Shown here: piece after piece, positions 1-64,000 of the stretch
Layout of the letters: every line of letters starts with the position of its first letter
Position numbering within the stretch: position 1 is the stretch's first letter
NCBI GenBank assembly: GCA_965230975.1
Contig: OZ246402.1
Span: forward strand, 573,009-637,008
DNA: 64,000 nucleotides
Source: an uncultured Candidatus Saccharibacteria bacterium
GTDB taxonomy: Bacteria > Patescibacteriota > Dojkabacteria > J137
Reading direction: 5' to 3'
Notes under the pieces: model-generated
Seen by the model: the letters and a program-made list of their open reading frames with translations, nothing else
Database searches by the model: none
Told to the model about the DNA's origin: nothing
Made by a program: the position numbers and the translations under genes

Positions 1-110
1 TAAAGCATTTTGCATTTAAGAATATTAGCATGAGTATTCTATTTTTTGTAAAGGGAGATTTATTGCAAAATTGTTTTGGTTAAACTATAATTACCATACC
101 TCAATAATAT

Positions 111-336
111 GCGGGTATAGTATATCGGTTATTTAGAGTGTGCTTTTAAGCACTTAGAACAAGGCAATTACCTTGCTCGCAATAACCGAAGCTAGAACAT
201 TTAAAAAGTGCGGGTATAGTATATCGGTTATTATTTTAAAGTAGCTTTAGCTACGATAAGATTAAGTCAATTTCTGATAGAAAAAATAACCGTTAGCAGA
301 ACATTTAAAAAACGCGGGTATAGTATATCGGTTATT
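111..336 (+). repeat. Tandem array of three copies of the first 23 nt of tRNA-Gly (GCGGGTATAGTATATCGGTTATT at 111-133, 210-232, 314-336). Copies 2 and 3 are preceded by a conserved block aataaccg-N5-agaacatttaaaaa-NN. Units are separated by variable 47-nt and 52-nt segments, each carrying a 5-bp stem / TTTA tetraloop hairpin.
   Basis: Read directly: exact 23-mer at 99-nt and 104-nt spacing; the third copy is the 5' end of the intact tRNA; aataaccg is the reverse complement of cggttatt in the repeat. Confidence 0.85.
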
Positions 337-385
337 ATGACAGTTTTCCAAACTGTAGAGGGGGGTTCGATTCCCCCTACCCGCT
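314..385 (+). tRNA. tRNA-Gly, anticodon UCC
   Basis: Cloverleaf read by hand: 7-bp acceptor stem GCGGGTA/TACCCGC; anticodon stem ACAGT/ACTGT with loop TTTCCAA (anticodon TCC); T arm GGGGG-TTCGATT-CCCCC; 4-nt variable loop; discriminator T; no encoded CCA. The D stem is weak (G-U plus one mismatch). Confidence 0.75.
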
Positions 386-495
386 TTTTCTTTATTTCTT
401 CAATTCTGGCAATCATTTAGTTTATACTACTAACAGTCTGCTCGATCAGATTCTAAAAATGTAGTAAAATTTTCACAATATTTAGTAGTATTAAA

Positions 496-1251
496 ATGAA
501 TAAGTATAAATTGTTGGTTCTTGATGTAGATGGAACCCTAGTAAAAGACACTTCTCAAGTGATTTCACCTAGAGTTATTGAAGCAATAAAATCACTAACA
601 GGTAAAATAACTACTATTCTTTGCACTGGTAGATCACTTGAGGATCTAGATCAGATAATACCTTTATTAAATTTAGAGAATTCGTATAATGTAATTGAGA
701 GTGGGTCTTCGGTTCTAAGTCCTGGGTTAAATATTGAATTTGTACGCTCAGTTGATCTAATAGATGCAAAAAGAATGTTTAATCTTCAGGGTTCACTTAT
801 AAGTAATTTTAGTATTTGTGTAGATGGAAACTGGAGATATAGCCTGGACAATATAGGAGACAATAATCATATTACTACTGTGACCTTTTATTTTGACGAT
901 CCTTCTAAAAGTGACGAAGTAATTTCTTATTTTAATGAGTTCAAAGATAAATATCATATGGCAATAGGAACTCAGTGGGGAAATCCTGAGGGGAGACAAT
1001 TAATGATTACACATAAAGATGCATCTAAGGAGAAGTCTTTGGAGTATGTTCAAAATAAATTGGGGGTAACAATTGAAGAAACCGTATGTATTGGAGATAT
1101 GCCAAATGACTTGCCTATGTTCAGAAGATCTGGATTGAAGATTTGTATGGGAAATGGTGATCAAAAACTTAAAGATGCCTCAGACTTAATAGTAAAAAGT
1201 ATAGATGAAGATGGTGTGGCAGATGCAATAGAAAACTATATTTTGAAATAG
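496..1251 (+). CDS. HAD-superfamily hydrolase, Cof-like phosphatase
   Basis: N-terminal LVLDVDGTLV motif (HAD motif I); C-terminal GDMPNDLPMF (motif IV); 251 aa. Confidence 0.75.
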   Translation: MNKYKLLVLDVDGTLVKDTSQVISPRVIEAIKSLTGKITTILCTGRSLEDLDQIIPLLNLENSYNVIESGSSVLSPGLNIEFVRSVDLIDAKRMFNLQGSLISNFSICVDGNWRYSLDNIGDNNHITTVTFYFDDPSKSDEVISYFNEFKDKYHMAIGTQWGNPEGRQLMITHKDASKEKSLEYVQNKLGVTIEETVCIGDMPNDLPMFRRSGLKICMGNGDQKLKDASDLIVKSIDEDGVADAIENYILK

Positions 1252-1253
1252 TT

Positions 1254-1283
1254 GGTTCGAACTTCGTACACTAACCCGCTTTT
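1254..1283 (+). repeat. Degenerate copy of the tRNA-Gly 3' end (ggttcga ... acccgctttt) directly after the HAD gene stop
   Basis: 7-mer ggttcga and 10-mer acccgctttt occur in the same order and similar spacing as in the T-arm / acceptor 3' strand of the tRNA at 364-388. Confidence 0.45.
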
Positions 1284-1423
1284 CTACTAAGATCAATTTC
1301 ATTTAATTCCCACATCTTAATTAAACATCCAAGTCCATACTCTTTATATCTTGAACTAATCTAGTTATTTGCCCCACTAGTAGAGTACATGTTATCATCG
1401 GCTAATAAATTTGAAATATATTT

Positions 1424-2005
1424 ATGGATAGTCAAAATTTTACCCTTGCAATACGTACTAGGTTAGAATCTACCGAAGAGAGAAAAAAATCATGCAGTGA
1501 AAGGTATGATTATTATAGACTAAGGTTGATACCAACAGCACAGGCATTTTTAGCTTGTTTAGGAGCAGATGAACAAACAATACAAAGAATTAAGTCGTTA
1601 TTAGAAAATAGGGAATCGGGCATAAAGATGATTGAAATAGCCTCTTTATTAACTACAATGCAACATAAATTACCTAGATTACTACAATCAGCTTATAACC
1701 TAGACGAGAAGTTAGCTTACGAGGTGAAAGATGAGATATTGGAAGTATATGACAAGTTAATAGCTGCATTCACTGCATCTCAAGAATTAAAAAAATTTAC
1801 TAAGAATCCAGAAAAGATTAAATCAATTGTGAGGGCTTATTTACTTATACTATCAGCGTATAACGAGTTTATGAGTGAGATCCAATTAGCTCAATCATTA
1901 AATGAATTGGTACCAGGACTTGGAGAAAACTTTCTTAGTCATTACAATAATATTGTAGGTAAGATAGTAGGAACCATTCCACTTGGCGATGCTACAGAAG
2001 GATAA
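1424..2005 (+). CDS. hypothetical protein
   Basis: 193-aa ORF with genome-typical composition; no recognisable motif. Confidence 0.5.
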   Translation: MDSQNFTLAIRTRLESTEERKKSCSERYDYYRLRLIPTAQAFLACLGADEQTIQRIKSLLENRESGIKMIEIASLLTTMQHKLPRLLQSAYNLDEKLAYEVKDEILEVYDKLIAAFTASQELKKFTKNPEKIKSIVRAYLLILSAYNEFMSEIQLAQSLNELVPGLGENFLSHYNNIVGKIVGTIPLGDATEG

Positions 2006-2132
2006 CCTCGCATAATGAAATTAATTTGGTTTAATAAGTTCTTCTAAGGGTATAGGTAACTAATGAGTAGATTATTATTATAATTGTTTCCATATTCTCG
2101 AAATAATATTCCCACTCCGCTATAATAATTGA

Positions 2133-2621
2133 ATGGAACTAATCCAAATAACAACACAAGACCTTGCACAAAAAGCTTCGGACTTTTTATCTACCTACAA
2201 TGCTTTTGAAGACTCGAAAGATTGGAACGAAGAAGAGGTAAGACATTTAGTAGAAACACCATTTAAAGCACTAGGAAACTTAGATTACTATGGGTGGATA
2301 ATGCTAGAAAATGAAAAAGTTATTGGATATATAGACTTAAGACGACACGAATTTGCGGATGGAGGATATTATTCTGATTGGTTCGCAGTTCATAAAGACT
2401 ATAGAGGAAAAGGTATAGGAAGCAATATGCTATCTGAAGTTGAAAAATTCGCAAAATCAATCAATGCAAGGTACATATTAATAGAAACAGGAGATATTGA
2501 TTTTTATATAAGAACAAGAAATTTCTACGAGAAGAACGGTTTTAAACAAGTTGGACATATTCCCGAATACTATTATAAAAATTGGGGAATGTATATTTAT
2601 CAAAAGATGCTAATAGTGTAG
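2133..2621 (+). CDS. GNAT family N-acetyltransferase
   Basis: Acetyl-CoA-binding motif RGKGIGSNML followed by ...YEKNGF. Confidence 0.7.
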   Translation: MELIQITTQDLAQKASDFLSTYNAFEDSKDWNEEEVRHLVETPFKALGNLDYYGWIMLENEKVIGYIDLRRHEFADGGYYSDWFAVHKDYRGKGIGSNMLSEVEKFAKSINARYILIETGDIDFYIRTRNFYEKNGFKQVGHIPEYYYKNWGMYIYQKMLIV

Positions 2622-2729
2622 AATATTGCTATAAATATAAACCAAGATTGGACAAGATTACCTCCCAAACCACAGCCTAACCCAAAGTATAGGTATGATT
2701 ATTCAAATGCTTCTTTAACACCTGAAGAA

Positions 2730-3065
2730 ATGAAAGAGTTTACTGAAATGGGAGGTATTAATGCATATCTATCTTATTGCCCAATCGAGATAAACCCATG
2801 GTCTAAAGATAAAGCGTCTAAAGAAATGAATAATGCTAATTTTTTAAAATATAGAAGATTGTACTTAATAGCAACCCACGCTGAAATGGACACTGATAAC
2901 TATAGATTAACCAAAGAGGAGTCAAAGAGATATTACGATATTATGATGGATCAAGGAAGCTCACCTGACGATCCAGATGATATATTATCGCAAGATTTGC
3001 AGTCAGAGTTTCATATTTTAGGTAGTATTCAAAAATTTCAAGCATTAGACGCTCTTGCTTGGTAA
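2730..3065 (+). CDS. hypothetical protein
   Basis: 111-aa ORF; no motif recognised. Confidence 0.4.
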   Translation: MKEFTEMGGINAYLSYCPIEINPWSKDKASKEMNNANFLKYRRLYLIATHAEMDTDNYRLTKEESKRYYDIMMDQGSSPDDPDDILSQDLQSEFHILGSIQKFQALDALAW

Positions 3066-3174
3066 ATGTTTCTGCCAATCCCTTTCTATTTTTAAGCATA
3101 ACCACTAAACTCAACTTTACTAGATGCCTTTAAACTCCCAAGTTATAGTTAGTCATATTTATTAAATAATAACT

Positions 3175-3684
3175 ATGAATTTGGATAGCTTTTTTGGCGA
3201 ATGCTCAGCAGAACTAATAGAGCAAATAAAACAATATGATCAAATTTTCAGAGAAAGTGGTAATTTACCAACCAAAGAATGGGACCTCAAACTAAAAAAA
3301 GAGATGCAAACTGAATGCGACTTAATAGAATTTAGATTAAAAAGAGATTTGGGTATAGAAAAATTTGCCCAAATAAAGAGCATTATAGTTCAAAGAATAG
3401 ATGAAGAACTACTAGAATTAGTAATGCGAGTTCATAACAAAGAGGAGATAACGCCACAAGATAACTTGTTTTTGTTTAATTTAATCAATAAAGTTTATAA
3501 CTTGATTAATGAATTTGCAGAATCCGGAGGTCCCTATAGTACATACGAATATGATAGTCCCGAAAGTGATGCTTTAATTGTAGGTTACAGACTTCTAGTT
3601 AGTAAAACAAATTGGAGTTGTGAAGCAAAAATTAGTGATTTATTATGGAGTATTATCGAATTCCACGAACCTGATGAATCTTAA
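3175..3684 (+). CDS. hypothetical protein
   Basis: 169-aa ORF. Confidence 0.5.
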   Translation: MNLDSFFGECSAELIEQIKQYDQIFRESGNLPTKEWDLKLKKEMQTECDLIEFRLKRDLGIEKFAQIKSIIVQRIDEELLELVMRVHNKEEITPQDNLFLFNLINKVYNLINEFAESGGPYSTYEYDSPESDALIVGYRLLVSKTNWSCEAKISDLLWSIIEFHEPDES

Positions 3685-3745
3685 AATTCACTGGTACATC
3701 AAAAAAATAGGCTTTATAATAATCAATACTTCTTAGAACATTAAG

Positions 3746-4195
3746 ATGACAGAAATATTAGGTGTAACTGAAAGATATTTCCAATATCTACTAGATGAAG
3801 CAGAAAGATTATTAGAAGTTGGCGACTTCAAAGCTGTAGCTCTTCAAGTGCTTGTACCACATAATAATATGAGATCTGGTTGGACTCTTTATATAAGCCA
3901 AATGTACTACAATCCTGCAAACGAAGAGCAAAGACAAATGGTAGAAAGAATGAAAATAGTAATACTAAAAACTATACAGGGTATTATCCCCAATTTAAAA
4001 GCCTCAAGATCATGGTTTGACTTTGTTGAAATTGAATTTATTGCAAGACAACTTAGTAAACTCGGTAAAGAAGCACCTCGAGAACTTGTTAATCAAACAA
4101 GATCTTTAATACTAGAATCAGAAAGATTAGGCGCAAATAAGGATTTGGTATGGAAAGCTTTAAATTTATTACCATCAACTGAAACTGAAATATGA
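3746..4195 (+). CDS. hypothetical protein
   Basis: 149-aa ORF; overlaps the next gene by 4 nt, suggesting coupling. Confidence 0.5.
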   Translation: MTEILGVTERYFQYLLDEAERLLEVGDFKAVALQVLVPHNNMRSGWTLYISQMYYNPANEEQRQMVERMKIVILKTIQGIIPNLKASRSWFDFVEIEFIARQLSKLGKEAPRELVNQTRSLILESERLGANKDLVWKALNLLPSTETEI

Positions 4196-4383
4196 AAAAT
4201 ATACCTTTACCAAAAATTGGCGCACCGGCAACAAGGGCACTAAATTCAATAGGAATTTATAATTTAGAACAGCTAACTAAGTTTACAGAAAAAGAGATTA
4301 TGGATTTGCATGGAATGGGCCCAAAAGCTTTGGGAATATTAAAAGTAGAAATGCAAATAAATGGATTATCTTTTAAAATTTAA
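4192..4383 (+). CDS. small helix-hairpin-helix (HhH) DNA-binding protein
   Basis: LHGMGPKALGIL resembles an HhH GxG motif (RNAP alpha-CTD-like); ATGA overlap with the upstream gene. Confidence 0.45.
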   Translation: MKNIPLPKIGAPATRALNSIGIYNLEQLTKFTEKEIMDLHGMGPKALGILKVEMQINGLSFKI

Positions 4384-4420
4384 CTTTGCTATTCTATATA
4401 ATTACTATTAAATTAAAACT

Positions 4421-4774
4421 ATGCAATCTTTCAAAACAATAGATGAATACATTGCTCAATTTCCAAAAGATGTACAAGAAAAATTAGAAAAAATGAGAAA
4501 AGTAATTCACGAATCGGTACCAAACTTAGCTGAGGCCATATCTTACGGAATGCCTACATTTAAACTAAAAGGTAAAAATTTAGTTCACTTTGCAGCATAT
4601 AAAAGTCATATTGGATTTTACCCAACCCCAAATGGACTAGAAGCCTTTGCCCAAGATTTAAAAATGTACCAAACTTCTAAAGGTACAGCACAATTTCAGC
4701 TAACAGAGCCAATACCTTTTGATTTAGTAAAAAAGATAACTAAATTTAGAGCTGAACAAGTTTTGGCTAAGTAA
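4421..4774 (+). CDS. DUF1801 / YdhG-like protein
   Basis: About 117 aa. The pattern IDEYIAQFP...ISYGMPTFKLKGKNLVHFAAYKSHIGFYP is typical of the YdhG/DUF1801 family. Confidence 0.6.
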   Translation: MQSFKTIDEYIAQFPKDVQEKLEKMRKVIHESVPNLAEAISYGMPTFKLKGKNLVHFAAYKSHIGFYPTPNGLEAFAQDLKMYQTSKGTAQFQLTEPIPFDLVKKITKFRAEQVLAK

Positions 4775-4875
4775 CAGTAGTGTCGCTGGTTGTATCTTCA
4801 AATTCTACCTCACTTTTCACTCAAAATTCACTATACGGTGATATAATAAAATTTTAGAGCCTTATAAAAATATTT

Positions 4876-6699
4876 TTGATTACTATCAATATGCAAACCA
4901 CATGGGATTTATCAAAGATTTACAATCCGGCGGCAACAGATAAAGATTTTGAGAAAGAGCTTCAAGAATACGAAACCTTGGTTATGGAATTTGTAAATAA
5001 GTGGAATCCTAAACTATCAAAGGGCTATAGAGATGATTACTTAAAAGACCCTAAAGTGTTAAAGATCGCCTTAGATGAATACGAAGAACTAGAACAAGAT
5101 TGGAAAGGTTTATCTAAGGTAAGCTATTACTATCATCTTGCAACCTCAATTGACCAACTTAATACAAAACTAAAAGCTAAAGAAAATAAAGTTCACGATG
5201 TTACTATTAGAATGGCAAATGAGATCCAGTTTTTTGGATTAAGAATTGCAAAAATCCCACAATCAACCCAAAAGAAATTTTTAAAAGATAAAAATCTAGC
5301 CCAATACCACCACTGGCTAGATTCTGCATTTAAAGAAGCTAAATATCTTTTGTCTGAACCAGAAGAGAAAATTATGACCTTAAAAGGTAAAGTTGCATAT
5401 TCTAACTGGACAAGGCTTGTTTCGGAACAAATTTCTAAAGCTGAAAGAGAGGTTTTAGATGAAGATGGGAACTTAGCTACTAAGTCTTTTAGCGATATTA
5501 TGGGTTTAATTGATAATAAAGATAAAAAAATCAGAGATAGGGCGGCCGAGGCGCTGAACGGCATTTTTGAAAGTGTGGTGGATATTGCCGAGGCCGAGCT
5601 GAATTCTATAATTGAAAATAAAAAGATCGATGATTCATTAAGAAAAATGAGTAGGCCGGATGAAAGCAGATTGGTGGGAGATGATATTGAACCAGAAGTT
5701 GTAGATGCGCTAAGAGATGTAGTTACTGCAAATAACGATATTGCTAAAGAGTTTTATAAATTAAAAGCTAAATTATTGGGTCAAGAAAAGTTAGCCTATC
5801 ATGAAAGAAATGTTCCTGTTGGAGATATAGATAAAAAATATACATTCGAAGAGAGCGTAGTAATAATAAAAAAAGTGTTTAAAGATTTAAATCCTGAATT
5901 TGAAAAGTTAGTTGATGAATTTTTAAAAGGTAGAGTAGATGTATATCCTAAAAAAGGTAAAGACAATGGTGCTTTTTGTAGCTTTGCTTTCAAAAAGTCA
6001 CAACCCTACATTATGCTTAACCATACAAACAGGTTAAATGATGTACTTACATTTGCTCACGAATTAGGTCATGGAATTCATTGTGAATATTTTAGTAAAA
6101 AGCAAAACGCTTTGAATTACGGTGCTTCAATGGCAACTGCAGAAGTTGCAAGTACTTTTATGGAAGATTTTGTTTTGCAAGAATTAGCTAAAGAAGCCGA
6201 TGACAAACTTAGATTTGCTATAAATATGATGAAATTAAACGATGATGTATCAACTATAATAAGGCAAATTGCTTGTTATAACTTAGAAATGGAGTTACAT
6301 ACAGAGTTTAAAAAAGTGGGTTACTTATCAAAAGAGGTTATTGGTCAAATATTCTTAAAACACATGAAAGATTATATGGGAGATTATGTAGAACAAAACA
6401 CCGGCAGTGAAAACTGGTGGGTTTACTGGTCTCATTTAAGATATTTCTTTTATGTTTATTCTTATGCTAGTGGTTTGTTAATTTCCAAAAGTTTGCAAAA
6501 TAGTGTAAAAAAAGACCCTAAGTTTATAAACAATGTGGTTAAATTCTTTGAAGCTGGAGAGTCAAAATCACCAAGAGATATATTTTTAGATTTAGGAATA
6601 GATATTGCTCAAAAAGAGTTTTGGCAAAAAGGTATGCAAGAGGTTAGAAGTCTACTTGAAGAAACAAAAGAATTAGCAATTAAATTAAAGTTAGTTTAA
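4876..6699 (+). CDS. pepF: oligoendopeptidase F, M3 family zinc metallopeptidase
   Basis: HExxH zinc motif FAHELGHGIH; length 607 aa; overall layout of PepF/M3B. Confidence 0.8.
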   Translation: MITINMQTTWDLSKIYNPAATDKDFEKELQEYETLVMEFVNKWNPKLSKGYRDDYLKDPKVLKIALDEYEELEQDWKGLSKVSYYYHLATSIDQLNTKLKAKENKVHDVTIRMANEIQFFGLRIAKIPQSTQKKFLKDKNLAQYHHWLDSAFKEAKYLLSEPEEKIMTLKGKVAYSNWTRLVSEQISKAEREVLDEDGNLATKSFSDIMGLIDNKDKKIRDRAAEALNGIFESVVDIAEAELNSIIENKKIDDSLRKMSRPDESRLVGDDIEPEVVDALRDVVTANNDIAKEFYKLKAKLLGQEKLAYHERNVPVGDIDKKYTFEESVVIIKKVFKDLNPEFEKLVDEFLKGRVDVYPKKGKDNGAFCSFAFKKSQPYIMLNHTNRLNDVLTFAHELGHGIHCEYFSKKQNALNYGASMATAEVASTFMEDFVLQELAKEADDKLRFAINMMKLNDDVSTIIRQIACYNLEMELHTEFKKVGYLSKEVIGQIFLKHMKDYMGDYVEQNTGSENWWVYWSHLRYFFYVYSYASGLLISKSLQNSVKKDPKFINNVVKFFEAGESKSPRDIFLDLGIDIAQKEFWQKGMQEVRSLLEETKELAIKLKLV

Positions 6700-6704
6700 T
6701 TAAT

Positions 6705-7166
6705 ATGGATAGATCATACGGCCCAGGGGGGATGCAAATTTCTAGACATTGGAGATTAAACAGTCAAAGATACGGTTTAGAAGGAGTAAGGTATCAAGAT
6801 GGAGGTGTAAGTTTGCAAAATAAAAGAAGTGTTGATTACTTGCCAATTAATCGCATAAAATTCCCAAGCGAGTTAACAGATATAGTTGCTCAAGAATTTA
6901 TGCTGTATCCAGAAGATGTAAAAATCCTATTAAATCTTTTGGCTAAATGCATAGAAAGTGGTTATTCGACTATCGAAGAAATTAGCAAAATGCCTTTCTT
7001 GCAAAGAAGAGGGTTAGATATAAACATTGAAGACTTAATAATTTTTTTAAGCGAGATTGGTATTTTAATGATTAATAATAGTAGTGAAGAAGGTTTGAGA
7101 ATATTGGCAGTTATTAATAATGTAGCGTTATCCGAACTTAGTGAAAATAAGCAGATAGAACCTTAA
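6705..7166 (+). CDS. hypothetical protein
   Basis: 153-aa ORF; the true start may be internal. Confidence 0.4.
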   Translation: MDRSYGPGGMQISRHWRLNSQRYGLEGVRYQDGGVSLQNKRSVDYLPINRIKFPSELTDIVAQEFMLYPEDVKILLNLLAKCIESGYSTIEEISKMPFLQRRGLDINIEDLIIFLSEIGILMINNSSEEGLRILAVINNVALSELSENKQIEP

Positions 7167-7260
7167 GTTAAAAATTTATTTATTCTAAACCGTTGTCTAA
7201 ATTTAAAGATGATAAGAAGCATTTTTAAAATTGTGAGCCAAATTGAAATTTTGTCATTAA

Positions 7261-7334
7261 GAAATTTCAATTTGTGGGCTAATTTCAAAATTCTCAAGTA
7301 AAAATTTTGAAATTGTAAGAAGTTTGTAAGATTT
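7261..7334 (+). repeat. About 74-nt conserved intergenic element, copy A, with an internal dyad aatttcaaaatt / aattttgaaatt; 34 nt upstream of the ABC ATPase gene
   Basis: About 85% identical to 24451-24524 (11 mismatches in 74); both copies sit immediately upstream of + strand genes. Confidence 0.7.
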
Positions 7335-7368
7335 AAATTTTATAATTAAATATTTTAAAAAAAACAAT

Positions 7369-8292
7369 ATGATTCAACTAACAGATGTAATTAAAAAGTA
7401 TGGCGAATATACAGCTGTAAACAAACTAAGCTTAAAAATAGATAAAGGTGAAATTATAGGTTTGTTGGGTCCAAACGGTGCTGGTAAATCTACAACAATG
7501 AAAATAATGTCGGGCTATTTAATACCAGATTATGGAACAGTAACGATAGATGGAAAAGATTTTCAAACATCTGATGTAGACTTAAAAAGAATCATAGGCT
7601 ATATGCCAGAAAATAACCCATTATATAAAGAAATGAAGGTTAACGAAGCATTAAGATATGCAGCTGTATTAAACGGTGTAACCAATTTGAAAGATAGAAT
7701 GGATTTTGTAATAAAAGCAACCGCTATAGACGGTGTTTTAAAAAAAACAATAAATGAATTATCTAAAGGTTACAAACAAAGAGTTGGGTTAGCAATTGCA
7801 TTAATCCACGATCCAAAAATATTAATATTAGATGAGCCTACCGAGGGTTTAGACCCAAATCAAAGAAACGAAATTAGAAACTTAATAAAAGATTTAGGGC
7901 AAGAAAGAACTGTAATAATTAGCACACACGTACTTCAAGAGGTAGAAGCAATGTGCAACAGAATAATTATAGTTAATCAAGGTAATGTAGTTTTAGATGA
8001 TTCAAAAGAAAATATTTTAAAAAGAGCAGATTCTAATAGCGAGTTTGTTCTAACTATAAAAGCTTTAGAAAGTGATTTAGCCGATATAGAAAAAGATTCT
8101 AAAATTCACATAATCTCTAAAGAAAAATCAAAAGAAACAATTTCTTATATTCTAGTAGCAGATAATGTAGATGAATTTATCACGCTTGTTAATGTTTTAG
8201 TAAAAAAGAATAAAATATTAATTACAGAACTATCTAGAAAACAAAATAACCTAGAAGAGATATTTAGACAATTAACTATTAAAAATCAATAA
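7369..8292 (+). CDS. ABC transporter ATP-binding protein (ABC-2 / GldA-like subfamily)
   Basis: Walker A GPNGAGKST, signature LSKGYKQRV, Walker B ILILDEP. Confidence 0.85.
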   Translation: MIQLTDVIKKYGEYTAVNKLSLKIDKGEIIGLLGPNGAGKSTTMKIMSGYLIPDYGTVTIDGKDFQTSDVDLKRIIGYMPENNPLYKEMKVNEALRYAAVLNGVTNLKDRMDFVIKATAIDGVLKKTINELSKGYKQRVGLAIALIHDPKILILDEPTEGLDPNQRNEIRNLIKDLGQERTVIISTHVLQEVEAMCNRIIIVNQGNVVLDDSKENILKRADSNSEFVLTIKALESDLADIEKDSKIHIISKEKSKETISYILVADNVDEFITLVNVLVKKNKILITELSRKQNNLEEIFRQLTIKNQ

Positions 8293-8297
8293 TAAAT

Positions 8298-10586
8298 ATG
8301 AGTAAAATAAATTTAAAAATAAAAAAACCACAATTTAATATAAAAAATATTAAATTTGAAAAACCAAAGTTCAGCATGCCAAAAATAAGCTTAAAAAATA
8401 TTTGGATAATTCTTTCAAAAGAACTTTATAACTTTTTTACACAACCTATTGGCTATATTATTTCTACTATTTTTGTAATTGCATTCTTAATAATTACTTT
8501 TGGAGTTCAAAAATATTTACAGTATGGTACAAACAACCTATCTCAAATATTTGGCTATACAGCATTTTTACTATCAATTGTAATACCTGCAATTACAATG
8601 AGTAGCATATCTAAAGAGAGACAATCTGGCACATTAGAATATATATTAACCAGGCCAATAAGGGTTGTTGAATATATTTTGGGCAAAATTGCCGGCAACT
8701 CTTTAATAGTGTTTGTATTGTTACTAACTACTATACCTTTCACTTTAATTGCATCTGGTCACACACAATTTGATTTTGGGCAATTAGTTATGCAATATTT
8801 TGGATCTATGGTTTTTTCTGTAGCACTAGTAAGTGTAGGTGTTGCAGTTTCTGCAGGCTTTAAAAATGAAATTGGTGCTTTCTTAACTACAATTATTTTA
8901 TCTGCACTACTTATCTTGCTTGGTTCAGAATTAATTAGATTACCACTTATTTTAGATCCATTTATAAGTAAGTTCAGTTTAATATCTCACTATCAAGTAA
9001 TATCACAAGGCGTTATTGACATTAGAGATGTTATTTACTTTGTAGCCTTTATAATAACTTTTGTATTTATTGGATTTTATTTAGTTAAAAAAGATAAATA
9101 CCCACAAGATCATCAAGATCGAATTGGTTTAAGAAATTTAGTAATACTAAGTGTTGTAATAACATTATTAGTAGGTTATTTTGGTCAACAACTTGTTGGC
9201 AGAATAGACTTAACATCTAATAAGCTATATACATTATCTGAAGCCTCAACTCAAACAATTAATAATGTAAAAGATTTGGTTACTATAGATATTTATAAAT
9301 CTTCGGGTTTACCATTAGAATACGAATCAGAAATTAGATCAATCGAGGCCTTATTTTCAGATTATAAAAGCTATTCTGGTGGAAAGTTAGAATTAAATTA
9401 CAAAGATCCATCTACCTCAGATACAGCAAAATCAGATGCACAATCTGCAGGGTTAACTCCAGTAAATTTTACATCACAAAGCAACACATCTGCTCAGGTT
9501 GTAGAGGGTTATTTTGGCGCTGTAGTTAGATATAAAGATGATTCTCAAACAATTAACTTAATTGATGTGAATAATAACGCTTTGGTTTTAAATCCAGAAT
9601 ATGAAGTTACAAAAGCAATTAGAAGATTAACTAATTCAGAGTTAAAGAAAATCGCATTTGTAACTAATAATGTTGGGGCATCTAGATCATCTAACTTTAC
9701 AGGCTGGGATTCAGAATTGTCTTCATTATTTAATGTTGTAGATTTAGAGATTAAAGCCGAAGAAGATATCCCAACAGATGTGGCTGCATTGATTATTGCA
9801 GCTCCAAATGCAAAATTTGATGATGCAATTTTAAATAAGCTTAAGACCTACTACAGTAATGGAGGTTCAATTTTCTTGTTAACTAATAGCTTAAATGTAA
9901 CAGATTTAGCACAAGCTCCAACTGTTAACGAAGGTAGCCTGACAGAGCTTTTTGCAGATTATGGAATAGGAATTAATAGCGAGATTGTTTATGATTTAGA
10001 AAGCTACAATACTGTAAATATTCAAGGTTATTTATTCCCAATTGCTTATCCATTTTGGATTACTGCAGAAACAACAGATGTTGACTTGGCTCCAGTAAAA
10101 GGTGTAAATCAATTATCTTTGCTTTGGACAAATTCAATTAGTTTAGAATCAAAAGAGGGAAGCCAATATTGGGAGCTTGCAAAAACAACAAACTCATCAA
10201 ATGGTGAAGGTGCAGATAAAGTTTCTTTATCTTTAGATAGAGAATACACATTTCAAGAATCAGATAAATCTAGATTAATCGCGCTTGCAACTGAAAATAG
10301 TAAACAAGGTAGGGCTGTAATTGTTGCGGATTGGAAGTTTTTAAGTGATACAAATAGTTTGGTAAGCAGGTTAGATAATTTAACATTTGGAATTTCTTCG
10401 GTTGAATGGCTTACTAAAGAAGATGGCTTATCTAGTATTAAAGCTAAAGATAGAGCACCGTTAAGAGTAATTTTAACAGAATCAGAAGGATTAACCTTAG
10501 TTGCTTTAAGCTTTGTAATACCGGCAATCGGATTAATAGTAGTAGCATCTTCACAATACTACCTAAGAAAACGATTAGACGCTTAA
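8298..10586 (+). CDS. ABC-2 type permease fused to a large GldG-like extracytoplasmic auxiliary domain, with a C-terminal TM anchor
   Basis: N-terminal polytopic region, about 450-aa hydrophilic middle, C-terminal hydrophobic segment LTLVALSFVIPAIGLIVVA; 6 nt after the ATPase gene. Confidence 0.6.
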   Translation: MSKINLKIKKPQFNIKNIKFEKPKFSMPKISLKNIWIILSKELYNFFTQPIGYIISTIFVIAFLIITFGVQKYLQYGTNNLSQIFGYTAFLLSIVIPAITMSSISKERQSGTLEYILTRPIRVVEYILGKIAGNSLIVFVLLLTTIPFTLIASGHTQFDFGQLVMQYFGSMVFSVALVSVGVAVSAGFKNEIGAFLTTIILSALLILLGSELIRLPLILDPFISKFSLISHYQVISQGVIDIRDVIYFVAFIITFVFIGFYLVKKDKYPQDHQDRIGLRNLVILSVVITLLVGYFGQQLVGRIDLTSNKLYTLSEASTQTINNVKDLVTIDIYKSSGLPLEYESEIRSIEALFSDYKSYSGGKLELNYKDPSTSDTAKSDAQSAGLTPVNFTSQSNTSAQVVEGYFGAVVRYKDDSQTINLIDVNNNALVLNPEYEVTKAIRRLTNSELKKIAFVTNNVGASRSSNFTGWDSELSSLFNVVDLEIKAEEDIPTDVAALIIAAPNAKFDDAILNKLKTYYSNGGSIFLLTNSLNVTDLAQAPTVNEGSLTELFADYGIGINSEIVYDLESYNTVNIQGYLFPIAYPFWITAETTDVDLAPVKGVNQLSLLWTNSISLESKEGSQYWELAKTTNSSNGEGADKVSLSLDREYTFQESDKSRLIALATENSKQGRAVIVADWKFLSDTNSLVSRLDNLTFGISSVEWLTKEDGLSSIKAKDRAPLRVILTESEGLTLVALSFVIPAIGLIVVASSQYYLRKRLDA

Positions 10587-10611
10587 ATCGTTTCGATACT
10601 ACAACAATAAA

Positions 10612-10642
10612 ACGGGGGATTGGTTTGAAAACCAATCCCCCG
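10612..10642. terminator. Bidirectional hairpin between convergent genes (acgggggattggttt / aaaccaatcccccgt)
   Basis: 14-bp perfect inverted repeat with a short loop; T-rich tract on the minus-strand side. Confidence 0.6.
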
Positions 10643-10719
10643 TACAATCCTAACCCATTTGCCAATACTTAAAAAAGCTCTAGTGCATTATGGTAATTGT
10701 GTAATTTAAACTAATAACA

Positions 10720-11676
10720 CTAGTTTATTCCAAATATTATTGCTACCTCGGTGATTAATAATGCGATATAAAGTCCAGTTAGCATAAAACCTTCGGTTCG
10801 ACTAACTTTTTTACCAGTCCAAGTGGCAACTCCAAACATTATTAAGGTTAATAATAAAATTACAGTGGATGGAATTATTGCTATAAAGCTATCAATTTTA
10901 ACGCCACCCGCCATTATTGCCAGTAATCCTAAAATGCCTGGGTTTACGCATGCGCTTCCAAAAAAATTACCTAAAGCAAGCGCTTCGTTATCTCTATTCT
11001 TTTTTGAAATTGCTAAAATTGTAAGCTCGGGTAAGTTTGTCCCAATTGCTAAAACTAAAACTCCAATAACCGCAGGAGAAATAGAAAGTATTAGTGCCAG
11101 ACTTTCTGCTAGCTTAACAGTCATTGAAGATGAAATTAGAAGCAAAACAATACCAATACTTGCTTTCCCAATAAGTCTAGATAGCTTTTTAATATTAATA
11201 TTTGCATGTTTTTTTAAAGCTACCTGATTAAATTTTCTATTAAGATAAGCAATAAAAATAAAATAACCACCTAATAAAGCAATCCCTTCGGTTATTGAAA
11301 TATACTTATCTAAAATCGAAATTACCATAAAAGTAATGAGTCCAACTCCCATTAAAACCTCTTTCTCTTGAAATCTATTTTTAAATTCTAATTTGCCGTA
11401 CTTAACTGCAGATAAACCAATAACTAAAGTTAAAAGTACTGTTGTAGCACCAATTAAATTCCCAACAGAAAGTTCCGGTAATTCCTGGCTAGAGAGTACA
11501 GATATAGATATCTCGGGTAAAGATGTAATAATGCTTAAAACTACAAACCCAGTAAAAAATTCGCTTACATGAAGTTTCCTAGAAAGAAAAACAAAAGAGC
11601 CTTCTACAAGCTCTGCGGATTTAACTAAAATTAACAAAAAAAATAATAACGCACCAACTATACCTAATACTTCCAT
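10720..11676 (-). CDS. Ca2+/cation antiporter (CaCA family, YrbG-like sodium/calcium exchanger membrane protein)
   Basis: Two alpha-repeat motifs, GNLIGAT and GNFFGSAC, in a polytopic membrane protein of 318 aa. Confidence 0.7.
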   Translation of the reverse strand: MEVLGIVGALLFFLLILVKSAELVEGSFVFLSRKLHVSEFFTGFVVLSIITSLPEISISVLSSQELPELSVGNLIGATTVLLTLVIGLSAVKYGKLEFKNRFQEKEVLMGVGLITFMVISILDKYISITEGIALLGGYFIFIAYLNRKFNQVALKKHANINIKKLSRLIGKASIGIVLLLISSSMTVKLAESLALILSISPAVIGVLVLAIGTNLPELTILAISKKNRDNEALALGNFFGSACVNPGILGLLAIMAGGVKIDSFIAIIPSTVILLLTLIMFGVATWTGKKVSRTEGFMLTGLYIALLITEVAIIFGIN

Positions 11677-13581
11677 TTGTTTTTATATAATTATCTTCGC
11701 TATTCTAGTATACTGTGCATATTAAGTAAATTTATTTTTATGGATCAATATTCTAATATTCAAGAGATTTCCAAAACATTAAGATACTGGATTTTAAAAT
11801 CAACAACACAAGCCCAAAGTGGTCACCCAACATCGTCAATGTCTGCAGTAGAGCTTATGGCAACTTTAATGTTTGCTGGGTTCTTTAAATTTAACATTTC
11901 TGATCCAAAAAATATTTATAATGATTCTCTAGTTTTTTCAAAAGGACATGCATCTCCTTTGTTTTATTCATTGTGGGCTGCGGCAAGGGGCTTGGATTAT
12001 GAAGAATTAATGAGTTTACGAAAATTAAACTCCAGATTAGAAGGTCACCCAACAAAAAAATTCCCATTTACAATCGCTCCAACAGGATCTTTAGGGCAAG
12101 GGTTATCTGTTGGCGTTGGAATAGCTTTAAGCAAAAAATATTTAGATAAAGTTGATTCAAAATCATTTGTATTACTTGGAGATGGAGAGTTAGAGGAGGG
12201 GCAAGTTTGGGAAGCAGCACAAATAGCCTCTAAATATAAACTAAGTAATTTAATTGCTATTGTAGATGTAAATAGGCTAGAGCAAGCTGGAGAAACCTTA
12301 CATGAGTGGGACATTAAATCTATATCAAATAAATTTGAAGCATTTGGTTGGAAAACTTTAATAATTGAAGATGGGCATAATCTTCAATCTATTGCTTTGG
12401 CTTATGAAGAAGCCTTTAAGTCTATATATTTGCCTGTAGTTATAATTGCTAAAACTGTTAAAGGTAAGGGTTACCCTGCTTGGGAAAATGAACTTAACTA
12501 TCACTCTAAAGTTTTAAAAGAAGCAGATTTAGTGCAAGCGTTAGATAAGCTTGGTCAGGTTAATGTTAGTTTTACACTTCCGTTAACTAAGCCAGAAGTT
12601 TTTGCAAAGCTACCTGAAATAGCTTTAAAAACTACTTTGCCAGAATCTTTATCTTTTGATGAAACTCAAAATCTTGCAACTAAAGCTGTTTATGGAAAGG
12701 TATTAAATTACTTAAAACAAAGTAATAAAAATATAGTTGCCCTAGATGCAGGTGTGAAAAACTCTACAATGGCCCAAGATTATAGTGATAAAAATCAAGA
12801 TAGTTTCTTTGAAATGTTTATAGCAGAGCAGAATATGGTTAGTGTTGCGGTTGGACTAGCAACAACTGGTAAAGTTCCTTTTGTTTCTACATTTGCAACT
12901 TTCTTTACAAGGGCATTTGATCAAATCAGAATGGCATCTCAATCTAATGAAAATATTAAGCTTGTTGGTTCGTATTGTGGTGTTTCTATTGGAATGGACG
13001 GGCAGTCTCAAATGGGTTTAGAAGATATTGCTATGATTAGAGCCTTAAATCACTCTGTTGTTTTATATCCATCAGATATTTACTCAATGAAAGCAATGAT
13101 GGAGCTAGCTTTGGCCTATAAAGGTTTGGTATATATAAGAGCCACTAGAGAACCATCTAAATCTATTTATAATATTAATGAGAAATTTACTGTTGGAGGG
13201 TTTAAAACTTTTGAAAATGATTCAAATTCTAGTGTTGTTGCAACTGTTATTTCTGCAGGTATCACCTTACAAGAAGCATTAATCGCTCAAGAGCAATTAG
13301 AGAATCAAGGTACAAATATTCAAGTAATTGACTTATATTCAATAAAACCAATAGATTTTGAAAAATTAAAACAAGCTATAAAAAGTAATAATATAGTTAT
13401 TGTAGAAGATCACTTTCCACAAGGTGGTATTGGAGAAGCAGTAATGAGTGGGTTAATAAATTCTAACTACAAATTTAAACATTTAGCTGTAAAAAAACAG
13501 CCTATGAGTGGTTTACCTGCCGAATTACTAAAGCATGAAGAGTTAGATTCACAAGCTATTATTAAAGCTTGTAGTAATTAA
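11677..13581 (+). CDS. tkt: transketolase (N- and C-terminal halves in one polypeptide); the probable true start is the ATG at 11740
   Basis: SGHPTSSMSAVELMATL, ThDP-binding GDGELEEGQVWEA, C-terminal pyrimidine-binding and transketolase C domains. The track start at 11677 abuts the divergent gene. Confidence 0.8.
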   Translation: MFLYNYLRYSSILCILSKFIFMDQYSNIQEISKTLRYWILKSTTQAQSGHPTSSMSAVELMATLMFAGFFKFNISDPKNIYNDSLVFSKGHASPLFYSLWAAARGLDYEELMSLRKLNSRLEGHPTKKFPFTIAPTGSLGQGLSVGVGIALSKKYLDKVDSKSFVLLGDGELEEGQVWEAAQIASKYKLSNLIAIVDVNRLEQAGETLHEWDIKSISNKFEAFGWKTLIIEDGHNLQSIALAYEEAFKSIYLPVVIIAKTVKGKGYPAWENELNYHSKVLKEADLVQALDKLGQVNVSFTLPLTKPEVFAKLPEIALKTTLPESLSFDETQNLATKAVYGKVLNYLKQSNKNIVALDAGVKNSTMAQDYSDKNQDSFFEMFIAEQNMVSVAVGLATTGKVPFVSTFATFFTRAFDQIRMASQSNENIKLVGSYCGVSIGMDGQSQMGLEDIAMIRALNHSVVLYPSDIYSMKAMMELALAYKGLVYIRATREPSKSIYNINEKFTVGGFKTFENDSNSSVVATVISAGITLQEALIAQEQLENQGTNIQVIDLYSIKPIDFEKLKQAIKSNNIVIVEDHFPQGGIGEAVMSGLINSNYKFKHLAVKKQPMSGLPAELLKHEELDSQAIIKACSN

Positions 13582-14879
13582 AAGCTAATATCTTTTACAT
13601 TTTTGAACTCTTTGTTAGAAACAATGCTTTGAAATCCAATCCTTTTGGCTTCTTTAATTCTTTTATCTTCAAAGTATACTTTTCTAATTTCTCCGGTTAG
13701 CCCAACTTCTCCAAAATAAACTTTATTACTACTTACGTTTTTATCTTTAATTGAAGATATTACAGCTGTAATTACTGCCAAATCTAGCCCAGGGTCAGTA
13801 ATTTTTATACCACCAGTAATATTCACATAAACATCGAAATCCCAGGTTGGAATTTTTAGCTTCTTATCTATAATCGCCAAAAGTATATAAAGTCTATTTA
13901 AATCAAACCCAGAGGTTGTTCTTCTGGGATTTGGAAAATATGTTTTAGTAGCTAATGCTTGCACTTCTACTGCAACTGGACGGCTACCTTCCATAACCAA
14001 TGAAAAAACTGATCCAGGTTCATCATTTTTACTTTCACTTAACAACTCTTTCGTATCACTTACTTCTGTTAATCCATTGTTGCCCATTCTAAAAATCCCA
14101 ACCTCATCTGATGGGCCAAATCTATTCTTTTCTATTCTTAAAACCCTAAACTCATAACGCTTTTCGCCCTCAAAGTAAATTACCGTATCAACCATATGTT
14201 CTACAATTTTAGGGCCTGCTATGTCCCCACTTTTCGTAACATGTCCAATCATTAAAGTGGTTATATTTAAACCTTTAGATAGGCTTGTAATTCTATTTGT
14301 AGCCTCTGCAACTTGAGAAACGGAACCGCTTGAAGATGCAATTTGCGGGTTTATTAATGTTTGAATTGAGTCTGCAACTATAAAGTCAATATCTTTAGCG
14401 TGAGAAGATATGTATCTCTCTAAATTGTCTACATTTACCTCTGGTAAAAATAAGACGTTACTAAGCTTTAGTTTTAGTCTATCTGCACGTTCTTTAATTT
14501 GATGCGGAGATTCTTCTCCGGCAATATATATAATTTTTAAACCTTGATTAGATAAAGTTTCTATTATTTGTAAAGTTAAGGTACTTTTACCAATACCAGG
14601 CTCTCCAGAAAATAGTATTACCTGTCCTTGAACCATTCTTCCACCAATTGCATTATCAAATTCGCTTATACCTGTTTTTATTTGAGATAATTTTGTTTCC
14701 TTTTCAAGTTCAGAAAGTTTTACAGGGGACACAGTAGAATTTGTTAGCTTACTTTTTTTTGTAGCTTTTTTATCTTCTACTCTACCTTCTAGTTCTATAA
14801 TTGTATTCCACAAGCCACAACTATCACATTGACCTTGCCATTTGTTGTATTCTTTTTGGCAGTTTGAACAAATATACAT
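13578..14879 (-). CDS. radA: DNA repair protein RadA (Sms)
   Basis: N-terminal C4 zinc finger CSNCQ...CDSCG, Walker A GEPGIGKSTL, RadA-specific KNRFG motif, Lon-like C-terminal domain. Confidence 0.9.
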   Translation of the reverse strand: MYICSNCQKEYNKWQGQCDSCGLWNTIIELEGRVEDKKATKKSKLTNSTVSPVKLSELEKETKLSQIKTGISEFDNAIGGRMVQGQVILFSGEPGIGKSTLTLQIIETLSNQGLKIIYIAGEESPHQIKERADRLKLKLSNVLFLPEVNVDNLERYISSHAKDIDFIVADSIQTLINPQIASSSGSVSQVAEATNRITSLSKGLNITTLMIGHVTKSGDIAGPKIVEHMVDTVIYFEGEKRYEFRVLRIEKNRFGPSDEVGIFRMGNNGLTEVSDTKELLSESKNDEPGSVFSLVMEGSRPVAVEVQALATKTYFPNPRRTTSGFDLNRLYILLAIIDKKLKIPTWDFDVYVNITGGIKITDPGLDLAVITAVISSIKDKNVSSNKVYFGEVGLTGEIRKVYFEDKRIKEAKRIGFQSIVSNKEFKNVKDISF

Positions 14880-14986
14880 ATAATGTTGTTAATTAAATTT
14901 ATTTTACTATGAGTGAACCAAAAATAAACATATTTTCTGCTAATGATGCATAAAAAGAGTCATGGAGTTTTGAAACTATCAAAGTC

Positions 14987-15331
14987 TTGAGACGCGACAT
15001 TTCTAACTATTTAAAATCATTTGAGAGTATTGAATCGCTATCGGTATTACAACTAGAGTTTTTTATCGATTTGCTTAAAAGATTGATATACGTAACAAAT
15101 AAGTATCTTAAGTTTACTTACTCATTAAAAGACCTAAATGATAATTACTCTATACTAATGTCCATGGTAAACACAGATGAAAATTTAGATGATACGTATT
15201 ATAAGCTGGTAAACAAAAGTGAAGGTCTGATAGATATAGGCGAGCTAATGTCTTTAATGATTTTATGTTACGAAATTCTTGAAGAAAGGAAGGAATTGCT
15301 ACATAACAAAAAAATATCAACGGAGGGTTAA
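14987..15331 (+). CDS. hypothetical protein
   Basis: 114-aa ORF. Confidence 0.4.
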   Translation: MRRDISNYLKSFESIESLSVLQLEFFIDLLKRLIYVTNKYLKFTYSLKDLNDNYSILMSMVNTDENLDDTYYKLVNKSEGLIDIGELMSLMILCYEILEERKELLHNKKISTEG

Positions 15332-15625
15332 TCTCTTTTAGCTATAATTTAAGCTTTGGCAACTAATCATTTTGTATAATTGTCAGTATTAAATAGATGT
15401 AAATGTTGATCTTCTATAATCGTAATATATAATGCTAAGTAGGGAGTTTAATTTAAAGTGATATAATTAGTAAATAAGTTTTAGATTTGCTTGTTACAAA
15501 AAGTTTATAATTAGACTATTTAATATTTTGAATTTTTAAGAAGATATAAGCTCTTAATACAATATAATGCAAAATATTAGTTTATTTTTGACTTAATTGA
15601 AAAATAGAGCCATTTTTATATAAAA

Positions 15626-15654
15626 TTGATACGTAACTTATTTGTCACTATAAG
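15626..15654 (+). promoter_or_regulatory. sigma70-like promoter (TTGATA - 17 nt - TATAAG) overlapped by a 7-bp inverted repeat AACTTAT / ATAAGTT
   Basis: Read directly; ends 12 nt upstream of ATG 15666, which is the likelier start of the Mpg gene. Confidence 0.4.
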
Positions 15655-15656
15655 TT

Positions 15657-16238
15657 GTGGACAATATGAGAGATTTAAAAATACTACAACACGATTTTTA
15701 TAGCTCGAAAACTACAGTGGACTTAGCTAAATCGCTATTAGGTAAGTATTTGGTTAGAGAGCTTGAAAATACAGTTTTAATAGGCCAAATAAATGAAGTT
15801 GAAGCATATCTGCAAAATGACCCCGCCAGCCACTCATTTAAAGGTTTAACTAATCGAACTTCACCAATGTTTGAAGAGCCAGGAACTGTGTATGTTTACT
15901 TTACATACGGTAAGCACTGGTGTTTTAACATAGCTGGCAATAATAAAGGTATAGGAGAAGGTGTTTTAATTCGAAGCGTAATACCGTTAGTAGGAATTGA
16001 CACTATGTTGAAAAATAGAGGTGTTGAAAGTATAGAAAACATTTCTAATGGACCAGGTAAAATAACAAAAGCATATCAAATTGATGCTTCATTTAATGGT
16101 CATAAGATTTGGAACCCACCTTTATATATTGCTACTGATGATACGAAAATTGAAGAGAATAGAATTGAGTCAACTTCACGAATTGGAATTACTAAAAATA
16201 AAGATGCAATGTTACGATTTGTTTTGGTTGAAAAATAA
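15657..16238 (+). CDS. mpg: DNA-3-methyladenine glycosylase (Mpg/AAG family); probable start ATG 15666
   Basis: VEAYLQNDPASHSFKG...PGTVYVYFTYGKHWCFN matches the AAG/Mpg family core. Confidence 0.8.
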   Translation: MDNMRDLKILQHDFYSSKTTVDLAKSLLGKYLVRELENTVLIGQINEVEAYLQNDPASHSFKGLTNRTSPMFEEPGTVYVYFTYGKHWCFNIAGNNKGIGEGVLIRSVIPLVGIDTMLKNRGVESIENISNGPGKITKAYQIDASFNGHKIWNPPLYIATDDTKIEENRIESTSRIGITKNKDAMLRFVLVEK

Positions 16239-16262
16239 TTAAATAAGTCATAATATATATTT

Positions 16263-16442
16263 ATGAACTCAGAAGCAACAATGCCAACTATGCCCTCCAT
16301 GCCAAATACAGAAACCAAATTGGATACTAAACCTAAGACTTCGACAAATGCTATTGAATCTTCAATTAATGCAGTTGGCGATTTTGTATTGGATACTTTT
16401 AAAGAAAGTTTATCTAGTCTTGGGAAATTAATTTTCGGCTAG
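16263..16442 (+). CDS. small hypothetical protein (59 aa), just below the ORF-track size cutoff
   Basis: ATG-initiated open frame MNSEATMPTMPSMPNTETKLDTKPK...; its stop lies 1 nt before the next gene start. Confidence 0.3.
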   Translation: MNSEATMPTMPSMPNTETKLDTKPKTSTNAIESSINAVGDFVLDTFKESLSSLGKLIFG

Positions 16443-16443
16443 T

Positions 16444-16848
16444 ATGAATTTAAATTCTCATTACAAATTCGTAGATGATTGTAAAGATAAGTACGATAGT
16501 ATTATTTCACTTCTAGATTTAGAAGGAGATGCTGTTGCACTAAAAAATAACTTTTTTGATAAATTAAATGCTTTAGTTATAGATAAGTTATTAAGTGAAC
16601 TATCAGAAGACTTCCGAAAATCCATTTTGGATTTGCTGAAAACTAATGATTATATACAAATTCAAGAAAAGGTTTTAACTCACTTTACGGAAAAGCAAAT
16701 GGAAGATGCGTATGTTGAGAACTTTAAAATGCTTATAAGGAAAATGTTTGAATCTGCAAATTTTGATTCTATTAGATCTCAAGTTGAATCTATATTAGAA
16801 CTAACCACAGCTCCCGAGACTATTCCACAAGCTGTTACGACTGCATGA
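16444..16848 (+). CDS. hypothetical protein
   Basis: 134-aa ORF. Confidence 0.45.
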   Translation: MNLNSHYKFVDDCKDKYDSIISLLDLEGDAVALKNNFFDKLNALVIDKLLSELSEDFRKSILDLLKTNDYIQIQEKVLTHFTEKQMEDAYVENFKMLIRKMFESANFDSIRSQVESILELTTAPETIPQAVTTA

Positions 16849-17080
16849 TTCTATTAATTTCATCTACTTCTGCTTGTATTCTTCTTTTATAATCTTCTAA
16901 CAAGCTGTCCATTTTATTCTTCAATTCTACGCTATAGTTAGTAACCAAGGTATCTATATTATTTCTTTTAGATCTAACTCTGTCTTTTCTATTGCTATCA
17001 ATAATGCCGTTACTCAAGAAGTTTGTAATAGCTGTATCTACAGGTTGTATTATGGGCGAAAAATCAGGATTCATATTCAA
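16835..17080 (-). CDS. hypothetical protein
   Basis: 81-aa ORF convergent with the previous gene. Confidence 0.35.
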   Translation of the reverse strand: MNMNPDFSPIIQPVDTAITNFLSNGIIDSNRKDRVRSKRNNIDTLVTNYSVELKNKMDSLLEDYKRRIQAEVDEINRIMQS

Positions 17081-17153
17081 TTTATTAACTAATATTGAAT
17101 ATACACCTTAGAGTTCACTAAATAACCAAATAGGTGTTAAGAAAGTGTAAATA

Positions 17154-17504
17154 CTATTTTGACAATGTTCGTCTGCTCACAAAAAGTAAATCAACAAAAT
17201 CATAAAGAGAGCCTACTGACTCGATATGTTGATCTACAATATACTTATCTAATAAGTTAAATTGAGCTTCGCCTACTCGTGTTCTTGCAGTATATAGAAT
17301 ATTGCTAATAGTAGAATCAGGAGTCACTAGGTATTGGTTTTCATGGAAGATTACATTATCCATAATTATTCTTAACGCTGTCAAAGCGCCTTCTTCTAAA
17401 TCGTTTATACTTTGGTCTATTGTAATTCCAAAGTGTTGTGCTAAAAGTACATGAACAAGTTGAGGTTCTGTAATTAAATTTAATGTAACATCTTTCCAAC
17501 TCAT
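17154..17504 (-). CDS. hypothetical protein
   Basis: 116-aa ORF. Confidence 0.45.
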   Translation of the reverse strand: MSWKDVTLNLITEPQLVHVLLAQHFGITIDQSINDLEEGALTALRIIMDNVIFHENQYLVTPDSTISNILYTARTRVGEAQFNLLDKYIVDQHIESVGSLYDFVDLLFVSRRTLSK

Positions 17505-17580
17505 ATTATTTATTTAACTGCCAAGATTATAACAAATTTGTACTTAATTGATATATTTGTAAATATTCCTAAATAGTATA

Positions 17581-18570
17581 CTAGCCAGATGTAATAATCT
17601 CATCTTCTATTTCGTCTATCTGATAAGCATCGTAACCCTTTTTTCTTAACCAGCTTGTATAAGTTTTCGTAAAACCATGAGTTGTAAAAATTGTTTGCGC
17701 CCCACATTCTTTAACAGCGTAATTAAGCCCATTCCAGTCGGCATGGTCTGAAAGAACAAACTTTTTATCTATATTTTTTGGATTAAATAATTTCATCCAC
17801 CCAGATGCCTCTGCCAAAGAATATTTTGATCTGTCAATAATATTTGCAGAAACAAAATTATGAGGTGCTAATAATAAATCTCCGGGCTTAACTTTTGATG
17901 CTTCAAACAAAGAATAACTTGGAAGTTTTACACCACTTGATTCTATTGCCTGATTCATTTCAAAGACAGATTTATATGTAAATATTCTGCCGTCAATTTG
18001 TAAGTTCTTTAAAATTCTTTGAGCTTTACCAAGAGAGTAGCAAAGAACTACACTAAAAAGCCCCAGTGATTGATTAAACTTTATCCAGTTGGACATATCT
18101 TTAAAAATATCTGCTTGTGAATCCCATCTATAAATTGGTTGAGCAAAGGTAGTTTCTGTAACAAAATTGTCGCATTTAATTGGTACGAAAGATTGAGAAA
18201 TATTGTCGTTTTCAATTTTATAATCACCTGTAATTACCCAGCTCTCGTGCTTAGTTTGAAGCTTAATTTGAGCAGAACCAACAACATGCCCCGATGGGAA
18301 AAACGTAACTTTTACACCATTAATATTTAAAACCTCACCGTACTCAACACCCATTACATTAGTTTTTTTACCTAATCTGGTTTTTAAGATTGGAATATTT
18401 TTATAGTGCGAAAGATATTGTGTATGGCCACTTATAGCATGATCTGAATGTGCGTGGGTAATTAAAGCTTTTTTTACCTTTCGCTTAGGGTCTATGTAAA
18501 AATCACCTTGAGGGCAATAAAAACCTTTATTTGTAAATTGTATTAGCGAATTTTTTTTCATGCTTTCCAA
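17581..18570 (-). CDS. MBL-fold metallo-hydrolase, likely a nucleic-acid-processing exonuclease (COG1236 / ligase-associated exonuclease-like)
   Basis: HAHSDHA zinc-binding motif near the N-terminus; 329 aa; sits in a repair-gene neighbourhood. Confidence 0.55.
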   Translation of the reverse strand: MESMKKNSLIQFTNKGFYCPQGDFYIDPKRKVKKALITHAHSDHAISGHTQYLSHYKNIPILKTRLGKKTNVMGVEYGEVLNINGVKVTFFPSGHVVGSAQIKLQTKHESWVITGDYKIENDNISQSFVPIKCDNFVTETTFAQPIYRWDSQADIFKDMSNWIKFNQSLGLFSVVLCYSLGKAQRILKNLQIDGRIFTYKSVFEMNQAIESSGVKLPSYSLFEASKVKPGDLLLAPHNFVSANIIDRSKYSLAEASGWMKLFNPKNIDKKFVLSDHADWNGLNYAVKECGAQTIFTTHGFTKTYTSWLRKKGYDAYQIDEIEDEIITSG

Positions 18571-18621
18571 TAATTATTTGGTAAGCTATATTATCACTAG
18601 TATACTTATTTACTGCTAAAT

Positions 18622-19083
18622 ATGAATATTACTTGCGGGCTATTGATTTATAAAATAATTCCTAAATTACAAGTATTTTTGGTTCACCCTGGTGGCCCGT
18701 TTTGGAGCAAAAAAGATATTGGGGTTTGGAGCATTCCTAAAGGGGTAGCAGAAATTGGTGAATCTTTTGAAAGTGCTGCAATTAGAGAATTTCAAGAAGA
18801 AACAGGTTTTGATTTAGTTGTAGATTTAAAAGATCTATTGCCTTTAGGTGAGCAAAAATTACATGTTAGCAAGCTTATGCATTGCTTTGCTTTAGAAAAA
18901 GATATAGGTAATATAAAAGTTAAAAGTAACTTGTTTGAAATGGAGTGGCCATTTAAAAGTGGTAAATTTGAAAAATTTTCTGAAACAGATAAGGGTGAGT
19001 ATTTTGAGATTGAAGTAGCAAAAGAAAAGTTGAATCCAAAACAAGTAGTATTTTTAGATCGGTTAGAAAAATTATTAAATTAA
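18622..19083 (+). CDS. NUDIX hydrolase
   Basis: NUDIX box GVAEIGESFESAAIREFQEETGF. Confidence 0.8.
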   Translation: MNITCGLLIYKIIPKLQVFLVHPGGPFWSKKDIGVWSIPKGVAEIGESFESAAIREFQEETGFDLVVDLKDLLPLGEQKLHVSKLMHCFALEKDIGNIKVKSNLFEMEWPFKSGKFEKFSETDKGEYFEIEVAKEKLNPKQVVFLDRLEKLLN

Positions 19084-19097
19084 AATATTATAAAAAA

Positions 19098-19124
19098 CCC
19101 CTCAATAAAAAGTTTATTGAGGGG
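19098..19124. terminator. Bidirectional hairpin cccctcaataaa-aag-tttattgagggg between convergent genes
   Basis: 12-bp perfect stem flanked by A-run and T-run tracts. Confidence 0.65.
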
Positions 19125-19144
19125 TTAACTTTTGTTTATAAAAG

Positions 19145-20401
19145 CTATTTTCTAGAATTAGATGAATAAGCTACATAACCTCCAGCTGCAAGTAATATAA
19201 CTAATAAGATTAATAAAATAATCCACCAGTTAATTGCCTGTGCAATGTTGTTATTATAAACCGCAAAGTTTACGCTATCGTTTCCGTTAGAGCTTATTAA
19301 TTCAAATTCAAAAGTATCGTTTCCACCTAGTGTTACATTAGATGATAAGTCACTTTTTTCAATTCTTATAAAATATTTTCCTGGGCATAACTCTGTTTCC
19401 CAGAATCCAATTCTATTAGATTTTACTTTTACAACTTCTACCTCTTTTTCTTCTTGGTCTTTAACAAATATTGTTAAATTAATATCTTGAATTCCCTCTT
19501 CTGCATTCTCTTTTACATTGTTTCTATTTATATCTATAAATACAAAACCTGAAGCCTTTGATCTTTCTAAACAATTAGATGCACTAGTATTTTCTTGTGT
19601 ATCTTGATTAGTATTATTTTCGGTTTGGTTATTTGTATTTTGTGTGTTTGTAGTTTGAGCAGAGTCAATTCTTGGAGCTTGTCCTGAGACAACGATTAAA
19701 ACTGATGCTGTTGCAACATCACCATTTTGGTCAGTAACATTTACTCCGCAAAAGTATTGTCCTGCGGAAAGTGTAATATTATTGCTATTTGCAAGTTCAT
19801 CTGATGTGGTTTGTAAACCGTTGCAAACACCGGTGTATTGATATGTGTAAGGAGTATTACCAGGATTGTTAATATGTGCAAAAACTTTAAATGTTGTATT
19901 TTCGTTTACGTAGATTGTGCCACTGTCGTTAGTTACAGGTGGTACATTACCATATAAAACTACTGTTGGTATAAGGTTGTTTACAACAGGAGGTTCTGGT
20001 TGTGGAGCAGGTGCAGGTTCTATTGTAAAAGTACCATAAGCAAATGCAGATGACTCACTCCAATCCCATACCATTACCATACATTCATGAGTACCAACTT
20101 CTGTTAAAACCAAAGTATCTGTCTCACTAGTTTCTCCGGTTTCGCATAACCAATCGTATGTTAATTCGCCTTCTGGGTATGCATTTTGAACAACCGCAGT
20201 TAATGTGATTGTGCTTGGATAAGTAACAGTTGGTGAAGGAGTAGCAATAATCCCTACACTTAATTCGGGAACTTCCGGTTCGCCTTCGTATTCTTGTGCT
20301 TTAACTACATTTGATTTGAATGTAATTAACAAAGCAAATAGAACCCCAAGGAGTATTGGAAGCTTGAATGCTAGAGCCTTTAAAGAAGACTTACTAAACA
20401 T
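19145..20401 (-). CDS. secreted / cell-surface protein with Ig/PKD-like repeats, a Thr/Asn/Gln-rich low-complexity linker and a C-terminal membrane anchor
   Basis: N-terminal signal-like hydrophobic segment; TNTQNTNNQTENNTNQDTQENT linker; C-terminal WWIILLILLVILLAAGG. Confidence 0.55.
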   Translation of the reverse strand: MFSKSSLKALAFKLPILLGVLFALLITFKSNVVKAQEYEGEPEVPELSVGIIATPSPTVTYPSTITLTAVVQNAYPEGELTYDWLCETGETSETDTLVLTEVGTHECMVMVWDWSESSAFAYGTFTIEPAPAPQPEPPVVNNLIPTVVLYGNVPPVTNDSGTIYVNENTTFKVFAHINNPGNTPYTYQYTGVCNGLQTTSDELANSNNITLSAGQYFCGVNVTDQNGDVATASVLIVVSGQAPRIDSAQTTNTQNTNNQTENNTNQDTQENTSASNCLERSKASGFVFIDINRNNVKENAEEGIQDINLTIFVKDQEEKEVEVVKVKSNRIGFWETELCPGKYFIRIEKSDLSSNVTLGGNDTFEFELISSNGNDSVNFAVYNNNIAQAINWWIILLILLVILLAAGGYVAYSSNSRK

Positions 20402-20507
20402 AGTAGCTTGTATGTAACAAATATAATAAAGCGATTCTACTATGCAAAGTTATTTTTTCGCAATAATCCTATAGCACGGGAATATAATTACCTGTTAAAA
20501 AGCTTTG

Positions 20508-21677
20508 CTAGCTTACATATAGCAATATACTTTTTAAGTAATCTACTTCGTTGTGGTTAATATTTATTGGATGGTCAAAAGCCAATCTTTGTTTATGTAT
20601 TATTTTTATATCTCTTTTTGCGTCTCTAGCTGCTCTTAAAACGATCTCTTCGTGCATTTCGCGGCTTACATGGTAAGAGCAAGAACATGTTAGTAAAAAG
20701 CTTCCTGCTGGCATTTTGCTTAATGCTAATCTGTTAATTTCTCCATAACCTCGTTTTGCACCTTCTATATCTTCTTTCTTTTTTGCAAATGCTGGTGGGT
20801 CTAAGATTATAAATGAATATTGTAGTGGGTCGTTTCGCAAAAATTCAAATACGTCTTGTGCTATAAATTTGTGATTGTTGCCTGTGTAGCCGTTTAATTC
20901 AAAGTTTTTGCTTGCGTAATCTACTGCGTCTGGGTCTATGTCTATAGATGTTGTTGTTTTTGCTCCATTTCTTGCTGCATATAAAGAGAATCCTCCCGTG
21001 TAGCTAAAGCAGTTTAGTAGGTCTTGGCCTTTAGAAAATTCTCCTACTAAGTGTCGCATTTCTCTCATGTCTAAGAATAGTCCGGTTTTTTGTGCTTTTA
21101 AAAAGTCTATTGTAAATTTTATTTTGTTTTCTAAGACTTCTGTGTCGCCGTTTAATTCTCCGTATAGTATGCCTTCAAAGTTTTCTAGTCCGTCTTTTCT
21201 TCTGGCAGACATGTTTGATTTTTCATATATGCATTTTGGGTTGTAGATTGCTTTTAGTTCTTCTACTACAATTGGTTTTAATTGTTCCATTCCAATTGTT
21301 GCTATTTGGATTACTATTACGTCTCCATATTTATCTACTATTAGTCCTGGTATAAAGTCTCCTTCTCCGTTTATTACACGGTATGTGTTTGTTTCTTTTT
21401 CGTTAAAGATTTTTTTTCGCATTTCTGCGGCTTTTCTTATGTTTTGTTTTAGTGATTCTATTGGGTCTTGGGTGCTAAAGTTTAGCATTCTGATTGCGAT
21501 TACAGTGTCGTTGTTGTAGTAGCCGTGTCCGAGTATTTCGTTGTTGCCACTTACGACTTGGACTATTTGTCCGTTTTGAGCGTTGGGTTTTCGGGCAATT
21601 GCTCCGTTAAATATCCAGTGATGCCTGTGTTTTATTGGCATTTCTTTACCTTGTTGCAAAAAGACTTTTTGATACAT
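20508..21677 (-). CDS. rlmI: 23S rRNA (cytosine-C5)-methyltransferase RlmI-like (PUA plus class I SAM methyltransferase)
   Basis: N-terminal HRHHWIFNGAIA (RlmI/YccW start), DPPAFAKKK motif, SAM-binding fold. Confidence 0.7.
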   Translation of the reverse strand: MYQKVFLQQGKEMPIKHRHHWIFNGAIARKPNAQNGQIVQVVSGNNEILGHGYYNNDTVIAIRMLNFSTQDPIESLKQNIRKAAEMRKKIFNEKETNTYRVINGEGDFIPGLIVDKYGDVIVIQIATIGMEQLKPIVVEELKAIYNPKCIYEKSNMSARRKDGLENFEGILYGELNGDTEVLENKIKFTIDFLKAQKTGLFLDMREMRHLVGEFSKGQDLLNCFSYTGGFSLYAARNGAKTTTSIDIDPDAVDYASKNFELNGYTGNNHKFIAQDVFEFLRNDPLQYSFIILDPPAFAKKKEDIEGAKRGYGEINRLALSKMPAGSFLLTCSCSYHVSREMHEEIVLRAARDAKRDIKIIHKQRLAFDHPININHNEVDYLKSILLYVS

Positions 21678-21827
21678 ACAGAAACCTATAAACGATAAAA
21701 TTGTGAGCTTAAAGCCTGGTGTATTTTAAGATAAATAAAGTATAAATGCTATAGACACTGATATGTGGCGACAAACGGCTATCCAAAATGCTATAATGCA
21801 AGCAGTATAAATTAATATAGAATTATT

Positions 21828-23486
21828 ATGCAGGATGACCCTAAAGAAAAAGGAGAAATAAGTATAGAAATGAAAATAGCATATTTCATGTCTATTTATG
21901 GCTATATAAGACAGATGGTAGCAGAAGATAATATAGTAAATGACTTCTCGTTGGATAGTGTAGCTAAAAGAATGAATTTATTGAGTATATTTAACCATTT
22001 GAGAGTGTTTATAACTAAACATAATGAATATGCAAATGAACCTGGTTTAATAGAAAAAAATTTGGAGTCTATAGGTATTACTTATTCGGCAGATAAGTCA
22101 AGGATAGAAACTATAGCTTTCGACAGAAAATCTATGAATCCTCAAGCCAGAGCTTTAATCGAATATTATGATGACAATAGCATTAGCTCAATAAGTCTAG
22201 TGTTTAATAAGGTTCATACTGCAATAGTTACTCCAGTTTATTCAGAAGAAGAGGAAATACAATCTTTTAAAGTAGAAATGTCGACAGACTATGATAGTGC
22301 CATAGGGCCTAGTATATACCCAGAAATTACAATACCGGCAGGCTCACTAGAAGAATTAATATCGTATTTTTTCCCAAGTGATGATAAAGAAGCACGAAAT
22401 TTAAAAATTGAAGAATTAAAGCAGAATAAAGAACTATTTTTAGAATTTAATGTTGATACAATAGAATCTTACAAACGAGGAATTATTTTTAATACATGGG
22501 AGGATTTAAGAGAAGCTCTAATTATTTATGGAGAGGGCAAGTTTGTAAAAAGAGGTGCTAAAAATAAATTGGACTTAGAAAATGAAGCTTTTATTGATGC
22601 CACACCACCTGAATCAGATGTGAGAGAACTAACACAAACATTTTTATCGGCAATAAGGTCTACTTCTACCGACAGCGTAAGTGATTTTGTGGATGCATAT
22701 TTCCCATTTAAAGCGAATTTTCAACCTGGCGAGGTTTATGAGCAATACTTTGATTATGGGGAAATGGGTCTTTGGTCTAACAACTTTTTTAAATCAACTA
22801 TAAAAATTACCAAGACTGAAGATGGCAGATATATTTTAGAGGCTTGGGCTGGCTCTTCTGGGGATTCTTTAGAGAAAAGATTAGCAGAATCTCTTTTGAC
22901 AGAGAGAGTTGCCCTAGATTCTACAGTTAGAGTATATTTTCCTACAATTGATAATTATTTTTGGGTTGGTGGGTTAGATAAAATTCAAACCGAGTTGGCA
23001 AAACATGGTTATGTTACACCATATCAGTTTACACATCTTATTTATACAGAAGGTATTCCTTTGGGTTTGGTTCATTCAAAAGAAAAAAATACACTTGAAT
23101 ATAATTACGTATATGATTCTAATAAAGTAATAATACCTATTGTTCGAGAAGGTCTTCCGTTTAATATAACACTTGAATTAGTTATGCCAAGAGAATGTAG
23201 GGCTGGTTATACTCTAGAACAGTCTGAAGAAGAAGGTGAAAAAAGTTATAAACCCGAGGTATATGATAACTGGACTATATCAACAGATGGAACAGATATA
23301 AATGGGACAATAATTAAATCTGGTAAGGGAGAAGTTCATTTACCGTACATTAAAATTCGAGTCTTCCCAAATATTAGGGATTTTCTTGACCAAGAAGGTG
23401 ACCCCTATTCTCAAGAAGTAGCAAGGGCACAAAGACGTATTGTGAAAGAGGTCGCTACAATAATTGCAGGAGTCAAACTTAATTAA
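21828..23486 (+). CDS. hypothetical protein
   Basis: 552-aa ORF; no motif recognised. Confidence 0.5.
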   Translation: MQDDPKEKGEISIEMKIAYFMSIYGYIRQMVAEDNIVNDFSLDSVAKRMNLLSIFNHLRVFITKHNEYANEPGLIEKNLESIGITYSADKSRIETIAFDRKSMNPQARALIEYYDDNSISSISLVFNKVHTAIVTPVYSEEEEIQSFKVEMSTDYDSAIGPSIYPEITIPAGSLEELISYFFPSDDKEARNLKIEELKQNKELFLEFNVDTIESYKRGIIFNTWEDLREALIIYGEGKFVKRGAKNKLDLENEAFIDATPPESDVRELTQTFLSAIRSTSTDSVSDFVDAYFPFKANFQPGEVYEQYFDYGEMGLWSNNFFKSTIKITKTEDGRYILEAWAGSSGDSLEKRLAESLLTERVALDSTVRVYFPTIDNYFWVGGLDKIQTELAKHGYVTPYQFTHLIYTEGIPLGLVHSKEKNTLEYNYVYDSNKVIIPIVREGLPFNITLELVMPRECRAGYTLEQSEEEGEKSYKPEVYDNWTISTDGTDINGTIIKSGKGEVHLPYIKIRVFPNIRDFLDQEGDPYSQEVARAQRRIVKEVATIIAGVKLN

Positions 23487-23573
23487 ATTCCTTTTTGATT
23501 TTAATAGATTAACTGATTTTTATCTATCCTTAATTCTTGTTTCTTAGTAAAATCCTTTGGTTTACCAAAGTTT

Positions 23574-24371
23574 ATGTCAAGAAATCTTCGCTTTGGTGAT
23601 GGGTTTGTTATTTCTCATGTTAGCCCTGAATACAGGGCAGATATTTTTCACTCTTTAAATTCCGGTTTTATTAATAAAGATTCTTTGTTAGAGCTTCAAT
23701 CTAAGGGTCTTACCCGAATGCTTTTGACTTTGCTTGTTGTTATGGTTTTTGTTCTTTCAAGATCCGATGTTTTGGCAAGGTTTGGTGGAGATGTTCATTT
23801 GGCTGTTCAAAGTATTTTAAGTATTCAACCTTTAACTTACAGGAATCATGTTACTAATATTAGGTCTGTTTTGGGTGTTGGTTCTACTTTTGCTTTGTTT
23901 GTTTATTCTTTTTTTAGGTTGGTTAATGTTAAAGAGGGTGGTTTTCAAGATATTGATTTTGCTACATTTCAGGCTAGTCGTATTAAGATTTTGTTTGATG
24001 ATTTTAATGTTTCAGATTCTTTGGTTAGAAGTTACCTTTTGTTGGCTTTGCGTTTTGAGTGGGTTAATTGGGATAGGTATTCGGCTTTGGTAGAAGAGTT
24101 GGAGTTGGATTTTTTTGAGGAGGTTTTGTTGTGGGTTGTGCTTATTTTGCCTAATGATGAGGAGTATTGTAATTACAGGTTTATTGCTGGTGTTTTGAAT
24201 AAGTCTGAATGGTTTGTTAGTAAAAGGGTAGATGAGTTTTATAAGAAGATGAATAGGCTGGTACCGGGTAAAACCCCAGAAACAAGATCCAGCCCACTAA
24301 TGCTATTTACGGCACTACTACATTATGGAGTGTATACAGGGAATTACTTGAAGGGGGTAGGAGAAGGGTGA
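23574..24371 (+). CDS. hypothetical protein encoded in a compositionally aberrant GT-rich, A/C-poor segment (F/L/V/R/S-rich protein; codons end in T or G)
   Basis: 265-codon open frame in sequence with T much greater than A; a chance ORF of this length is very unlikely in this composition. A second + frame is also open (23848-24093) because of A depletion. Confidence 0.45.
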   Translation: MSRNLRFGDGFVISHVSPEYRADIFHSLNSGFINKDSLLELQSKGLTRMLLTLLVVMVFVLSRSDVLARFGGDVHLAVQSILSIQPLTYRNHVTNIRSVLGVGSTFALFVYSFFRLVNVKEGGFQDIDFATFQASRIKILFDDFNVSDSLVRSYLLLALRFEWVNWDRYSALVEELELDFFEEVLLWVVLILPNDEEYCNYRFIAGVLNKSEWFVSKRVDEFYKKMNRLVPGKTPETRSSPLMLFTALLHYGVYTGNYLKGVGEG

Positions 24372-24450
24372 TTTTTATTTCCTCTAAAGTGTCTGGAAAA
24401 ATCTTTCAAATCAATTTTATTAAATATGCAGACGGTGTCTGCAGAATTAG

Positions 24451-24524
24451 AAAATTTCAAACTGTGGGATAATTTCAAAATTCTTCAGTACAAATTTCGA
24501 AATTGTAAGGTTTTTGTAAGATTT
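24451..24524 (+). repeat. About 74-nt conserved intergenic element, copy B (aatttcaaaatt / aatttcgaaatt dyad); ends about 20 nt before the YhcG-like gene ATG
   Basis: About 85% identical to 7261-7334. Confidence 0.7.
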
Positions 24525-24526
24525 GA

Positions 24527-25573
24527 TTGGTAATATTAAGGTATATGAATACTGTGAATAATTATAACCTTGTTCTGAAAAGTATTAAGGAAAAAATAAT
24601 TGAATCCCAAAGTCGTGCTCTTAGTTCTGTTAATCGTATATTAATAGATCTATACTGGTATATAGGCAAGCTAATCGTCGAAAAACAAAGTAAAGAAGTG
24701 TGGGGTAAGTCCATTGTAGAGCAGTTATCAAAAGACTTGCAATCTGAATTCCCAGGAATAAAAGGGTTCTCGGTTAGAAATCTTTGGAATATGAGAAATT
24801 ATTATTTAAGATATAAAGATAATACAATTCTGCAGACACTGTCTGCAGAAATTTCATGGAGTAGTAATATACTGCTATTGAATAAATGTAGTAACGATAA
24901 GGAGTTGGAATTTTATTTGCAAATGACAAGATCGAATTCTTGGTCTGTAAGGGATTTGGAGTATAGACTTAGGAGTAATGAGTTTGATAATTTTATTCAG
25001 CATCAGAGCAACTTTTCTAGTACGCTTAACTTTAAAGCAAGTAGTTCGATCAAACTTAAGGACGAATATAATTTAGACTTCTTAGGTATAAGGGAAGACT
25101 TTGCAGAAAGAGATTTGGAAAGTCTTATTGTTAAGAAAATTGACGCTTTTATAAAAGAATTTGATTGCAATTTAATGTTTTCTGGTAGGCAAGTCAAACT
25201 AGAGTTTGATGAAGAAGAATTCTTTATAGATCTTCTTTTTTACCATAAACTTTTAAGGTCATATATCGTTATAGAGCTTAAAACAACTCGATTTAAACCT
25301 GAATTTGCCGGAAAGATGTCCTTCTATCTCTCGGCAGTCGAATCAAAATTGAATCAATCCGGTTACGATAACCCTGCAATCGGAATAATTTTATGCAAAG
25401 AAAAGAATAGGAATGTAGTTGATACCACTCTTAAATTTATTACTAGACCTATTGGCGTCGCAACTTTCTCTGTTTATGAAAGAAATACTCCTCTACCATC
25501 AGATATTTCAAAGTATCTACCATTAACCGAAGAGGTAGAAAATAAGCTACTTAAATTGGCAGATATTTATTAA
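24527..25573 (+). CDS. YhcG-like PDDEXK nuclease (DUF1016 family); likely start ATG 24545
   Basis: N-terminal LIDLYWYIGKLIVEKQ...GFSVRNLWNMRNYYLRY and C-terminal DLLFYHKLLRSYIVIELKTTRFKPEFAGKMSFYLSA match YhcG/DUF1016. The track start at 24527 is TTG. Confidence 0.7.
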   Translation: MVILRYMNTVNNYNLVLKSIKEKIIESQSRALSSVNRILIDLYWYIGKLIVEKQSKEVWGKSIVEQLSKDLQSEFPGIKGFSVRNLWNMRNYYLRYKDNTILQTLSAEISWSSNILLLNKCSNDKELEFYLQMTRSNSWSVRDLEYRLRSNEFDNFIQHQSNFSSTLNFKASSSIKLKDEYNLDFLGIREDFAERDLESLIVKKIDAFIKEFDCNLMFSGRQVKLEFDEEEFFIDLLFYHKLLRSYIVIELKTTRFKPEFAGKMSFYLSAVESKLNQSGYDNPAIGIILCKEKNRNVVDTTLKFITRPIGVATFSVYERNTPLPSDISKYLPLTEEVENKLLKLADIY

Positions 25574-26829
25574 TTCACCCTCAACAAGTGTTCCCAGTTA
25601 GTTGTATATTGAGGGCTGCACATCTCTTTTTTATTCCTCCACGGCTGCTTAAGCCCACTAGACGCATACTTAACAACCTCTCTACCATAAGTCGCATTCA
25701 AGTTATCAAACTGCTTCATCAAACTCATCTTCTTATTATAAGTATCATCACTCTCAAACAAATCTAGCGGAGCCTGAGAATCCGGAACCAAACCAAGCAA
25801 CATAATCGTAGCCTTCTTATACCTAAACCCAGGCTTAAAAATAGAATGCAAAGCAGCAAAACCCGTCTTAATCAAATCCGGATTATAAGCAGTAGGGCAC
25901 TTGGTAGCCACAATCGCATAGTTAAAATACTGAGGCAAATCTTTACGGTGCATATTAGTCTTAATAGACACATACACAAAACTAGCCAAAGAACCTTGCT
26001 CGCGTAATTTTTCTGACCCACGAGTAATATAACTAGAAACCGCCTCTTCTAACCCTTCTATAGTATAAACAGGTTTACCAAACGTACGGGAACTTAAAAT
26101 ATTCTTTCTAGGCGCTTTGGTTTCTAGGTTCAAACAAGGAATCTCTTTTAACTCTGTAGCGATACGTAATTCGGTAACACTAAAGTTCTTTCTAAGCCAC
26201 ATTTCGTTACAATTTTTAAACTGCAAAGCGTTGTAAATACCCAATTCGTTTAGCTTATAGCTTGTCTTTCTACCTACACCCCAAATCTCTTGTACGGGAA
26301 GATCTTTAAGAAATGCGTCCTTATCTTGGACTGAATCCCAGTAAAACACACCACTCTTTGTTTTCTTTTTTGCTACATGATTACAGATTTTTGCTAAAAC
26401 TTTTGTTGGTGCAATACCAACACTGACTGGGATTCCGGTGGATTTTAGAATATCTGTTCTCATTTTGATACCAAAATCAATATAGTCTTTTTTTATATCC
26501 AAACTATCCATTGATAAAAAACTTTCATCAATAGAGTATATTTCCATTTGTGGTACATACGAATTTAGTATACGCATAACTCTATGGGACATATCTCCAT
26601 ACAATTGAAAGTTGGCAGAGAACACCTGAACATTATGAAGTTCTACCATGTTACGTAATTCATGTATTGGAGCACCCATTGGGAGCCCAATATCTTTTGC
26701 TTCTTGAGAACGGGCAATAATGCAACCATCATTATTAGACAAAACAACAATAGGTTTGCCTATTAATTTAGGATTAAAAACTCTTTCACAAGATGCATAA
26801 AAGTTGTTACAGTCTACTAAAGCGTACAT
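25570..26829 (-). CDS. umuC: Y-family translesion DNA polymerase, UmuC-like
   Basis: N-terminus MYALVDCNNFYASCERVFNPKLIGKPIVVLSNNDGCIIARSQEAK closely matches the UmuC N-terminus (not the DinB type). Confidence 0.85.
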   Translation of the reverse strand: MYALVDCNNFYASCERVFNPKLIGKPIVVLSNNDGCIIARSQEAKDIGLPMGAPIHELRNMVELHNVQVFSANFQLYGDMSHRVMRILNSYVPQMEIYSIDESFLSMDSLDIKKDYIDFGIKMRTDILKSTGIPVSVGIAPTKVLAKICNHVAKKKTKSGVFYWDSVQDKDAFLKDLPVQEIWGVGRKTSYKLNELGIYNALQFKNCNEMWLRKNFSVTELRIATELKEIPCLNLETKAPRKNILSSRTFGKPVYTIEGLEEAVSSYITRGSEKLREQGSLASFVYVSIKTNMHRKDLPQYFNYAIVATKCPTAYNPDLIKTGFAALHSIFKPGFRYKKATIMLLGLVPDSQAPLDLFESDDTYNKKMSLMKQFDNLNATYGREVVKYASSGLKQPWRNKKEMCSPQYTTNWEHLLRVN

Positions 26830-27142
26830 GTTTTTTAAGTGCTATAATCCCTATTGTACAAAGTGTATACCAATAAATTTAATAAGTATTTGCATGAGTT
26901 TTTTACTTGGGATAGATCCAACAAAGTTTAGGAATAGATTAAATACAGAAAAATCATTACCAGAAAGTTTTAACTTTGATGGTTTAGAAAATAGAGCATA
27001 TAAAGCATTGTTTGTATTGGTTGATAAACTTAAAACCTTCAAATAAGATTTACCTTTAGAAGAGCGAAGTGATGGATTAAGGCTTAATGGTAAATTTGCC
27101 AACTATAGAGCTATTCATTTCTTAATTCAACAATATTTACAG

Positions 27143-27439
27143 TTGTATATGTATGTTACTCAATTTCAAGAAAAAACCCAGGCTATATTAATTACCTCCT
27201 TTGAACCAGATTATATAGATATAAGAAATGCAATTAGCTTTATTGACTACACTCATATACCAACTAAAAGTAGAGATTCAGAATTTTATAATCACACAGT
27301 TTCTATTCAATATTTAATATTCTTAGCAGTAATGCTTTCTATGGGAGTAGATCTAAATGCTTTAAGAGAGAATCTTGTAAGCGTTATAGAAATTTTAGAG
27401 AACCCTGAAAAAAGTCCTAATATCATAGAAGAACCCTAG
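27143..27439 (+). CDS. hypothetical protein
   Basis: 98-aa ORF. Confidence 0.35.
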   Translation: MYMYVTQFQEKTQAILITSFEPDYIDIRNAISFIDYTHIPTKSRDSEFYNHTVSIQYLIFLAVMLSMGVDLNALRENLVSVIEILENPEKSPNIIEEP

Positions 27440-27446
27440 TTTCTAA

Positions 27447-27911
27447 TCAAGCCTCTTCTGTACTAATTATAGGCATCAATTGCAGTTGATTATTTTCTAA
27501 TCTAATATCTCCAGAAAAGTATAATTCCCCACTTGGCGATATTATGCCGATGTAGTGAGGTGCACAGCGAATCCCAGAATATCCACCATCAACATAAAAT
27601 ACTACAAATAAATTATTACTTTTAGTTTTGGCATAATTTTGCAGAAGTTTAGTAGCCATGTTAATCGTTACTCCTTGAGGTAAATCAATAATCTTTAAGG
27701 GGTTATCGAATGTCCCATCTCCTCTTACCGTAATATTAAAGCCACCATCTCTATCGTATAAAGAATATACTTCTTTATGTGCATACATTTCGTTTGCTAG
27801 TTTAATTGTTTCTATTGGGTCTATTTCAACTAATGGTGTATCTAATTCAACGAGTGTTCTTCGTAGGTATTCTTCTTCATATATAGTCATACCTGGAATG
27901 GAATTTGACAT
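27447..27911 (-). CDS. hypothetical protein
   Basis: 154-aa ORF. Confidence 0.45.
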   Translation of the reverse strand: MSNSIPGMTIYEEEYLRRTLVELDTPLVEIDPIETIKLANEMYAHKEVYSLYDRDGGFNITVRGDGTFDNPLKIIDLPQGVTINMATKLLQNYAKTKSNNLFVVFYVDGGYSGIRCAPHYIGIISPSGELYFSGDIRLENNQLQLMPIISTEEA

Positions 27912-27965
27912 AAACTAAATTTAAAAAATAATGTGGTGATTATAGTTAAGGTTTGAGAAATTGTT

Positions 27966-27983
27966 AGTGAAGTTGACTTCACT
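27966..27983 (+). promoter_or_regulatory. Perfect 7-bp inverted repeat AGTGAAG-ttga-CTTCACT overlapping a TTGACT -35-like hexamer, in the divergent promoter region upstream of the wHTH regulator gene
   Basis: Read directly; TTGACT - 17 nt - TAGACT promoter-like spacing. Confidence 0.35.
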
Positions 27984-28007
27984 TCATCTATTCGCTAGAC
28001 TTTTGAT

Positions 28008-28679
28008 ATGTTTGACCTCCACTACATTCAACTAAGAACAATAGAAGAACTTTTATTCAAAAAAGAGGCTACTTTTACACAGTTAAATGCTTTAAATTTA
28101 ACTAACGATCACTTTACCTTTCATATAAAGCAATTAATAAAACGAGGTCTTATAGAAAAGGTGGATGATTTATACAAACTTACATCTTCGGGTTTAGAAT
28201 TAGCAGGGCGATTAAATACAAATAAAGGGACTATATATAATCAAGCCAAACTGAGCATATTAGTAGGTATATTTAGAGAAAACAATGGAACCTTAGAGGT
28301 CCTACTATCTAAAAGAAAACGAGACCAATCAATTGGAAAAATTGCTTGGCATACTACAAAAGTAGATATTGGAGAACTATTAAAAGATTCAGCTAATAGA
28401 TGTTTAAAAAACGAGACCGGATTAACTGGAAACCCTGAATTTGCAGGAGTAACTCATGTAATTAGAAAAGATGAGAACAATTATGAAATAGATGTGGTAT
28501 TAGTAGATTTTCTTGTATTAAACCCAACTGGAGAATTAATTACAGAAACTCCAGATCAAACTAACTTTTGGATTAGCTATGAAGACGCTTTAAAGTTAGA
28601 CAACACACTTGTTGGAATGAAAGAAAAGCTTGAAGCTTTCAAGAATAGACAAATCACTTTTAACGAATACATAAACTAA
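28008..28679 (+). CDS. putative transcriptional regulator: N-terminal winged-helix domain plus C-terminal degenerate NUDIX-like domain (NrtR-like architecture, inverted order)
   Basis: HTH-like FTQLNALNLTNDHFTFHIKQLIKRGLIEK; C-terminal RCLKNETGL resembles the Nudix RELxEETGL core. Confidence 0.35.
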   Translation: MFDLHYIQLRTIEELLFKKEATFTQLNALNLTNDHFTFHIKQLIKRGLIEKVDDLYKLTSSGLELAGRLNTNKGTIYNQAKLSILVGIFRENNGTLEVLLSKRKRDQSIGKIAWHTTKVDIGELLKDSANRCLKNETGLTGNPEFAGVTHVIRKDENNYEIDVVLVDFLVLNPTGELITETPDQTNFWISYEDALKLDNTLVGMKEKLEAFKNRQITFNEYIN

Positions 28680-29062
28680 GTTGCGTGAATAACATAAGTT
28701 ACAACACCCCAAATTTGATTCCCTTCCGCTAATTTTATTGGATGGTAGTTTGGGTTTTCTGGGCATAAAAACTCTCCATTTGCGCTTTTAACATACCTCT
28801 TTACCGTAAACTCATTATCTATAACACCAATAACAATATCCCTGTTTTTAGGCTCTTTAGATTTATCTACAATAAGAATATCATTAGGAAAAATCCCAGC
28901 TTTAATCATAGAATCTCCAGAAACCTTTACAAGAAAAGTAGCAGCCGGGTGGGGAATTAAATATTCGTTTAAATCTAAAGACTTATCTAAAAAGTCATCT
29001 GCAGGTGATGGAAATCCGGCTTTAATTGTTGTTAAAAATAACGGTAAAGTTACCATACACAC
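28676..29062 (-). CDS. umuD: UmuD-like S24 peptidase (LexA C-terminal domain family) without an N-terminal DNA-binding domain
   Basis: Catalytic Ser in VSGDSMIKAGI and Lys in IVDKSKEP..VKRY; 128 aa. Confidence 0.75.
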   Translation of the reverse strand: MCMVTLPLFLTTIKAGFPSPADDFLDKSLDLNEYLIPHPAATFLVKVSGDSMIKAGIFPNDILIVDKSKEPKNRDIVIGVIDNEFTVKRYVKSANGEFLCPENPNYHPIKLAEGNQIWGVVTYVIHAT

Positions 29063-29101
29063 ACAATAAGTTAGGGGATACCATTTTTCGCAAGAGTTTT
29101 G

Positions 29102-30313
29102 CTAATCTTTAATATACTTTCTACCTTTAAGTTCTTCTGGAAAGTGCTCTTGATCCACCTTAGCATCTTTAAAGTCGTGAGCATATTTGTAGCCTTTACC
29201 ATAACCAAGCTCTTTCATAAGCTTTGTAGGCGCGTTTCTGATGTGTAATGGAACAGGTAAAGAACCATGTTTATAAACATCTTCTTTTGCGTGGCTAGAA
29301 GCCATATAAGCAGAGTTATCTTTAGGTGCTTTTGCCAAGTAAATTGCCAACTGACACAATGCAACATCGCATTCCGGCCTGCCAAGTTTTTGGCATGTTT
29401 CAAAAATAGTGTTAGCCAAAATAACAGCTTGTGGGTCTGCATTACCAATATCTTCAGATGCAAATCTAAGTAATCGTCTTGCAATGTAAAGAGGATCATC
29501 ACCTGCTTCTAGCATTCTAGTAATCCAATACACAGAGGCATTTGGGTCTGAATCTCTCATGGATTTATGCACAGCAGAAATTATATTGTAATGGTCTTCA
29601 CCTTTTCTTTCGTATTGTAAAAAGTTTTCTACCGTCTTTTTTAAAATATCTTCTGTAATCTTATTATCAACAGAAGCCATCAAAGCGCTTTCTAAAATGT
29701 TAGAAGCACTTCTTAAATCTCCATCACTAGCTTTTGCTATAAATTCTAAAACCTTTTTGCCGGCTTTTACTTCTAACCCTTCTTCTTTAACTTTACTTAT
29801 AAGCTTCTCTAGATAGTCTTGTACCTCTGTAACCGAATGCTTGTTTAGGGTGAATACCCTGCACCTAGAAAGTAAAGCTGGTATTAAACTAAAAGATGGA
29901 TTTTCTGTAGTGGCACCAATTAATGTAATAATTCCTTTTTCTACATAAGGGAGCAGAGCGTCTTGTTGAGATTTATTCCACCTGTGGATTTCGTCTAAAA
30001 ATAATATTGTCCTACTAGGAATTAATTCCATGTTACCGTTCTTTTGGTGAGCCATTGCCTTAACAATAATCTCTTTTAGCTTGTCTTTACCACTCATTAC
30101 TGCAGATAGTTTGTGAAAGTCTGCATGTATTTCTTTAGAGATTATGTAGGCTAGAGTAGTTTTGCCTGTCCCGGGTGGACCCCAAAATATTAAAGAGGGT
30201 AAGTTTTTTGTTTCTATAAATCTTCGAATAGGCATTCCTGGCCCGACTAAATGTTTTTGACCAATGTAGTCATCCAGTTTTGAAGGTCTATATTTTGATG
30301 CAATTGGTTCCAT
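29102..30313 (-). CDS. rarA: replication-associated recombination protein A (RarA/MgsA AAA+ ATPase)
   Basis: YRPSKLDDYIGQKHLVGPG...WGPPGTGKTTLA, Walker B LFLDEIHRWNKSQQDALLP, C-terminal MgsA helical domain. Confidence 0.9.
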   Translation of the reverse strand: MEPIASKYRPSKLDDYIGQKHLVGPGMPIRRFIETKNLPSLIFWGPPGTGKTTLAYIISKEIHADFHKLSAVMSGKDKLKEIIVKAMAHQKNGNMELIPSRTILFLDEIHRWNKSQQDALLPYVEKGIITLIGATTENPSFSLIPALLSRCRVFTLNKHSVTEVQDYLEKLISKVKEEGLEVKAGKKVLEFIAKASDGDLRSASNILESALMASVDNKITEDILKKTVENFLQYERKGEDHYNIISAVHKSMRDSDPNASVYWITRMLEAGDDPLYIARRLLRFASEDIGNADPQAVILANTIFETCQKLGRPECDVALCQLAIYLAKAPKDNSAYMASSHAKEDVYKHGSLPVPLHIRNAPTKLMKELGYGKGYKYAHDFKDAKVDQEHFPEELKGRKYIKD

Positions 30314-30368
30314 GAGTTATTAATTCAAAAGTATACTAAGTATAGCTCTAGTATACCGATTGATGATA

Positions 30369-31181
30369 TTAATTTAAGAAGTCTTTAATTGTAAATTGGT
30401 TAGGTTTTGTTTTTTCTAAATCTTCCCACTCAATTGGCAATGAAATAGGCGCACCTTCTCTTGCCCTTGTAGAATAGGCTGCAACGGTTGTTGCTCCTCT
30501 GGAATTTCTTAAATAGTCTATAAATATCTTACCCTTGCGTTGGTCTTTAGTCACAACTGTGGTGTATAAATCGTTTTGTAATGCTAGTTTGTCGGCTATT
30601 TCTTTTGCATAGGCATGAACATAGTCCCAATTCTTTTTTTCTCTCATTGGTGCGATTATATGAAACCCTTTTCCACCTGATGTTTTTAAAGTTGGCTTAA
30701 AACCTCTAGATTCTAACTCTGCTTTTATATCTCGGGCACACTTGTAAACATGTTTAAAATCTAAATCTTCGTCTGGGTCTAAATCAAAAATCATTCTATC
30801 TGGATGTTCATAGTCAGAAAGCCGGCTATTTGTTGTATGAAATTCTAATACGCCAAGATTTAATAGGTAAAGAATGTCATCAATTTGATCTATTTCAATA
30901 TAATAATCAGTATGTCCATCCTTCTCTTTTATTTTTACGCGTTCTATATACTCAGGAAACGATTCTGATGGGTGTTTTTGAACAAATTGAATATCTCCAC
31001 CTAGGCCGTGAGGGCTTCTTATTAATGTTATTGGTCTGTCTTTAAGCTCTTTTAATATTAGTTTTTCTACCTTTAAATAGTAATTTACGAGTTCTAGCTT
31101 GGTTATTTTAGATTTAGGGAAAAGTATTTTACTTGGATGTGTTATTTTTATACTTCTGATTGTTATAAAATCATTGTCCAT
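30369..31181 (-). CDS. stand-alone LigD polymerase / primase-polymerase domain (NHEJ PolDom, AEP family)
   Basis: KTSGGKGFHI and IDYLRNSRGATTVAAYSTRAR motifs characteristic of LigD PolDom; 270 aa; no ligase or nuclease domain fused. Confidence 0.8.
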   Translation of the reverse strand: MDNDFITIRSIKITHPSKILFPKSKITKLELVNYYLKVEKLILKELKDRPITLIRSPHGLGGDIQFVQKHPSESFPEYIERVKIKEKDGHTDYYIEIDQIDDILYLLNLGVLEFHTTNSRLSDYEHPDRMIFDLDPDEDLDFKHVYKCARDIKAELESRGFKPTLKTSGGKGFHIIAPMREKKNWDYVHAYAKEIADKLALQNDLYTTVVTKDQRKGKIFIDYLRNSRGATTVAAYSTRAREGAPISLPIEWEDLEKTKPNQFTIKDFLN

Positions 31182-31268
31182 AAACTTAGTATATATTATT
31201 GTTTTTGTTTATAAAAGTTAGTTTTACATTTGGTTGGTAGGGTATCTCTTCAAAATTTAAAAAAAATT

Positions 31269-31291
31269 TAGTTCGTATTACGAACGAACTA
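31269..31291. promoter_or_regulatory. Palindromic candidate operator TAGTTCG-TATTACGAA-CGAACTA (nested GTTCG-N5-CGAAC) about 90 nt upstream of the ligD-pol / rarA / umuD operon
   Basis: Perfect 7-bp arms; sits in the divergent promoter region between ligD-pol (minus) and a GATase gene (plus). Confidence 0.45.
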
Positions 31292-31346
31292 TTTAAAAAT
31301 GGCTTTGAAAACGATATAGTTATATATTAGAAGTTAATTTCCTGTA

Positions 31347-31916
31347 ATGAAAATATTAATTGTTGATAATTTAACCTATAACTCTGAGTATTTAAAATCT
31401 CTTTTAAAAGATCATCAGGTAGATGTACAAATTTACAAGCAATTACAACTAGCAAGCTTGAATGAGTATGATTTATATATCCTAACTGGAACACATCATA
31501 ATTATATGGGAACAGTGATAGAAGAATGGGACAATTTATTATCAGAAAGAGAGTTGATAATGGATTCAAACAAACCTATTATTGGAATTTGCTACGGTTA
31601 TGAACTTATAGCAACTGTTTTTGGTTCAGAAATAGATTTTTACGAGCAAAGAGTACGGGGAGATTATAAAATTAAATTTATTAAAGATATTGGCTTAGAT
31701 ATCAATAAAGAATATACAGTTTATGGTAACCACTTATTGTATATTTCCAAAGTCGGACAAGATTTAGAAACTATAGCTTCATCTGAGCATGGCCCAGAGA
31801 TAATTAAGCATAAAACAAAGCCAATTTACGGACTACAATTTCACCCAGAAAAAGAAGCTGAAACAACAGATGGAGATGAGATCCTGTTAAAAATTTTGGA
31901 AAGCTTTACTGCCTAA
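31347..31916 (+). CDS. class I glutamine amidotransferase-like protein
   Basis: GICYGYE (nucleophile elbow) and GLQFHPE (His/Glu region) GATase1 motifs; 189 aa. Confidence 0.6.
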   Translation: MKILIVDNLTYNSEYLKSLLKDHQVDVQIYKQLQLASLNEYDLYILTGTHHNYMGTVIEEWDNLLSERELIMDSNKPIIGICYGYELIATVFGSEIDFYEQRVRGDYKIKFIKDIGLDINKEYTVYGNHLLYISKVGQDLETIASSEHGPEIIKHKTKPIYGLQFHPEKEAETTDGDEILLKILESFTA

Positions 31917-33117
31917 AAATCACTTCTTCTCTTGTAAACATCTTTACACAAACATAAAGCACCACAAAGAAAAGAATAGTAGTAGTAAGTAAAGAAAGCA
32001 AAAAATTTGTAGCAATAAATTGCCCAAGCAAAATCTGCTTTAACATAGCAACCTGCCCAACAAGAGGAATAGCAAAAATAAATGCAGAGGTATTTGCATC
32101 AAAAGCCTGCCCACTTAAACCAACAAAAATAGAACCCATAATTAATGGCAAAGTATATAACCCACCCTCTTTCGCATTTCTTGCATAAATACCAAGTAAA
32201 ACCAACAATGCTGCAATTAAGCAAGATAAAGGTAATAACACAATAAATATTTGACCTAAAATCTCTGGAGTAATATGTATGGAACCCAAATCTGGGGTAT
32301 TAACATTCCCACCGGTAGTTGCCCCACCAAACAATGCCCCTGGCAAAATACCAAAAGCAATAACCATAGAACTTACATTCAAAACCAAAGAGAGAAGAGA
32401 AAATACTAAAATTGCACCAATCTTTGACAGTCCTATAGTAATTCGAGAAGCATTCAAACTTAAAGTTGTAGCCAACGTATTCTTTTCTTTTTCACCTGCA
32501 GTTAACTCTATAGCAAACTGAGCTGCACCTTGAATTAACCCTAATATAATAATGTAAGGCAATAAAAACAAAATAAACGAACTTTGAGCTGGTTTATTTT
32601 GAACCTCTTGCAAAGTAACAGCACCAAAATTAACCGGATTTAATTGAAGTTCATCTATGGCTAAATTTGCCAAAAGCTTTGACCTTTCTATAGCAGAAAA
32701 CTGTTGGACCAAAGCTTGAACTTTTGCCAAAGAAGCAGATGAAATATTTGATGTTTGGTCAAAAACGTATCTTGAATTAGTTATTGTCTTTTCAACTGAA
32801 ATTTCAAGGTAACCTGAAATCTTTTTGTTTTCTAAATCCTGCTCGTAATTATCAGAATTCACTACTTTAACTATGCCAGAATCTTTAATGTAATTTGCTA
32901 AATCTTGATTTGCATTTGCATCTTTAATGGCAATCACTACCTCTTCTTTTTCTAGTTGTTGTCTTTGAAAATTATCTAATGCACCAACACCAAGAATTAA
33001 CATTGGTGTCAAAAACAAAGATAGTGCAATAAAAGAAACAAAAGATTTTCTATCTCTAGTAATTGTTAAAATCTCTTTTTTAAAAAGTATCCAAAAATGT
33101 CTAGTGTTCATAATCAC
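31906..33117 (-). CDS. ABC-2 family transporter permease
   Basis: 403 aa: N-terminal TM, large loop, and a C-terminal cluster of five or more hydrophobic helices; overlaps the ATPase gene by 4 nt. Confidence 0.7.
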   Translation of the reverse strand: MIMNTRHFWILFKKEILTITRDRKSFVSFIALSLFLTPMLILGVGALDNFQRQQLEKEEVVIAIKDANANQDLANYIKDSGIVKVVNSDNYEQDLENKKISGYLEISVEKTITNSRYVFDQTSNISSASLAKVQALVQQFSAIERSKLLANLAIDELQLNPVNFGAVTLQEVQNKPAQSSFILFLLPYIIILGLIQGAAQFAIELTAGEKEKNTLATTLSLNASRITIGLSKIGAILVFSLLSLVLNVSSMVIAFGILPGALFGGATTGGNVNTPDLGSIHITPEILGQIFIVLLPLSCLIAALLVLLGIYARNAKEGGLYTLPLIMGSIFVGLSGQAFDANTSAFIFAIPLVGQVAMLKQILLGQFIATNFLLSLLTTTILFFVVLYVCVKMFTREEVIFRQ

Positions 33118-33896
33118 AATTTATCACTAACTAAATCAAAAAATATTTGTTCAATGCTATCTTTCTTAAATTGCTTTTTAAGCTCTTTTACTTCACCTTT
33201 GGCCAAAATTTCACCTTTATGAATTATCGCAACATCGTCACAAAGTTCTTCGGCATCTGGCATTATGTGCGTACTGTAAAGAATAATTCTACCCTCATCT
33301 TTAAGTTTTAAAATTTGATCTTTAACTGCTCTTGAGGCAAAAATATCTAAACCATTAGTTACTTCATCAAAAATAATAACTTCTGGGTTTGTTACTAAGG
33401 CTCTGGCAATTGAAGTTTTTTGCTTCATACCTGTAGAAAAGTTAATACAAATGTCGTTTAAAAATTCTTCCATTCCAAGTTTTTGTGATATTTCAATAAT
33501 TCTCTTTTCTAAGTCTTCACTTTTGATTCCAGAAAACTCTCCAAACATTTTCATAATTTCGTAAGGGGTTAGTCTATCAAAAACTTGAGTCTCTCCAGAA
33601 ACAAAGCCCAGTTTCATTTTTAAATTGTAAATTTTTTTGTATTGTTGCCCATCTAATGTTATATCTCCAGAATGTGGGTAAGTTAGATTGGCGATTATTC
33701 GCATAGTAGTTGTTTTACCCGCACCATTGGCACCAATAAGCCCAAATATTCTGCCAGGTTTTGCTTCAAAAGAAACCCCTTTAATACCCACCTTAGACTT
33801 TTGTTTGGTTTTTTTATCTGTTCTGGTGAATAGTTTTGTTATGTTTTCTACTTTAAGCATAAAGCTTAGTATACTCCCAACTATTTTTATATTCAA
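33114..33896 (-). CDS. ABC transporter ATP-binding protein
   Basis: Walker A GANGAGKTT, signature FSTGMKQK, Walker B IIFDEVTNGLD. Confidence 0.85.
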   Translation of the reverse strand: MNIKIVGSILSFMLKVENITKLFTRTDKKTKQKSKVGIKGVSFEAKPGRIFGLIGANGAGKTTTMRIIANLTYPHSGDITLDGQQYKKIYNLKMKLGFVSGETQVFDRLTPYEIMKMFGEFSGIKSEDLEKRIIEISQKLGMEEFLNDICINFSTGMKQKTSIARALVTNPEVIIFDEVTNGLDIFASRAVKDQILKLKDEGRIILYSTHIMPDAEELCDDVAIIHKGEILAKGEVKELKKQFKKDSIEQIFFDLVSDKL

Positions 33897-33998
33897 GCAA
33901 TTGTCTTAACATACTATGATATCGAGGTTTTGGCATTTTATTGTGTTCTAAATTTTTTTTAATTAATATATAATTTGTAATATCTATTAAAAAACTGC

Positions 33999-34436
33999 AT
34001 GGATAATTCAGAACAAAATATTTCTAAAAAAAAGAGATTAATGCAAAAAGCATCAAAGATGAAGGAAAAAGTACCAACAAAACAGGTTGGGGACTTTTGG
34101 TCTGATTTTAGAGATTTCGCTTTTAAGGGCAATATTATTGAATTAGCTGTTGGAGTTGTAATTGGTACAGCATTTAATAATTTGGTTCAGTCTTTAGTTA
34201 CAAATATAATTATGCCTCCAATAGGTAAGCTTTTGGGTAATACATCTTTTACTAATCTTTTTATAGATTTATCTGGGAGTAACTATGAAACTTTGTTGCA
34301 GGCAACTACTGCTGGGGCACCAGTTATAAAATATGGTTTGTTTATTAGCAATATGATAGATTTTTTAATAATGGCACTAACTATTTTTATTGTTATAAGA
34401 TTTGTTTTAAGAGTTAAAAAGGAGGAAAAATCTTAA
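33999..34436 (+). CDS. mscL: large-conductance mechanosensitive channel MscL
   Basis: FRDFAFKGNIIELAVGVVIGTAFNNLVQSLVTNIIMPPIG matches the MscL TM1 / periplasmic loop signature. Confidence 0.85.
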   Translation: MDNSEQNISKKKRLMQKASKMKEKVPTKQVGDFWSDFRDFAFKGNIIELAVGVVIGTAFNNLVQSLVTNIIMPPIGKLLGNTSFTNLFIDLSGSNYETLLQATTAGAPVIKYGLFISNMIDFLIMALTIFIVIRFVLRVKKEEKS

Positions 34437-35173
34437 TGTATAATTTAATAAAACTTCTTTATAAAAATTTTAAATACAATTTCGACTATTTGAAAGACTT
34501 TTCATATTTTCTTTTAAAATCTTTTAATTTAAAAAAAGATAAAAAATATGGTTTTGATAAAGATCTTTTCACTGTAGATCAGCTAGGTAATCCCAATCCC
34601 GTAAAGGTCACAGAGTACTATGGCTTTATAAACGACCCTGCCGCGGCAAAACGTTTTGGGACTTCGGATCTTGAAGAGTATAGTTTTTGGAGTTGGAGAT
34701 CTTGTGGCGTTGCAAATGTGGTATCAATTTTAAAAACTTTTAATAAGTATGATGGTACTTTATTTGATTTGGTTAGCGAGCTAAAAACCAAAGAGGGTTA
34801 TTTGTTTCAAGATCATTATGGCAATAAAGATTTGGGCTGGAAGCATTTTACTCTTATTAATACTTTAGAAAGTTATGGTTTTAAATCAAAATTACTTAAA
34901 AGAGTAACTCCATACAGAGTTTTACTTGAAATATTAGGTGGAAAAGTAGTAATTGCATCGGTTAAAAGTAATTTAAGATTCGAAGGAAGCCATATGATAA
35001 TTGTTAAAGGCTTTTCCAAAACAAAAAAAGGACTTGTTTTAAACATATTCAGCTCTTACAATTTAGATGGATTAGGAGGAAATACTACAATGCCATTTAA
35101 AGAGTTTAGGAGAGATTTTTTAAGGAAAGGTATAAGCGTTGATTTCAATAGTATACCAACCAATACTATATAG
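34436..35173 (+). CDS. papain-like (C39-like) cysteine peptidase domain protein
   Basis: WRSCGVANVVSIL (Cys in a C-G-x-A context) and downstream GSHMIIVKGF (His), as in C39-type Cys-His dyad peptidases. Confidence 0.4.
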   Translation: MYNLIKLLYKNFKYNFDYLKDFSYFLLKSFNLKKDKKYGFDKDLFTVDQLGNPNPVKVTEYYGFINDPAAAKRFGTSDLEEYSFWSWRSCGVANVVSILKTFNKYDGTLFDLVSELKTKEGYLFQDHYGNKDLGWKHFTLINTLESYGFKSKLLKRVTPYRVLLEILGGKVVIASVKSNLRFEGSHMIIVKGFSKTKKGLVLNIFSSYNLDGLGGNTTMPFKEFRRDFLRKGISVDFNSIPTNTI

Positions 35174-35831
35174 TATGAATATAGTTGTACTACATGGTTG
35201 GGGTCAAAATTCAGAATATTGGCAAGAAATATCTTCAAAATTTGATAACTCACTTACATTAGATTTACCCGGATTTGGGAATACACCATTAATAGATTCA
35301 AACTGGGGTATTGCAAATTACGCATCATGGGTAGTTAACCAAATAGAGTCTAAGGGTTTAAAAAATGTAGTACTTGTAGGACACTCTTTTGGTGGTAGGA
35401 TTGCAAGTTACGTAGCTAGTCAAAACCCGGAGTGGTTAAATTTGCTAGTGCTTTATGGCGCACCTTGCATTTACAGACCATCTTTAAGTTTAAAGATGAA
35501 AACAAGGCTTTTTAAAATTTTAAAAAACCTAGGAATAAAAAAGAAGCCAAAAAATTCTGAATTAAATATCGCAGATTCAAACGGTATGGGAAAAATTTTT
35601 AGAAAAGCAGTTGTTTTTGATCAAACAGAAATCTTACCTAAGATAAAAGTCCCTACTTTGTTAATTTGGGGTGAAAAAGATTTTGATGTCCCACTTTCTA
35701 TAGCAAAGGAAATGCATACCCTTATTCCAAAAAGCCAACTTGTAGTATTAAATAACCTTGGACATAATGCACATTTAGAAAACCCAAATCTTTTTTATGG
35801 AACAATTAAAAACTTTATACAGAATAATTAA
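35139..35831 (+). CDS. alpha/beta hydrolase
   Basis: Nucleophile elbow GHSFGG; C-terminal GHNAHLE (His of the triad). Confidence 0.7.
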   Translation: MISIVYQPILYSMNIVVLHGWGQNSEYWQEISSKFDNSLTLDLPGFGNTPLIDSNWGIANYASWVVNQIESKGLKNVVLVGHSFGGRIASYVASQNPEWLNLLVLYGAPCIYRPSLSLKMKTRLFKILKNLGIKKKPKNSELNIADSNGMGKIFRKAVVFDQTEILPKIKVPTLLIWGEKDFDVPLSIAKEMHTLIPKSQLVVLNNLGHNAHLENPNLFYGTIKNFIQNN

Positions 35832-37173
35832 TTTAGTACTTCCACTTTCAGACTTTTTCTATATTCTTCAAATAGAGGAGTATTCAAGCAAAAGATTTAT
35901 TAAGTGGTTGCCCTTATACTTTTTTAAAAGAGATTTTCAAAAAAGAGATAGCTTGAAGTTTACCAAGCGAGTAAAAATAAGTATATTCTTCACTTTGATT
36001 ATTTGGATTACCTCCCTTTTGGTTATTGTTAGTTTACTAAACGAAGTATTTATTCAAATTTTAATTCTTTTATTATGGAGCTTATTAACACCCATTTTTG
36101 TGCTAATAGGTAATACTTTAGTATCGCCCTATTTTGAGTATAGGAAGAGTGCTATTAGGGCTCTATCAGTTGAAAAAATAAATTCTAATCCAAATCTGAA
36201 GATAATATTAATTGCAGGAAGTTATGGTAAAACAACAACCAAAAATTTTATATATCAATTGGTTCAGTATAGCTACAAAACACAAATGATACCTGGCAAT
36301 ATTAATACTCCTGCAGGGATTGCTAATTGGGTAAATAACAGCTTGCAGACTTCTACACAATTGCTTATTGCAGAAGTAGATGCCTATGAAGTTGGCGAAA
36401 TAGCTAAAAGTTGTAGTATTTTAAAAGCAGATATTTCAGTTTTAACAAATATTGGTGATCAACATTTAGAGAGGTTTGGAAACGTTGGGAATCTTGCAAT
36501 GGCGTTATCCGAGGTTTTTGCCTTCTCTAAACCAAATGCAAATCTAATAACAACTTCTGATGTTCTAAATACACTAACTAATAAAGAGTTTGGTTTAAGG
36601 GAGTTAACAATTATTAAACCACATGCAGTTTTAAAATATAATAGTGAAGCCCTAGATGTATCTCATTTATCTCAAACTAACCGTACTAATTTGAACTTTG
36701 CACTTTGTGTTGCTAGCATTCTAAATGTTCCTTCAAGGTTCGTTGTTGATTCGGTTGCAAAATTAGAGTTACCAGACAGAAGGCAAAAGCCGAGCACTAT
36801 TTTTGGTTATCAGGCTATAGATGATTCATATAATATAAGTTATTCAACTGCACTAGCAGGTATTAATTTTGCAAAAGAAGAGTCGAAAAAAGCTAATAAA
36901 AAACTATTGGTTATAACAGCAGGGATTCCAGAACTTTCAAATGATAATAAAGATAAGAATCAATTACTTGGAAGTTTTTTAGAAAAAAATGCTGACTATA
37001 CTGTTGTTTTAAAAAGCATCTTATATAAAGATATCTTGAGCGGGTTTACCAATAATGAAAAATATATTCTAGTTAAAGATTTAAAAACTTTTATTAAAGA
37101 TATAAATCCAAATTTTACTAAAGATGAGTGGTTTCTATTGTTACAGCCAGAGTTAAATGACTTGTATTATTAA
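35797..37173 (+). CDS. Mur ligase family protein, MurF-like central and C-terminal domains with an atypical hydrophobic (TM-like) N-terminal 120 aa
   Basis: P-loop IAGSYGKTTTKNFI, GNINTPAGIANWV (Mur N-x-N-x-x-G-x-P-like), LTNIGDQHLERFGN (Mur ligase DxH/E region). Confidence 0.55.
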   Translation: MEQLKTLYRIINLVLPLSDFFYILQIEEYSSKRFIKWLPLYFFKRDFQKRDSLKFTKRVKISIFFTLIIWITSLLVIVSLLNEVFIQILILLLWSLLTPIFVLIGNTLVSPYFEYRKSAIRALSVEKINSNPNLKIILIAGSYGKTTTKNFIYQLVQYSYKTQMIPGNINTPAGIANWVNNSLQTSTQLLIAEVDAYEVGEIAKSCSILKADISVLTNIGDQHLERFGNVGNLAMALSEVFAFSKPNANLITTSDVLNTLTNKEFGLRELTIIKPHAVLKYNSEALDVSHLSQTNRTNLNFALCVASILNVPSRFVVDSVAKLELPDRRQKPSTIFGYQAIDDSYNISYSTALAGINFAKEESKKANKKLLVITAGIPELSNDNKDKNQLLGSFLEKNADYTVVLKSILYKDILSGFTNNEKYILVKDLKTFIKDINPNFTKDEWFLLLQPELNDLYY

Positions 37174-38312
37174 CTAACGCTTTCTATAAATTTATCTATA
37201 ATATCTGTAGAGTAGTTTAGGGTTTGGCCTTTTGAGGAATCAAAATCAATAATAGATTGCTCAATTAAATCTGTAATTTGTTGCTTAAACTGAATTCCGC
37301 TAGCTTCCCATAAATAAAAAGCCATAGAACCAGGTATAGAATTTATCTCAGTTAAATAAAGTTGATTTTCACATACCATAAAATCAATTCTAACCATACC
37401 TTTACATCTACACGCTAAGAATGCTTTTTTTGCTGACTCTTGAATTTGTTTCTTTAAGTCATCAGAAATTTTTGCTGGCAAGTCTCTTTGTAAAGAAGCC
37501 ATTCCACTTGTACCACCTGTTTTTTTAGCTCCGCTTTGGTATTTATCGGCAAAACTTAAAATCTCATCTTTTGAAATTGGTTTCTCAATCTCACTGGTTT
37601 GTAAGTTTCCGTTTACTAGTCTAACAGAACAATTGTATTCAATAATATTAGTCAAAAATTTTTCTACCAATATTTCTGAATCTATAAAAGAAGCTTCTAA
37701 TAAAAACTTTTCGAGTTCAACTTCTGTCTTTGCTACTTTTATTCCAATGCTAGAGCCAAGGTGTACGGGCTTTATTATTAAGGGCAGATTAAGATCTCTA
37801 ATTATATTCTTAGTTATGCTTACAGAATTCTCTTTTATATCTAAAGCCTTTACGCTAAGGCCAGGTACAACATTTACACCAGCTAATTGCACTTGTTCTT
37901 TTGTTAATTGTTTATTCATCAAAATTGTAGACGATTCTTTAGATGATGATGTGTAAGCAATATTAAAGCTTTCCATCATTCCCTGAATAGCTCCATTTTC
38001 GCCGTTTCCTCCATGAAACGCTAAGTAAGCCGAATACGGGTAGATCTTTTTGTTACTTAAACCTTCAGAGAACTCTATAAAGCCACCATTTTCATCGCAT
38101 CCAAACTTTACATTAATTTGTTTTGAATTTTTAAAATCATTTCGAGACTTTAAATGCTTAAGCAGCTTAAATACTCCATTTTTATTTATGTATATTGGTA
38201 GTGGCGTGTATATTTCTAAGTCAATATTTTCAATAACTTGAAGACCTGTAATTATAGATACTTCGTGTTCGGGGGAAATTCCACCAAACATTATAAGTAC
38301 ATCTTTTTTCAT
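37170..38312 (-). CDS. ddl: D-alanine--D-alanine ligase (ATP-grasp)
   Basis: N-terminus VLIMFGGISPEHEVSIITG, AFHGGNGENGAIQGMMES, PLIIKPVHLGSSIGI, CKGMVRIDFMV...LTEINSIPG. Confidence 0.8.
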   Translation of the reverse strand: MKKDVLIMFGGISPEHEVSIITGLQVIENIDLEIYTPLPIYINKNGVFKLLKHLKSRNDFKNSKQINVKFGCDENGGFIEFSEGLSNKKIYPYSAYLAFHGGNGENGAIQGMMESFNIAYTSSSKESSTILMNKQLTKEQVQLAGVNVVPGLSVKALDIKENSVSITKNIIRDLNLPLIIKPVHLGSSIGIKVAKTEVELEKFLLEASFIDSEILVEKFLTNIIEYNCSVRLVNGNLQTSEIEKPISKDEILSFADKYQSGAKKTGGTSGMASLQRDLPAKISDDLKKQIQESAKKAFLACRCKGMVRIDFMVCENQLYLTEINSIPGSMAFYLWEASGIQFKQQITDLIEQSIIDFDSSKGQTLNYSTDIIDKFIESVS

Positions 38313-38315
38313 AAT

Positions 38316-38774
38316 TTAAATCTTATTAGCTAAATAAATAGATGTCAAAGCCAGATTTCCCCACCAGCATGTAAACGAGATTATAAAACTTATTGCAATT
38401 TTCATCTGCATAGAATTACTTAATAACTGAGTAGATCTACCTTCTTTTTCCTGTTTTAATAATGCAGGGCTTATATAAAAAGATAAAAAACATCCATTCA
38501 AAATCATGGCAATTATAGATATTACTTGTAGGTTAACAAATGAGGGTGCCCCAAATTTAGAATATGTAAGAAACAATCCAATCATTACCAAAATCATACC
38601 AATCCAAATTAAAGGTTTAGTAACTTTGTGGCTTCTAATAGTTGCTTCGGTCCAATAAGATGATTTAGTACCTAAAAATCCAAGAAGATCAATAACTGTT
38701 ACTGCACCTTGCCCTATAACAAAACCTGCTATTAAAATAAATATTGGTAAAGCTGAATCGAATTCTATATTCAT
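38316..38774 (-). CDS. hypothetical integral membrane protein
   Basis: 152 aa with 4-5 hydrophobic helices. Confidence 0.5.
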   Translation of the reverse strand: MNIEFDSALPIFILIAGFVIGQGAVTVIDLLGFLGTKSSYWTEATIRSHKVTKPLIWIGMILVMIGLFLTYSKFGAPSFVNLQVISIIAMILNGCFLSFYISPALLKQEKEGRSTQLLSNSMQMKIAISFIISFTCWWGNLALTSIYLANKI

Positions 38775-38842
38775 AACGAATTAAAAAAGAGATATAAATA
38801 AATTGTAACAAAAAGAATTAAGCTAGTATAATTCATCACTTT

Positions 38843-39094
38843 ATGGAAAATACTATTTTATTAATACAAGACTTAGATTCTGTAAGCGCAGAGAGTGTGT
38901 CGTTAATAGTAGATATTTTAAATAAAAAGAACATAAGCAAACCCGAGTATTTATTCTTTTTAGAACTTTATAAGAATATCAGGGCAAATTGTATACAAAA
39001 TAAAGCCAGTCTTTATATAGCACTGCTAGATTACAGAGATGGCAAGAATAAAAATTTATTAAAATTCTGCTCTTTTATTAAAACTGAATCTTAA
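38843..39094 (+). CDS. hypothetical small protein
   Basis: 83-aa ORF. Confidence 0.35.
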   Translation: MENTILLIQDLDSVSAESVSLIVDILNKKNISKPEYLFFLELYKNIRANCIQNKASLYIALLDYRDGKNKNLLKFCSFIKTES

Positions 39095-39153
39095 CAATTT
39101 TAGTATAAGTTTCTAAAATGTGAAATTTTGACAACAATTAGCTAAACTATTTC

Positions 39154-39181
39154 TTGCAAAATATTCTCAACTCTCTATAAT
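39154..39181 (+). promoter_or_regulatory. sigma70-like promoter TTGCAA - 16 nt - TATAAT upstream of the giant surface-protein gene
   Basis: Read directly; 27 nt upstream of start codon 39208. Confidence 0.45.
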
Positions 39182-39207
39182 AAAGTATTACGTATAATTT
39201 CATATTC

Positions 39208-42200
39208 ATGAGAATGAGAGATCCGCTAAGAAAATATAGAACCAGTCAGCGAAAGCTCAAAAAAATTCATTTGCTTATTATTTTGGCGGTTAGCATAACC
39301 ATATTCCCATTTGTACTTGTAGTTAATACTATCACAACAAGAGCAGTAGACTTTACATGGACACAAACAGACTGGAGTGGGGGTGTTAATACCAACGTAA
39401 TAACTTCAAATTCTAATACTTTCGTATCTCAAAGCTCAGTAGATTATGCAACTCCAGGAGAGATATTTTTAGGAGCAACTGAAAATTGGAGTGATGGTGC
39501 CTGGTCATATAGAAAATCAGTTAATCTTTCTAATACCGGATCAACATTAAGTAATTATCAGGTTATGGTAACTATTAACACCCAGCAACTTGTCTCTTTA
39601 GGTAAATTACAAAATGATTGCGATGATTTACGATTTACTACAAGTACAGGCACACAACTCAGTTATTATATGGATCCTGACTCTACTTGTAACACAGCAT
39701 CAACAGACTTTTGGGTTAAGGTTACTAGTATCCCAGCAGGTGCATCTGTAATACATATGTATTACGGAAATATAGCAGCGTCAAATGTTCAAAATGCAGA
39801 AAATACATTTGAATTTTTTGATGAATTTACAGGGTCTTCTTTAGATGCTGCAAAATGGCAAACAGGCGTAGGTGCAACAATTCCGGTTACTATAACCGGT
39901 GGGTATATGCTTCCTGGTTATGTGCCTTACAATTGGTCTGGTGCTTTAGCAAATGGTATGGGGGTTGCTCAAAACCAAATTAAGTATGGTGTTGTGGATG
40001 ATGTAGCTGTTGAATGGAAATCTTATATGGTTTTAGGTTCCACATTAGAGTATGGTCAATCAGGGTTTGCATTTGTAGACTCCAGTAATCTTTTAAGAGC
40101 AGCTATGTACCATGCAGATACAAATGTGAATACTTTAAACCCTTACTATGGTAATTTTATAGGGACTACAGTTGGTTCTTGGACCGAAGTCAATGGAGGC
40201 ACTTCTCGATTTAAACTTGTTAGAAATGGAACAAGTGTTACTTCGTATAGAAATAATGCACAGCAATCAACTGGTACTATGACAGTTAGCCCTACCAAAA
40301 TCACTTATTTCAAGCAGGACTATTATCCTAATGGTGGAAGTTGTGGTGGTAACTGTTACATGCAAAATAACAGAATATTTTGGGTCTTTACAAGAAAATC
40401 TGCTGCTACACCTCCAACAATCTCATCTTATGGGGTAGAACTTGGTCAATATGCAGATACGGGTACGTTAGAATCAAATATTTTTGATACTGGATTTTCT
40501 TCTAATTGGAATGCATTAACATTTACTAAAACAGGTAGTGGTACTGCAACAGTTAGAATTAGAACAGGAAATGCATCAGATTTAAGTGATGCTACAGCTT
40601 TTGCCTCTTGCAACACAATCTCAACTGGTGCAGATATATCAACAAATAATTGTGTAACTGATGGGCACAGATATTTACAGTATCAAGTCTCATTAAGTGC
40701 TAGTGGGACTTCACCAACTCTAACTGATATTTCAATCTCTTATACTCCTCAAGATTCTACTGCACCATCTGCAAATTCAACAAATGTACAATTAACAGGT
40801 TTATCTAATAACGATTGGGCAAAAATTGCACCAACAATAACTTGGACAGCAGGTACAGATGCAGGTGTTGGCATTGCAGGTTACTGTGTTTCTTTAGATG
40901 AAGTTCCAGTAGCTGGTTCATCTTCAACTTTGAATCCAATAACTTCATCAGGAAAATTTACAGGCTTAACAGATGCTAGCAGTTTAACACCTACAGTTTG
41001 CCCATATATTGTCAGTGGTAATTCACTAGATTTATCTACAGTCACGGGTTTAACTTTAACAAGTGGTAATAAATATTACTTTAGTTTAAAAGCGGTAGAT
41101 TTGGCAGGCAACGTTTGGACAGGAGCAAGTAATTTATATCAAGATTTAGTATGGTTTAGATTTGATAATACTTTACCTACAGCACCTAGTTTTATATCTA
41201 TGCCATCTAACTTTATATCTACAAAAGATGTAACAATAACTTGGCCAACAAGTAGCGGAGGTGCGTCAGATGCTGACTCTGGCTTAGCTGGTTTACAATA
41301 CAGAATTGGTGCTAGTGGAACATGGTTTGGTAATTTACGAAATGGAAATCAAGATTTAACAGACTTGCTTTTAAATAATGGAACTTATACTACAGATGCA
41401 ACCGTAGATTACCCACTATTACAAGAAGGTGTAAATGTTATTTACTTTAGATCTCTAGATTATGCAGGCAATGCATCTCTAACAATATCTGGAGCATTAA
41501 AATTAAATACTATTGCACCACAATCGATACAAAATTTAACTGCAACCCCTACTGACAATAATGTAAATAGTTACGCATTCTCTTGGGATCTACCATCTAG
41601 CTTTAGTGGTTCTGCAGATAACTTAACTTATTGTTATACAATAAATACTTTACCAACTGTCAATACTTGCCAATTTACCTCTGCAGGGGCTACTAACGTA
41701 TCTGCAGATGCATATGCAAGCCAACCAGGAGATAATACATTTTATGTAGTTGCAAAAGATGAGGCAGGTAATATTAACTATGCAACAGCAGAAAGTGTTA
41801 CATTTACGTATTCTGGTAGTGCACCTGGAATACCTCAAAATTTAGATGTTTCAGATATTTCTAATAAAGATACTCAAGATTGGAAGCTAGCAGTTACTTG
41901 GAATGAACCAACAAATGTAGGCGCAGGTATATCTACCTATAGAGTTTATAGAGCTATAGGTCAAGGTTTAACTTGTGCAAATGACTTTGGCCTATTTAGT
42001 CAGGTGAGTGTTGTTCAAGATGTATCATATATTAATACAGGTTTAAGCCAACAATACTACTCTTATTGTGTAAGGGCGTGTGATAGCGCAAATAATTGTT
42101 CTGCAGTTAGTGGTAGTGGAGATGAATTACCAACAGGTAAATACACAACACCTGCAACATTAGTTGCTGGCCCAACAACTCAACAAATTTCTACCAGAAA

Positions 42201-43359
42201 AGCAGTTGTAAGTTGGTCTACAAACAGAACATCAGATTCTAAAATTCAGTATGGTACGCAAACAGGTGTTTATTTTGAAGAAGAGTTTTCTAAATCTGCA
42301 CAAGTTACAGAGCATGTTATTACTTTAAATAACTTACAACCTGGAACTGTTTATTATTACAGAGCAAAGTGGACAGATGAAGATGGCAATACAGGTATTA
42401 GTGAGGAAAAAACATTTAAAACTGAACCTGCACCAGAAATCTCAAATGTTCAAACAAGTTCAGTAGGTGTTAACTTTGCTTTAGTTAAATTCACATCTGT
42501 TAGAGCTCAGAAAGTTAATATATATTATGGTAAAACAAGCCAATTTGGTGGTTTACAAACTATAAACACATCTATTCAAGAATCTCAAAGTATTTTTCAA
42601 TTAACTGGTTTAGATGATGGCACAAAGTATTATTTTAAAATAAACCCATTTGACTTAGATGGATTTGAGTATGAAGGAACTACACTTGACTTTACAACAG
42701 TTCCAAGACCAAGGGTCTTAGATGTTCAAATAGAAGAGGTAAAAGGCACAGCTCAACCAACTATTAAAGTTAATTGGAATTCAAATACAGAAATTAGCTC
42801 AATTGTTACATTTTACCCGGCTTCTAACTCGGGTTTAAAGCAAGATGTTGTAAATGTTACACCAAAAACTAAACATGAGCTTAAGTTAATATCATTAGAA
42901 GCAGAGACAAGATACGTACTAACTGTTAGAGGTATTGATAAATTAGGAAACGAGGCACTATCTACAGAATATAGCTTTACAACTGCTACAGACTCAAGAC
43001 CTCCAGTAATTTCTAACCTTAATGTAGAGACAGCAATCACAAATTCTACAGAAGTTAATAACGCCCAAATTGTAGTTTCTTGGACTACAGATGAATTATC
43101 TACTAGCCAAGTGTTGTTTGGTGAAGGGATTAATGAAAATGTAACACAAAGTACAACAGAAGATAAAAACTTAAAGTTTAATCATGTAATAGTTATATCT
43201 AACTTAAACCCATCTCAGGTTTATACAATAAGGGCTGTATCTAGAGATAGCCAAAGAAACGAAACTCAATCTGCAGATAATGTAACCGTTACTCCTTCAA
43301 GAACTGATTCTGCACTAGAGCTTATTTTGCAAAATGTATCGGATATTTTTGGAATATAA
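39208..43359 (+). CDS. giant (1383 aa) cell-surface protein: N-terminal membrane anchor/signal, DUF2341 (concanavalin/LamG-like) domain, then multiple fibronectin type III-like repeats
   Basis: Hydrophobic IHLLIILAVSITIFPFVLVV; DUF2341-like block AWSYRKSVNLSNTGSTLSNYQVMVTINT...DCDDLRFT...YYMDP; FN3-like LQPGTVYYYRAKWTDEDGNTG and other repeats; Thr/Ser-rich. Confidence 0.7.
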   Translation: MRMRDPLRKYRTSQRKLKKIHLLIILAVSITIFPFVLVVNTITTRAVDFTWTQTDWSGGVNTNVITSNSNTFVSQSSVDYATPGEIFLGATENWSDGAWSYRKSVNLSNTGSTLSNYQVMVTINTQQLVSLGKLQNDCDDLRFTTSTGTQLSYYMDPDSTCNTASTDFWVKVTSIPAGASVIHMYYGNIAASNVQNAENTFEFFDEFTGSSLDAAKWQTGVGATIPVTITGGYMLPGYVPYNWSGALANGMGVAQNQIKYGVVDDVAVEWKSYMVLGSTLEYGQSGFAFVDSSNLLRAAMYHADTNVNTLNPYYGNFIGTTVGSWTEVNGGTSRFKLVRNGTSVTSYRNNAQQSTGTMTVSPTKITYFKQDYYPNGGSCGGNCYMQNNRIFWVFTRKSAATPPTISSYGVELGQYADTGTLESNIFDTGFSSNWNALTFTKTGSGTATVRIRTGNASDLSDATAFASCNTISTGADISTNNCVTDGHRYLQYQVSLSASGTSPTLTDISISYTPQDSTAPSANSTNVQLTGLSNNDWAKIAPTITWTAGTDAGVGIAGYCVSLDEVPVAGSSSTLNPITSSGKFTGLTDASSLTPTVCPYIVSGNSLDLSTVTGLTLTSGNKYYFSLKAVDLAGNVWTGASNLYQDLVWFRFDNTLPTAPSFISMPSNFISTKDVTITWPTSSGGASDADSGLAGLQYRIGASGTWFGNLRNGNQDLTDLLLNNGTYTTDATVDYPLLQEGVNVIYFRSLDYAGNASLTISGALKLNTIAPQSIQNLTATPTDNNVNSYAFSWDLPSSFSGSADNLTYCYTINTLPTVNTCQFTSAGATNVSADAYASQPGDNTFYVVAKDEAGNINYATAESVTFTYSGSAPGIPQNLDVSDISNKDTQDWKLAVTWNEPTNVGAGISTYRVYRAIGQGLTCANDFGLFSQVSVVQDVSYINTGLSQQYYSYCVRACDSANNCSAVSGSGDELPTGKYTTPATLVAGPTTQQISTRKAVVSWSTNRTSDSKIQYGTQTGVYFEEEFSKSAQVTEHVITLNNLQPGTVYYYRAKWTDEDGNTGISEEKTFKTEPAPEISNVQTSSVGVNFALVKFTSVRAQKVNIYYGKTSQFGGLQTINTSIQESQSIFQLTGLDDGTKYYFKINPFDLDGFEYEGTTLDFTTVPRPRVLDVQIEEVKGTAQPTIKVNWNSNTEISSIVTFYPASNSGLKQDVVNVTPKTKHELKLISLEAETRYVLTVRGIDKLGNEALSTEYSFTTATDSRPPVISNLNVETAITNSTEVNNAQIVVSWTTDELSTSQVLFGEGINENVTQSTTEDKNLKFNHVIVISNLNPSQVYTIRAVSRDSQRNETQSADNVTVTPSRTDSALELILQNVSDIFGI

Positions 43360-43362
43360 ATT

Positions 43363-45633
43363 ATGGCAAATATATTAGAAGTAAAAAATCTATTTAAGGT
43401 TTACAACGTTAAGTCTGAAAATGTAGTTGTGTTAAGAAATATTAATCTTGAAATGCAAGATGGAGAATTCTTGATTCTTTTTGGCCCATCCGGTTGTGGA
43501 AAATCTACACTTTTAAATACAATTTTAGGTTTAGAAACTATCAGTAGTGGTAGTGTAAACTTACTTGGAAAACAAATTTCAAACCTCTCTCAAGACCAAT
43601 TAGCAGATATTAGAAAAAACAATGTAGGTATAGTTTATCAACAACCAAATTGGGTTAAATCTTTAAATGTTTTAGAAAATGTAGCTTTTCCATTATTAAT
43701 TAAAGGGATTAAAAGGGATGTAGCCTTAAAAAAGGCTAAAGAGAAGTTAGCATTGGTAGAAATGACAAATTGGACAGAATACTATCCGGTTGATTTATCT
43801 TCGGGTCAACAGCAAAAAGTTGCATTAGCCAGAGCATTAATTAATGAACCAAAAGTTTTAATAGCAGACGAGCCTACTGGTAATCTTGATTATAAAAGTA
43901 GCAATTCGTTAATGGGTATTTTTAGAGATTTATCTAATCAAGGTATCTCTATACTTTTAGTAACTCATAACCTTGTAAACTTAGATTATGCAGATAGAGT
44001 TGCCAGAATGTTTGATGGACAAATTGTAGAGTATATAGATGCAAAAAAAATATCTGAAAAAAAGCTAGATGAAATGTTGCACCCTACAGATGTTACCAAT
44101 AGTACATCTTATAAATTAAGTTTTAATATTAATAAACCTAAAAAAATTAACTTACTGGCAGATATTTTAAAAGGTCTATTATTACCACTTTTACTAGTAA
44201 AAACTGTAACTCTATTAGCTTTGTTTAGCGTGTTTAAATTATCAACTATTTTAAATAGAATAGGGTTTTATAAGTTATCTGAATCCATAGATTATTTAAT
44301 AAATATTATAGATAGAAGAGAGAATAATTCAGTAAGGTTTTCAGATGTAGCTGATATCTCTTTGAAAACTTTATTTACACACAGGGTTAGGACTTTTGTA
44401 ACAATTGGTGGTGTTGCTGTTGGTGTAAGCTTTACTGTATTGTTATTTTCTATTGGATTTGGATTTGAGCAAGTTGTTGTATCTAGAATTGCTAACTTAG
44501 AAGAATTAAATCAAGTTGATGTTGCACCACTCCCTACTAGTAATGTTTTTATAACAACTAATTCTGTGGAATCACTTAAAAATATTCCATCAATTAACAC
44601 TGTTTTACCTGTTATTGGTATTGCAGGCAAAACTAATTATGAAGGTGCTTTAGCAGATGTTGTTGTTAAGGGTGTTTCTACGAATTATATAAAAGATACA
44701 GGTTTAAAGATTACAGCAGGTAATGAGTTTTCTGCTGAATCAAATGATTTAAACTTTCAAAACATAGATGAAATTGTTCAAAATTATAAAGATAAGAATC
44801 AAATCGAAGATGATTCTTTAGGTGAAATAATTTTAGATTTACCAATTAAAGAAAGGCAAGCTGTTGTAAATGAGTCAATTTTGAATCTTTTCAATTTGCG
44901 TAAAGAAGATGCAATAGGTAAGACTTTTAAAGTTAAATTTATAGCTACTAATTCTTTAATAGGGAATAATTATAAAATATCTTCTACAGATACAGAGTAT
45001 ACAATTGTAGGTGTTGTTTCTTTTAAAGAAGAGAAGAATATTTACATTCCTGCAGAGGATTTATTGCCATTGGGTGTTCAAAGATTTTCAGAAGCCAAGT
45101 TAATTGTTTCTAATACGGACGATATTAGAAATGTTAGGGTTTCAACAGAGGCATTAGGTTTTAGGACTAGATCTATTCAAGATACTATTTCTCAGGTTAA
45201 TGCTGTGTTTGATAATGTTAGGTTAATTTTTGGAGCTGTTGGAGTCGTTGCTTTGTTTATAGCATCTTTAGGCATGTTTAATACTTTAACTGTTTCTTTA
45301 CTTGAAAGAATAAGAGAGGTTGGATTAATGAAAGCAATTGGTATGAAGTCTTTTGAAGTAAGGTCTTTGTTTTTAGCAGAGTCTACTATTATGGGCTTTT
45401 TTGGCGGTTTCTTTGGTATTATTTTAGGGGTTATTTTAGGTACGATCTTATCTTCTATTATATCTGCACTTTATATATCTAGAGGGGGAGAGTATGTAAC
45501 ATTGACTTTCTTACCACTAGAAGCAGCATTGGCAATATTGTTTATATCTGTATTGATTGGTATTTTGACAGGGTACTATCCTTCTGTAAGAGCAACAAGA
45601 ATATCTCCGTTAGAGGCATTAAGACACGAGTAG
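43363..45633 (+). CDS. MacB-type ABC transporter: N-terminal ATPase fused to a C-terminal FtsX-like permease
   Basis: Walker A GPSGCGKSTLLN, signature LSSGQQQKVALARAL, Walker B LIADEPTGNLD; C-terminal 4-TM FtsX region (GMKSFEVRSLFLAEST...); starts 4 nt after the giant gene. Confidence 0.8.
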   Translation: MANILEVKNLFKVYNVKSENVVVLRNINLEMQDGEFLILFGPSGCGKSTLLNTILGLETISSGSVNLLGKQISNLSQDQLADIRKNNVGIVYQQPNWVKSLNVLENVAFPLLIKGIKRDVALKKAKEKLALVEMTNWTEYYPVDLSSGQQQKVALARALINEPKVLIADEPTGNLDYKSSNSLMGIFRDLSNQGISILLVTHNLVNLDYADRVARMFDGQIVEYIDAKKISEKKLDEMLHPTDVTNSTSYKLSFNINKPKKINLLADILKGLLLPLLLVKTVTLLALFSVFKLSTILNRIGFYKLSESIDYLINIIDRRENNSVRFSDVADISLKTLFTHRVRTFVTIGGVAVGVSFTVLLFSIGFGFEQVVVSRIANLEELNQVDVAPLPTSNVFITTNSVESLKNIPSINTVLPVIGIAGKTNYEGALADVVVKGVSTNYIKDTGLKITAGNEFSAESNDLNFQNIDEIVQNYKDKNQIEDDSLGEIILDLPIKERQAVVNESILNLFNLRKEDAIGKTFKVKFIATNSLIGNNYKISSTDTEYTIVGVVSFKEEKNIYIPAEDLLPLGVQRFSEAKLIVSNTDDIRNVRVSTEALGFRTRSIQDTISQVNAVFDNVRLIFGAVGVVALFIASLGMFNTLTVSLLERIREVGLMKAIGMKSFEVRSLFLAESTIMGFFGGFFGIILGVILGTILSSIISALYISRGGEYVTLTFLPLEAALAILFISVLIGILTGYYPSVRATRISPLEALRHE

Positions 45634-45635
45634 GT

Positions 45636-46190
45636 TTACCAATGCGGAAATTTGTGAGTAATTTTATTGTTTTCTTCTAGCGTTGTTTTTATTTGTTGGC
45701 TATTATTTGAATAGTAGATTACATCCCCGTCTTCTGTATATTCATTTCCATTCTCAGATACATGAATAAAATTTTGGTTCTTACCAGTGAACACTTCCAT
45801 TCCAGATTTTTTGTAGAACTCTGCATTTTTAGGTTCACAAAACCCTACAATCGTTTGTTTTGATTCTTTGGCATATTCCACCATTTTGTTTATTAGTATT
45901 TTCCCGTAACCTTTACCTTGAATAATAGAAATTATTGCTTGCATTCCTAATATTTCTACTTCTCGTTTATCTACCATTACTTTTAAAGAACGTAGAGTCC
46001 CAAATGAAACTAGTTTGTTGTCATCTCTAACTAGGAAAAAAAGTCTGTCCTGGAATTGGTTATTTATTTTGTGATCCCAGATTCGATTTCTACCCAGTCT
46101 GATTACCCTGTATTCATTAACCAAATCAAGATCTTCTTGTTTAAGATTTGTTCCCAGTACTATTTCTGTAGTTATGTTCATGATTAGCAT
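45636..46190 (-). CDS. GNAT family N-acetyltransferase
   Basis: IQGKGYGKILINKM acetyl-CoA motif. Confidence 0.65.
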   Translation of the reverse strand: MLIMNITTEIVLGTNLKQEDLDLVNEYRVIRLGRNRIWDHKINNQFQDRLFFLVRDDNKLVSFGTLRSLKVMVDKREVEILGMQAIISIIQGKGYGKILINKMVEYAKESKQTIVGFCEPKNAEFYKKSGMEVFTGKNQNFIHVSENGNEYTEDGDVIYYSNNSQQIKTTLEENNKITHKFPHW

Positions 46191-46220
46191 ATGTCAAAAA
46201 ATATTTATTCATTTTCAAAA

Positions 46221-46814
46221 TTATTTTTCATAAAGATATCTAGATATAATATTTAGTAATTCTTCGTCACTCATGTTTCTACTATCTAGATTTAGTTCTT
46301 CGTTCCATTTGTCCCAGAATGGTTTGTCTTTTGGTGTGTGATCAGGTTGCAATCCTAATTCTTTACAGATCTCATCTAAGTTTTTAGTGTCGTCAAATAA
46401 TTCTACTTCAAATGGGTATTTTTCGCTTTTGCCTGTTTGGTGAGACAACTTAATTTCTGCATATCCTAGATCAAACAAGTAGTTTGTGTACTGCATTATT
46501 TGTTGGGATGGTATTTGTGCATTTACAGATATTATTATTGCTTTAAAAAAGTTTAGGATTGCTTTAGCATCGTTTACTAGTGGTATTTCTAGTTCTGTTC
46601 TTTCTCTTTTATTCCAGTCTCCTGTTTTTTGTACAAACTCAGCTTGTCCGTTTGTTATTTTTATTCTGCTATCTACTTCTGGCCTTGCCCAGTCGCTTGT
46701 TTCTATTGCTAGTCGAGTCTTTTTAATTGGCTGACCAAATTTGGCTGTAAACTCTTCAAGTTTTTGGTTAAATTGTTGTTGGGTTAATAGTCCCCAGTAT
46801 TCTTTTTCTAACAT
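46221..46814 (-). CDS. hypothetical protein (possibly a CYTH-like fold)
   Basis: 197 aa; alternating acidic/basic beta-strand-like pattern RLAIETSD...RIKITNGQAEFVQK...TELEIPL; weak. Confidence 0.4.
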   Translation of the reverse strand: MLEKEYWGLLTQQQFNQKLEEFTAKFGQPIKKTRLAIETSDWARPEVDSRIKITNGQAEFVQKTGDWNKRERTELEIPLVNDAKAILNFFKAIIISVNAQIPSQQIMQYTNYLFDLGYAEIKLSHQTGKSEKYPFEVELFDDTKNLDEICKELGLQPDHTPKDKPFWDKWNEELNLDSRNMSDEELLNIISRYLYEK

Positions 46815-46829
46815 ATGGTTTTACTAAAT

Positions 46830-47771
46830 TTAGTAAAAGGAAAAGACTTCATCGGAAACTTCTCCAGTATCCCAAAGTATTTTGTTCTCTGGTTTGGATT
46901 TTATTACTACTCTTACAACCACATTCGTTGTGAGGGTAGGTAAAAATTGTACATCCTTTCTTTCATATCTTACATCTCCATATTCATTTGAAATATTGAA
47001 ATCGGTAAGCCAAATTTGGTATGGAACCCAGGAATTTCCACTTGAAATATAATTATTCTTAAATTCACCTTCATCGTTATTCTTAATATAAGCAAGAATT
47101 TCTAAATCATTAACACTGTCTAGTCCTGGACACATAAATGAACCTCGCATCTTTTGAGATGGATTATAAATTCCACCTAAAATCTCGTTTACAGGAGAGA
47201 GTATAGTTAGAGTTTTAAAATAGTAAAATGTGTCAGAAACTTTAATTTCAGATAATAAATCACCCTGAATGACCTGGACATAACATTTGTAATATCCATT
47301 TTGTAAGTTGTAAAGTCTTAGTTCAGTTTGATATCCTGTAAATTCTAATGAGTTTGGTATAGGGTCAGATGCTTTGAGAATTGCAGATTTGAATCCTCCT
47401 AGCATATTTTCTCCTTCCCAGTTGCATTCCAGAACGCCAATATCAGATTTATTTACTAATCTTATTGCAGTAACCCGAGGTAAAGTTGAAGAATTATTAT
47501 TATTTATATTTTCGTTATTATTAGTGTTAGTGATAACTTTTTGCTCATTATTATCAGTTTTTGAGACTTCTTTAGTCTCATTGGATTCGTTAACTGTCAT
47601 ATCCTCATTGTTAATTATGACATAAGATGTAGGGTATTCTTGAATCGAACTACTAAAGACATTTTTATCATGTTCGAATTTCAAAAATATACAAATTAAA
47701 AGTGTGACTATAATCGCTACACCTAGCGCAAAAATAATTAGCGATTTTTTATTAATATTTAAAAGAGACAT
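46830..47771 (-). CDS. secreted / membrane-anchored hypothetical protein with an Asn-rich low-complexity linker
   Basis: N-terminal TM IIFALGVAIIVTLLICIF; NNENINNNNSS linker. Confidence 0.5.
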   Translation of the reverse strand: MSLLNINKKSLIIFALGVAIIVTLLICIFLKFEHDKNVFSSSIQEYPTSYVIINNEDMTVNESNETKEVSKTDNNEQKVITNTNNNENINNNNSSTLPRVTAIRLVNKSDIGVLECNWEGENMLGGFKSAILKASDPIPNSLEFTGYQTELRLYNLQNGYYKCYVQVIQGDLLSEIKVSDTFYYFKTLTILSPVNEILGGIYNPSQKMRGSFMCPGLDSVNDLEILAYIKNNDEGEFKNNYISSGNSWVPYQIWLTDFNISNEYGDVRYERKDVQFLPTLTTNVVVRVVIKSKPENKILWDTGEVSDEVFSFY

Positions 47772-47885
47772 AATAGTAACTTAATTTAGTAATCTTAGCA
47801 TTTAATTATTTATATTTCATTGTGTCGCATTACAAATATAGAAATTTTCTCTTATTAAATATTTGCTTAGATTTATAATCATGTT

Positions 47886-48323
47886 ATGAATTACTCACAG
47901 ATTTTATTTGAAAAAGCAACTTCATTTGCAGAAAATTTAAAAGTCAATACCGATATATCGTCTATATTTCTAGGTGGTTCAGGTAGTAGAGGAGTAGAGG
48001 AGTAGAGGATATTAATTCGGATGTCGAAATATATATTGTGCTCAATATTAAACGTAAACTGAATTCATACGTTTACTATTAAAATGCTTGTAGATATGGA
48101 ATATGAAGTGCCTGGAGAGTGGACCATATCTTTATTAATTGAAGGAATTAAATATGACATGTATTTTTGGGAGCTTTCATATATAGATGAGTTAATTACT
48201 AATCATTCTAATTCAATATTGAGTTCTTTAGATGAATGTTCTATTTCTTCGATTTTGGATGCAAAAGTAATTACTGGCAAACTATATATCAAGTCATTGC
48301 AATTAAATTATCAAACTACCTAA
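47886..48323 (+). pseudogene. disrupted nucleotidyltransferase (Pol-beta / ANT-like NTase) gene: N-terminal fragment ending in GGSGSRG..., premature stop inside a 3x 8-bp tandem repeat, then the C-terminal part in another frame (ORF 48084-48323)
   Basis: N-fragment MNYSQILFEKATSFAENLKVNTDISSIFLGGSGSRGVEE*; deleting one 8-mer would read ...GVEDINSDVEIYIVLN (the D-x-E/D motif of the NTase fold); a second frame break occurs before 48084. Confidence 0.5.
47986..48009 (+). repeat. perfect tandem repeat (gtagagga)x3
   Basis: Read directly; lies inside the NTase pseudogene at the frameshift point. Confidence 0.9.
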
Positions 48324-48533
48324 AACAACTACAGTCCAAACTTATTCATGAATAAATTTCCATTGAAATTTGAGGAGTTTAAATTGTTTTTGAAGTTTTA
48401 ATTACGTAGTTTTTCTCTTTTTGTGAAATCTTCATTTTAATTCACTAATAATTTCCAATATATTTGTGCCACGGTACATTGTTGAGTTTCTGTTTAGAAG
48501 TTACTATGCGGTATTAAATTTTATAAGAATAGT

Positions 48534-48746
48534 ATGACCTTTGGTGAAAAAATTCAAATTTTGAGATTAAAAAAAGGCATTAGCCAAAAGCAGTTTTCTA
48601 AAGAATCTGGTATTCCCTTTTATACAATTGTCTCTTTAGAATATGATAGAACTAAAATCCCCCTAATAACTACTGTAATAAAACTAGCCCACTATTTTAA
48701 ACTAAGCATTATAGAAATTATTGAGGGTGTAGATTTTAAAAAATAA
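48534..48746 (+). CDS. XRE-family (Cro/C1-type) HTH transcriptional regulator
   Basis: KIQILRLKKGISQKQFSKESGIPFYTIVSLE helix-turn-helix. Confidence 0.65.
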   Translation: MTFGEKIQILRLKKGISQKQFSKESGIPFYTIVSLEYDRTKIPLITTVIKLAHYFKLSIIEIIEGVDFKK

Positions 48747-48789
48747 GGTTTTTATAATTGTAAAAAACTAGTACGCCTTTTAAATATCT

Positions 48790-49989
48790 TTATTCTATAG
48801 TGCTTTTATCAAATAAAGATATGGGTATTTCCTCTTCTTCGGCAGTTAGCAAAAACTCTTTAAGCATCTCTTTATGTTCGTCATTTTGCATATAAGACCA
48901 GTCTGTTGCCTCATTATAGTTAGATTTATCTTCACTAAAAAGATTAATCTCTACTCTATATTCATTAAGTTGGTAGTTTTTTATATATTTTGCAACCTCT
49001 ATTATGCCTTCTAATATAGCTTTCCTATCGTTTAATGATATAGTAATACGTTTTTCTTCATCGTTAGTATATTTTTGATAGAAAGAACCGGTGTTAATCC
49101 ACACATCTCTCGTTCGTAGTTCTTGAGCTGCACCTATGGCAATATCAGGTTGAATAAATTCAGATGCTCTAAAAATTTCTTGTGCATTAAACTGGGCATT
49201 TGGAGCCCATGGGAATCCTTGAATACCAAAACTATCTACCAATGTCTTATCTATATTAACTAAGTATGGAGCTAAGCTAATGTAGTCTCCATTGTCCCAT
49301 AACACATCATCAGGTTCATAAGTTGTAGCATTTAATAAAATACTACCTTTTGCGTTTGGAAAATACTTTTTTAAAGATCTTAAATATGTATTTACTACAA
49401 TCCCAAAATCAGAAGGCTCTGTGTCTTTATTATCCCAATTTGGAGTATTCGATTCTGGAAAGGGCACCCATGTCCCCATCATTTCATCTGTAACACCTCT
49501 TTGCTTTAGTTCAAAAAAGAATGTATCTAGTGGCTTATTGTAAACTCCATTTAAAAAATCTCTGTACCTCAATAAGTTGCCACCAGTATATGGCTCTACT
49601 ATTACAATAGGCTGTATATTATTTTGCTTAAATAAATCAAGCTTAGTAGCGATAGTAAAGGCAAGTTCCTGGGCTGAGGTTTGATCAAAAGGAATATGTG
49701 TAAAAAACATTAGTTTATTTGTAACATAGGAGTCACAAATATCTTGATATTCTGCTAATTTTATTAAGTTTTCGTCTTGTTGTGTATTTAAATTTAATGA
49801 GTCTTTTGTTGAGCATTTAGTAAACATTGGCAAATTATCACTTTTATCTTCTTTAACAATATTGGTTAAGGTTTCGTTTAAAATCTCTTTTATGGTTTGG
49901 TTACTAAATATATTGAAAGTGAAAATCACAAAACAAAAAACTGACATAATAATAATCCCGTTTGCAATAAGTAATTCTCTGTTTTTCAT
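48790..49989 (-). CDS. secreted hypothetical protein, possibly a polysaccharide-active hydrolase-like protein
   Basis: N-terminal TM/signal; 399 aa; adjacent to the processive GT2; no diagnostic motif. Confidence 0.45.
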   Translation of the reverse strand: MKNRELLIANGIIIMSVFCFVIFTFNIFSNQTIKEILNETLTNIVKEDKSDNLPMFTKCSTKDSLNLNTQQDENLIKLAEYQDICDSYVTNKLMFFTHIPFDQTSAQELAFTIATKLDLFKQNNIQPIVIVEPYTGGNLLRYRDFLNGVYNKPLDTFFFELKQRGVTDEMMGTWVPFPESNTPNWDNKDTEPSDFGIVVNTYLRSLKKYFPNAKGSILLNATTYEPDDVLWDNGDYISLAPYLVNIDKTLVDSFGIQGFPWAPNAQFNAQEIFRASEFIQPDIAIGAAQELRTRDVWINTGSFYQKYTNDEEKRITISLNDRKAILEGIIEVAKYIKNYQLNEYRVEINLFSEDKSNYNEATDWSYMQNDEHKEMLKEFLLTAEEEEIPISLFDKSTIE

Positions 49990-50006
49990 ATTTTAATAAT
50001 AAAATC

Positions 50007-51266
50007 TTAAATTCCTTCGCGTTTCCATACTTGCCAAACAACCTCTTCTTTTTTTAAGTACATTCGTAGACTCTTAAATAATGCCATGTATTCAATCCAG
50101 TCAAGAAAGTAAAATAGAGGCCATGTAAATGGAAACATTAATATAATTCCAATCCTAGGCTTTTCGTTGCTAAACAAGGCTGTAATTACGTAAGATAAAA
50201 ATATAAATAGAATACCAATGCTTATAGATACAAATTCAAGTGTAATTAAGCTGTAAATTAACAATACAGCTATAGCTATTGGCTCAAAAATAAGTTGTAT
50301 TTCTGTAAATAATGAAAATGGTAGTACAAAATAAGATAAAAAGAAATTGTGTGAATCTTCTGTAGAAAAAAACATTGATTTATACTTTTTAAATGTATCT
50401 AATCTTCCTTTTTTCCATCTAATTCTTTGAGAAATTAATCCTTTTACAGTAGAAGCACCTTCTGTATAGCAAACTACATTTTCTGCATAAGTACATTTGT
50501 ATCCAAAGTATCTAAGTCTCATAGACATTTCTATATCTTCGGTTTTGTTTACAGTATCAAAAAGCCCAATTTTATCAAAAACTTCTCTTCTAAAAGATGC
50601 GCAAGCACCTCCAAAAATATATTCAGCACCAAGTACTGCGTGTGTTCTCTTGTTGTAAAATCCAAAGTAGTATTCTAAGTATTGTGCTAGCCCCAACAAG
50701 GTTTTTGTATTGGTTACTTGTACATTCCCAACAACTCCAAATATTGTTTCATCTCTGTAATATTTCACTAAATTACTTATAGAACCATTTTTAAGTTTTG
50801 AATCCGCATCTATAGTTAAAACTATCTCTCCTTTAGCAAGTTGAATTCCAGTATTTAAAGCAACTCCCTTTCCACCATTTGTCTGATATTTGTAGGTGAT
50901 TTTTTCACCTAGCTCTTTATCTTTATTTTTTAAATCAGAGATGTATTTTTTCATTATTTTATCTGAGTTGTCTGTAGATCCATCGTTAACAACTATTATT
51001 TGTACATTCGAATATCCGTTATATAAGGCTGATTCAACTGTTTTTAAAATTCCAACTTCTTCATTCCAAGCAGGTATTACTACTGACACTAAATAAGGTT
51101 CTGGGTTTTCTAATGAACCATTTTTTTTATATTGCTTTATTAATCTTAATTTTTCTTTAATTGTGTACCACGGAGCTATTACTAAAAAGAGATAATTTTT
51201 AAGTAATACTAGGCTTACAAATAATGCTATTAATGATGTGAATATTATATAGATTGTATTTTCCAT
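50007..51266 (-). CDS. processive family-2 glycosyltransferase (PgaC / cellulose / chitin-synthase-like, membrane-embedded)
   Basis: VSVVIPAWNEE, DGSTDNS, TIDADS (D,D,D motifs), QRIRWKKG (QxxRW); N-terminal and C-terminal TM helices. Confidence 0.8.
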   Translation of the reverse strand: MENTIYIIFTSLIALFVSLVLLKNYLFLVIAPWYTIKEKLRLIKQYKKNGSLENPEPYLVSVVIPAWNEEVGILKTVESALYNGYSNVQIIVVNDGSTDNSDKIMKKYISDLKNKDKELGEKITYKYQTNGGKGVALNTGIQLAKGEIVLTIDADSKLKNGSISNLVKYYRDETIFGVVGNVQVTNTKTLLGLAQYLEYYFGFYNKRTHAVLGAEYIFGGACASFRREVFDKIGLFDTVNKTEDIEMSMRLRYFGYKCTYAENVVCYTEGASTVKGLISQRIRWKKGRLDTFKKYKSMFFSTEDSHNFFLSYFVLPFSLFTEIQLIFEPIAIAVLLIYSLITLEFVSISIGILFIFLSYVITALFSNEKPRIGIILMFPFTWPLFYFLDWIEYMALFKSLRMYLKKEEVVWQVWKREGI

Positions 51267-51270
51267 TTAT

Positions 51271-51879
51271 TTATCTGTAACTGACTAAAGAGTAACCGTA
51301 ATATATTGAATTATTAGTGTCTTCTATTAATAAAATAATTTGTCTTTTATCTGATTTACTTGCTACAAAGATATCGTTGTAGTTCAGAATTTTGATTGAT
51401 TCAACTGAGTAACTAATAGATTGCCCTTTCTTTGTAGATATATTTACAGTGTTTCCGATTTCAATGTTGCTGGTGTAGGGGATTGTTCTCCAAGATTTTT
51501 TTAAGTAAATTAAGTAGTCGACTGGATTGTTAAATTTATCGTAATTTAATTCAATGTATTGAGCCATACTAGGTCTTTGGTACCAAATATCATTTATATT
51601 TCTTGCTTCTTCAACAATCGATTTAATACCAAGTTCTTCTATTTCTATTAAATCTATTATTCCAATGTCTAAATTAATATCAATATCTTTATTACCTTGT
51701 TTAATTTTATATTCTGATACTATTTTATTTATTGGTTCTTGTATCTCCATTTGGTTCAAGGACATTCCAAGTGGTATGTCTTGGTTTGCTAGTACTTCAA
51801 ATGCATTTGCAAATATGAAAAGTGTAAATGTAAAAGATGCCAGGCCGAATATGAGCTTTTGAGGCTGTAAAAATTTCAT
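51271..51879 (-). CDS. secreted hypothetical protein
   Basis: N-terminal signal-like FGLASFTFTLFIFANAF; 4 nt downstream of the GT2 gene. Confidence 0.45.
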   Translation of the reverse strand: MKFLQPQKLIFGLASFTFTLFIFANAFEVLANQDIPLGMSLNQMEIQEPINKIVSEYKIKQGNKDIDINLDIGIIDLIEIEELGIKSIVEEARNINDIWYQRPSMAQYIELNYDKFNNPVDYLIYLKKSWRTIPYTSNIEIGNTVNISTKKGQSISYSVESIKILNYNDIFVASKSDKRQIILLIEDTNNSIYYGYSLVSYR

Positions 51880-52158
51880 GATATTTTTTTGAATCTTATG
51901 TATAGACTTAAAATTATGTTTAGTATTAGTGTTATTAAGTTTATTAGTACTACTGTTGAGGCAATAAAAATTAACCCAAAAATAATAAAGTTTTCAAACA
52001 ATATGTATTGAATCATATATGTTAGTATGATTTTTAACTTTGATAATTAAAAAAGGCTTGGTTAATTAGTTAGTTTTATTAACTAATTAGGTTTCGGTGT
52101 ATGATAATCTTATTACTTACTAAAGTCGGCAATTTTTAGTAAATAAAGTGTAAAGAAA

Positions 52159-52575
52159 TTATTTCTTTTTGTAGTTTAAATATACCTGTACCATTAGTGC
52201 TACAAGTATAAAGTTTTTTAGAATATATTGTGCTTCTAGTGTTGGCAGTAAGAATCCTGTCCACGCAATATTTGGTAAGAATATTAACGGCAGGAATGTT
52301 GTTGCCATGTGGGCTATTGATAAGACAAATGTGATTTTTGTGATTGGTTTGTATAGGTAAAGTAAACCAATTATTACTTCAGTTAATCCTAAAAATATTA
52401 CAAAGGAGTTTGAGTCTAGAAAGGGTAGGGTTGCCTTTTGAAGATCAATAACTAAGGGTGAGGCTGGGCTTTGTCCGGTTACTTTTATTATTCCAAACCA
52501 AAAGTATGCTAAGAATATTGATAGTCTAGAAAATGTATCTATGTATTTACTAAATATTGGGTCTAGCTTTTGCAT
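52159..52575 (-). CDS. small integral membrane protein (DoxX/DUF417-like)
   Basis: 138 aa, four hydrophobic helices. Confidence 0.4.
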   Translation of the reverse strand: MQKLDPIFSKYIDTFSRLSIFLAYFWFGIIKVTGQSPASPLVIDLQKATLPFLDSNSFVIFLGLTEVIIGLLYLYKPITKITFVLSIAHMATTFLPLIFLPNIAWTGFLLPTLEAQYILKNFILVALMVQVYLNYKKK

Positions 52576-52700
52576 TAAATGTAACTTTTAATAAGTATTG
52601 TATTATTTAACAATTTCTTGGGTTAAAGATCAATAGTTTGTATTTTAGTAAGTTTGAAAGTTTGTGGGATACTGGTATAAGTTATTAGTTATCAAATTTT

Positions 52701-52889
52701 ATGGAAGGTTTTAATTGGGGAGTTTTTGACTTTATTATTGGGTTTTCTTTGATTTTTGTTACAGCTTTAGTTTTTTATTTTGTTTCTAAAAAACTAAAAA
52801 TACTAAAACATAAGGTTGTTTTAGGTATAGGTTTATTAGCCATATTATTAGTGGTTTGGGTGGAATTAGCTGTAGGGATTTTTAACTGA
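52701..52889 (+). CDS. small two-helix membrane protein
   Basis: 62 aa with two hydrophobic spans. Confidence 0.3.
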   Translation: MEGFNWGVFDFIIGFSLIFVTALVFYFVSKKLKILKHKVVLGIGLLAILLVVWVELAVGIFN

Positions 52890-52980
52890 TTAAATATTTG
52901 CGGGATTGGATATATATCCTATTGCACATGTCAGTGCATCTATAAATTCATCAATTTGGGTTAGCGTATTTTTAGATTAT

Positions 52981-53727
52981 TTATGCAAGTTTTAAGACCT
53001 TTTTAAGAACCTTGTTATCTGTATTATATTCAACTATTTCAAAACGCCTAAAGTTTAATAGTTTTTCTCTAGAGAATTTAAGTTCAATTTTATAACCATA
53101 TATATTTAATGCTACTTGCCTAAAGTTTTGATCGTATACATTAAAACTTTGTTTTTGGGTTGTTATTTTGTCCCAAAGCTTACTTGTAATTGAGTTTGAT
53201 TTTATTTTAATTATTGAGTCTTGATAAATCTGATCATCTTCTTGGTAGCCCATTTCTGCGTAGAAGAGTTTTAGTTGATTCGCAACAATTTCTTGTAATC
53301 TGAAGATTTTAAATATTGGATTGCTAGCCTGATCTACAATTAAGTTAATTACTGATTGATCAATATATTTATCCCAATCTACTGGAATTAGTTTTTTGAA
53401 ACCATTAGATACAGCAATTAGTCTTTTTCTATCATCAAGTAAGTAGAGTAATCTATTATTAGAGTTTAATAGATCTTGTATTGAATTTTTTGCTAGATTT
53501 ATTTCTTCTTTAGAAGCTGGGTTTTGAGTTTTGCCAATTAGGTAATCGATTTCTTCTTCGTTAAGTTTAAAAACCTCTGCAATTTTTAATACACTTTCTT
53601 TAGTAGGATTTATAATATTATTTTCTATTCTGCTTATAACACCTGCTGATAATCCTGTGAGTACCTCGGCTTCAAGTTGGCTTAAGCCACATCTGTTTCT
53701 AAAGTATTTTAGTCTGGTTCCTAGCAT
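52981..53727 (-). CDS. XRE-family HTH regulator with a roughly 180-aa C-terminal domain of unknown function
   Basis: N-terminal LKYFRNRCGLSQLEAEVLTGLSAGVISRIENN HTH. Confidence 0.6.
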   Translation of the reverse strand: MLGTRLKYFRNRCGLSQLEAEVLTGLSAGVISRIENNIINPTKESVLKIAEVFKLNEEEIDYLIGKTQNPASKEEINLAKNSIQDLLNSNNRLLYLLDDRKRLIAVSNGFKKLIPVDWDKYIDQSVINLIVDQASNPIFKIFRLQEIVANQLKLFYAEMGYQEDDQIYQDSIIKIKSNSITSKLWDKITTQKQSFNVYDQNFRQVALNIYGYKIELKFSREKLLNFRRFEIVEYNTDNKVLKKVLKLA

Positions 53728-53871
53728 AATGTTTTAGTTTTGAAGTAGGATTTAATTACAATATGAATTTTAGCATGAGTTACAATAAGATCTTTACAAT
53801 GTAGCCATATCAAATCAAATCACACTAGTGTGATATAATGCGTATATACTATTTTATGTAGTTAATTCACA

Positions 53872-54972
53872 ATGTCAATTAATACTGATTTAGAACAAAG
53901 TAATTCGGTTAGACTAATAAGTAGCCAAATTAAAGAGCGTTCTTCAAATGTGGTTTTATACTCTGATTCAGATTTTAAATCTGCCCACAGTATTTATTGC
54001 CCTATAGGATTTGAGTCTGTTGCTGACTATTATGTTGCTCCTTACATGCGTAAGTTTGCAGACATTATCTTTGGTGTCGCACAAAATCCTTCTTATGGAT
54101 ATTCCCCTGAAAAGAATGAAATACATATTTACTTTTCAGAAATGGATTTATATAAAGGAATTTTAGCTTTGTTAGCTAATAATACTCGAGCATTAGAGGG
54201 TATTCTTAAAGCTCTAGAAATAGATCATACTCAAATTGAAGATACTATTTTAAGATACGTAAGGCTTCTCAATAGAATTACCTTTGATAATAAATATAAT
54301 TTGGATAATCAAGATAAACTTTTACTTGAAAGGATGGGTGCTTTTTTTAGTGGCCATCCGGATTTTATAGAATTGATTTTTGGTAATTCTGTAAATTACT
54401 CTGTTTATCATGAGGTAAATCACGCCAGGTTAGATGATTTGTATTTAAATGTAGCATATATTCCAAGATATAATTCTAGTTCTGCAAGAAATGCGATGCA
54501 AGTCAGTTATATAGGGTTTATGGATAAGTTTAATGAAATTGAGACTTATTTAATTGAAAATAATAACTTAACAGATTCCTATATTACTATTCTTCAACTA
54601 ACTAATCATGGTATGTTTAAGATTTTGTTAAGGGATATCTATTCTTATCCAGATAAGATAGATGCATTGTATACAAGTTATCTGGGTTCTTTACAGGAGC
54701 TGTTTAATTTTATGCAATTCGCAATTCTAAAAAAAGATTTAGCTAAAGATGAATTACAAAAGCAATTGATTAGATATTTTTGTGCATATATTGCAGATGT
54801 AATGTTTTTATTCCCTGATAATGCTATTGTTAGAAGATACTTGGATTTGGCAAATTCTTTAGATGCAAATCAAATAAATTTGTTTTTGAAAGAGTTAGTC
54901 GCCCTAATGAATAAGGAGTCGTTTGATAAGTTTGTAGATACTCATTTTAGATGGCTACAAAAAGAGGATTAA
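53872..54972 (+). CDS. hypothetical protein
   Basis: 366-aa ORF. Confidence 0.5.
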   Translation: MSINTDLEQSNSVRLISSQIKERSSNVVLYSDSDFKSAHSIYCPIGFESVADYYVAPYMRKFADIIFGVAQNPSYGYSPEKNEIHIYFSEMDLYKGILALLANNTRALEGILKALEIDHTQIEDTILRYVRLLNRITFDNKYNLDNQDKLLLERMGAFFSGHPDFIELIFGNSVNYSVYHEVNHARLDDLYLNVAYIPRYNSSSARNAMQVSYIGFMDKFNEIETYLIENNNLTDSYITILQLTNHGMFKILLRDIYSYPDKIDALYTSYLGSLQELFNFMQFAILKKDLAKDELQKQLIRYFCAYIADVMFLFPDNAIVRRYLDLANSLDANQINLFLKELVALMNKESFDKFVDTHFRWLQKED

Positions 54973-55457
54973 TTTTCGCTATACTGATCAAGTTCCTCCT
55001 GTGTTATAGAAAACATTTGTCTTATCATATCTAGTTGAGATCTTAATACCATAAAATTTATACTGTTAGATTCCATTTCTTCAGCACTTAATATTAAAGG
55101 CATTTCTGGGTTATGTTCTTCGTAATCTGTTCTAATTTCTCCGATATGTGGTATCTTACCTATTTGTTCTATGGTTTTTAAAATTCCACCTGCTAGCCAT
55201 TGTGAGCAGTTTAACGGGCTATTTACATATTCTTCGAGGCTTAAACCTGACCTGATATTTGGATATATTCCAAGTTCTTTAAGATGGTTTAAGACTAGGT
55301 ATATTTTGTTTAGAAGTATTTCTTTATCCATTGGTCTTAAAGGTAGTGTTGGGTCCTCACTATAACTAGTAATGTATGCCATTACTTCTACACATAAATC
55401 TCTTAGCTCTTTACTTTTGTGGTCGCTATTAAAGAAATATTTATCAGGTTTGAACAT
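54969..55457 (-). CDS. hypothetical protein
   Basis: 162-aa ORF; 4-nt convergent overlap with the previous gene. Confidence 0.45.
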   Translation of the reverse strand: MFKPDKYFFNSDHKSKELRDLCVEVMAYITSYSEDPTLPLRPMDKEILLNKIYLVLNHLKELGIYPNIRSGLSLEEYVNSPLNCSQWLAGGILKTIEQIGKIPHIGEIRTDYEEHNPEMPLILSAEEMESNSINFMVLRSQLDMIRQMFSITQEELDQYSEN

Positions 55458-55537
55458 GAATTTATTCTCAAAAAATATTGTGTGGATTATATACTATTTT
55501 TCTGAAGTTTAAAGAATTGTACATTTAATTGGCAGAT

Positions 55538-55582
55538 CTCGTAACATTCGACTACATTTCATTTGTCTCATTAACTACGGAG
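55538..55582 (+). repeat. 45-nt intergenic direct repeat, copy 1 (ctcgtaacattcgactacatttcatttgtctcattaactacggag)
   Basis: 44/45 identical to 57210-57254; about 80 nt upstream of the minus-strand gene 54969-55457. Confidence 0.8.
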
Positions 55583-55709
55583 AGCTTCGGATGTTTTTCC
55601 AATTTGACCCGTGGCAAGAAATATTATTGATTGACCAATAGATATTAATTCTACACTCTATAGATTTATTAATAGTGTGTTATGATCTATCATATTTCAT
55701 TCTCAAAGT

Positions 55710-56783
55710 ATGAAACAAATGGTTCATTTAAATGAAAACATGCGTTCTAGTAGAGGCATTGTTAGAATGTTTAATCAAATACCCACACAGGAATTATTAG
55801 AAGCTCTCTCGAAATATCCTGATTTAATACCACCTGGTGCAGAGATTGTAGCAACCAATTTTGGACAGATAAATTTGGTCTACATTGTTAGAGTTCCAGG
55901 TATAAAGATCCCTAAACGAGTAATTATTATACCCAGGCCAGATAAAGAGACAAATCAGGTTGAGCAAGACACAATGGAAGATTTTTACGGTTTAAAAGAA
56001 GTGTATGAATCTTTTGTGGCATTTAAATCTGAAGGTAAGATTCAAGCTACAGCTACCATACCTATACCTAGACCTTTAGGACTTATTTGCTCTCAATTTT
56101 TAACTGTAATGGTTAATGAATTCGCGGGCAGTCAAGAAGGTTATTTTGGTTCTGAAGAAACCTTTCCTGCTTTTGTTTCGGGAGGAACAGGTGGTAATAC
56201 ATATTTAGGTTTATCCTGGATAGTGAACCCAAGTTTCACTAATGAGACAGACTTATTAAGACGTCAGACTACAAGTATTGCTAATAGGTTGACTCATCAT
56301 CTGGGTAACAATGGAATTGATAGTGAATATAGTAGTATCTCTCATGCGATAGCTATCTCTCATATTGAAGCTCTAGTCAAAGTTTGGTTACTTACAGGAA
56401 AATATCCTCTAAAATACTGTCCTTCTGCTGGAGATGGTGTTATGTTAAATAAAGATTATGATTCAAAAAGTCATCCTGACATAGCTAATGTGGATATTAA
56501 TTTAATTACATTAAGAGGCGGACTATCTCGGGTAGTAGATTCGCAAGCTTTTATTCAATTCTTAAGAGGACTAAAGGATAAGCCAATCGTTTATTGCGAT
56601 TTTAAAGGTTCGGATTTAGTCATAGTTCAACCTAATAATGCTAAATTATATGAATACTGGGGAGGAGAGGAAGTTAGTGTTTTTAGTGATAAACAAATTA
56701 GAGAAGGTATTGAAAGGGCATTTATGAATTACTTTGGAAACGATTCTTTGCATTATCTGCAAAGAATTTTGGCTGAAGTATAA
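55710..56783 (+). CDS. hypothetical protein
   Basis: 357-aa ORF. Confidence 0.5.
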   Translation: MKQMVHLNENMRSSRGIVRMFNQIPTQELLEALSKYPDLIPPGAEIVATNFGQINLVYIVRVPGIKIPKRVIIIPRPDKETNQVEQDTMEDFYGLKEVYESFVAFKSEGKIQATATIPIPRPLGLICSQFLTVMVNEFAGSQEGYFGSEETFPAFVSGGTGGNTYLGLSWIVNPSFTNETDLLRRQTTSIANRLTHHLGNNGIDSEYSSISHAIAISHIEALVKVWLLTGKYPLKYCPSAGDGVMLNKDYDSKSHPDIANVDINLITLRGGLSRVVDSQAFIQFLRGLKDKPIVYCDFKGSDLVIVQPNNAKLYEYWGGEEVSVFSDKQIREGIERAFMNYFGNDSLHYLQRILAEV

Positions 56784-56808
56784 AAAGCTCTATCAGTTTT
56801 TAATTTTA

Positions 56809-57108
56809 TTAAGCTTCTCTGTCGATTTCTTTATTTCCTAGTTCAGATTCTTGAATGTTTTTAATATCAACAGTTCTTCTAGCTAAGTACAGAGAACCAA
56901 CGCTATGTTGAAGCATTTTAATTAAACCATCAGGAGTATGGCTGCTATCGATTTCACCCTGCCCGTTAATTCCTACATAAATATTCCCATCAGTTTGAAC
57001 AAAATATACTGTATTCTTCTCTATAGCTAGTTTTTTAGCATTCGCAAGTCTTTCTTCATATGTTTCAGGAACAGTTTGATCTATTAAATCCTCAATGTGG
57101 TAGTTCAT
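56809..57108 (-). CDS. hypothetical protein
   Basis: 99-aa ORF. Confidence 0.4.
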   Translation of the reverse strand: MNYHIEDLIDQTVPETYEERLANAKKLAIEKNTVYFVQTDGNIYVGINGQGEIDSSHTPDGLIKMLQHSVGSLYLARRTVDIKNIQESELGNKEIDREA

Positions 57109-57209
57109 TTATATAGGTTTAAAATTTAATAACTGATTATAACGTTGACAAATTATGTGGTCAATATTAGTTTCGAATTTAAGAACGGAGGAGACCAAGT
57201 AGGTCGCTC

Positions 57210-57254
57210 CTCGTAACATTCGACTACATATCATTTGTCTCATTAACTACGGAG
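57210..57254 (+). repeat. 45-nt intergenic direct repeat, copy 2; its flanks (ctcctcgta ... tacggaggag) can pair to close a stem
   Basis: 44/45 identical to copy 1; about 100 nt upstream of the minus-strand gene 56809-57108. Confidence 0.8.
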
Positions 57255-57500
57255 GAGACAGGATTCACCCATCCGGGCATCTCAATTTTCTAGAATTCGC
57301 CAAATAGTTTTAAGTAGCTCATTAAGAAAATTAGAGACGAACCTTGTTCTCATCCTGGTTTTCTTTCTTTGCTCAAATTTGCCACAATATACAATTGTGT
57401 CAAACCTGAGAACGGGACACACGGGTCTGGAACCGTAGTCACCACTAAGATTATATCCAAAAATGAGACATTTGAGACATATAAAAAAGGAGTATCAAAT

Positions 57501-58211
57501 TTATGATTCTGGAGTATCGCCAACCAGTAATCTTAATTGGGAGATAATTTGGTCCAATTCCCCATCTTTATTAGAAATATAATTAGAAAATAAATGTCTT
57601 TTTGCAAGAATAGCTCGTGCATTTCTAATTCGACCCTGAAATTCAACCTCACTTTCTCCTCGATCTCTTAGTGAAAGTCTACTTGAAATTACCTCTAAAG
57701 CTTTTTCTACTCCATTCTCACCTTCAATTTCTTCAGTAGTAATAGGACTTATAAAGCAATCATAAATTGGAATATTAAGTCTCTTGAAGATATCTTTCAA
57801 AAGTAGAGCTCCATCAACGTCAATATCTAAGATTAAACGGTTTCCATTGTTCAAAGCCACTAGTATATCATCTAAGCTTGTTCCATAGTATCCTTGCCCA
57901 TATTTACTCCATTCTAATAGCTTATTTTTATTTACTTGGTCTAGGAAGTCACTTTCATCTAAGGAATGATAATTAGATTCATTAGGATTCATACTTTTAG
58001 TCGTCGTTCTATTAACTTTAGTATATCCTCGATTGCTTGCCATAAGTTTTTCAATTATAGAACTTTTACCAACTCCATTAGGGCCAGTAATCAAAATAAC
58101 TTGAAAGTTATGTTCACCTAGGCGTTCAGATAAAGTTAGAAAATTAATCTTATCTACAGTTTGGTTCTGTCCCCATTTATAATTTCTATCTAAGTCCATA
58201 ATTATCATCAA
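57501..58211 (-). CDS. guanylate kinase-like P-loop nucleotide kinase
   Basis: Walker A ILITGPNGVGKSS, NRTTTK (cf. Gmk SATTR), ...LEWSKYGQGYYGTS (Gmk Y-G-T-S). Confidence 0.6.
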   Translation of the reverse strand: MMIIMDLDRNYKWGQNQTVDKINFLTLSERLGEHNFQVILITGPNGVGKSSIIEKLMASNRGYTKVNRTTTKSMNPNESNYHSLDESDFLDQVNKNKLLEWSKYGQGYYGTSLDDILVALNNGNRLILDIDVDGALLLKDIFKRLNIPIYDCFISPITTEEIEGENGVEKALEVISSRLSLRDRGESEVEFQGRIRNARAILAKRHLFSNYISNKDGELDQIISQLRLLVGDTPES

Positions 58212-59115
58212 TTAAATGTAATCTGCGTTCAATTTCTTCTATATCAATAGGAAACTCTATCATCCCTTCGTGCTCAACACTTATACTCGAGAGAGCATTT
58301 GCAAATTCAATAGATTCTTTTAATGCTGCAGATTGATTTAATTTAAATATAAAACCTGCTCTCCAAACATCTCCTGCTCCAGTTGGATCTATAGAATTTG
58401 TACGATAGGTTGGAAAGATTTGTTCTAATTCAGCAGTAACTAATTTGACTCCGCCTGCTCCCAAGGTTTCAATTACTACTTTTTTATTGTCAGTTAATTC
58501 TTTGGGAGACATCTTCAATCTTGACTGAATTCTTTCCCATTCGGCATGATTAGCAATTACAATACTAGAATTAGTTATACCACTTAATAATTCCTCGTCA
58601 GATAAATTATGTAATATCATTCCTGGATCATACATATAAGTACATTTTGATTCGATTAATATTCTTTGAACTGTGAGAAATAAACTTTTATCAATAGGTG
58701 AGAGTATTGTAAAGTCAGTTGATAAGAAAGGTGGAAGTAATTCCGGATCAATTAGTCTAGATAGTCTATCCTCAAATCTTAACCAGTCTTGGTGACCATC
58801 AGAGTATGTATTTACTTCTCCTTCTGAAGTAGAAGATCTTTCAAATACAAATAAATTTGCAACATCAACACCTACTTCAGCTAAAGTATTTCTCAGAACT
58901 TCTCCATTAGATCCTATCGCGCCAATTAAACTTATTTTATTTTCTGATAGGCGAGCTAAAGTATGAGCTATTGTGAATCCAGTGCCTCCTAGAAAAATTT
59001 CTGAAGATATATTTCTGTCTAAATAGTTATTTTTTACAAATCCAACTGAACCAATAATATTTATATGTGCCATACTATTTTTTATCACCAAATATCCTTC
59101 TGAATTCTTTATCAA
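58186..59115 (-). CDS. PfkB-family carbohydrate / nucleoside kinase
   Basis: C-terminal DPTGAGDVWRAGF (PfkB signature 2, GAGD); ribokinase-like fold length. Confidence 0.7.
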   Translation of the reverse strand: MIKNSEGYLVIKNSMAHINIIGSVGFVKNNYLDRNISSEIFLGGTGFTIAHTLARLSENKISLIGAIGSNGEVLRNTLAEVGVDVANLFVFERSSTSEGEVNTYSDGHQDWLRFEDRLSRLIDPELLPPFLSTDFTILSPIDKSLFLTVQRILIESKCTYMYDPGMILHNLSDEELLSGITNSSIVIANHAEWERIQSRLKMSPKELTDNKKVVIETLGAGGVKLVTAELEQIFPTYRTNSIDPTGAGDVWRAGFIFKLNQSAALKESIEFANALSSISVEHEGMIEFPIDIEEIERRLHLIDDNYGLR

Positions 59116-59662
59116 CTAACTTTCTTATTAATTCGGCTTTGCTAACTTCAAGATTTGTAGAGAGTTGTTCCATTTGTTTAAGTGTATTTGTTTTTAAAAC
59201 TACATTAAATCTTCTCTTTGGGGGATCAAGTTCGTCGATGTATTCAATAATCACATCTTCTAATTTATCTAAGTCCTTATATCTTCTAACGGTAACGAAG
59301 TCTTCTCCATACGAAAGAAGTGTTTCTGGAAATTCATTATATTTATCCTCATGAACAAGACAAAGTACAGGAATTTTATTTTCTAATGCTAATATTGTCT
59401 GAAAGAATACAGTTCTTGATTTATCAGTGAAGTATGCAACAGCAAAATCAATAGATCTAATTTGTTTTTGCGTCCCATCTACAATCGAATCTGTTTTATT
59501 CCTAACAGTTTTCTTGATAGCTGGTGGATATTCGTCAACAAATGCTGGATTATACATAGATACTCCTTGTGCACGAATTATATTTGCTATTTTTCTATAT
59601 ATTTCTATATTCAGATCTATATTTTTTATTGAAGCAAATAATCCAAATCTTTTAGCTTTCAT
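59075..59662 (-). CDS. two-domain protein: N-terminal Rossmann-like domain (possibly nucleoside 2-deoxyribosyltransferase / SLOG-like) fused to a C-terminal ribbon-helix-helix DNA-binding domain
   Basis: C-terminus RRFNVVLKTNTLKQMEQLSTNLEVSKAELIRKLVDKEF fits the RHH (CopG/Arc) pattern; the N-terminal domain assignment is weak. Confidence 0.45.
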   Translation of the reverse strand: MKAKRFGLFASIKNIDLNIEIYRKIANIIRAQGVSMYNPAFVDEYPPAIKKTVRNKTDSIVDGTQKQIRSIDFAVAYFTDKSRTVFFQTILALENKIPVLCLVHEDKYNEFPETLLSYGEDFVTVRRYKDLDKLEDVIIEYIDELDPPKRRFNVVLKTNTLKQMEQLSTNLEVSKAELIRKLVDKEFRRIFGDKK

Positions 59663-60453
59663 AGTTTATAAAAATATTTAAGAACAATATTAAATAATCT
59701 TTTAGGTAAGTGACATTTACAAAATGCCAGAACTTTATCCCTATAGCTAACAAACTGAGATCTATTAGATTCAAAAATTATTGACTCTACGAGCTTAGCT
59801 ACATCTTCAGCTTTATTTCTGTCACTAAAAAAGTTTCTAAATCGTATTTGCCATTCCTCATATAGACTTTTGTATATACTATTTTCTATATTAATTGTTT
59901 CAATTATATTTTTGCCAAAACTACTTTTCACAGCACCTAAATAAATATTAGCTACTTTTATTTCAGATTCCTCGTTTAGAATGTCCAGAGTTTTACTAAA
60001 TGCCAGTTTAGATATTTCGTAATAGCCAAATGTAGGTATGTCTAATAATGAGCCTAAGGCTGCTAAATTTATTACTATTCCTTGGTTACTACGCAATTTG
60101 GGAATCAGAGATTTTAATAATTCTGTTGGACCGAAATAATTTATTTCAAATTGCTTACGAATATTCTCTATACTTAAGTCTTCGATAGTCCCTCTAAAAC
60201 CAACACCCGCATTGTTTATAAATATGTCTACTTGTTCATCTTTAAGTAAATTTATAACTTTCGGTATGCTATTAGAGTTACCTAAATCAACTTCAATAAA
60301 TTTATAATTGGACGGTTGTGAATCTATATTATTTCTACCTAATCCGATTATCTCCACATCATTTCTACTAGACAGCAAGGAAACAATAGAGTATCCAATG
60401 CCTGAACTGACTCCTGTGATAATGATTTTTTTCCTTTTATTTGATTGATTCAT
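59659..60453 (-). CDS. short-chain dehydrogenase/reductase (SDR)
   Basis: TGVSSGIGYSI (TGxxxGIG) cofactor motif, NNAG, and Y-x-x-x-K (YEISKLA). Confidence 0.75.
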   Translation of the reverse strand: MNQSNKRKKIIITGVSSGIGYSIVSLLSSRNDVEIIGLGRNNIDSQPSNYKFIEVDLGNSNSIPKVINLLKDEQVDIFINNAGVGFRGTIEDLSIENIRKQFEINYFGPTELLKSLIPKLRSNQGIVINLAALGSLLDIPTFGYYEISKLAFSKTLDILNEESEIKVANIYLGAVKSSFGKNIIETINIENSIYKSLYEEWQIRFRNFFSDRNKAEDVAKLVESIIFESNRSQFVSYRDKVLAFCKCHLPKRLFNIVLKYFYKL

Positions 60454-61381
60454 CTTTAGCTAAACTTAGTAATAATCCAGTTGAAATATTGTTGTTACTT
60501 GGAAAAATTCTATTTATTTTTAAATATTCGCAGATTGCAAATATATTCATAAGCGCCTTATCTGCTGCCCACATATAATAAGGTTCGTCTGGGTAAAGAG
60601 GCATTCTATCTTCATAACTTAAACTAATTAGTTTCTCGTAAAGAGGTTTTAATTCTTCAACAGTTGTTTCGAACTTATGAGCACCAGTATTGTCAGAAGG
60701 TATTAGATTAAGATTCATTGCTTTAAAGAAATCTATAATGTTTGTACTTCCATAAACTAACAGTTCAGGTTGATTCTTTCCCTCAGTTAGAGATTTTAAC
60801 TGTTCTTTGACATAATCATAAGCTGCATTTACTTCCTCTTCACTAGGATGATGTGTTTTAGAGAATCTTTCTTGTAGATAATAAGTCCCTGTTTTAAATA
60901 AGAATGTTTGGAATATTTCTTCATCTTTTCCAATAACGACCTGAACACTTCCTCCTCCAATATCTGAAACTGCAATCACTTTACCGGGAAAATCTTTAGA
61001 AACTGAATGAAAGTAGACTTTTGCTTCATCGTCATGAGAAAGTGTTATTAATGAAATCTCAGTCTCTTGTTTTATCTTTTTTAAAACCTCATCTGCATTT
61101 TTTGCCTTTCGAATAGCTTCTGTGGTAACTCCAACATATTTGTTAACTCCAAATTCATTCATTTTTTCTTTGAAAAGTTTAAGAGCCTCAATTGTTTTAT
61201 CAATAGATTTCTCAATGATTGTATTATCAGTTTTATCAAGATCTCTTCCAAGAACAGTTAATTGTTTATCTTTATAAACTAATTCTGAATTGTAATTCGA
61301 ATCAAATTCTCTAATTTCGAACTTTGATTTTAATGTTCCAACATCTATCACAGCAACTTTTTTCTTTTTATTTTCTGACAT
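60437..61381 (-). CDS. Ppx/GppA family phosphatase (ASKHA superfamily)
   Basis: VAVIDVGTLKSKFEI (phosphate-1), SDIGGGSVQVVIG (GGGS phosphate-2). Confidence 0.65.
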   Translation of the reverse strand: MSENKKKKVAVIDVGTLKSKFEIREFDSNYNSELVYKDKQLTVLGRDLDKTDNTIIEKSIDKTIEALKLFKEKMNEFGVNKYVGVTTEAIRKAKNADEVLKKIKQETEISLITLSHDDEAKVYFHSVSKDFPGKVIAVSDIGGGSVQVVIGKDEEIFQTFLFKTGTYYLQERFSKTHHPSEEEVNAAYDYVKEQLKSLTEGKNQPELLVYGSTNIIDFFKAMNLNLIPSDNTGAHKFETTVEELKPLYEKLISLSYEDRMPLYPDEPYYMWAADKALMNIFAICEYLKINRIFPSNNNISTGLLLSLAKDESIK

Positions 61382-62666
61382 AAAAATAATTTTTTAATAA
61401 GTAATAATTTTGAGATAGATTAGATCGTAAAAAGCTACCACTAACAATATTAACGGTTTTTACATCTTCAATATCTTTTATTGTTTCTAAATCTACACTT
61501 CTATCTATTGTAATCGAAACAGGTCCCTTATATGCGTAGTTAATCATTTTGTGAGCTCGATTAAAATTAGATACTCGTTCAGTGTGATTCTTTGATTGAA
61601 GACAGACTAATGTTTCGTCTTTAATAAATTTTTCCCAAGGAAATAACTCATCAATTAAATCTTTAACGTCAAGGCTATAGTTTATTTTTTCAATAGTTAA
61701 TTTCTCGGTTTCAAATTTATCATAATTATCTCGGTTAATATGAAGAAAGATCTTACTACTTATATCTGTTTCTATATCTAAAAATTTGATCATTTGTTCA
61801 TACGATTCTTCTGATTTTGCAAATATGTGATAGTGAACATTAATGTGCGATGATTTCTCCCTTATATTTTTTATCAATTCTAATGTTAGATTAAGATTAG
61901 TGGATTGTTCGACAAATCCATCGGTGATATCTATATGTAAAAAATCAATTTTAGCTAATATTGCCTCATCGAGTGTATCAATATTTTGCTGAACAATATC
62001 TTGTATGGCATATCCAACTTGGTGATTTGAGATAATACTTTCTTTGTATAAAAGTTTAGCAATTGTGGACATTTTATTAGCATCTGTATTTTCAAATTCT
62101 GTTTTAGTAGCGGCTTTTATATTAGATTGTATATCAAAGCCATAAATATCAAGATCGATATACTTATAAAGATTTTCAGCTGCAATTCCACCTGCGAGAA
62201 AGATATTTTTTATATTGAGACTTTTAACTAGAGTATTTACTTTATCAAAACCTATTTCTTTTCCTGTACCTCCAACAAAGGATTTATCTAAAATATAGTT
62301 ATCTGCGTTTTTATTAGGTTTATCACTTTCAGATATAAGTACTTGAAATATTTCAACACTATCTCCATAGACACCTTTTAGATTGTCAATAATCTCATTT
62401 GAGTTAGAGTAATGTAGTTGAACAGCATCAAACTCCATGGAATTAATTAATTCTATAAGTGTCTCTAATTTTGTTTCCTTAGTAACCAAAACAGATTTGG
62501 TATCGGGATAAAACATTTTTAATTCCTTTATACAAATCTTGATCAGATCTAATCTTTTAAAATCATTTTCTGAAATAAGGTGAAACCCAAGATAATCTAT
62601 ACCTAGTTTTCCTGCAGTTCTTGTTTCGAAAATATTTTTTATATCGCAAAATTTAATTTTCTTCAT
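61368..62666 (-). CDS. fusion of a phosphoribosylanthranilate isomerase-like (TrpF-fold) domain and a ribulose-phosphate 3-epimerase-like TIM-barrel domain
   Basis: N-half YILDKSFVGGTGKEIGFD...FLAGGIAAENL (TrpF-like); C-half AILAKIDFLHIDITDGFV...VSGSFL (RPE-like HVDVMDGHFV / VAGSAIF). Confidence 0.5.
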   Translation of the reverse strand: MKKIKFCDIKNIFETRTAGKLGIDYLGFHLISENDFKRLDLIKICIKELKMFYPDTKSVLVTKETKLETLIELINSMEFDAVQLHYSNSNEIIDNLKGVYGDSVEIFQVLISESDKPNKNADNYILDKSFVGGTGKEIGFDKVNTLVKSLNIKNIFLAGGIAAENLYKYIDLDIYGFDIQSNIKAATKTEFENTDANKMSTIAKLLYKESIISNHQVGYAIQDIVQQNIDTLDEAILAKIDFLHIDITDGFVEQSTNLNLTLELIKNIREKSSHINVHYHIFAKSEESYEQMIKFLDIETDISSKIFLHINRDNYDKFETEKLTIEKINYSLDVKDLIDELFPWEKFIKDETLVCLQSKNHTERVSNFNRAHKMINYAYKGPVSITIDRSVDLETIKDIEDVKTVNIVSGSFLRSNLSQNYYLLKNYFYVRK

Positions 62667-63352
62667 AGTAGATTATTTATAACATTCAACATGTCTGATT
62701 TGTAATCAGCTAATATAAACTTTGACCCAGCATTTAGTGCAAATTCCCTATCAATTAGATCATTATCACCAATATAATAATCCATCTTTACTCCAGAAAC
62801 ACTGTTCAGCTTATAAGCACCAAAACTATCAGGCTTATCTTTTAATATTTGACCTTCATATAAATCTTCTTCACCAATAATTACATCAAAAAAATCAATT
62901 AGATTGGCTTTAATTAATAGTGAAGTCACAATAGTCTTTCTAGTTGAACTAACAATTCCAATCTTTATATTTTTACTTTTAAGTGCAATTAATGCTGGAG
63001 TCAGATTCAGAGCAATTTGCTCTAATAAAGAATAGGTTTCTTCTTCAAGAATTGCTTTTATAGTTGCACTTTCTTTTAAACCCATAATTCTTTTTACTAT
63101 TTCATCTTCATTTTTTTCATTAAAATAAATACTGATCTGTTCTTTCATTCGAAAGTTGTTATCTAGAAATCCTTTCTTAATTCTTCGATAACTGTCAAAT
63201 CTTTCTCGGAGATTTGGTTCATAAGGAAGTAAATCTTCCAATAGAAAATTTATCCTCAAATCTTTTAAAGCAGATTCCCATCCTCTCTTATGAAAGCTGG
63301 TAGATTTTGCTATTGTTCCATCGAAATCAAATACAATAAACATATTAATCAA
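62663..63352 (-). CDS. HAD-superfamily phosphatase
   Basis: N-terminal IVFDFDGTIA (motif I), C-terminal YYIGDNDLIDREFALNAG (motif IV region). Confidence 0.7.
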   Translation of the reverse strand: MINMFIVFDFDGTIAKSTSFHKRGWESALKDLRINFLLEDLLPYEPNLRERFDSYRRIKKGFLDNNFRMKEQISIYFNEKNEDEIVKRIMGLKESATIKAILEEETYSLLEQIALNLTPALIALKSKNIKIGIVSSTRKTIVTSLLIKANLIDFFDVIIGEEDLYEGQILKDKPDSFGAYKLNSVSGVKMDYYIGDNDLIDREFALNAGSKFILADYKSDMLNVINNLL

Positions 63353-64000
63353 TATAATTTTTTAATAAACTAATTATTTTTTGTTTCTCTTTATCAAAAA
63401 CTCCTTGACGATTAGTATAACTAAATTTTTTATAAGTACCTGTGAAATTACTTGTGTAAGTAACTATTGCCTTTTCTAATACTTCGGGATTTACTCCTCC
63501 ATGATATGGTCTGATGAGATGATGATACCTATTAGTATTTTTAAATGATACAACAGCTAGAAAAGCTTCTTTAATATTTTTTGGATACAAATCTAAGAAG
63601 GTTTGAATTGTCTTTCCAGTTGTGGTCGAATCATCTAGGATTAAGACCTTATCAAAGCCTTGAAAATAGTTCTCATTATAAAAAGGTGGTAAAGAGTCAT
63701 CTAGATCTTGAACATAATTTGAACTTCCAGTTGAGTAGTTTGAAAGTGAGCAAATAATCTGACTTTCTAATGATTTATTTATGGTCATTCTAAAAGCATT
63801 AACAGCAAACGGAAGTTCCATTCCACCATATGCGAAACTCACAAGAAGAGTGTTAGATGGAATATATTGATCCGATACAACTTTAGCAAAATTTATAATT
63901 TTGTAAGGATGGCTACATTCTCTTATCTTCCTAATAATGTTGTTTTCCCAATGCTCACTAAATAGAGATCGAGAAGAGATCTCACTACAAAATCTCTTGT
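63345..64000 (-). CDS. type I phosphoribosyltransferase; the reading frame stays open upstream to the window edge, so the 5' end may lie outside the window (track start is GTG 63842)
   Basis: PRPP-binding motif VLILDDSTTTGKT; manual translation of 63843-64000 in the same frame shows no stop. Confidence 0.6.
   Translation of the reverse strand, partial: KRFCSEISSRSLFSEHWENNIIRKIRECSHPYKIINFAKVVSDQYIPSNTLLVSFAYGGMELPFAVNAFRMTINKSLESQIICSLSNYSTGSSNYVQDLDDSLPPFYNENYFQGFDKVLILDDSTTTGKTIQTFLDLYPKNIKEAFLAVVSFKNTNRYHHLIRPYHGGVNPEVLEKAIVTYTSNFTGTYKKFSYTNRQGVFDKEKQKIISLLKNYID

What the first reader, a model, noticed from the sequence alone, without database searches (positions are those of the whole stretch)
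111..385. Tandem array of tRNA-Gly 5' halves, each followed by a different structured hairpin, directly upstream of the intact tRNA-Gly(UCC)
The first 23 nt of the tRNA (5' acceptor strand plus D arm) occur three times at about 100-nt periodicity. Copies 2 and 3 carry a conserved 5' extension (aataaccg-N5-agaacatttaaaaa). That extension is the reverse complement of the end of the preceding copy (cggttatt), so each variable segment is bracketed by an 8-bp inverted repeat. The two variable segments (47 nt and 52 nt) differ in sequence but both begin with a 5-bp stem / TTTA tetraloop hairpin with compensatory stem changes (GTGCT..AGCAC versus GTAGC..GCTAC). Compensatory change of this kind is the signature of a selected RNA structure, not a decaying duplication. 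In the third unit the same position is occupied by the real anticodon arm. This layout is not the usual integrase signature, which duplicates the 3' end of the tRNA, and it is not CRISPR-like. It could be a tRNA-processing-dependent small-RNA array, split or permuted tRNA-like units, or scars of repeated site-specific recombination at the D-loop.
Basis: seen in the sequence. Interest (0 to 1): 0.7.

Follow-up and report, generated by a model that had tools for sequence, protein, structure and literature searches.

The report
Decoy tRNA-half modules before tRNA-Gly
The leader of a glycine tRNA gene in a tiny-genome (Patescibacteria) bacterium carries two copies of a roughly 100-base module, a copy of the tRNA's first 23 bases followed by a folded junction that pairs back onto that copy; the same module sits before the same tRNA in at least four other genomes, so it is a real and apparently undescribed element whose function is still unknown.

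Summary
It is reproduced base for base in two independent assemblies.

- **What is there.** Only 314-385 is a tRNA, tRNA-Gly(UCC). Upstream lie two tandem modules. Each has a decoy (tRNA nt 1-23), a 47-52 nt hairpin segment, an "anti-D" octamer AATAACCG complementary to decoy nt 16-23, and an A-rich linker of about 21 nt.
- **Fold.** Module 1 folds into a three-way junction.
- **Relatives.** A single copy of the same module precedes the same tRNA in four other Patescibacteria genomes. Those genomes have different neighbouring genes and 31-45% GC. 11 of 24 base pairs show double compensatory changes. A covariance model built without one of these loci still found it (E about 1e-9).
- **Empty sites.** Close relatives have the plain tRNA behind the same promoter.
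- **What it is not.** I found no integrase, no transposase, no Rfam family, no extra copies elsewhere and no phage or plasmid match.
- **Transcription.** One sigma-70-like promoter lies upstream of decoy 1.

Best reading, at about 0.45 confidence: a tRNA-derived structured 5' leader module, co-transcribed and removed by RNase P. Its copy number changes by recombination between the 23-bp repeats. The role in tRNA maturation is inferred, not shown.

The parts
63..91 (+). Sigma-70-like promoter: TTGCAA, 17-nt spacer, TATAAT. It is the only good + strand promoter match upstream of the array. The predicted transcription start is near 98.
   Evidence: 10 of 12 matches. Nothing comparable lies before copies 2 and 3. 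Homologous TATAAT boxes sit in the same place before decoy 1 in L001, L007 and L020, and before the plain tRNA in L019, L022, L002 and L004.
111..133 (+). Decoy 1: an exact copy of tRNA nt 1-23 (5' acceptor strand, D-stem 5' strand, D-loop and part of the D-stem 3' strand).
   Evidence: Not called as a tRNA.
126..188 (+). Module 1 three-way junction. P1 is 126-133 with 181-188 (decoy nt 16-23 with the anti-D octamer). A 2x2 internal loop TA/GC follows. P1b is 136-138 with 176-178. P2 hairpin is 140-153. The A-rich joiner is 154-159. P3 hairpin is 160-175.
   Evidence: RNAfold MFE -20.3 kcal/mol, z -3.84, 0 of 200 shuffles as good. Same topology in L001 and L007; L020 keeps P1, P1b and P2 but not P3. 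Pair counts. The covariance model R1 scores it at 50.9 bits; it is one of the four sequences the model was built from.
189..209 (+). Linker 1. It is A-rich and predicted to be largely unpaired (RNAfold pairs 191-194 with decoy nt 8-11). It contains AGAACATTTAAAAA at 194-207.
210..232 (+). Decoy 2: the second exact copy of tRNA nt 1-23. Identity to the tRNA extends to nt 25.
225..292 (+). Module 2, a divergent variant. P1 is 225-232 with 285-292. P2 hairpin is 241-254, sitting on an extra A/U helix. A weak 4-bp hairpin lies near 266-278. There is no TA/GC loop and no P1b.
   Evidence: RNAfold -15.8 kcal/mol, z -3.76. The model R1 built from type-1 modules does not find it.
293..313 (+). Linker 2, with the same AGAACATTTAAAAA at 298-311. 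It is the immediate 5' leader of the tRNA.
314..385 (+). The functional tRNA-Gly(UCC). CCA is not encoded, the D-stem is weak and A/U-rich, and a T-run follows.

Best explanation
Region 98-385 is most likely one transcription unit: a leader of about 216 nt followed by tRNA-Gly(UCC).

**The module.** The leader is built from two tandem copies of a tRNA-derived module. Each copy contains, in order:
- a decoy copy of tRNA nt 1-23;
- a 47-52 nt segment with one or two hairpins;
- an octamer, AAUAACCG ("anti-D"), complementary to nt 16-23;
- an A-rich single-stranded linker.

**Fold.** In the RNA the anti-D pairs back onto its own upstream decoy and closes a compact three-way junction. That pairing leaves the identical D-region of the real tRNA free. 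RNase P then cuts at G314 and releases the tRNA, while the structured leader is left over.

**Origin and copy number.** The module probably arose from a tandem, partial duplication of the tRNA gene. It has been inherited with that tRNA in several Patescibacteria lineages. Copy number (0, 1 or 2) changes by recombination between the 23-bp direct repeats.

**Shown.** The anatomy, the family, the fold predictions, the compensatory changes, the single promoter match and the empty sites.

**Inferred.** Co-transcription, RNase P release, and any role. My best guess for the role is that the module modulates or buffers maturation. The decoys carry the same 5' acceptor strand as the tRNA and so compete for its single 3' strand. 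The alternating D / anti-D segments allow mutually exclusive helices, as in an attenuator.
For: 1. **A family, not a one-off.** The same module in single copy precedes the same tRNA in four other genomes:
   - L001;
   - L007 and L005;
   - L020 and L021, the same sequence from two sequencing runs.

   The neighbouring genes differ: HAD hydrolases in the window, an M16 peptidase in L001 and L020, DUF1801 in L005 and L007.
2. **Independent detection.** Model R1 was built without L020 and finds it at 52.6 bits, E about 1e-9.
3. **Same fold from separate sequences.** Each sequence folded alone gives the same junction, with z-scores of -2.3 to -4.7.
4. **Pair conservation.** 96-98% of pair cells are standard pairs. 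11-14 of 24 pairs changed on both sides. 0 of 500 shuffles reach this, and slid controls give 35-53% paired. RNAalifold re-predicts the same structure.
5. **Decoy conservation.** Across the six decoys I count one difference from the cognate tRNA in about 121 positions (nt 1 in L007). The inner segment has diverged beyond MAFFT alignability.
6. **One promoter.** One promoter match lies before decoy 1. None lies before copies 2 and 3, and there are no terminators.
7. **Filled and empty sites.** Empty sites share the promoter. L019 (TTGATATAAT plus plain tRNA) compares with L007 (the same box plus decoy plus module plus tRNA). L022 (empty) compares with L020 and L001.
8. **Competition is plausible.**
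   - For the window and L001, RNAfold prefers the first decoy's GCGGGU as partner of the tRNA 3' strand; for L007 it prefers a shifted, partial version of that pairing.
   - That preference over the enforced cloverleaf is 6-9 kcal/mol.
   - Deleting the decoy restores the native acceptor stem in the window and L001 (probability at least 0.95), but not in L007.
Against: - **It is dispensable.** Close relatives lack it: L019, L022, and the plain loci L002, L004 and L006.
- **The structure is not uniformly kept.** P3 is lost in L020. Module 2 of the window does not fit the model.
- **Small, related sample.** Only five genomes were available, and the alignments were fitted to the structure.
- **RNA versus DNA is unresolved.** Almost all pairs are Watson-Crick. 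The few G-U pairs come from the least certain rows, so a DNA-level palindrome is not excluded.
- **Compensatory-looking changes have another source.** Replication template switching in hairpins can produce them without selection. This is my own knowledge, not tested here.
- **Fold energies are incomplete.** They ignore tRNA tertiary structure and co-transcriptional kinetics.
- **No direct data.** There is no transcript, 5'-end or processing evidence.
Confidence: 0.45

Rival explanations
1. A neutral relic. An upstream tandem copy of a tRNA-Gly gene became a pseudogene. Its first 23 nt are kept identical by gene conversion or unequal crossing-over with the live gene. The hairpins are remnants of the anticodon and T arms, kept palindromic by template-switch mutation. 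Under this reading the RNA does nothing.
For: - Unit length (99-104 nt) is about one tRNA plus a spacer.
- P2 and P3 sit where the anticodon and T arms would be.
- Weak residual similarity exists beyond nt 23: in L007 AAGGATTTTTCCTTTAGCCGC against GAGGGTTCGATTCCCTCTACCCGC. Alignment p is about 0.02 for L001 and L007.
- The distribution is sporadic and P3 is lost in L020.
Against: - Similarity beyond nt 23 is not significant for W1, W2, L020 or L005 (p 0.10-0.85).
- The decoys score nothing against the tRNA model at E up to 10.
- A decaying pseudogene should not keep 96% pairing through 11 or more double changes. It also should not evolve a new 3' strand (AATAACCG) complementary to its own D-region in every lineage.
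- The module has persisted across distant genomes despite flanking direct repeats that make deletion easy.
Confidence: 0.25
2. A leader-derived small RNA array. RNase P and other nucleases release one or two stable structured RNAs of about 80-100 nt (decoy plus junction). These act in trans, for example as sponges or decoys for something that recognises the 5' part of tRNA-Gly.
For: - The junctions are compact and stable.
- Decoy nt 1-15 are conserved although they lie outside the junction.
- There is precedent for functional spacers of tRNA precursors, from my own knowledge of the 3'ETS-leuZ sponge in E. coli.
Against: - No terminator or promoter delimits the units.
- Loop sequences are not conserved, so no obvious trans-recognition surface exists apart from the decoy itself.
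- There are no expression data.
Confidence: 0.15
3. Scars or miniature derivatives of a site-specific integrating element. The element's attachment site would be tRNA nt 1-23. Each integration would bring a replacement 5' part plus the linker and leave the displaced 5' part plus the variable segment behind.
For: - The boundary of identity at nt 23 is sharp.
- Filled and empty sites occur in close relatives.
- The window holds two tandem, different inserts that share the same right-hand end, AATAACCG-N5-AGAACATTTAAAAA.
Against: - No integrase, recombinase or transposase lies within several kb at any of five loci.
- The 23-mer is absent from 2.9 million viral contigs.
- The modules have no match in phage or plasmid collections; only the tRNA body matches.
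- No further copies were found in 64 kb plus all fetched loci.
- Module sequences track the host lineage: L005 resembles L007, and L001 resembles L020. That fits vertical descent.
- Integrases normally duplicate the 3' part of a tRNA, which is established knowledge (Williams 2002).
Confidence: 0.1
4. Split or permuted tRNA units, or an intron in the D-loop that is removed at the RNA level.
For: Removing exactly one or two periods would regenerate the tRNA. Patescibacteria are rich in tRNA introns (PMC13011429).
Against: - An intact, uninterrupted tRNA is already present at 314-385.
- No 3' halves lie downstream.
- There are no group I or group II intron or ribozyme hits at E up to 10.
- At 99-104 nt, the units are far too small for a group I intron.
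- ARAGORN in intron mode finds nothing more.
Confidence: 0.03

Closest known systems
Partial tRNA-gene duplications at attL/attR of integrated genomic islands and prophages
   Same: A direct repeat of part of a tRNA gene lies next to the intact gene. The identity boundary is sharp. Filled and empty sites occur among relatives.
   Different: Islands duplicate the 3' part, span kilobases and carry an integrase. Here the 5' 23 nt are duplicated, the insert is 76-81 nt, no recombinase is present, and the insert is a conserved folded module.
Functional spacers of tRNA precursors and RNase P-released tRNA-like RNAs (3'ETS-leuZ sponge in E. coli, plant mitochondrial t-elements, mascRNA). These examples come from my own knowledge.
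   Same: A structured non-tRNA segment is co-transcribed with a tRNA or tRNA-like element and is separated from it by tRNA-processing enzymes.
   Different: Those elements do not contain an exact copy of the 5' part of the neighbouring tRNA, nor a strand complementary to its D-region. Processing has not been shown here.
Attenuator-type leaders and the synthetic RNase P riboswitch (PMC7897497)
   Same: Alternating complementary segments (D1, anti-D1, D2, anti-D2, D3) allow mutually exclusive helices. Leader structure could decide whether the pre-tRNA is a good RNase P substrate.
   Different: No ligand, protein or translation signal is known to flip the structure. The natural element matches no riboswitch family. 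The RNase P riboswitch is engineered and not natural.
Group I introns in Patescibacteria tRNA genes (Nakagawa et al. 2026, PMC13011429)
   Same: The same phylum, and unusual extra sequence associated with tRNA genes that standard annotation ignores.
   Different: Those are self-splicing introns of 200 nt or more in the anticodon loop. Here the tRNA is uninterrupted, the extra sequence lies upstream, it is 99-104 nt per unit, and it has no intron signature.

Membership tests
tRNA (Rfam RF00005 / ARAGORN) | A cloverleaf scoring above the family threshold | tested here: not met
   Only 314-385 scores (62.7 bits). Decoy units give no tRNA hit even at E up to 10 in the window and in L007.
Integrase-mediated att-site duplication (genomic island or prophage in a tRNA gene) | A tyrosine or serine recombinase gene beside one repeat, with a kb-scale element between the repeats | tested here: not met
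   The repeats are 99-104 nt apart. The neighbours are HAD hydrolases, MsrB, an M16 peptidase, a glycosyltransferase, DUF1801 and GNAT, with no recombinase.
Integrase-mediated att-site duplication (genomic island or prophage in a tRNA gene) | The duplicated segment is the 3' part of the tRNA | tested here: not met
   The duplicated segment is nt 1-23, the 5' end.
CRISPR array | Short, nearly identical repeats of 24-48 nt with unique spacers of similar length, usually many units and cas genes | tested here: not met
   There are three copies. The repeat block is 52-54 nt and is part of a tRNA. No array was detected by the tandem or direct repeat tools beyond these copies. No cas-like domain appeared among the nine window ORFs scanned.
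Group I / group II intron in a tRNA gene | An interrupted tRNA plus a catalytic intron core recognisable by covariance models | tested here: not met
   The tRNA is uninterrupted. There is no intron hit at E up to 10, and the units are 99-104 nt.
Small self-cleaving ribozymes (hammerhead, twister, pistol, hatchet, HDV-like) | Conserved catalytic core motifs, detectable with the Rfam models | tested here: not met
   No such family appears in the permissive scans of window 1-500 or L007 6980-7200. The junction strands are not conserved in sequence.
Split / permuted tRNA (archaeal type) | Separate 5' and 3' halves with complementary leader sequences, or a bulge-helix-bulge (BHB) motif | tested here: not met
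   Three 5' parts but only one 3' part. No T-arm or 3' acceptor copies lie downstream.
MITE / small non-autonomous transposon | Many similar copies dispersed in the genome, with terminal inverted repeats and a short target duplication | tested here: inconclusive
   The covariance model finds no other copy in the 64-kb window or in the roughly 110 kb of related loci searched. The full 1.19-Mb genome could not be searched.
Structured cis-acting 5' leader of a tRNA transcript (the class I file it under) | Lies between the promoter and the mature 5' end on the same strand | tested here: met
   The promoter match is at 63-91. None lies closer to the tRNA and there is no terminator. Promoter boxes sit in the same place in relatives.
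Structured cis-acting 5' leader of a tRNA transcript (the class I file it under) | A conserved secondary structure supported by compensatory change in homologues | tested here: met
   Caveat: only five genomes, and the alignment was fitted to the structure.
Structured cis-acting 5' leader of a tRNA transcript (the class I file it under) | It is transcribed, and it affects processing or expression of the downstream RNA | not testable with these tools
   No transcriptome or biochemical data are available. Only thermodynamic predictions exist.

The most novel reading that the evidence does not exclude
The modules are a natural RNA switch or buffer that gates maturation of tRNA-Gly(UCC). It would be a chain of alternating D and anti-D segments plus decoy acceptor strands. 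The fold of that chain would decide whether the tRNA's own 5' strand and D-arm, or a decoy, pairs with the single 3' acceptor strand. That choice would decide whether RNase P makes a functional tRNA. Copy number would be tunable by recombination at the 23-bp repeats. This would be the first natural self-mimicking tRNA leader.
Probability: 0.15. Interest if true: 0.75.

Novelty: new variant of a known kind. Interest (0 to 1): 0.5.

Why it matters
Control of tRNA abundance at the level of precursor folding and RNase P access has so far been demonstrated mainly with engineered constructs. A conserved natural leader that copies the tRNA's own 5' part, and carries a strand complementary to its D-region, would be a compact and testable system for that question. 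It occurs in organisms whose tiny genomes have few protein regulators.

Even if it proves neutral, it documents an unusual way for tRNA genes to evolve: 5'-partial tandem duplication with concerted evolution. It also flags sequence that standard annotation of Patescibacteria genomes silently skips.

Tried and rejected
- **Rfam scans.** I ran the gathering threshold on the whole window, then permissive scans on window 1-500 and L007 6980-7200. Only the tRNA scored.
- **Tandem Repeats Finder.** Nothing; the units are too divergent.
- **Metagenome scan.** I searched for the 5' half plus AATAAC. It returned one chance hit, a plain tRNA-Gly(GCC) in L008.
- **Viral contigs.** The 23-mer and the composite pattern are both absent.
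- **Phage and plasmid BLAST.** Only the tRNA body matches other tRNA-Gly genes.
- **Synteny through the downstream HAD hydrolase.** This failed. The 85-86% identical relatives have that gene next to L21/L27 with no tRNA.
- **ARAGORN with introns allowed.** No extra genes were found.
- **Testing the decoys as decayed tRNAs.** I aligned the part beyond nt 23 to the cognate tRNA. p ranged from 0.02 to 0.85, which is suggestive only for L001 and L007.
- **Small ORFs across the array.** Only 21-49 aa frames were found, none of them convincing as coding.
- **An internal promoter in the AGAACATTTAAAAA box.** The consensus scan does not support it, and the spacing to +1 is inconsistent between genomes (and sequence inspection).
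- **Hammerhead-like core.** CUGAUGAG occurs in some of the tRNAs themselves by coincidence, but not in the window's tRNA or in the modules.
- **Literature.** One of the three searches failed on a syntax error. The other two returned no description of such a leader.

Full report

Yes. The 23-mer GCGGGTATAGTATATCGGTTATT occurs at 111, 210 and 314 and nowhere else in the 64-kb window, even with three mismatches. None is expected by chance.

ARAGORN and Rfam agree that only 314-385 is a tRNA, tRNA-Gly(UCC).

Copies 2 and 3 are preceded by AATAACCG-N5-AGAACATTTAAAAA-NN. The whole 54-nt block is 87% identical between the two. AATAACCG is the exact complement of CGGTTATT, which is tRNA nt 16-23. Each variable segment (47 and 52 nt) is therefore bracketed by an 8-bp inverted repeat (I2/I5/I16).

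The two TTTA hairpins are at 140-153 and 241-254.

The array is identical in two independent Logan assemblies that span it. Two shorter contigs from other runs match the parts they cover. It is therefore not an assembly artefact.

**2. Context**

The window is a 31% GC chromosomal stretch of housekeeping genes. The source contig is 1.19 Mb.

The array sits in a divergent intergenic region. A HAD-family gene lies on the minus strand upstream and the HAD hydrolase at 496-1251 lies downstream.

The exact 23-mer occurs in only seven species-representative genomes, all of them Patescibacteria (candidate phyla radiation, CPR) MAGs. They are labelled mostly Dojkabacteria, plus one Doudnabacteria and one Saccharibacteria.

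One sigma-70-like promoter (TTGCAA-17-TATAAT, 63-91) precedes decoy 1. There is none before copies 2 and 3, and there are no terminators. No plausible ORF crosses the array.

**3. Anatomy of a unit**

Unit 1 folds, on its own, into a three-way junction:
- P1 is CGGUUAUU with AAUAACCG.
- A 2x2 loop UA/GC follows.
- P1b is GAG with CUC.
- P2 is GUGCU-UUUA-AGCAC.
- An A-rich joiner follows.
- P3 is CAAGG-CAAUUA-CCUUG.

The fold has z = -3.8.

Decoy nt 1-15 and the 21-nt linker are predicted to be largely unpaired; RNAfold adds only a weak 4-bp helix between decoy nt 8-11 and the start of the linker.

Unit 2 has the same P1 and a P2 with the same UUUA loop. Its inner part is otherwise different, and the model of the type-1 module does not recognise it.

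**4. Relatives**

A single copy of the same module precedes the same tRNA in four other genomes:
- L001.
- L007 and L005; L005 is cut by the contig end.
- L020 and L021, the same sequence from two sequencing runs.

The gene neighbourhoods differ.

L001 and L007 fold into the same junction as unit 1. L020 keeps P1, P1b and P2 but has lost P3.

A hand-made structural alignment of four modules gave these figures:

| Measure | Result |
|---|---|
| Paired cells | 97.7% |
| Pairs with changes on both sides | 14 of 24 |
| Shuffles reaching this | 0 of 500 |
| Paired cells in slid controls | 35-53% |

A covariance model built from those four found the fifth, L020, at 52.6 bits.

On the model-based alignment of five modules, 96.4% of cells pair and 11 pairs carry double changes. 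RNAalifold predicts the same structure by itself.

Caveats:
- Only five genomes were available.
- The alignments lean toward the structure.
- Nearly all pairs are Watson-Crick.

RNA-level selection is therefore likely but not proven.

**5. Presence and absence**

Plain tRNA genes with no decoy occur in L002, L004 and L006. They also occur in close relatives of carriers:
- L019 has a neighbouring protein 73% identical to that of L007. It has the same TTGATATAAT promoter, followed directly by the tRNA.
- L022-L024 are relatives of L001 and L020, and they are empty.

More distant relatives (L026, L027) carry a quite different, ordinary tRNA-Gly(UCC) at the syntenic place.

In filled sites the ancestral promoter and short leader stay with decoy 1. 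Formally, then, the extra DNA is the inner segment, the anti-D, the linker and a second copy of nt 1-23. It is flanked by 23-bp direct repeats.

This pattern fits either of two histories:
- ancestral presence with easy loss by recombination between the repeats;
- insertion.

Module sequences track host relatedness (L005 resembles L007, and L001 resembles L020). That favours vertical inheritance with loss.

**6. What it is not**

- **Known RNA families.** Nothing matches in Rfam, including ribozymes, introns, riboswitches and T-boxes.
- **Mobile-element context.** No integrase or transposase lies near any of the five loci.
- **Mobile-element matches.**
  - Nothing matches in viral contigs.
  - Nothing beyond the tRNA body matches in phage or plasmid collections.
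- **Other copies.** The sequence I hold contains no other copies.
- **Interrupted or split tRNA.** The tRNA is uninterrupted and there are no 3' halves, so the intron and split-tRNA readings fail.
- **Published Patescibacteria tRNA introns.** They are group I introns in the anticodon loop, which is a different thing (PMC13011429).

**7. Origin**

The unit has the length and layout of a tRNA plus a spacer. P2 and P3 sit where the anticodon and T arms would be. In L007 the end of the module (AAGGATTTTTCCTTTAGCCGC) resembles the T arm plus 3' acceptor strand.

Statistically, similarity beyond nt 23 is marginal. p is about 0.02 for L001 and L007 and is not significant for the other four. A tandem partial duplication of a tRNA-Gly gene is therefore plausible but not shown.

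**8. How it may work**

These steps follow from the data but are not demonstrated:
- Transcription probably starts near 98.
- P1 can form before the next copy is transcribed. That leaves the real tRNA's D-region unpaired with the leader.
- RNase P would cut at 314.

Secondary-structure thermodynamics add the following:
- **Competition.** In the window and L001 the first decoy's acceptor strand is the preferred partner of the tRNA 3' strand. In L007 the minimum-energy fold uses a shifted, partial version of that pairing.
- **Size of the effect.** The minimum-energy fold beats the enforced cloverleaf by 6-9 kcal/mol in all three.
- **Deletion test.** Deleting decoy 1 restores the native acceptor stem with probability of at least 0.95 in the window and L001, but not in L007.
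- **Alternative nesting.** In the two-unit leader, alternative nestings of D and anti-D helices are possible.

These models ignore tertiary structure and folding kinetics. They show only that competition is possible.

Decoy nt 1-15 lie outside the junction, yet they are essentially unchanged. I count one difference from the cognate tRNA in about 121 decoy positions across the six decoys. This argues for either function or concerted evolution.

I therefore commit, at about 0.45, to a tRNA-derived structured leader module that is co-transcribed and processed away and has a modulatory or buffering effect on maturation. The rivals, in order, are:

| Rival | Confidence |
|---|---|
| Neutral duplication relic | 0.25 |
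| Trans-acting leader RNA | 0.15 |
| Recombination scars | 0.10 |
| Intron or split tRNA | 0.03 |

**9. Novelty and score**

I found no described family or paper matching a tRNA leader that contains exact copies of the tRNA's 5' part, each closed into a junction by a strand complementary to the D-region.

It belongs to a known general kind, structured spacers of tRNA precursors, but it is a new variant. It is real and recurrent, but it is dispensable in close relatives and its function is unknown.

I score interest at 0.5.

Noticed in passing
L003 (JBDTVZ010000001.1, Dojkabacteria MAG), minus strand, about 1186-943: A tRNA nested inside another tRNA. A tRNA-Gly(CCC) gene, whose two halves have a covarying acceptor stem, is interrupted just after the anticodon by a 172-nt insert. 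The insert contains a complete tRNA-Gly(UCC) on a 9-bp extension of its acceptor stem (GTGAATACA/TGTATTCAC) and is closed by GCCTGCC/GGCAGGC. Removing the 172 nt in silico gives a clean 72-nt tRNA-Gly(CCC). ARAGORN in intron mode does not call the outer gene. The insert is too short for a group I intron. It could be a novel intron-like or split arrangement, or a disrupted gene.
   Followed up: partly
L003 459-809 (-): The ORF just downstream of the nested tRNA pair is a 23S rRNA intervening-sequence protein (PF05635, E 5e-20).
   Followed up: no
L026 3857-3928 and L027 2610-2681, compared with L001, L020 and L022: The tRNA-Gly(UCC) near the M16 peptidase gene differs between lineages. Two lineages have an ordinary form (GCGACAGTAGTTCAGTGGTAGAAC...). 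Three have the A/U-rich-D-arm form (GCGGGTATAGTATATCGGTTATT...). This suggests either tRNA gene replacement or very fast change. The A/U-rich form is 81-85% identical to some phage tRNA-Gly genes, including Listeria phage A511 and Sinorhizobium phage Phosso.
   Followed up: partly
L013-L017 (JGI and NCBI contigs): Relatives whose HAD hydrolase is 85-86% identical to the window's 496-1251 product have that gene beside rplU/rpmA, with no tRNA in the intergenic region. Gene order around the array is therefore not conserved even at that distance.
   Followed up: yes
window 385-400: The tRNA has no encoded CCA. It is followed directly by a T-run (TTTTTCTTTATTTCTT). The terminator scan found nothing here, so termination may rely on the tRNA's own acceptor and T-arm helix plus the U-run.
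   Followed up: no
L020, L021, L022, L023, L024 (Logan contigs): All five contigs end inside the tRNA-Gly gene, within nt 18-44. This suggests that the tRNA body is shared between co-occurring strains or loci in those samples and breaks the assembly graph.
   Followed up: no

Follow-up and report, generated by a model that had tools for sequence, protein, structure and literature searches.

Phosphoribosyltransferases (PRTases) are paired with TrpF/HisA-type isomerases in the couples TrpD–TrpF and HisG–HisA. A two-step module of a PRTase-fold enzyme and a HAD phosphatase has been shown for Cj1432 of C. jejuni and Bcs3 of H. influenzae (PMC12096443), and the angustmycin cluster (PMC12648386) combines an RPE-family 3-epimerase (AgmD) with a pyrophosphokinase and an APRT-like transferase, along with a phosphatase, an AMP phosphoribohydrolase and a repressor. 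The window, i.e. the whole 64,000-nt stretch of DNA analyzed here, ends in a minus-strand gene cluster best read as the 3′ part (seven and a half genes) of a conserved, self-regulating, Patescibacteria-specific accessory cluster. Its PRTase-like protein and TrpF-like isomerase, encoded in one operon, mirror TrpD–TrpF and HisG–HisA. We tentatively favor, with slightly less than even confidence, a PRPP-dependent N-ribosylation pathway reminiscent of how tryptophan and histidine synthesis begin and governed by a predicted repressor, u195, encoded within the cluster. A modified ribosyl or nucleotide-derived metabolite is a plausible product.

All eight minus-strand ORFs that the first-pass annotation described as a tightly packed operon are present at the coordinates it gave (ORF listing with translations). 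In transcription order they encode a PRTase-like protein (PRT427), a HAD phosphatase, a TrpF-like/RPE-like fusion (TIM2), a Ppx/GppA-like protein, a short-chain dehydrogenase/reductase (SDR), u195, a PfkB kinase and a guanylate-kinase-like (GK-like) protein. With longest-ORF starts, neighbors overlap by 8, 4, 14, 17, 4, 41 and 26 nt, reproducing the 4–41 nt range reported earlier. Public gene calls on a 100%-identical contig (L001) place starts at later ATGs (PfkB 58186–59073, GK 57501–58199, HAD 62663–63343), turning the 41-nt overlap into a 1-nt gap and reducing the 26-nt overlap to 14 nt. Within the operon, promoter-like sites show no enrichment (29 vs 38.8 ± 6.2 in shuffles) and the only terminator-like match lies within the first gene, so a single transcription unit fits. 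The window edge truncates this unit, with the 5′ end of the PRT427 gene, the promoter and the operator all lying past position 64000.

Across Patescibacteria the neighborhood is strongly kept. The order PRT427–HAD–TIM2–PPX–SDR–u195 recurs in at least 11 distinct loci from Saccharibacteria, WWE3, Gribaldobacteria and unclassified Patescibacteria, at 28–86% protein identity, and this six-gene core is invariant. The usual companions are a GT2 glycosyltransferase and an APH-like kinase; both lie just outside the window, together with an RfaE-II-like nucleotidyltransferase and an ASCH-like protein. Two loci (L015 and L033) carry the core alone, without GT2, APH, PfkB or GK. The packing of the proposed eight-gene operon is real, whereas the invariant module comprises six genes, with PfkB and GK optional and further linked genes beyond the window. 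The cluster is also rare (∼40 fusion proteins among 5.8 billion clusters), shows no composition anomaly, and is flanked by restriction-modification, transposase and phage-repressor-like genes. It is an accessory cluster, judged by its rarity and its mobile/restriction-modification neighborhood.

The family assignments made earlier all stand. Six families score above the Pfam gathering threshold (Guanylate_kin, PfkB, adh_short, Ppx-GppA, PRAI, and HAD_2), and three matches fall below it, namely RPE-like (18.7 vs 21.1 bits), RHH_3 (17.2 vs 21.6) and Pribosyltran (14.7 vs 26.3), for which additional evidence is given below. None of the cluster proteins reaches an NCBIfam equivalog cut-off, including those for Hpt, Gmk, RbsK, TrpF, and Rpe, in agreement with the first-pass view that the operon maps onto no canonical pathway; clear salvage orthologues are lacking. 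The same annotation took nucleotide salvage, expected where de novo synthesis is lacking, as its simplest reading; such a housekeeping role does not suit a very rare, scattered cluster usually linked to GT2 and APH genes amid restriction-modification and mobile genes.

The window holds the C-terminal 217 codons of PRT427 (63345–64000). Read from L001 (8039–9322, window-equivalent 63345–64628), the full protein has 427 residues, consisting of a helical N-domain (residues 1–235) with no known relative found and an HGPRT-like type I PRTase domain (residues 240–427) with the PRPP loop VLILDDSTTTGKT (motif LILDDSxTTGKT). HGPRTs are the best Foldseek matches of its AlphaFold model (pLDDT 82) in both the PDB and a viral library, and a profile search against the PDB gives an HPRT match (E = 0.05). 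The PRPP-loop motif and the HGPRT matches back its assignment as a putative PRTase. Its family has only 15 members, every one inside this cluster. The HAD protein (62663–63352) follows PRT427 in every locus and belongs to the β-phosphoglucomutase-like subfamily of HAD-IA phosphatases (Pfam HAD_2, 1e-16; NCBIfam PGMB-YQAB, 1e-12, under its cut-off), with motif I (FDFDGT) and motifs II to IV intact.

This adjacent PRTase-fold/HAD pair is the same module as in Cj1432 and Bcs3 (PMC12096443), which raises the possibility of CroT/CrpP-type ribofuranosylation of a surface glycan or lipid, with PRT427 moving ribose 5-phosphate from PRPP to a hydroxyl of a GT2-built glycan, HAD dephosphorylating it, and the remaining enzymes tailoring or activating building blocks. 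The linked GT2, choline-kinase-like kinase and RfaE-II/TagD-like nucleotidyltransferase would suit such a role, as would the variable-island position typical of surface-glycan loci. We nevertheless consider it very unlikely: the cores of L015 and L033 lack any glycosyltransferase, PRT427 has HGPRTs as its best structural matches with Bcs3/Cj1432-type enzymes absent among the matches listed, the cluster has no transporter, flippase or polymerase as a conserved companion, and the TrpF/RPE fusion, the PPX-like protein and an NMP-type sensor would be left over.

TIM2 (61368–62666; 432 aa) is a fusion of two barrels. Its N-terminal half is a TrpF-like isomerase (Pfam PRAI, 1e-14) that, aligned to T. 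maritima TrpF (1dl3), retains Cys7 and Asp126 as C7 and D127 together with the GGTG and AGGI phosphate sites; in a 22-sequence alignment, these catalytic and phosphate-site residues show little or no variation. An RPE-like barrel (Pfam RPE, 1e-3, under cut-off) with H244-x-D246, H280 and D388 forms the C-terminal half. The H-x-D and H residues align to metal-site residues of rice RPE (1h1y; PDB profile E = 0.3), and D388 might, at a guess, be the fourth metal ligand. Among 1.84 billion representatives, phmmer with this domain found only 19 relatives, all fusions, and no canonical RPE. Its scores are weak, and it is the aligned metal-site residues that support a provisional RPE-like assignment.

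Under the favored N-ribosylation pathway, PRT427 would use PRPP to ribosylate an amine nitrogen, which might belong to a guanine-type nucleotide, giving an N-(5-phosphoribosyl) compound. The TrpF-like barrel would then open the ribose and, by Amadori rearrangement, produce a 1-amino-1-deoxy-ribulose 5-phosphate, the RPE-like barrel fused to it would epimerize C3, the SDR would reduce the C2 ketone, and HAD would remove the 5-phosphate, yielding an N-linked rearranged pentulose or pentitol compound. The fusion of TrpF-like and RPE-like barrels is chemically logical because the product of the Amadori step is, in formal terms, an analogue of ribulose 5-phosphate. The SDR (59659–60453), a classical member of its family (Pfam adh_short, 3e-21; generic NCBIfam SDR matches only, all under cut-off), bears TGxxxGxG, NNAG and YxxxK in its translation and is predicted to be a ketoreductase. 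Catalytic motifs are intact in HAD, SDR and PfkB, and PRT427 has the PRPP loop and an HGPRT-like fold. HGPRT-type enzymes, however, usually ribosylate a ring nitrogen, giving a product incapable of Amadori rearrangement, and this preference tells against the scheme.

The Ppx/GppA-like protein (60437–61381) also counts against it, since the proposed pathway gives no account of its role despite the highest protein conservation in the cluster. It is a short two-domain ASKHA protein (Pfam Ppx-GppA, 2e-32; closest PDB match Aquifex PPX/GppA 1t6c, 1e-25) whose subfamily is confined to the cluster in a metagenome scan. In the alignment, E119 and D140-x-GGGS are retained and the Glu usual after GGGS is replaced by an invariant Gln147, a change that leaves its predicted catalytic activity in doubt. 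It might shorten a polyphosphate on the acceptor or help to drive the reaction forward.

The two kinases are absent from most loci. PfkB (58186–59115, with a likely true start at the ATG at 59073) is of the ribose/nucleoside-kinase type (Pfam PfkB, 3e-25; DPTGAGD motif), its closest PDB matches being M. tuberculosis adenosine kinase, the MJ0406 nucleoside kinase and ribokinases; it occurs in some loci only, and L007 has a 68-aa remnant. The GK-like protein (57501–58211; Pfam Guanylate_kin, 6e-16; PDB 1gky, 4e-14) scores 91 bits against the NCBIfam TIGR03263 cut-off of 160, matches PhnN weakly, and bears an additional 35-aa N-terminus with a WGQNQ motif. By alignment, it retains the guanine-contact positions (yeast E69, YG(S/T), and D100) and lacks the GMP-phosphate residues Arg38, Arg41 and Glu44. 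In the version of the N-ribosylation pathway found in the window, both would probably act as suppliers, from nucleoside to NMP to NDP or from ribose phosphate towards PRPP; tailoring, activation or transfer of the product would be the probable role of GT2, the APH-like kinase, the RfaE-II-like nucleotidyltransferase and the ASCH-like protein.

In a variant cluster (L016/L027), the PPX, PRAI-like and RPE-like parts are still present; its PRTase is replaced by an AMP/SAH-nucleosidase-like domain fused to the RPE-like barrel, and it additionally has a PLP decarboxylase and an aminotransferase. The enzymes particular to this variant make amines or handle N-ribosyl bonds, which counts for the N-ribosylation pathway. 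The same nucleosidase-like fusion could release ribose 5-phosphate, as in a nucleotide-to-pentose-phosphate salvage shunt where PfkB and the GK-like protein phosphorylate nucleosides, the PRTase interconverts or splits nucleotides in either direction, and the TIM2 fusion serves as ribose-5-phosphate isomerase and ribulose-phosphate 3-epimerase feeding transketolase. The families are all of nucleotide or pentose-phosphate type, a transketolase is encoded in the window (11677–13581), the sensor domain has an NMP-binding fold, and the TrpF-like barrel could alternatively do mere ribose 5-phosphate isomerization. Yet that barrel retains the TrpF catalytic Cys/Asp pair, and no TrpF is known to isomerize ribose 5-phosphate. 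Extreme rarity, patchiness and genomic-island association are unlike a housekeeping function, and with PfkB and GK missing from most loci, no equivalog match for Hpt, Gmk, RbsK, TrpF or Rpe, and no role left for the SDR, the PPX-like protein, GT2 or the APH-like kinase, the shunt appears unlikely.

The optional kinases could also serve the synthesis of a rare-sugar nucleoside of the angustmycin style. Here the fusion would first give an unusual sugar phosphate through isomerization and 3-epimerization, PfkB with the PhnN-like GK or the host Prs would pyrophosphorylate it, PRT427 would add the base, HAD would dephosphorylate the result to a nucleoside analogue and the SDR would tailor the sugar. 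The enzyme classes are those of the angustmycin cluster (PMC12648386), the GK-like protein weakly matches the ribose-1,5-bisphosphokinase PhnN, PfkB matches ribose-1-phosphate kinases, and the nearby APH-like kinase could confer self-resistance. We regard this route as quite unlikely, given that most loci lack PfkB and GK, that the angustmycin pathway has no counterpart of the TrpF-like barrel, and that a pentulose 5-phosphate gives no furanose, so a hexose or heptose would be needed and nothing points to either.

u195 (59075–59662; 195 aa) belongs to a family of 54 members, the complete ones all 171–199 aa long. Its N-domain (residues 1–145; AlphaFold pLDDT 75) adopts a DNPH1/Rcl/MilB-like nucleoside-2-deoxyribosyltransferase (NDT) fold (Foldseek top matches DNPH1, MilB, BcmB, and NDT; E = 3e-6), in which the SIK phosphate loop is kept and Q88 aligns on the catalytic Glu of DNPH1 (hhalign, with a rat DNPH1 sequence entered by hand). 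With its nucleophile missing, this domain cannot supply free base, a further point against the angustmycin-style route. The C-terminal domain is a CopG-like ribbon-helix-helix (RHH; CopG match, E = 0.03).

Each transcription unit of the cluster, including a GT2 unit with a separate promoter (L007) and the inverted SDR–u195 units of L015 and L033, has its promoter overlapped by a 19-bp palindrome, TTATACA-N5-TGTATAA. In 313,659 nt there are 16 copies where 0.07 would be expected, 15 of the 16 at cluster promoters, and the palindrome was not found in the u195-less variant cluster. Its right half-site doubles as the −10 box, so part of its conservation is promoter conservation. The substitution of Gln for the catalytic Glu, together with the palindrome at the promoters, supports u195 as a ligand-sensing autorepressor, with operator binding deduced from co-occurrence, and with it the earlier suggestion that the RHH fusion may regulate the operon. 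The RHH domain would bind the palindrome as a repressor, and the catalytically dead N-glycosidase-like domain would sense a ribose-5-phosphate N-glycoside (an NMP-like ligand).

The flanks contain Type I restriction-modification, Fic, ResIII, N6_N4 methylase, IS1595 transposase and KilA-N genes. A faint SMODS match was also seen there. NDT-like and nucleotide-modifying domains are present in some known defense systems, and with such flanks (the SMODS match included), the cluster could be imagined to make or deplete a nucleotide-derived signal or toxin in anti-phage defense or counter-defense. This is highly improbable: PADLOC models match nothing beyond a generic P-loop, the cluster has no recognizable effector, nuclease or membrane toxin as a conserved partner, and it was not found in viral contigs. 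A dead NDT-like domain joined to a DNA-binding domain that has an operator of its own points to ordinary operon control.

The cluster is closed by a 392-nt intergenic region (57109–57500) with no Rfam match, which carries a strong promoter-like site serving the downstream gene (56809–57108). Two public assemblies of this sequence, independent of each other, both break inside the region at position 57327.

The eight minus-strand ORFs that the first-pass annotation had placed at 57501–64000 were found there as described. In transcription order, they encode a phosphoribosyltransferase (PRTase)-like protein (PRT427; 63345 to the window edge, with no start codon inside the window), a HAD phosphatase (62663–63352, with all four HAD motifs), a 432-aa fusion of a TrpF-like and an RPE-like barrel (TIM2; 61368–62666), a Ppx/GppA-like protein (PPX; 60437–61381), an SDR oxidoreductase (59659–60453, with TGxxxGxG, NNAG and YxxxK motifs), a 195-aa protein with a C-terminal ribbon-helix-helix (RHH) segment (u195), a PfkB kinase (58186–59115) and a guanylate-kinase-like (GK-like) kinase (57501–58211). 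The overlaps of 4–41 nt claimed for these genes hold with the longest-ORF starts (8, 4, 14, 17, 4, 41 and 26 nt) but not with the later ATG starts of the Logan gene calls (PfkB 59073, GK-like 58199, HAD 63343), with which the two largest overlaps become a 1-nt gap and 14 nt. Under either set of starts, the packing leaves no space in which an internal promoter could lie. The operon shows no excess of promoter-like sites (29 vs 38.8 ± 6.2 in shuffled sequences), and no convincing or significant terminator was found inside it. Its GC content (0.29–0.30) equals that of the remainder of the window, with no anomaly that would mark recent transfer. A structured RNA or riboswitch was rejected: a permissive Rfam scan of 56000–64000 came back empty, and no tRNA lies close by.

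Window positions 57327–64000 recur with 100% identity in two independent Logan assemblies. Both stop at 57327, inside a 392-nt intergenic region downstream of the cluster (57109–57500) that has no Rfam match and may be a strain-variable junction. This region contains a direct repeat, TTAA(G/C)(A/T)ACGGAGGAGAC, at 57179–57198 and 57243–57262, and a near-consensus promoter (TTGACC-17-TATAAT, 57164–57136) that serves a 99-aa gene at 56809–57108. Four ORFs in 53872–57108 belong to no Pfam family.

We examined whether the gene order is conserved in relatives by mapping genes in seven genome loci, obtained in a one-genome-per-species scan and all from Patescibacteria MAGs (mostly Saccharibacteria), and in 28 metagenome loci found with a PPX profile. 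The order PRT427-HAD-TIM2-PPX-SDR-u195 is kept wherever a locus extends far enough for it to be seen, down to 28–32% identity; in the two most divergent loci (L015 and L033), the SDR-u195 pair alone is inverted. Most loci have a GT2 glycosyltransferase and an APH/choline-kinase-like protein next to the cluster, and an RfaE-domain-II-like nucleotidyltransferase and an ASCH-type protein (GxKTxExR motif) accompany it in some. PfkB and GK-like genes occur in a minority, PfkB being a 68-aa remnant in locus L007. Because accessory genes and PfkB/GK-like vary by locus, what the window holds is a single, elaborated form of the cluster that is truncated on the 5' side; beyond the window edge, an identical contig (L001) continues with the rest of PRT427, an ASCH-like gene, a nucleotidyltransferase on the opposite strand, an APH-like kinase and a GT2. 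The simple reading of the first-pass annotation, a nucleoside/nucleotide salvage operon, is not supported in the form of canonical purine salvage, since none of the operon's proteins reaches the cut-off of a curated NCBIfam equivalog and the family amounts to ∼40–54 sequence clusters, with 19 representatives among 1.84 billion. TIM2 homologues number ∼40 among 5.8 billion sequence clusters, their named sources being WWE3 and Gribaldobacteria, and family searches found no PRT427 or u195 relatives outside the cluster.

The N-terminal half of TIM2 aligns its C7 and D127 with the catalytic Cys7 and Asp126 of Thermotoga maritima TrpF. D127 and the GGTG and AGGI phosphate loops are invariant in the alignment of fusion sequences, and C7 is at least 90% conserved, so that this half is predicted to retain the catalytic Cys (base), the Asp (acid) and the C-terminal phosphate-binding loops of TrpF. 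It falls far short of the TrpF equivalogs (best NCBIfam scores of 66.5 bits vs a cut-off of 380 and 57 vs 212), and no trp genes occur in any locus examined. The C-terminal half scores below the Pfam gathering threshold for the RPE family (18.7 vs 21.1 bits). A phmmer search of 1.84 billion representatives (E ≤ 1e-3) returned 19 proteins, none of them a canonical RPE, and every full-length match was a fusion. In the weak family match, H244-x-D246 and H280 align with the corresponding H-x-D and H residues of the rice enzyme (1h1y), and the profile also matches the AlsE structure 3ct7. An invariant D388, a candidate fourth metal ligand, is followed by Arg ("DR") where "DGG" would be expected, and no alignment could be made for it. 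As far as these tools can tell, both the TrpF-like/RPE-like fusion and its RPE-like barrel family are undescribed.

PRT427 is 427 aa long, as read from the identical contig, and its AlphaFold model (pLDDT 82) consists of a helical N-domain followed by a C-terminal PRTase domain. In Foldseek searches with the model, the latter finds HGPRTs as best matches (probability 0.99–1.0), and its PRPP loop, LILDDSxTTG(K/R)T, is conserved and classical. At the profile level PRT427 matches HPRT at E 0.05, with Pfam and NCBIfam giving a weak, sub-threshold PRTase-domain match or nothing. On the basis of the modeled core fold and the PRPP-binding loop, PRT427 is thus a predicted type I PRTase. In a hand alignment anchored on the PRPP loop, the catalytic Asp of 6-oxopurine PRTases (D137 in human numbering) is replaced by Thr. 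The N-domain has no structural relative in the PDB or a viral library, where matches are confined to the PRTase domain, and is undescribed as far as these tools can tell.

PPX is a clear member of its superfamily (Pfam Ppx-GppA, 113 bits vs a gathering score of 27), and its residues 7–261 match the short Aquifex PPX/GppA 1t6c at 1e-25, covering the two-domain ASKHA core. Measured against the catalytic and metal-binding set of the Escherichia coli enzyme (E121, D143, GGxS and E150), PPX keeps E119 and D140-x-GGGS, and the set is incomplete because the Glu after GGGS is replaced by Gln147 in all ten orthologues. The exopolyphosphatase model TIGR03706 gives 142 bits vs a cut-off of 307. In metagenome loci, proteins with at least 53% identity to PPX lie almost always within the cluster, and this Glu-to-Gln subfamily is, again within the reach of these tools, undescribed. 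NADAR enzymes hydrolyse N-ribosyl bonds in ribosylamino-pyrimidine phosphates and ADP-ribosylated guanine. A PPX-like paralogue of 50% identity located outside the cluster (L034, 1792–4340) adjoins a NADAR-domain protein and an ASCH-like relative of the 183-aa protein found in the cluster. Remote PPX-like paralogues (L034 and L039) were discarded as a functional clue, their neighbours (NADAR, Dus, radical SAM, Maf and HAD proteins) being uninformative.

The PfkB protein belongs to its family by Pfam score (89.7 vs 25.8 bits) and by its DPTGAGD and LGGTG motifs, and in the PDB it is closest to Mycobacterium tuberculosis adenosine kinase, an archaeal nucleoside kinase and ribokinases. The GK-like kinase has yeast guanylate kinase as its best PDB match and, in yeast numbering, keeps the P-loop and the guanine contacts E69, YG(S/T) and D100. 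It lacks the GMP-phosphate residues Arg38, Arg41 and Glu44 (the positions read T, K and a gap), the guanylate kinase equivalog TIGR03263 scores 91 bits vs a cut-off of 160, and an additional N-terminal segment carries a conserved WGQNQ motif. Judged from sequence, the catalytic motifs of the PRTase, TrpF-like, HAD, SDR and PfkB parts are intact.

By sequence alone, the N-domain of u195 could not be identified, and the protein as a whole gave a weak RHH match. Its AlphaFold model (pLDDT 75) matches DNPH1/Rcl, the CMP N-glycosidases MilB and BcmB, and nucleoside 2-deoxyribosyltransferases (E ∼1e-5 to 1e-6). Alignment by hhalign to a provisional rat DNPH1 reference sequence sets the near-invariant Gln88 against the catalytic Glu of GVGYELG, matches SIK with the phosphate loop SIR, and pairs D72 with the Asp of the active site. 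The domain shares with DNPH1/Rcl, MilB and BcmB the fold, the Ser and a basic residue of the phosphate loop, and the Asp on the strand of the active site, but unlike DNPH1 it has Gly for the catalytic Tyr, and the Glu nucleophile (GxGxE motif) is absent despite the fold match. Because Gln88 replaces Glu while SIK and D72 are kept, the N-domain appears to be a nucleotide-binding pseudo-enzyme. The C-terminal 45 residues align with CopG (E 0.03 over residues 148–180), the Pfam RHH_3 score lying below its cut-off (17.2 vs 21.6). No other fusion of a DNPH1-like fold to an RHH domain turned up in CopG-matching, family and Foldseek searches, and the u195 family is confined to the cluster.

When the 200-nt stretches preceding PRT427 were aligned between loci, a 19-bp palindrome emerged, TTATAC(A/C)-N5-(T)GTATAA, located 11–86 nt before the PRT427 start in 11 of 11 distinct loci that hold the region, save for its spacing in L031, where it overlaps the first possible start of the ORF. 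This candidate u195 operator (TTATACATTCTTTGTATAA) lies between a -35-like hexamer and a -10 box, the latter being the right half of the palindrome (TGTATAAT). Further copies precede GT2 in L007 and the inverted SDR-u195 unit in L015 and L033. In the Saccharibacteria MAG locus L010, tandem palindromes occur before PRT427 at 8004–8022 and 8038–8056, 34 nt apart from start to start; because the second overlaps the annotated start of PRT427, the true start is probably further downstream. In total, 16 sites were found vs 0.07 expected in 313 659 nt of non-redundant loci, 15 of them at cluster promoters, including that of the window's own cluster at window-equivalent 64715–64733, beyond the window edge. 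The sixteenth, at 62033–62051 (TAATACTTTCTTTGTATAA, 2 mismatches), is the sole near-match inside the window; it falls within the TIM2 gene at the boundary of the two barrels, is not kept in orthologues and is probably due to chance.

As the only conserved DNA-binding protein in the cluster, u195 is the obvious candidate repressor, and we infer that it acts at this palindrome. Like CopG-type RHH repressors, it would combine an RHH C-terminus with a palindromic candidate operator that overlaps the promoter it is predicted to regulate. The suggestion in the first-pass annotation that the RHH fusion is a ligand-sensing regulator of the operon is strengthened by the DNPH1-like domain with Gln88, the CopG match and the palindrome at 15 cluster promoters. 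Such a pseudo-DNPH1-RHH repressor with a candidate operator has, as far as we could determine with these tools, not been described. We are confident that the genes form a conserved, autoregulated accessory cluster rather than canonical salvage.

A variant of the cluster in a Shapirobacteria MAG (JBAYUY010000001.1; L016 2091–13799, identical to L027) encodes a PPX 61% identical to that of the window. Its gene order is NUDIX, HIT, AAA_33 kinase, DUF4037, PPX, NUDIX, PLP decarboxylase, NTP_transf_2, a 673-aa fusion of a nucleosidase/phosphorylase-like domain to an RPE-like barrel, a 393-aa protein with a PRAI domain and an extra domain, and aminotransferase. PRT427, HAD, SDR and u195 are absent from it, as is the palindrome. 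Since the standard and variant clusters both keep PPX-like, PRAI-like and RPE-like proteins, these form an invariant trio, which thus appears in both versions to be joined to an enzyme making or breaking an N-ribosyl bond. The nucleosidase fusion, together with a full-length transketolase gene in the window (11677–13581), would suit a salvage shunt in which TIM2 replaces Rpi and Rpe non-orthologously, an arrangement that would still be unusual if true; the rarity of the cluster, the SDR and the optional kinases do not fit, and we consider this shunt unlikely. We class the cluster with biosynthetic operons for small molecules or sugar nucleotides that have a repressor of their own pathway.

In tryptophan and histidine synthesis, PRPP is joined to nitrogen and an Amadori rearrangement then opens the ribosylamine. 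To our knowledge, a PRTase and a TrpF/HisA-type isomerase in one operon are known solely from these two pathways. The biosynthetic operon proposed here resembles their early steps (TrpD-TrpF; HisG, HisE/I and HisA) in pairing a PRPP-dependent PRTase with a (beta/alpha)8 Amadori isomerase, in the TrpF catalytic Cys, Asp and phosphate loops kept in the fusion, and possibly in PPX as a counterpart of the HisE phosphohydrolase step. It differs in that its PRTase is type I and HGPRT-like, whereas TrpD is type III and HisG type IV, in the absence of other trp or his genes, in an isomerase far below the TrpF equivalog cut-offs and fused to an RPE-like barrel, and in the accompanying SDR and HAD phosphatase. 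Coformycin and pentostatin are made by a PenA/HisG-like PRTase, a His-pathway Amadori step, the SDR CofA/PenB and a phosphatase. Their route is similar in adding PRPP to a purine nucleotide, passing through an Amadori-rearranged intermediate and ending with SDR reduction and dephosphorylation (in part after PMC12648386). Unlike it, the window cluster lacks HisG-like and SAICAR-synthetase-like enzymes and gives no indication of diazepine ring formation.

From these parallels, we infer a chemistry running from PRPP through N-ribosylation, Amadori rearrangement, 3-epimerisation and ketoreduction to dephosphorylation, a scheme that as a whole we regard as plausible, if tentative. The TrpF-like half would carry out the Amadori rearrangement to a 1-amino-1-deoxy-ribulose 5-phosphate. 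This product being a ribulose 5-phosphate analogue, an RPE-like 3-epimerase would be a logical fusion partner. The classical SDR may reduce the C2 ketone and the sugar- or polyol-phosphate-type HAD may remove the 5-phosphate, leaving an N-linked pentulose or pentitol compound. PPX may trim a nucleoside polyphosphate acceptor in the manner of HisE. That the acceptor is a guanine nucleotide is speculative and draws on the HGPRT-like fold, the guanine contacts of the GK-like kinase and the relationship to GppA. PfkB and the GK-like kinase would probably supply substrate, and GT2, the APH-like kinase and the nucleotidyltransferase would probably tailor, activate or transfer the product. The fuller reading, which we hold with considerable reserve, is an undescribed pathway that converts a PRPP-derived N-(5-phosphoribosyl)amine, the amine possibly lying on a guanine nucleotide or a small amine, by Amadori rearrangement, fused-barrel 3-epimerisation, ketoreduction and dephosphorylation into a new amino-pentulose/pentitol metabolite or surface decoration, under a repressor of a new class in which a catalytically dead DNPH1-like nucleotide sensor is fused to an RHH domain. 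The individual enzyme superfamilies are all known; within the reach of these tools, their combination is not described, and we found no literature describing a cluster of this kind.

The extended cluster recalls ADP-heptose synthesis (GmhA, HldE, GmhB and HldD) in having an isomerase, PfkB, HAD, RfaE-domain-II-like nucleotidyltransferase, SDR and glycosyltransferase. Unlike that pathway, its isomerase is TrpF-like rather than SIS, its SDR is classical rather than an extended epimerase, neither PfkB nor the nucleotidyltransferase is present in every locus, and the PRTase and PPX have no counterpart. The Streptomyces cluster AgmA-F for angustmycin/psicofuranine, whose product is a nucleoside with an unusual sugar, comprises an RPE-family 3-epimerase, a type I PRTase-like transferase, a phosphatase, an NMP phosphoribohydrolase-type protein and a repressor (PMC12648386). 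A rare-sugar nucleoside pathway of this type would account for the four or five enzyme classes common to both clusters (RPE-family epimerase, PRTase-like, phosphatase, NMP-hydrolase-type protein and repressor), but it is quite unlikely, as it offers no role for the TrpF-like enzyme. The Agm cluster lacks TrpF-like, Ppx/GppA-like and SDR members, the window cluster lacks a PRPP-synthetase-like pyrophosphokinase and the AgmF dehydratase, its NDT-like protein is predicted to be inactive and to serve as a regulator domain, and no sequence orthology between the two clusters is detectable.

PRPP-dependent ribofuranosyltransferase and HAD phosphatase modules have been shown in Haemophilus influenzae Bcs3 (CroT/CrpP) and Campylobacter jejuni Cj1432 (PMC12096443), and the window cluster likewise has a HAD phosphatase directly after a PRTase-fold enzyme, with a glycosyltransferase nearby. 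PRPP-dependent ribofuranosylation of a glycan could explain this pair; we judge it very unlikely, given that the six-gene core can stand without a glycosyltransferase. Moreover, the Bcs3 and Cj1432 modules are domains of large capsule polymerases acting on glycan hydroxyls, whereas those of the window are separate proteins and its PRTase domain is HGPRT-like.

Flanking genes vary by locus and include Type I restriction-modification genes, a methylase, Fic, ResIII, an IS1595 transposase, KilA-N, a CI/LexA-like S24 repressor and a faint SMODS match. The cluster behaves as an accessory island. In L003, Type I HsdR fragments (EcoR124_C domains) flank it on both sides (775–1833 and 15577–15957), and an intact 1021-aa HsdR homologue adjoins it in L010 (14113–17178), which suggests that it inserts into, or recombines with, restriction-modification islands. 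Upstream of the extended cluster, L001 1–5018 encodes an S24 CI/LexA-like repressor, a DUF1508 protein, a product faintly matching SMODS (a CBASS-type nucleotidyltransferase) and several family-less proteins, one of which (169 aa) is also conserved beside GT2 in L003. A phage origin was rejected, as two IMG/VR scans (PPX and fusion profiles) found no relative. A defense system was likewise set aside as the primary reading, and we consider it highly improbable: PADLOC returned generic P-loop matches for the GK-like kinase and nothing for the nine remaining proteins.

The genomes of Patescibacteria are tiny, and these bacteria are assumed to hold little metabolism of their own. A conserved, self-regulated cluster of 6–13 genes with nucleotide and pentose-phosphate folds therefore hints that they make a specialised product, which could be nucleoside-like or a surface decoration relevant to host-cell attachment or phage resistance. 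Three features of the cluster lend themselves to direct testing: the TrpF-like/RPE-like fusion, which would extend Amadori chemistry past amino-acid biosynthesis, the Ppx/GppA subfamily with an altered metal site, and the putative dead N-glycosidase repressor with its 19-bp candidate operator, a potential nucleotide-analogue biosensor.

Elsewhere in the window, we noted a UmuC-like Y-family polymerase with DUF4113 (25570–26829), a 1383-aa surface protein (DUF2341/fibronectin-III) with a MacB-type ABC transporter fusion after it (39208–45633), and a 419-aa processive-type GT2 resembling chitin synthase (50007–51266).
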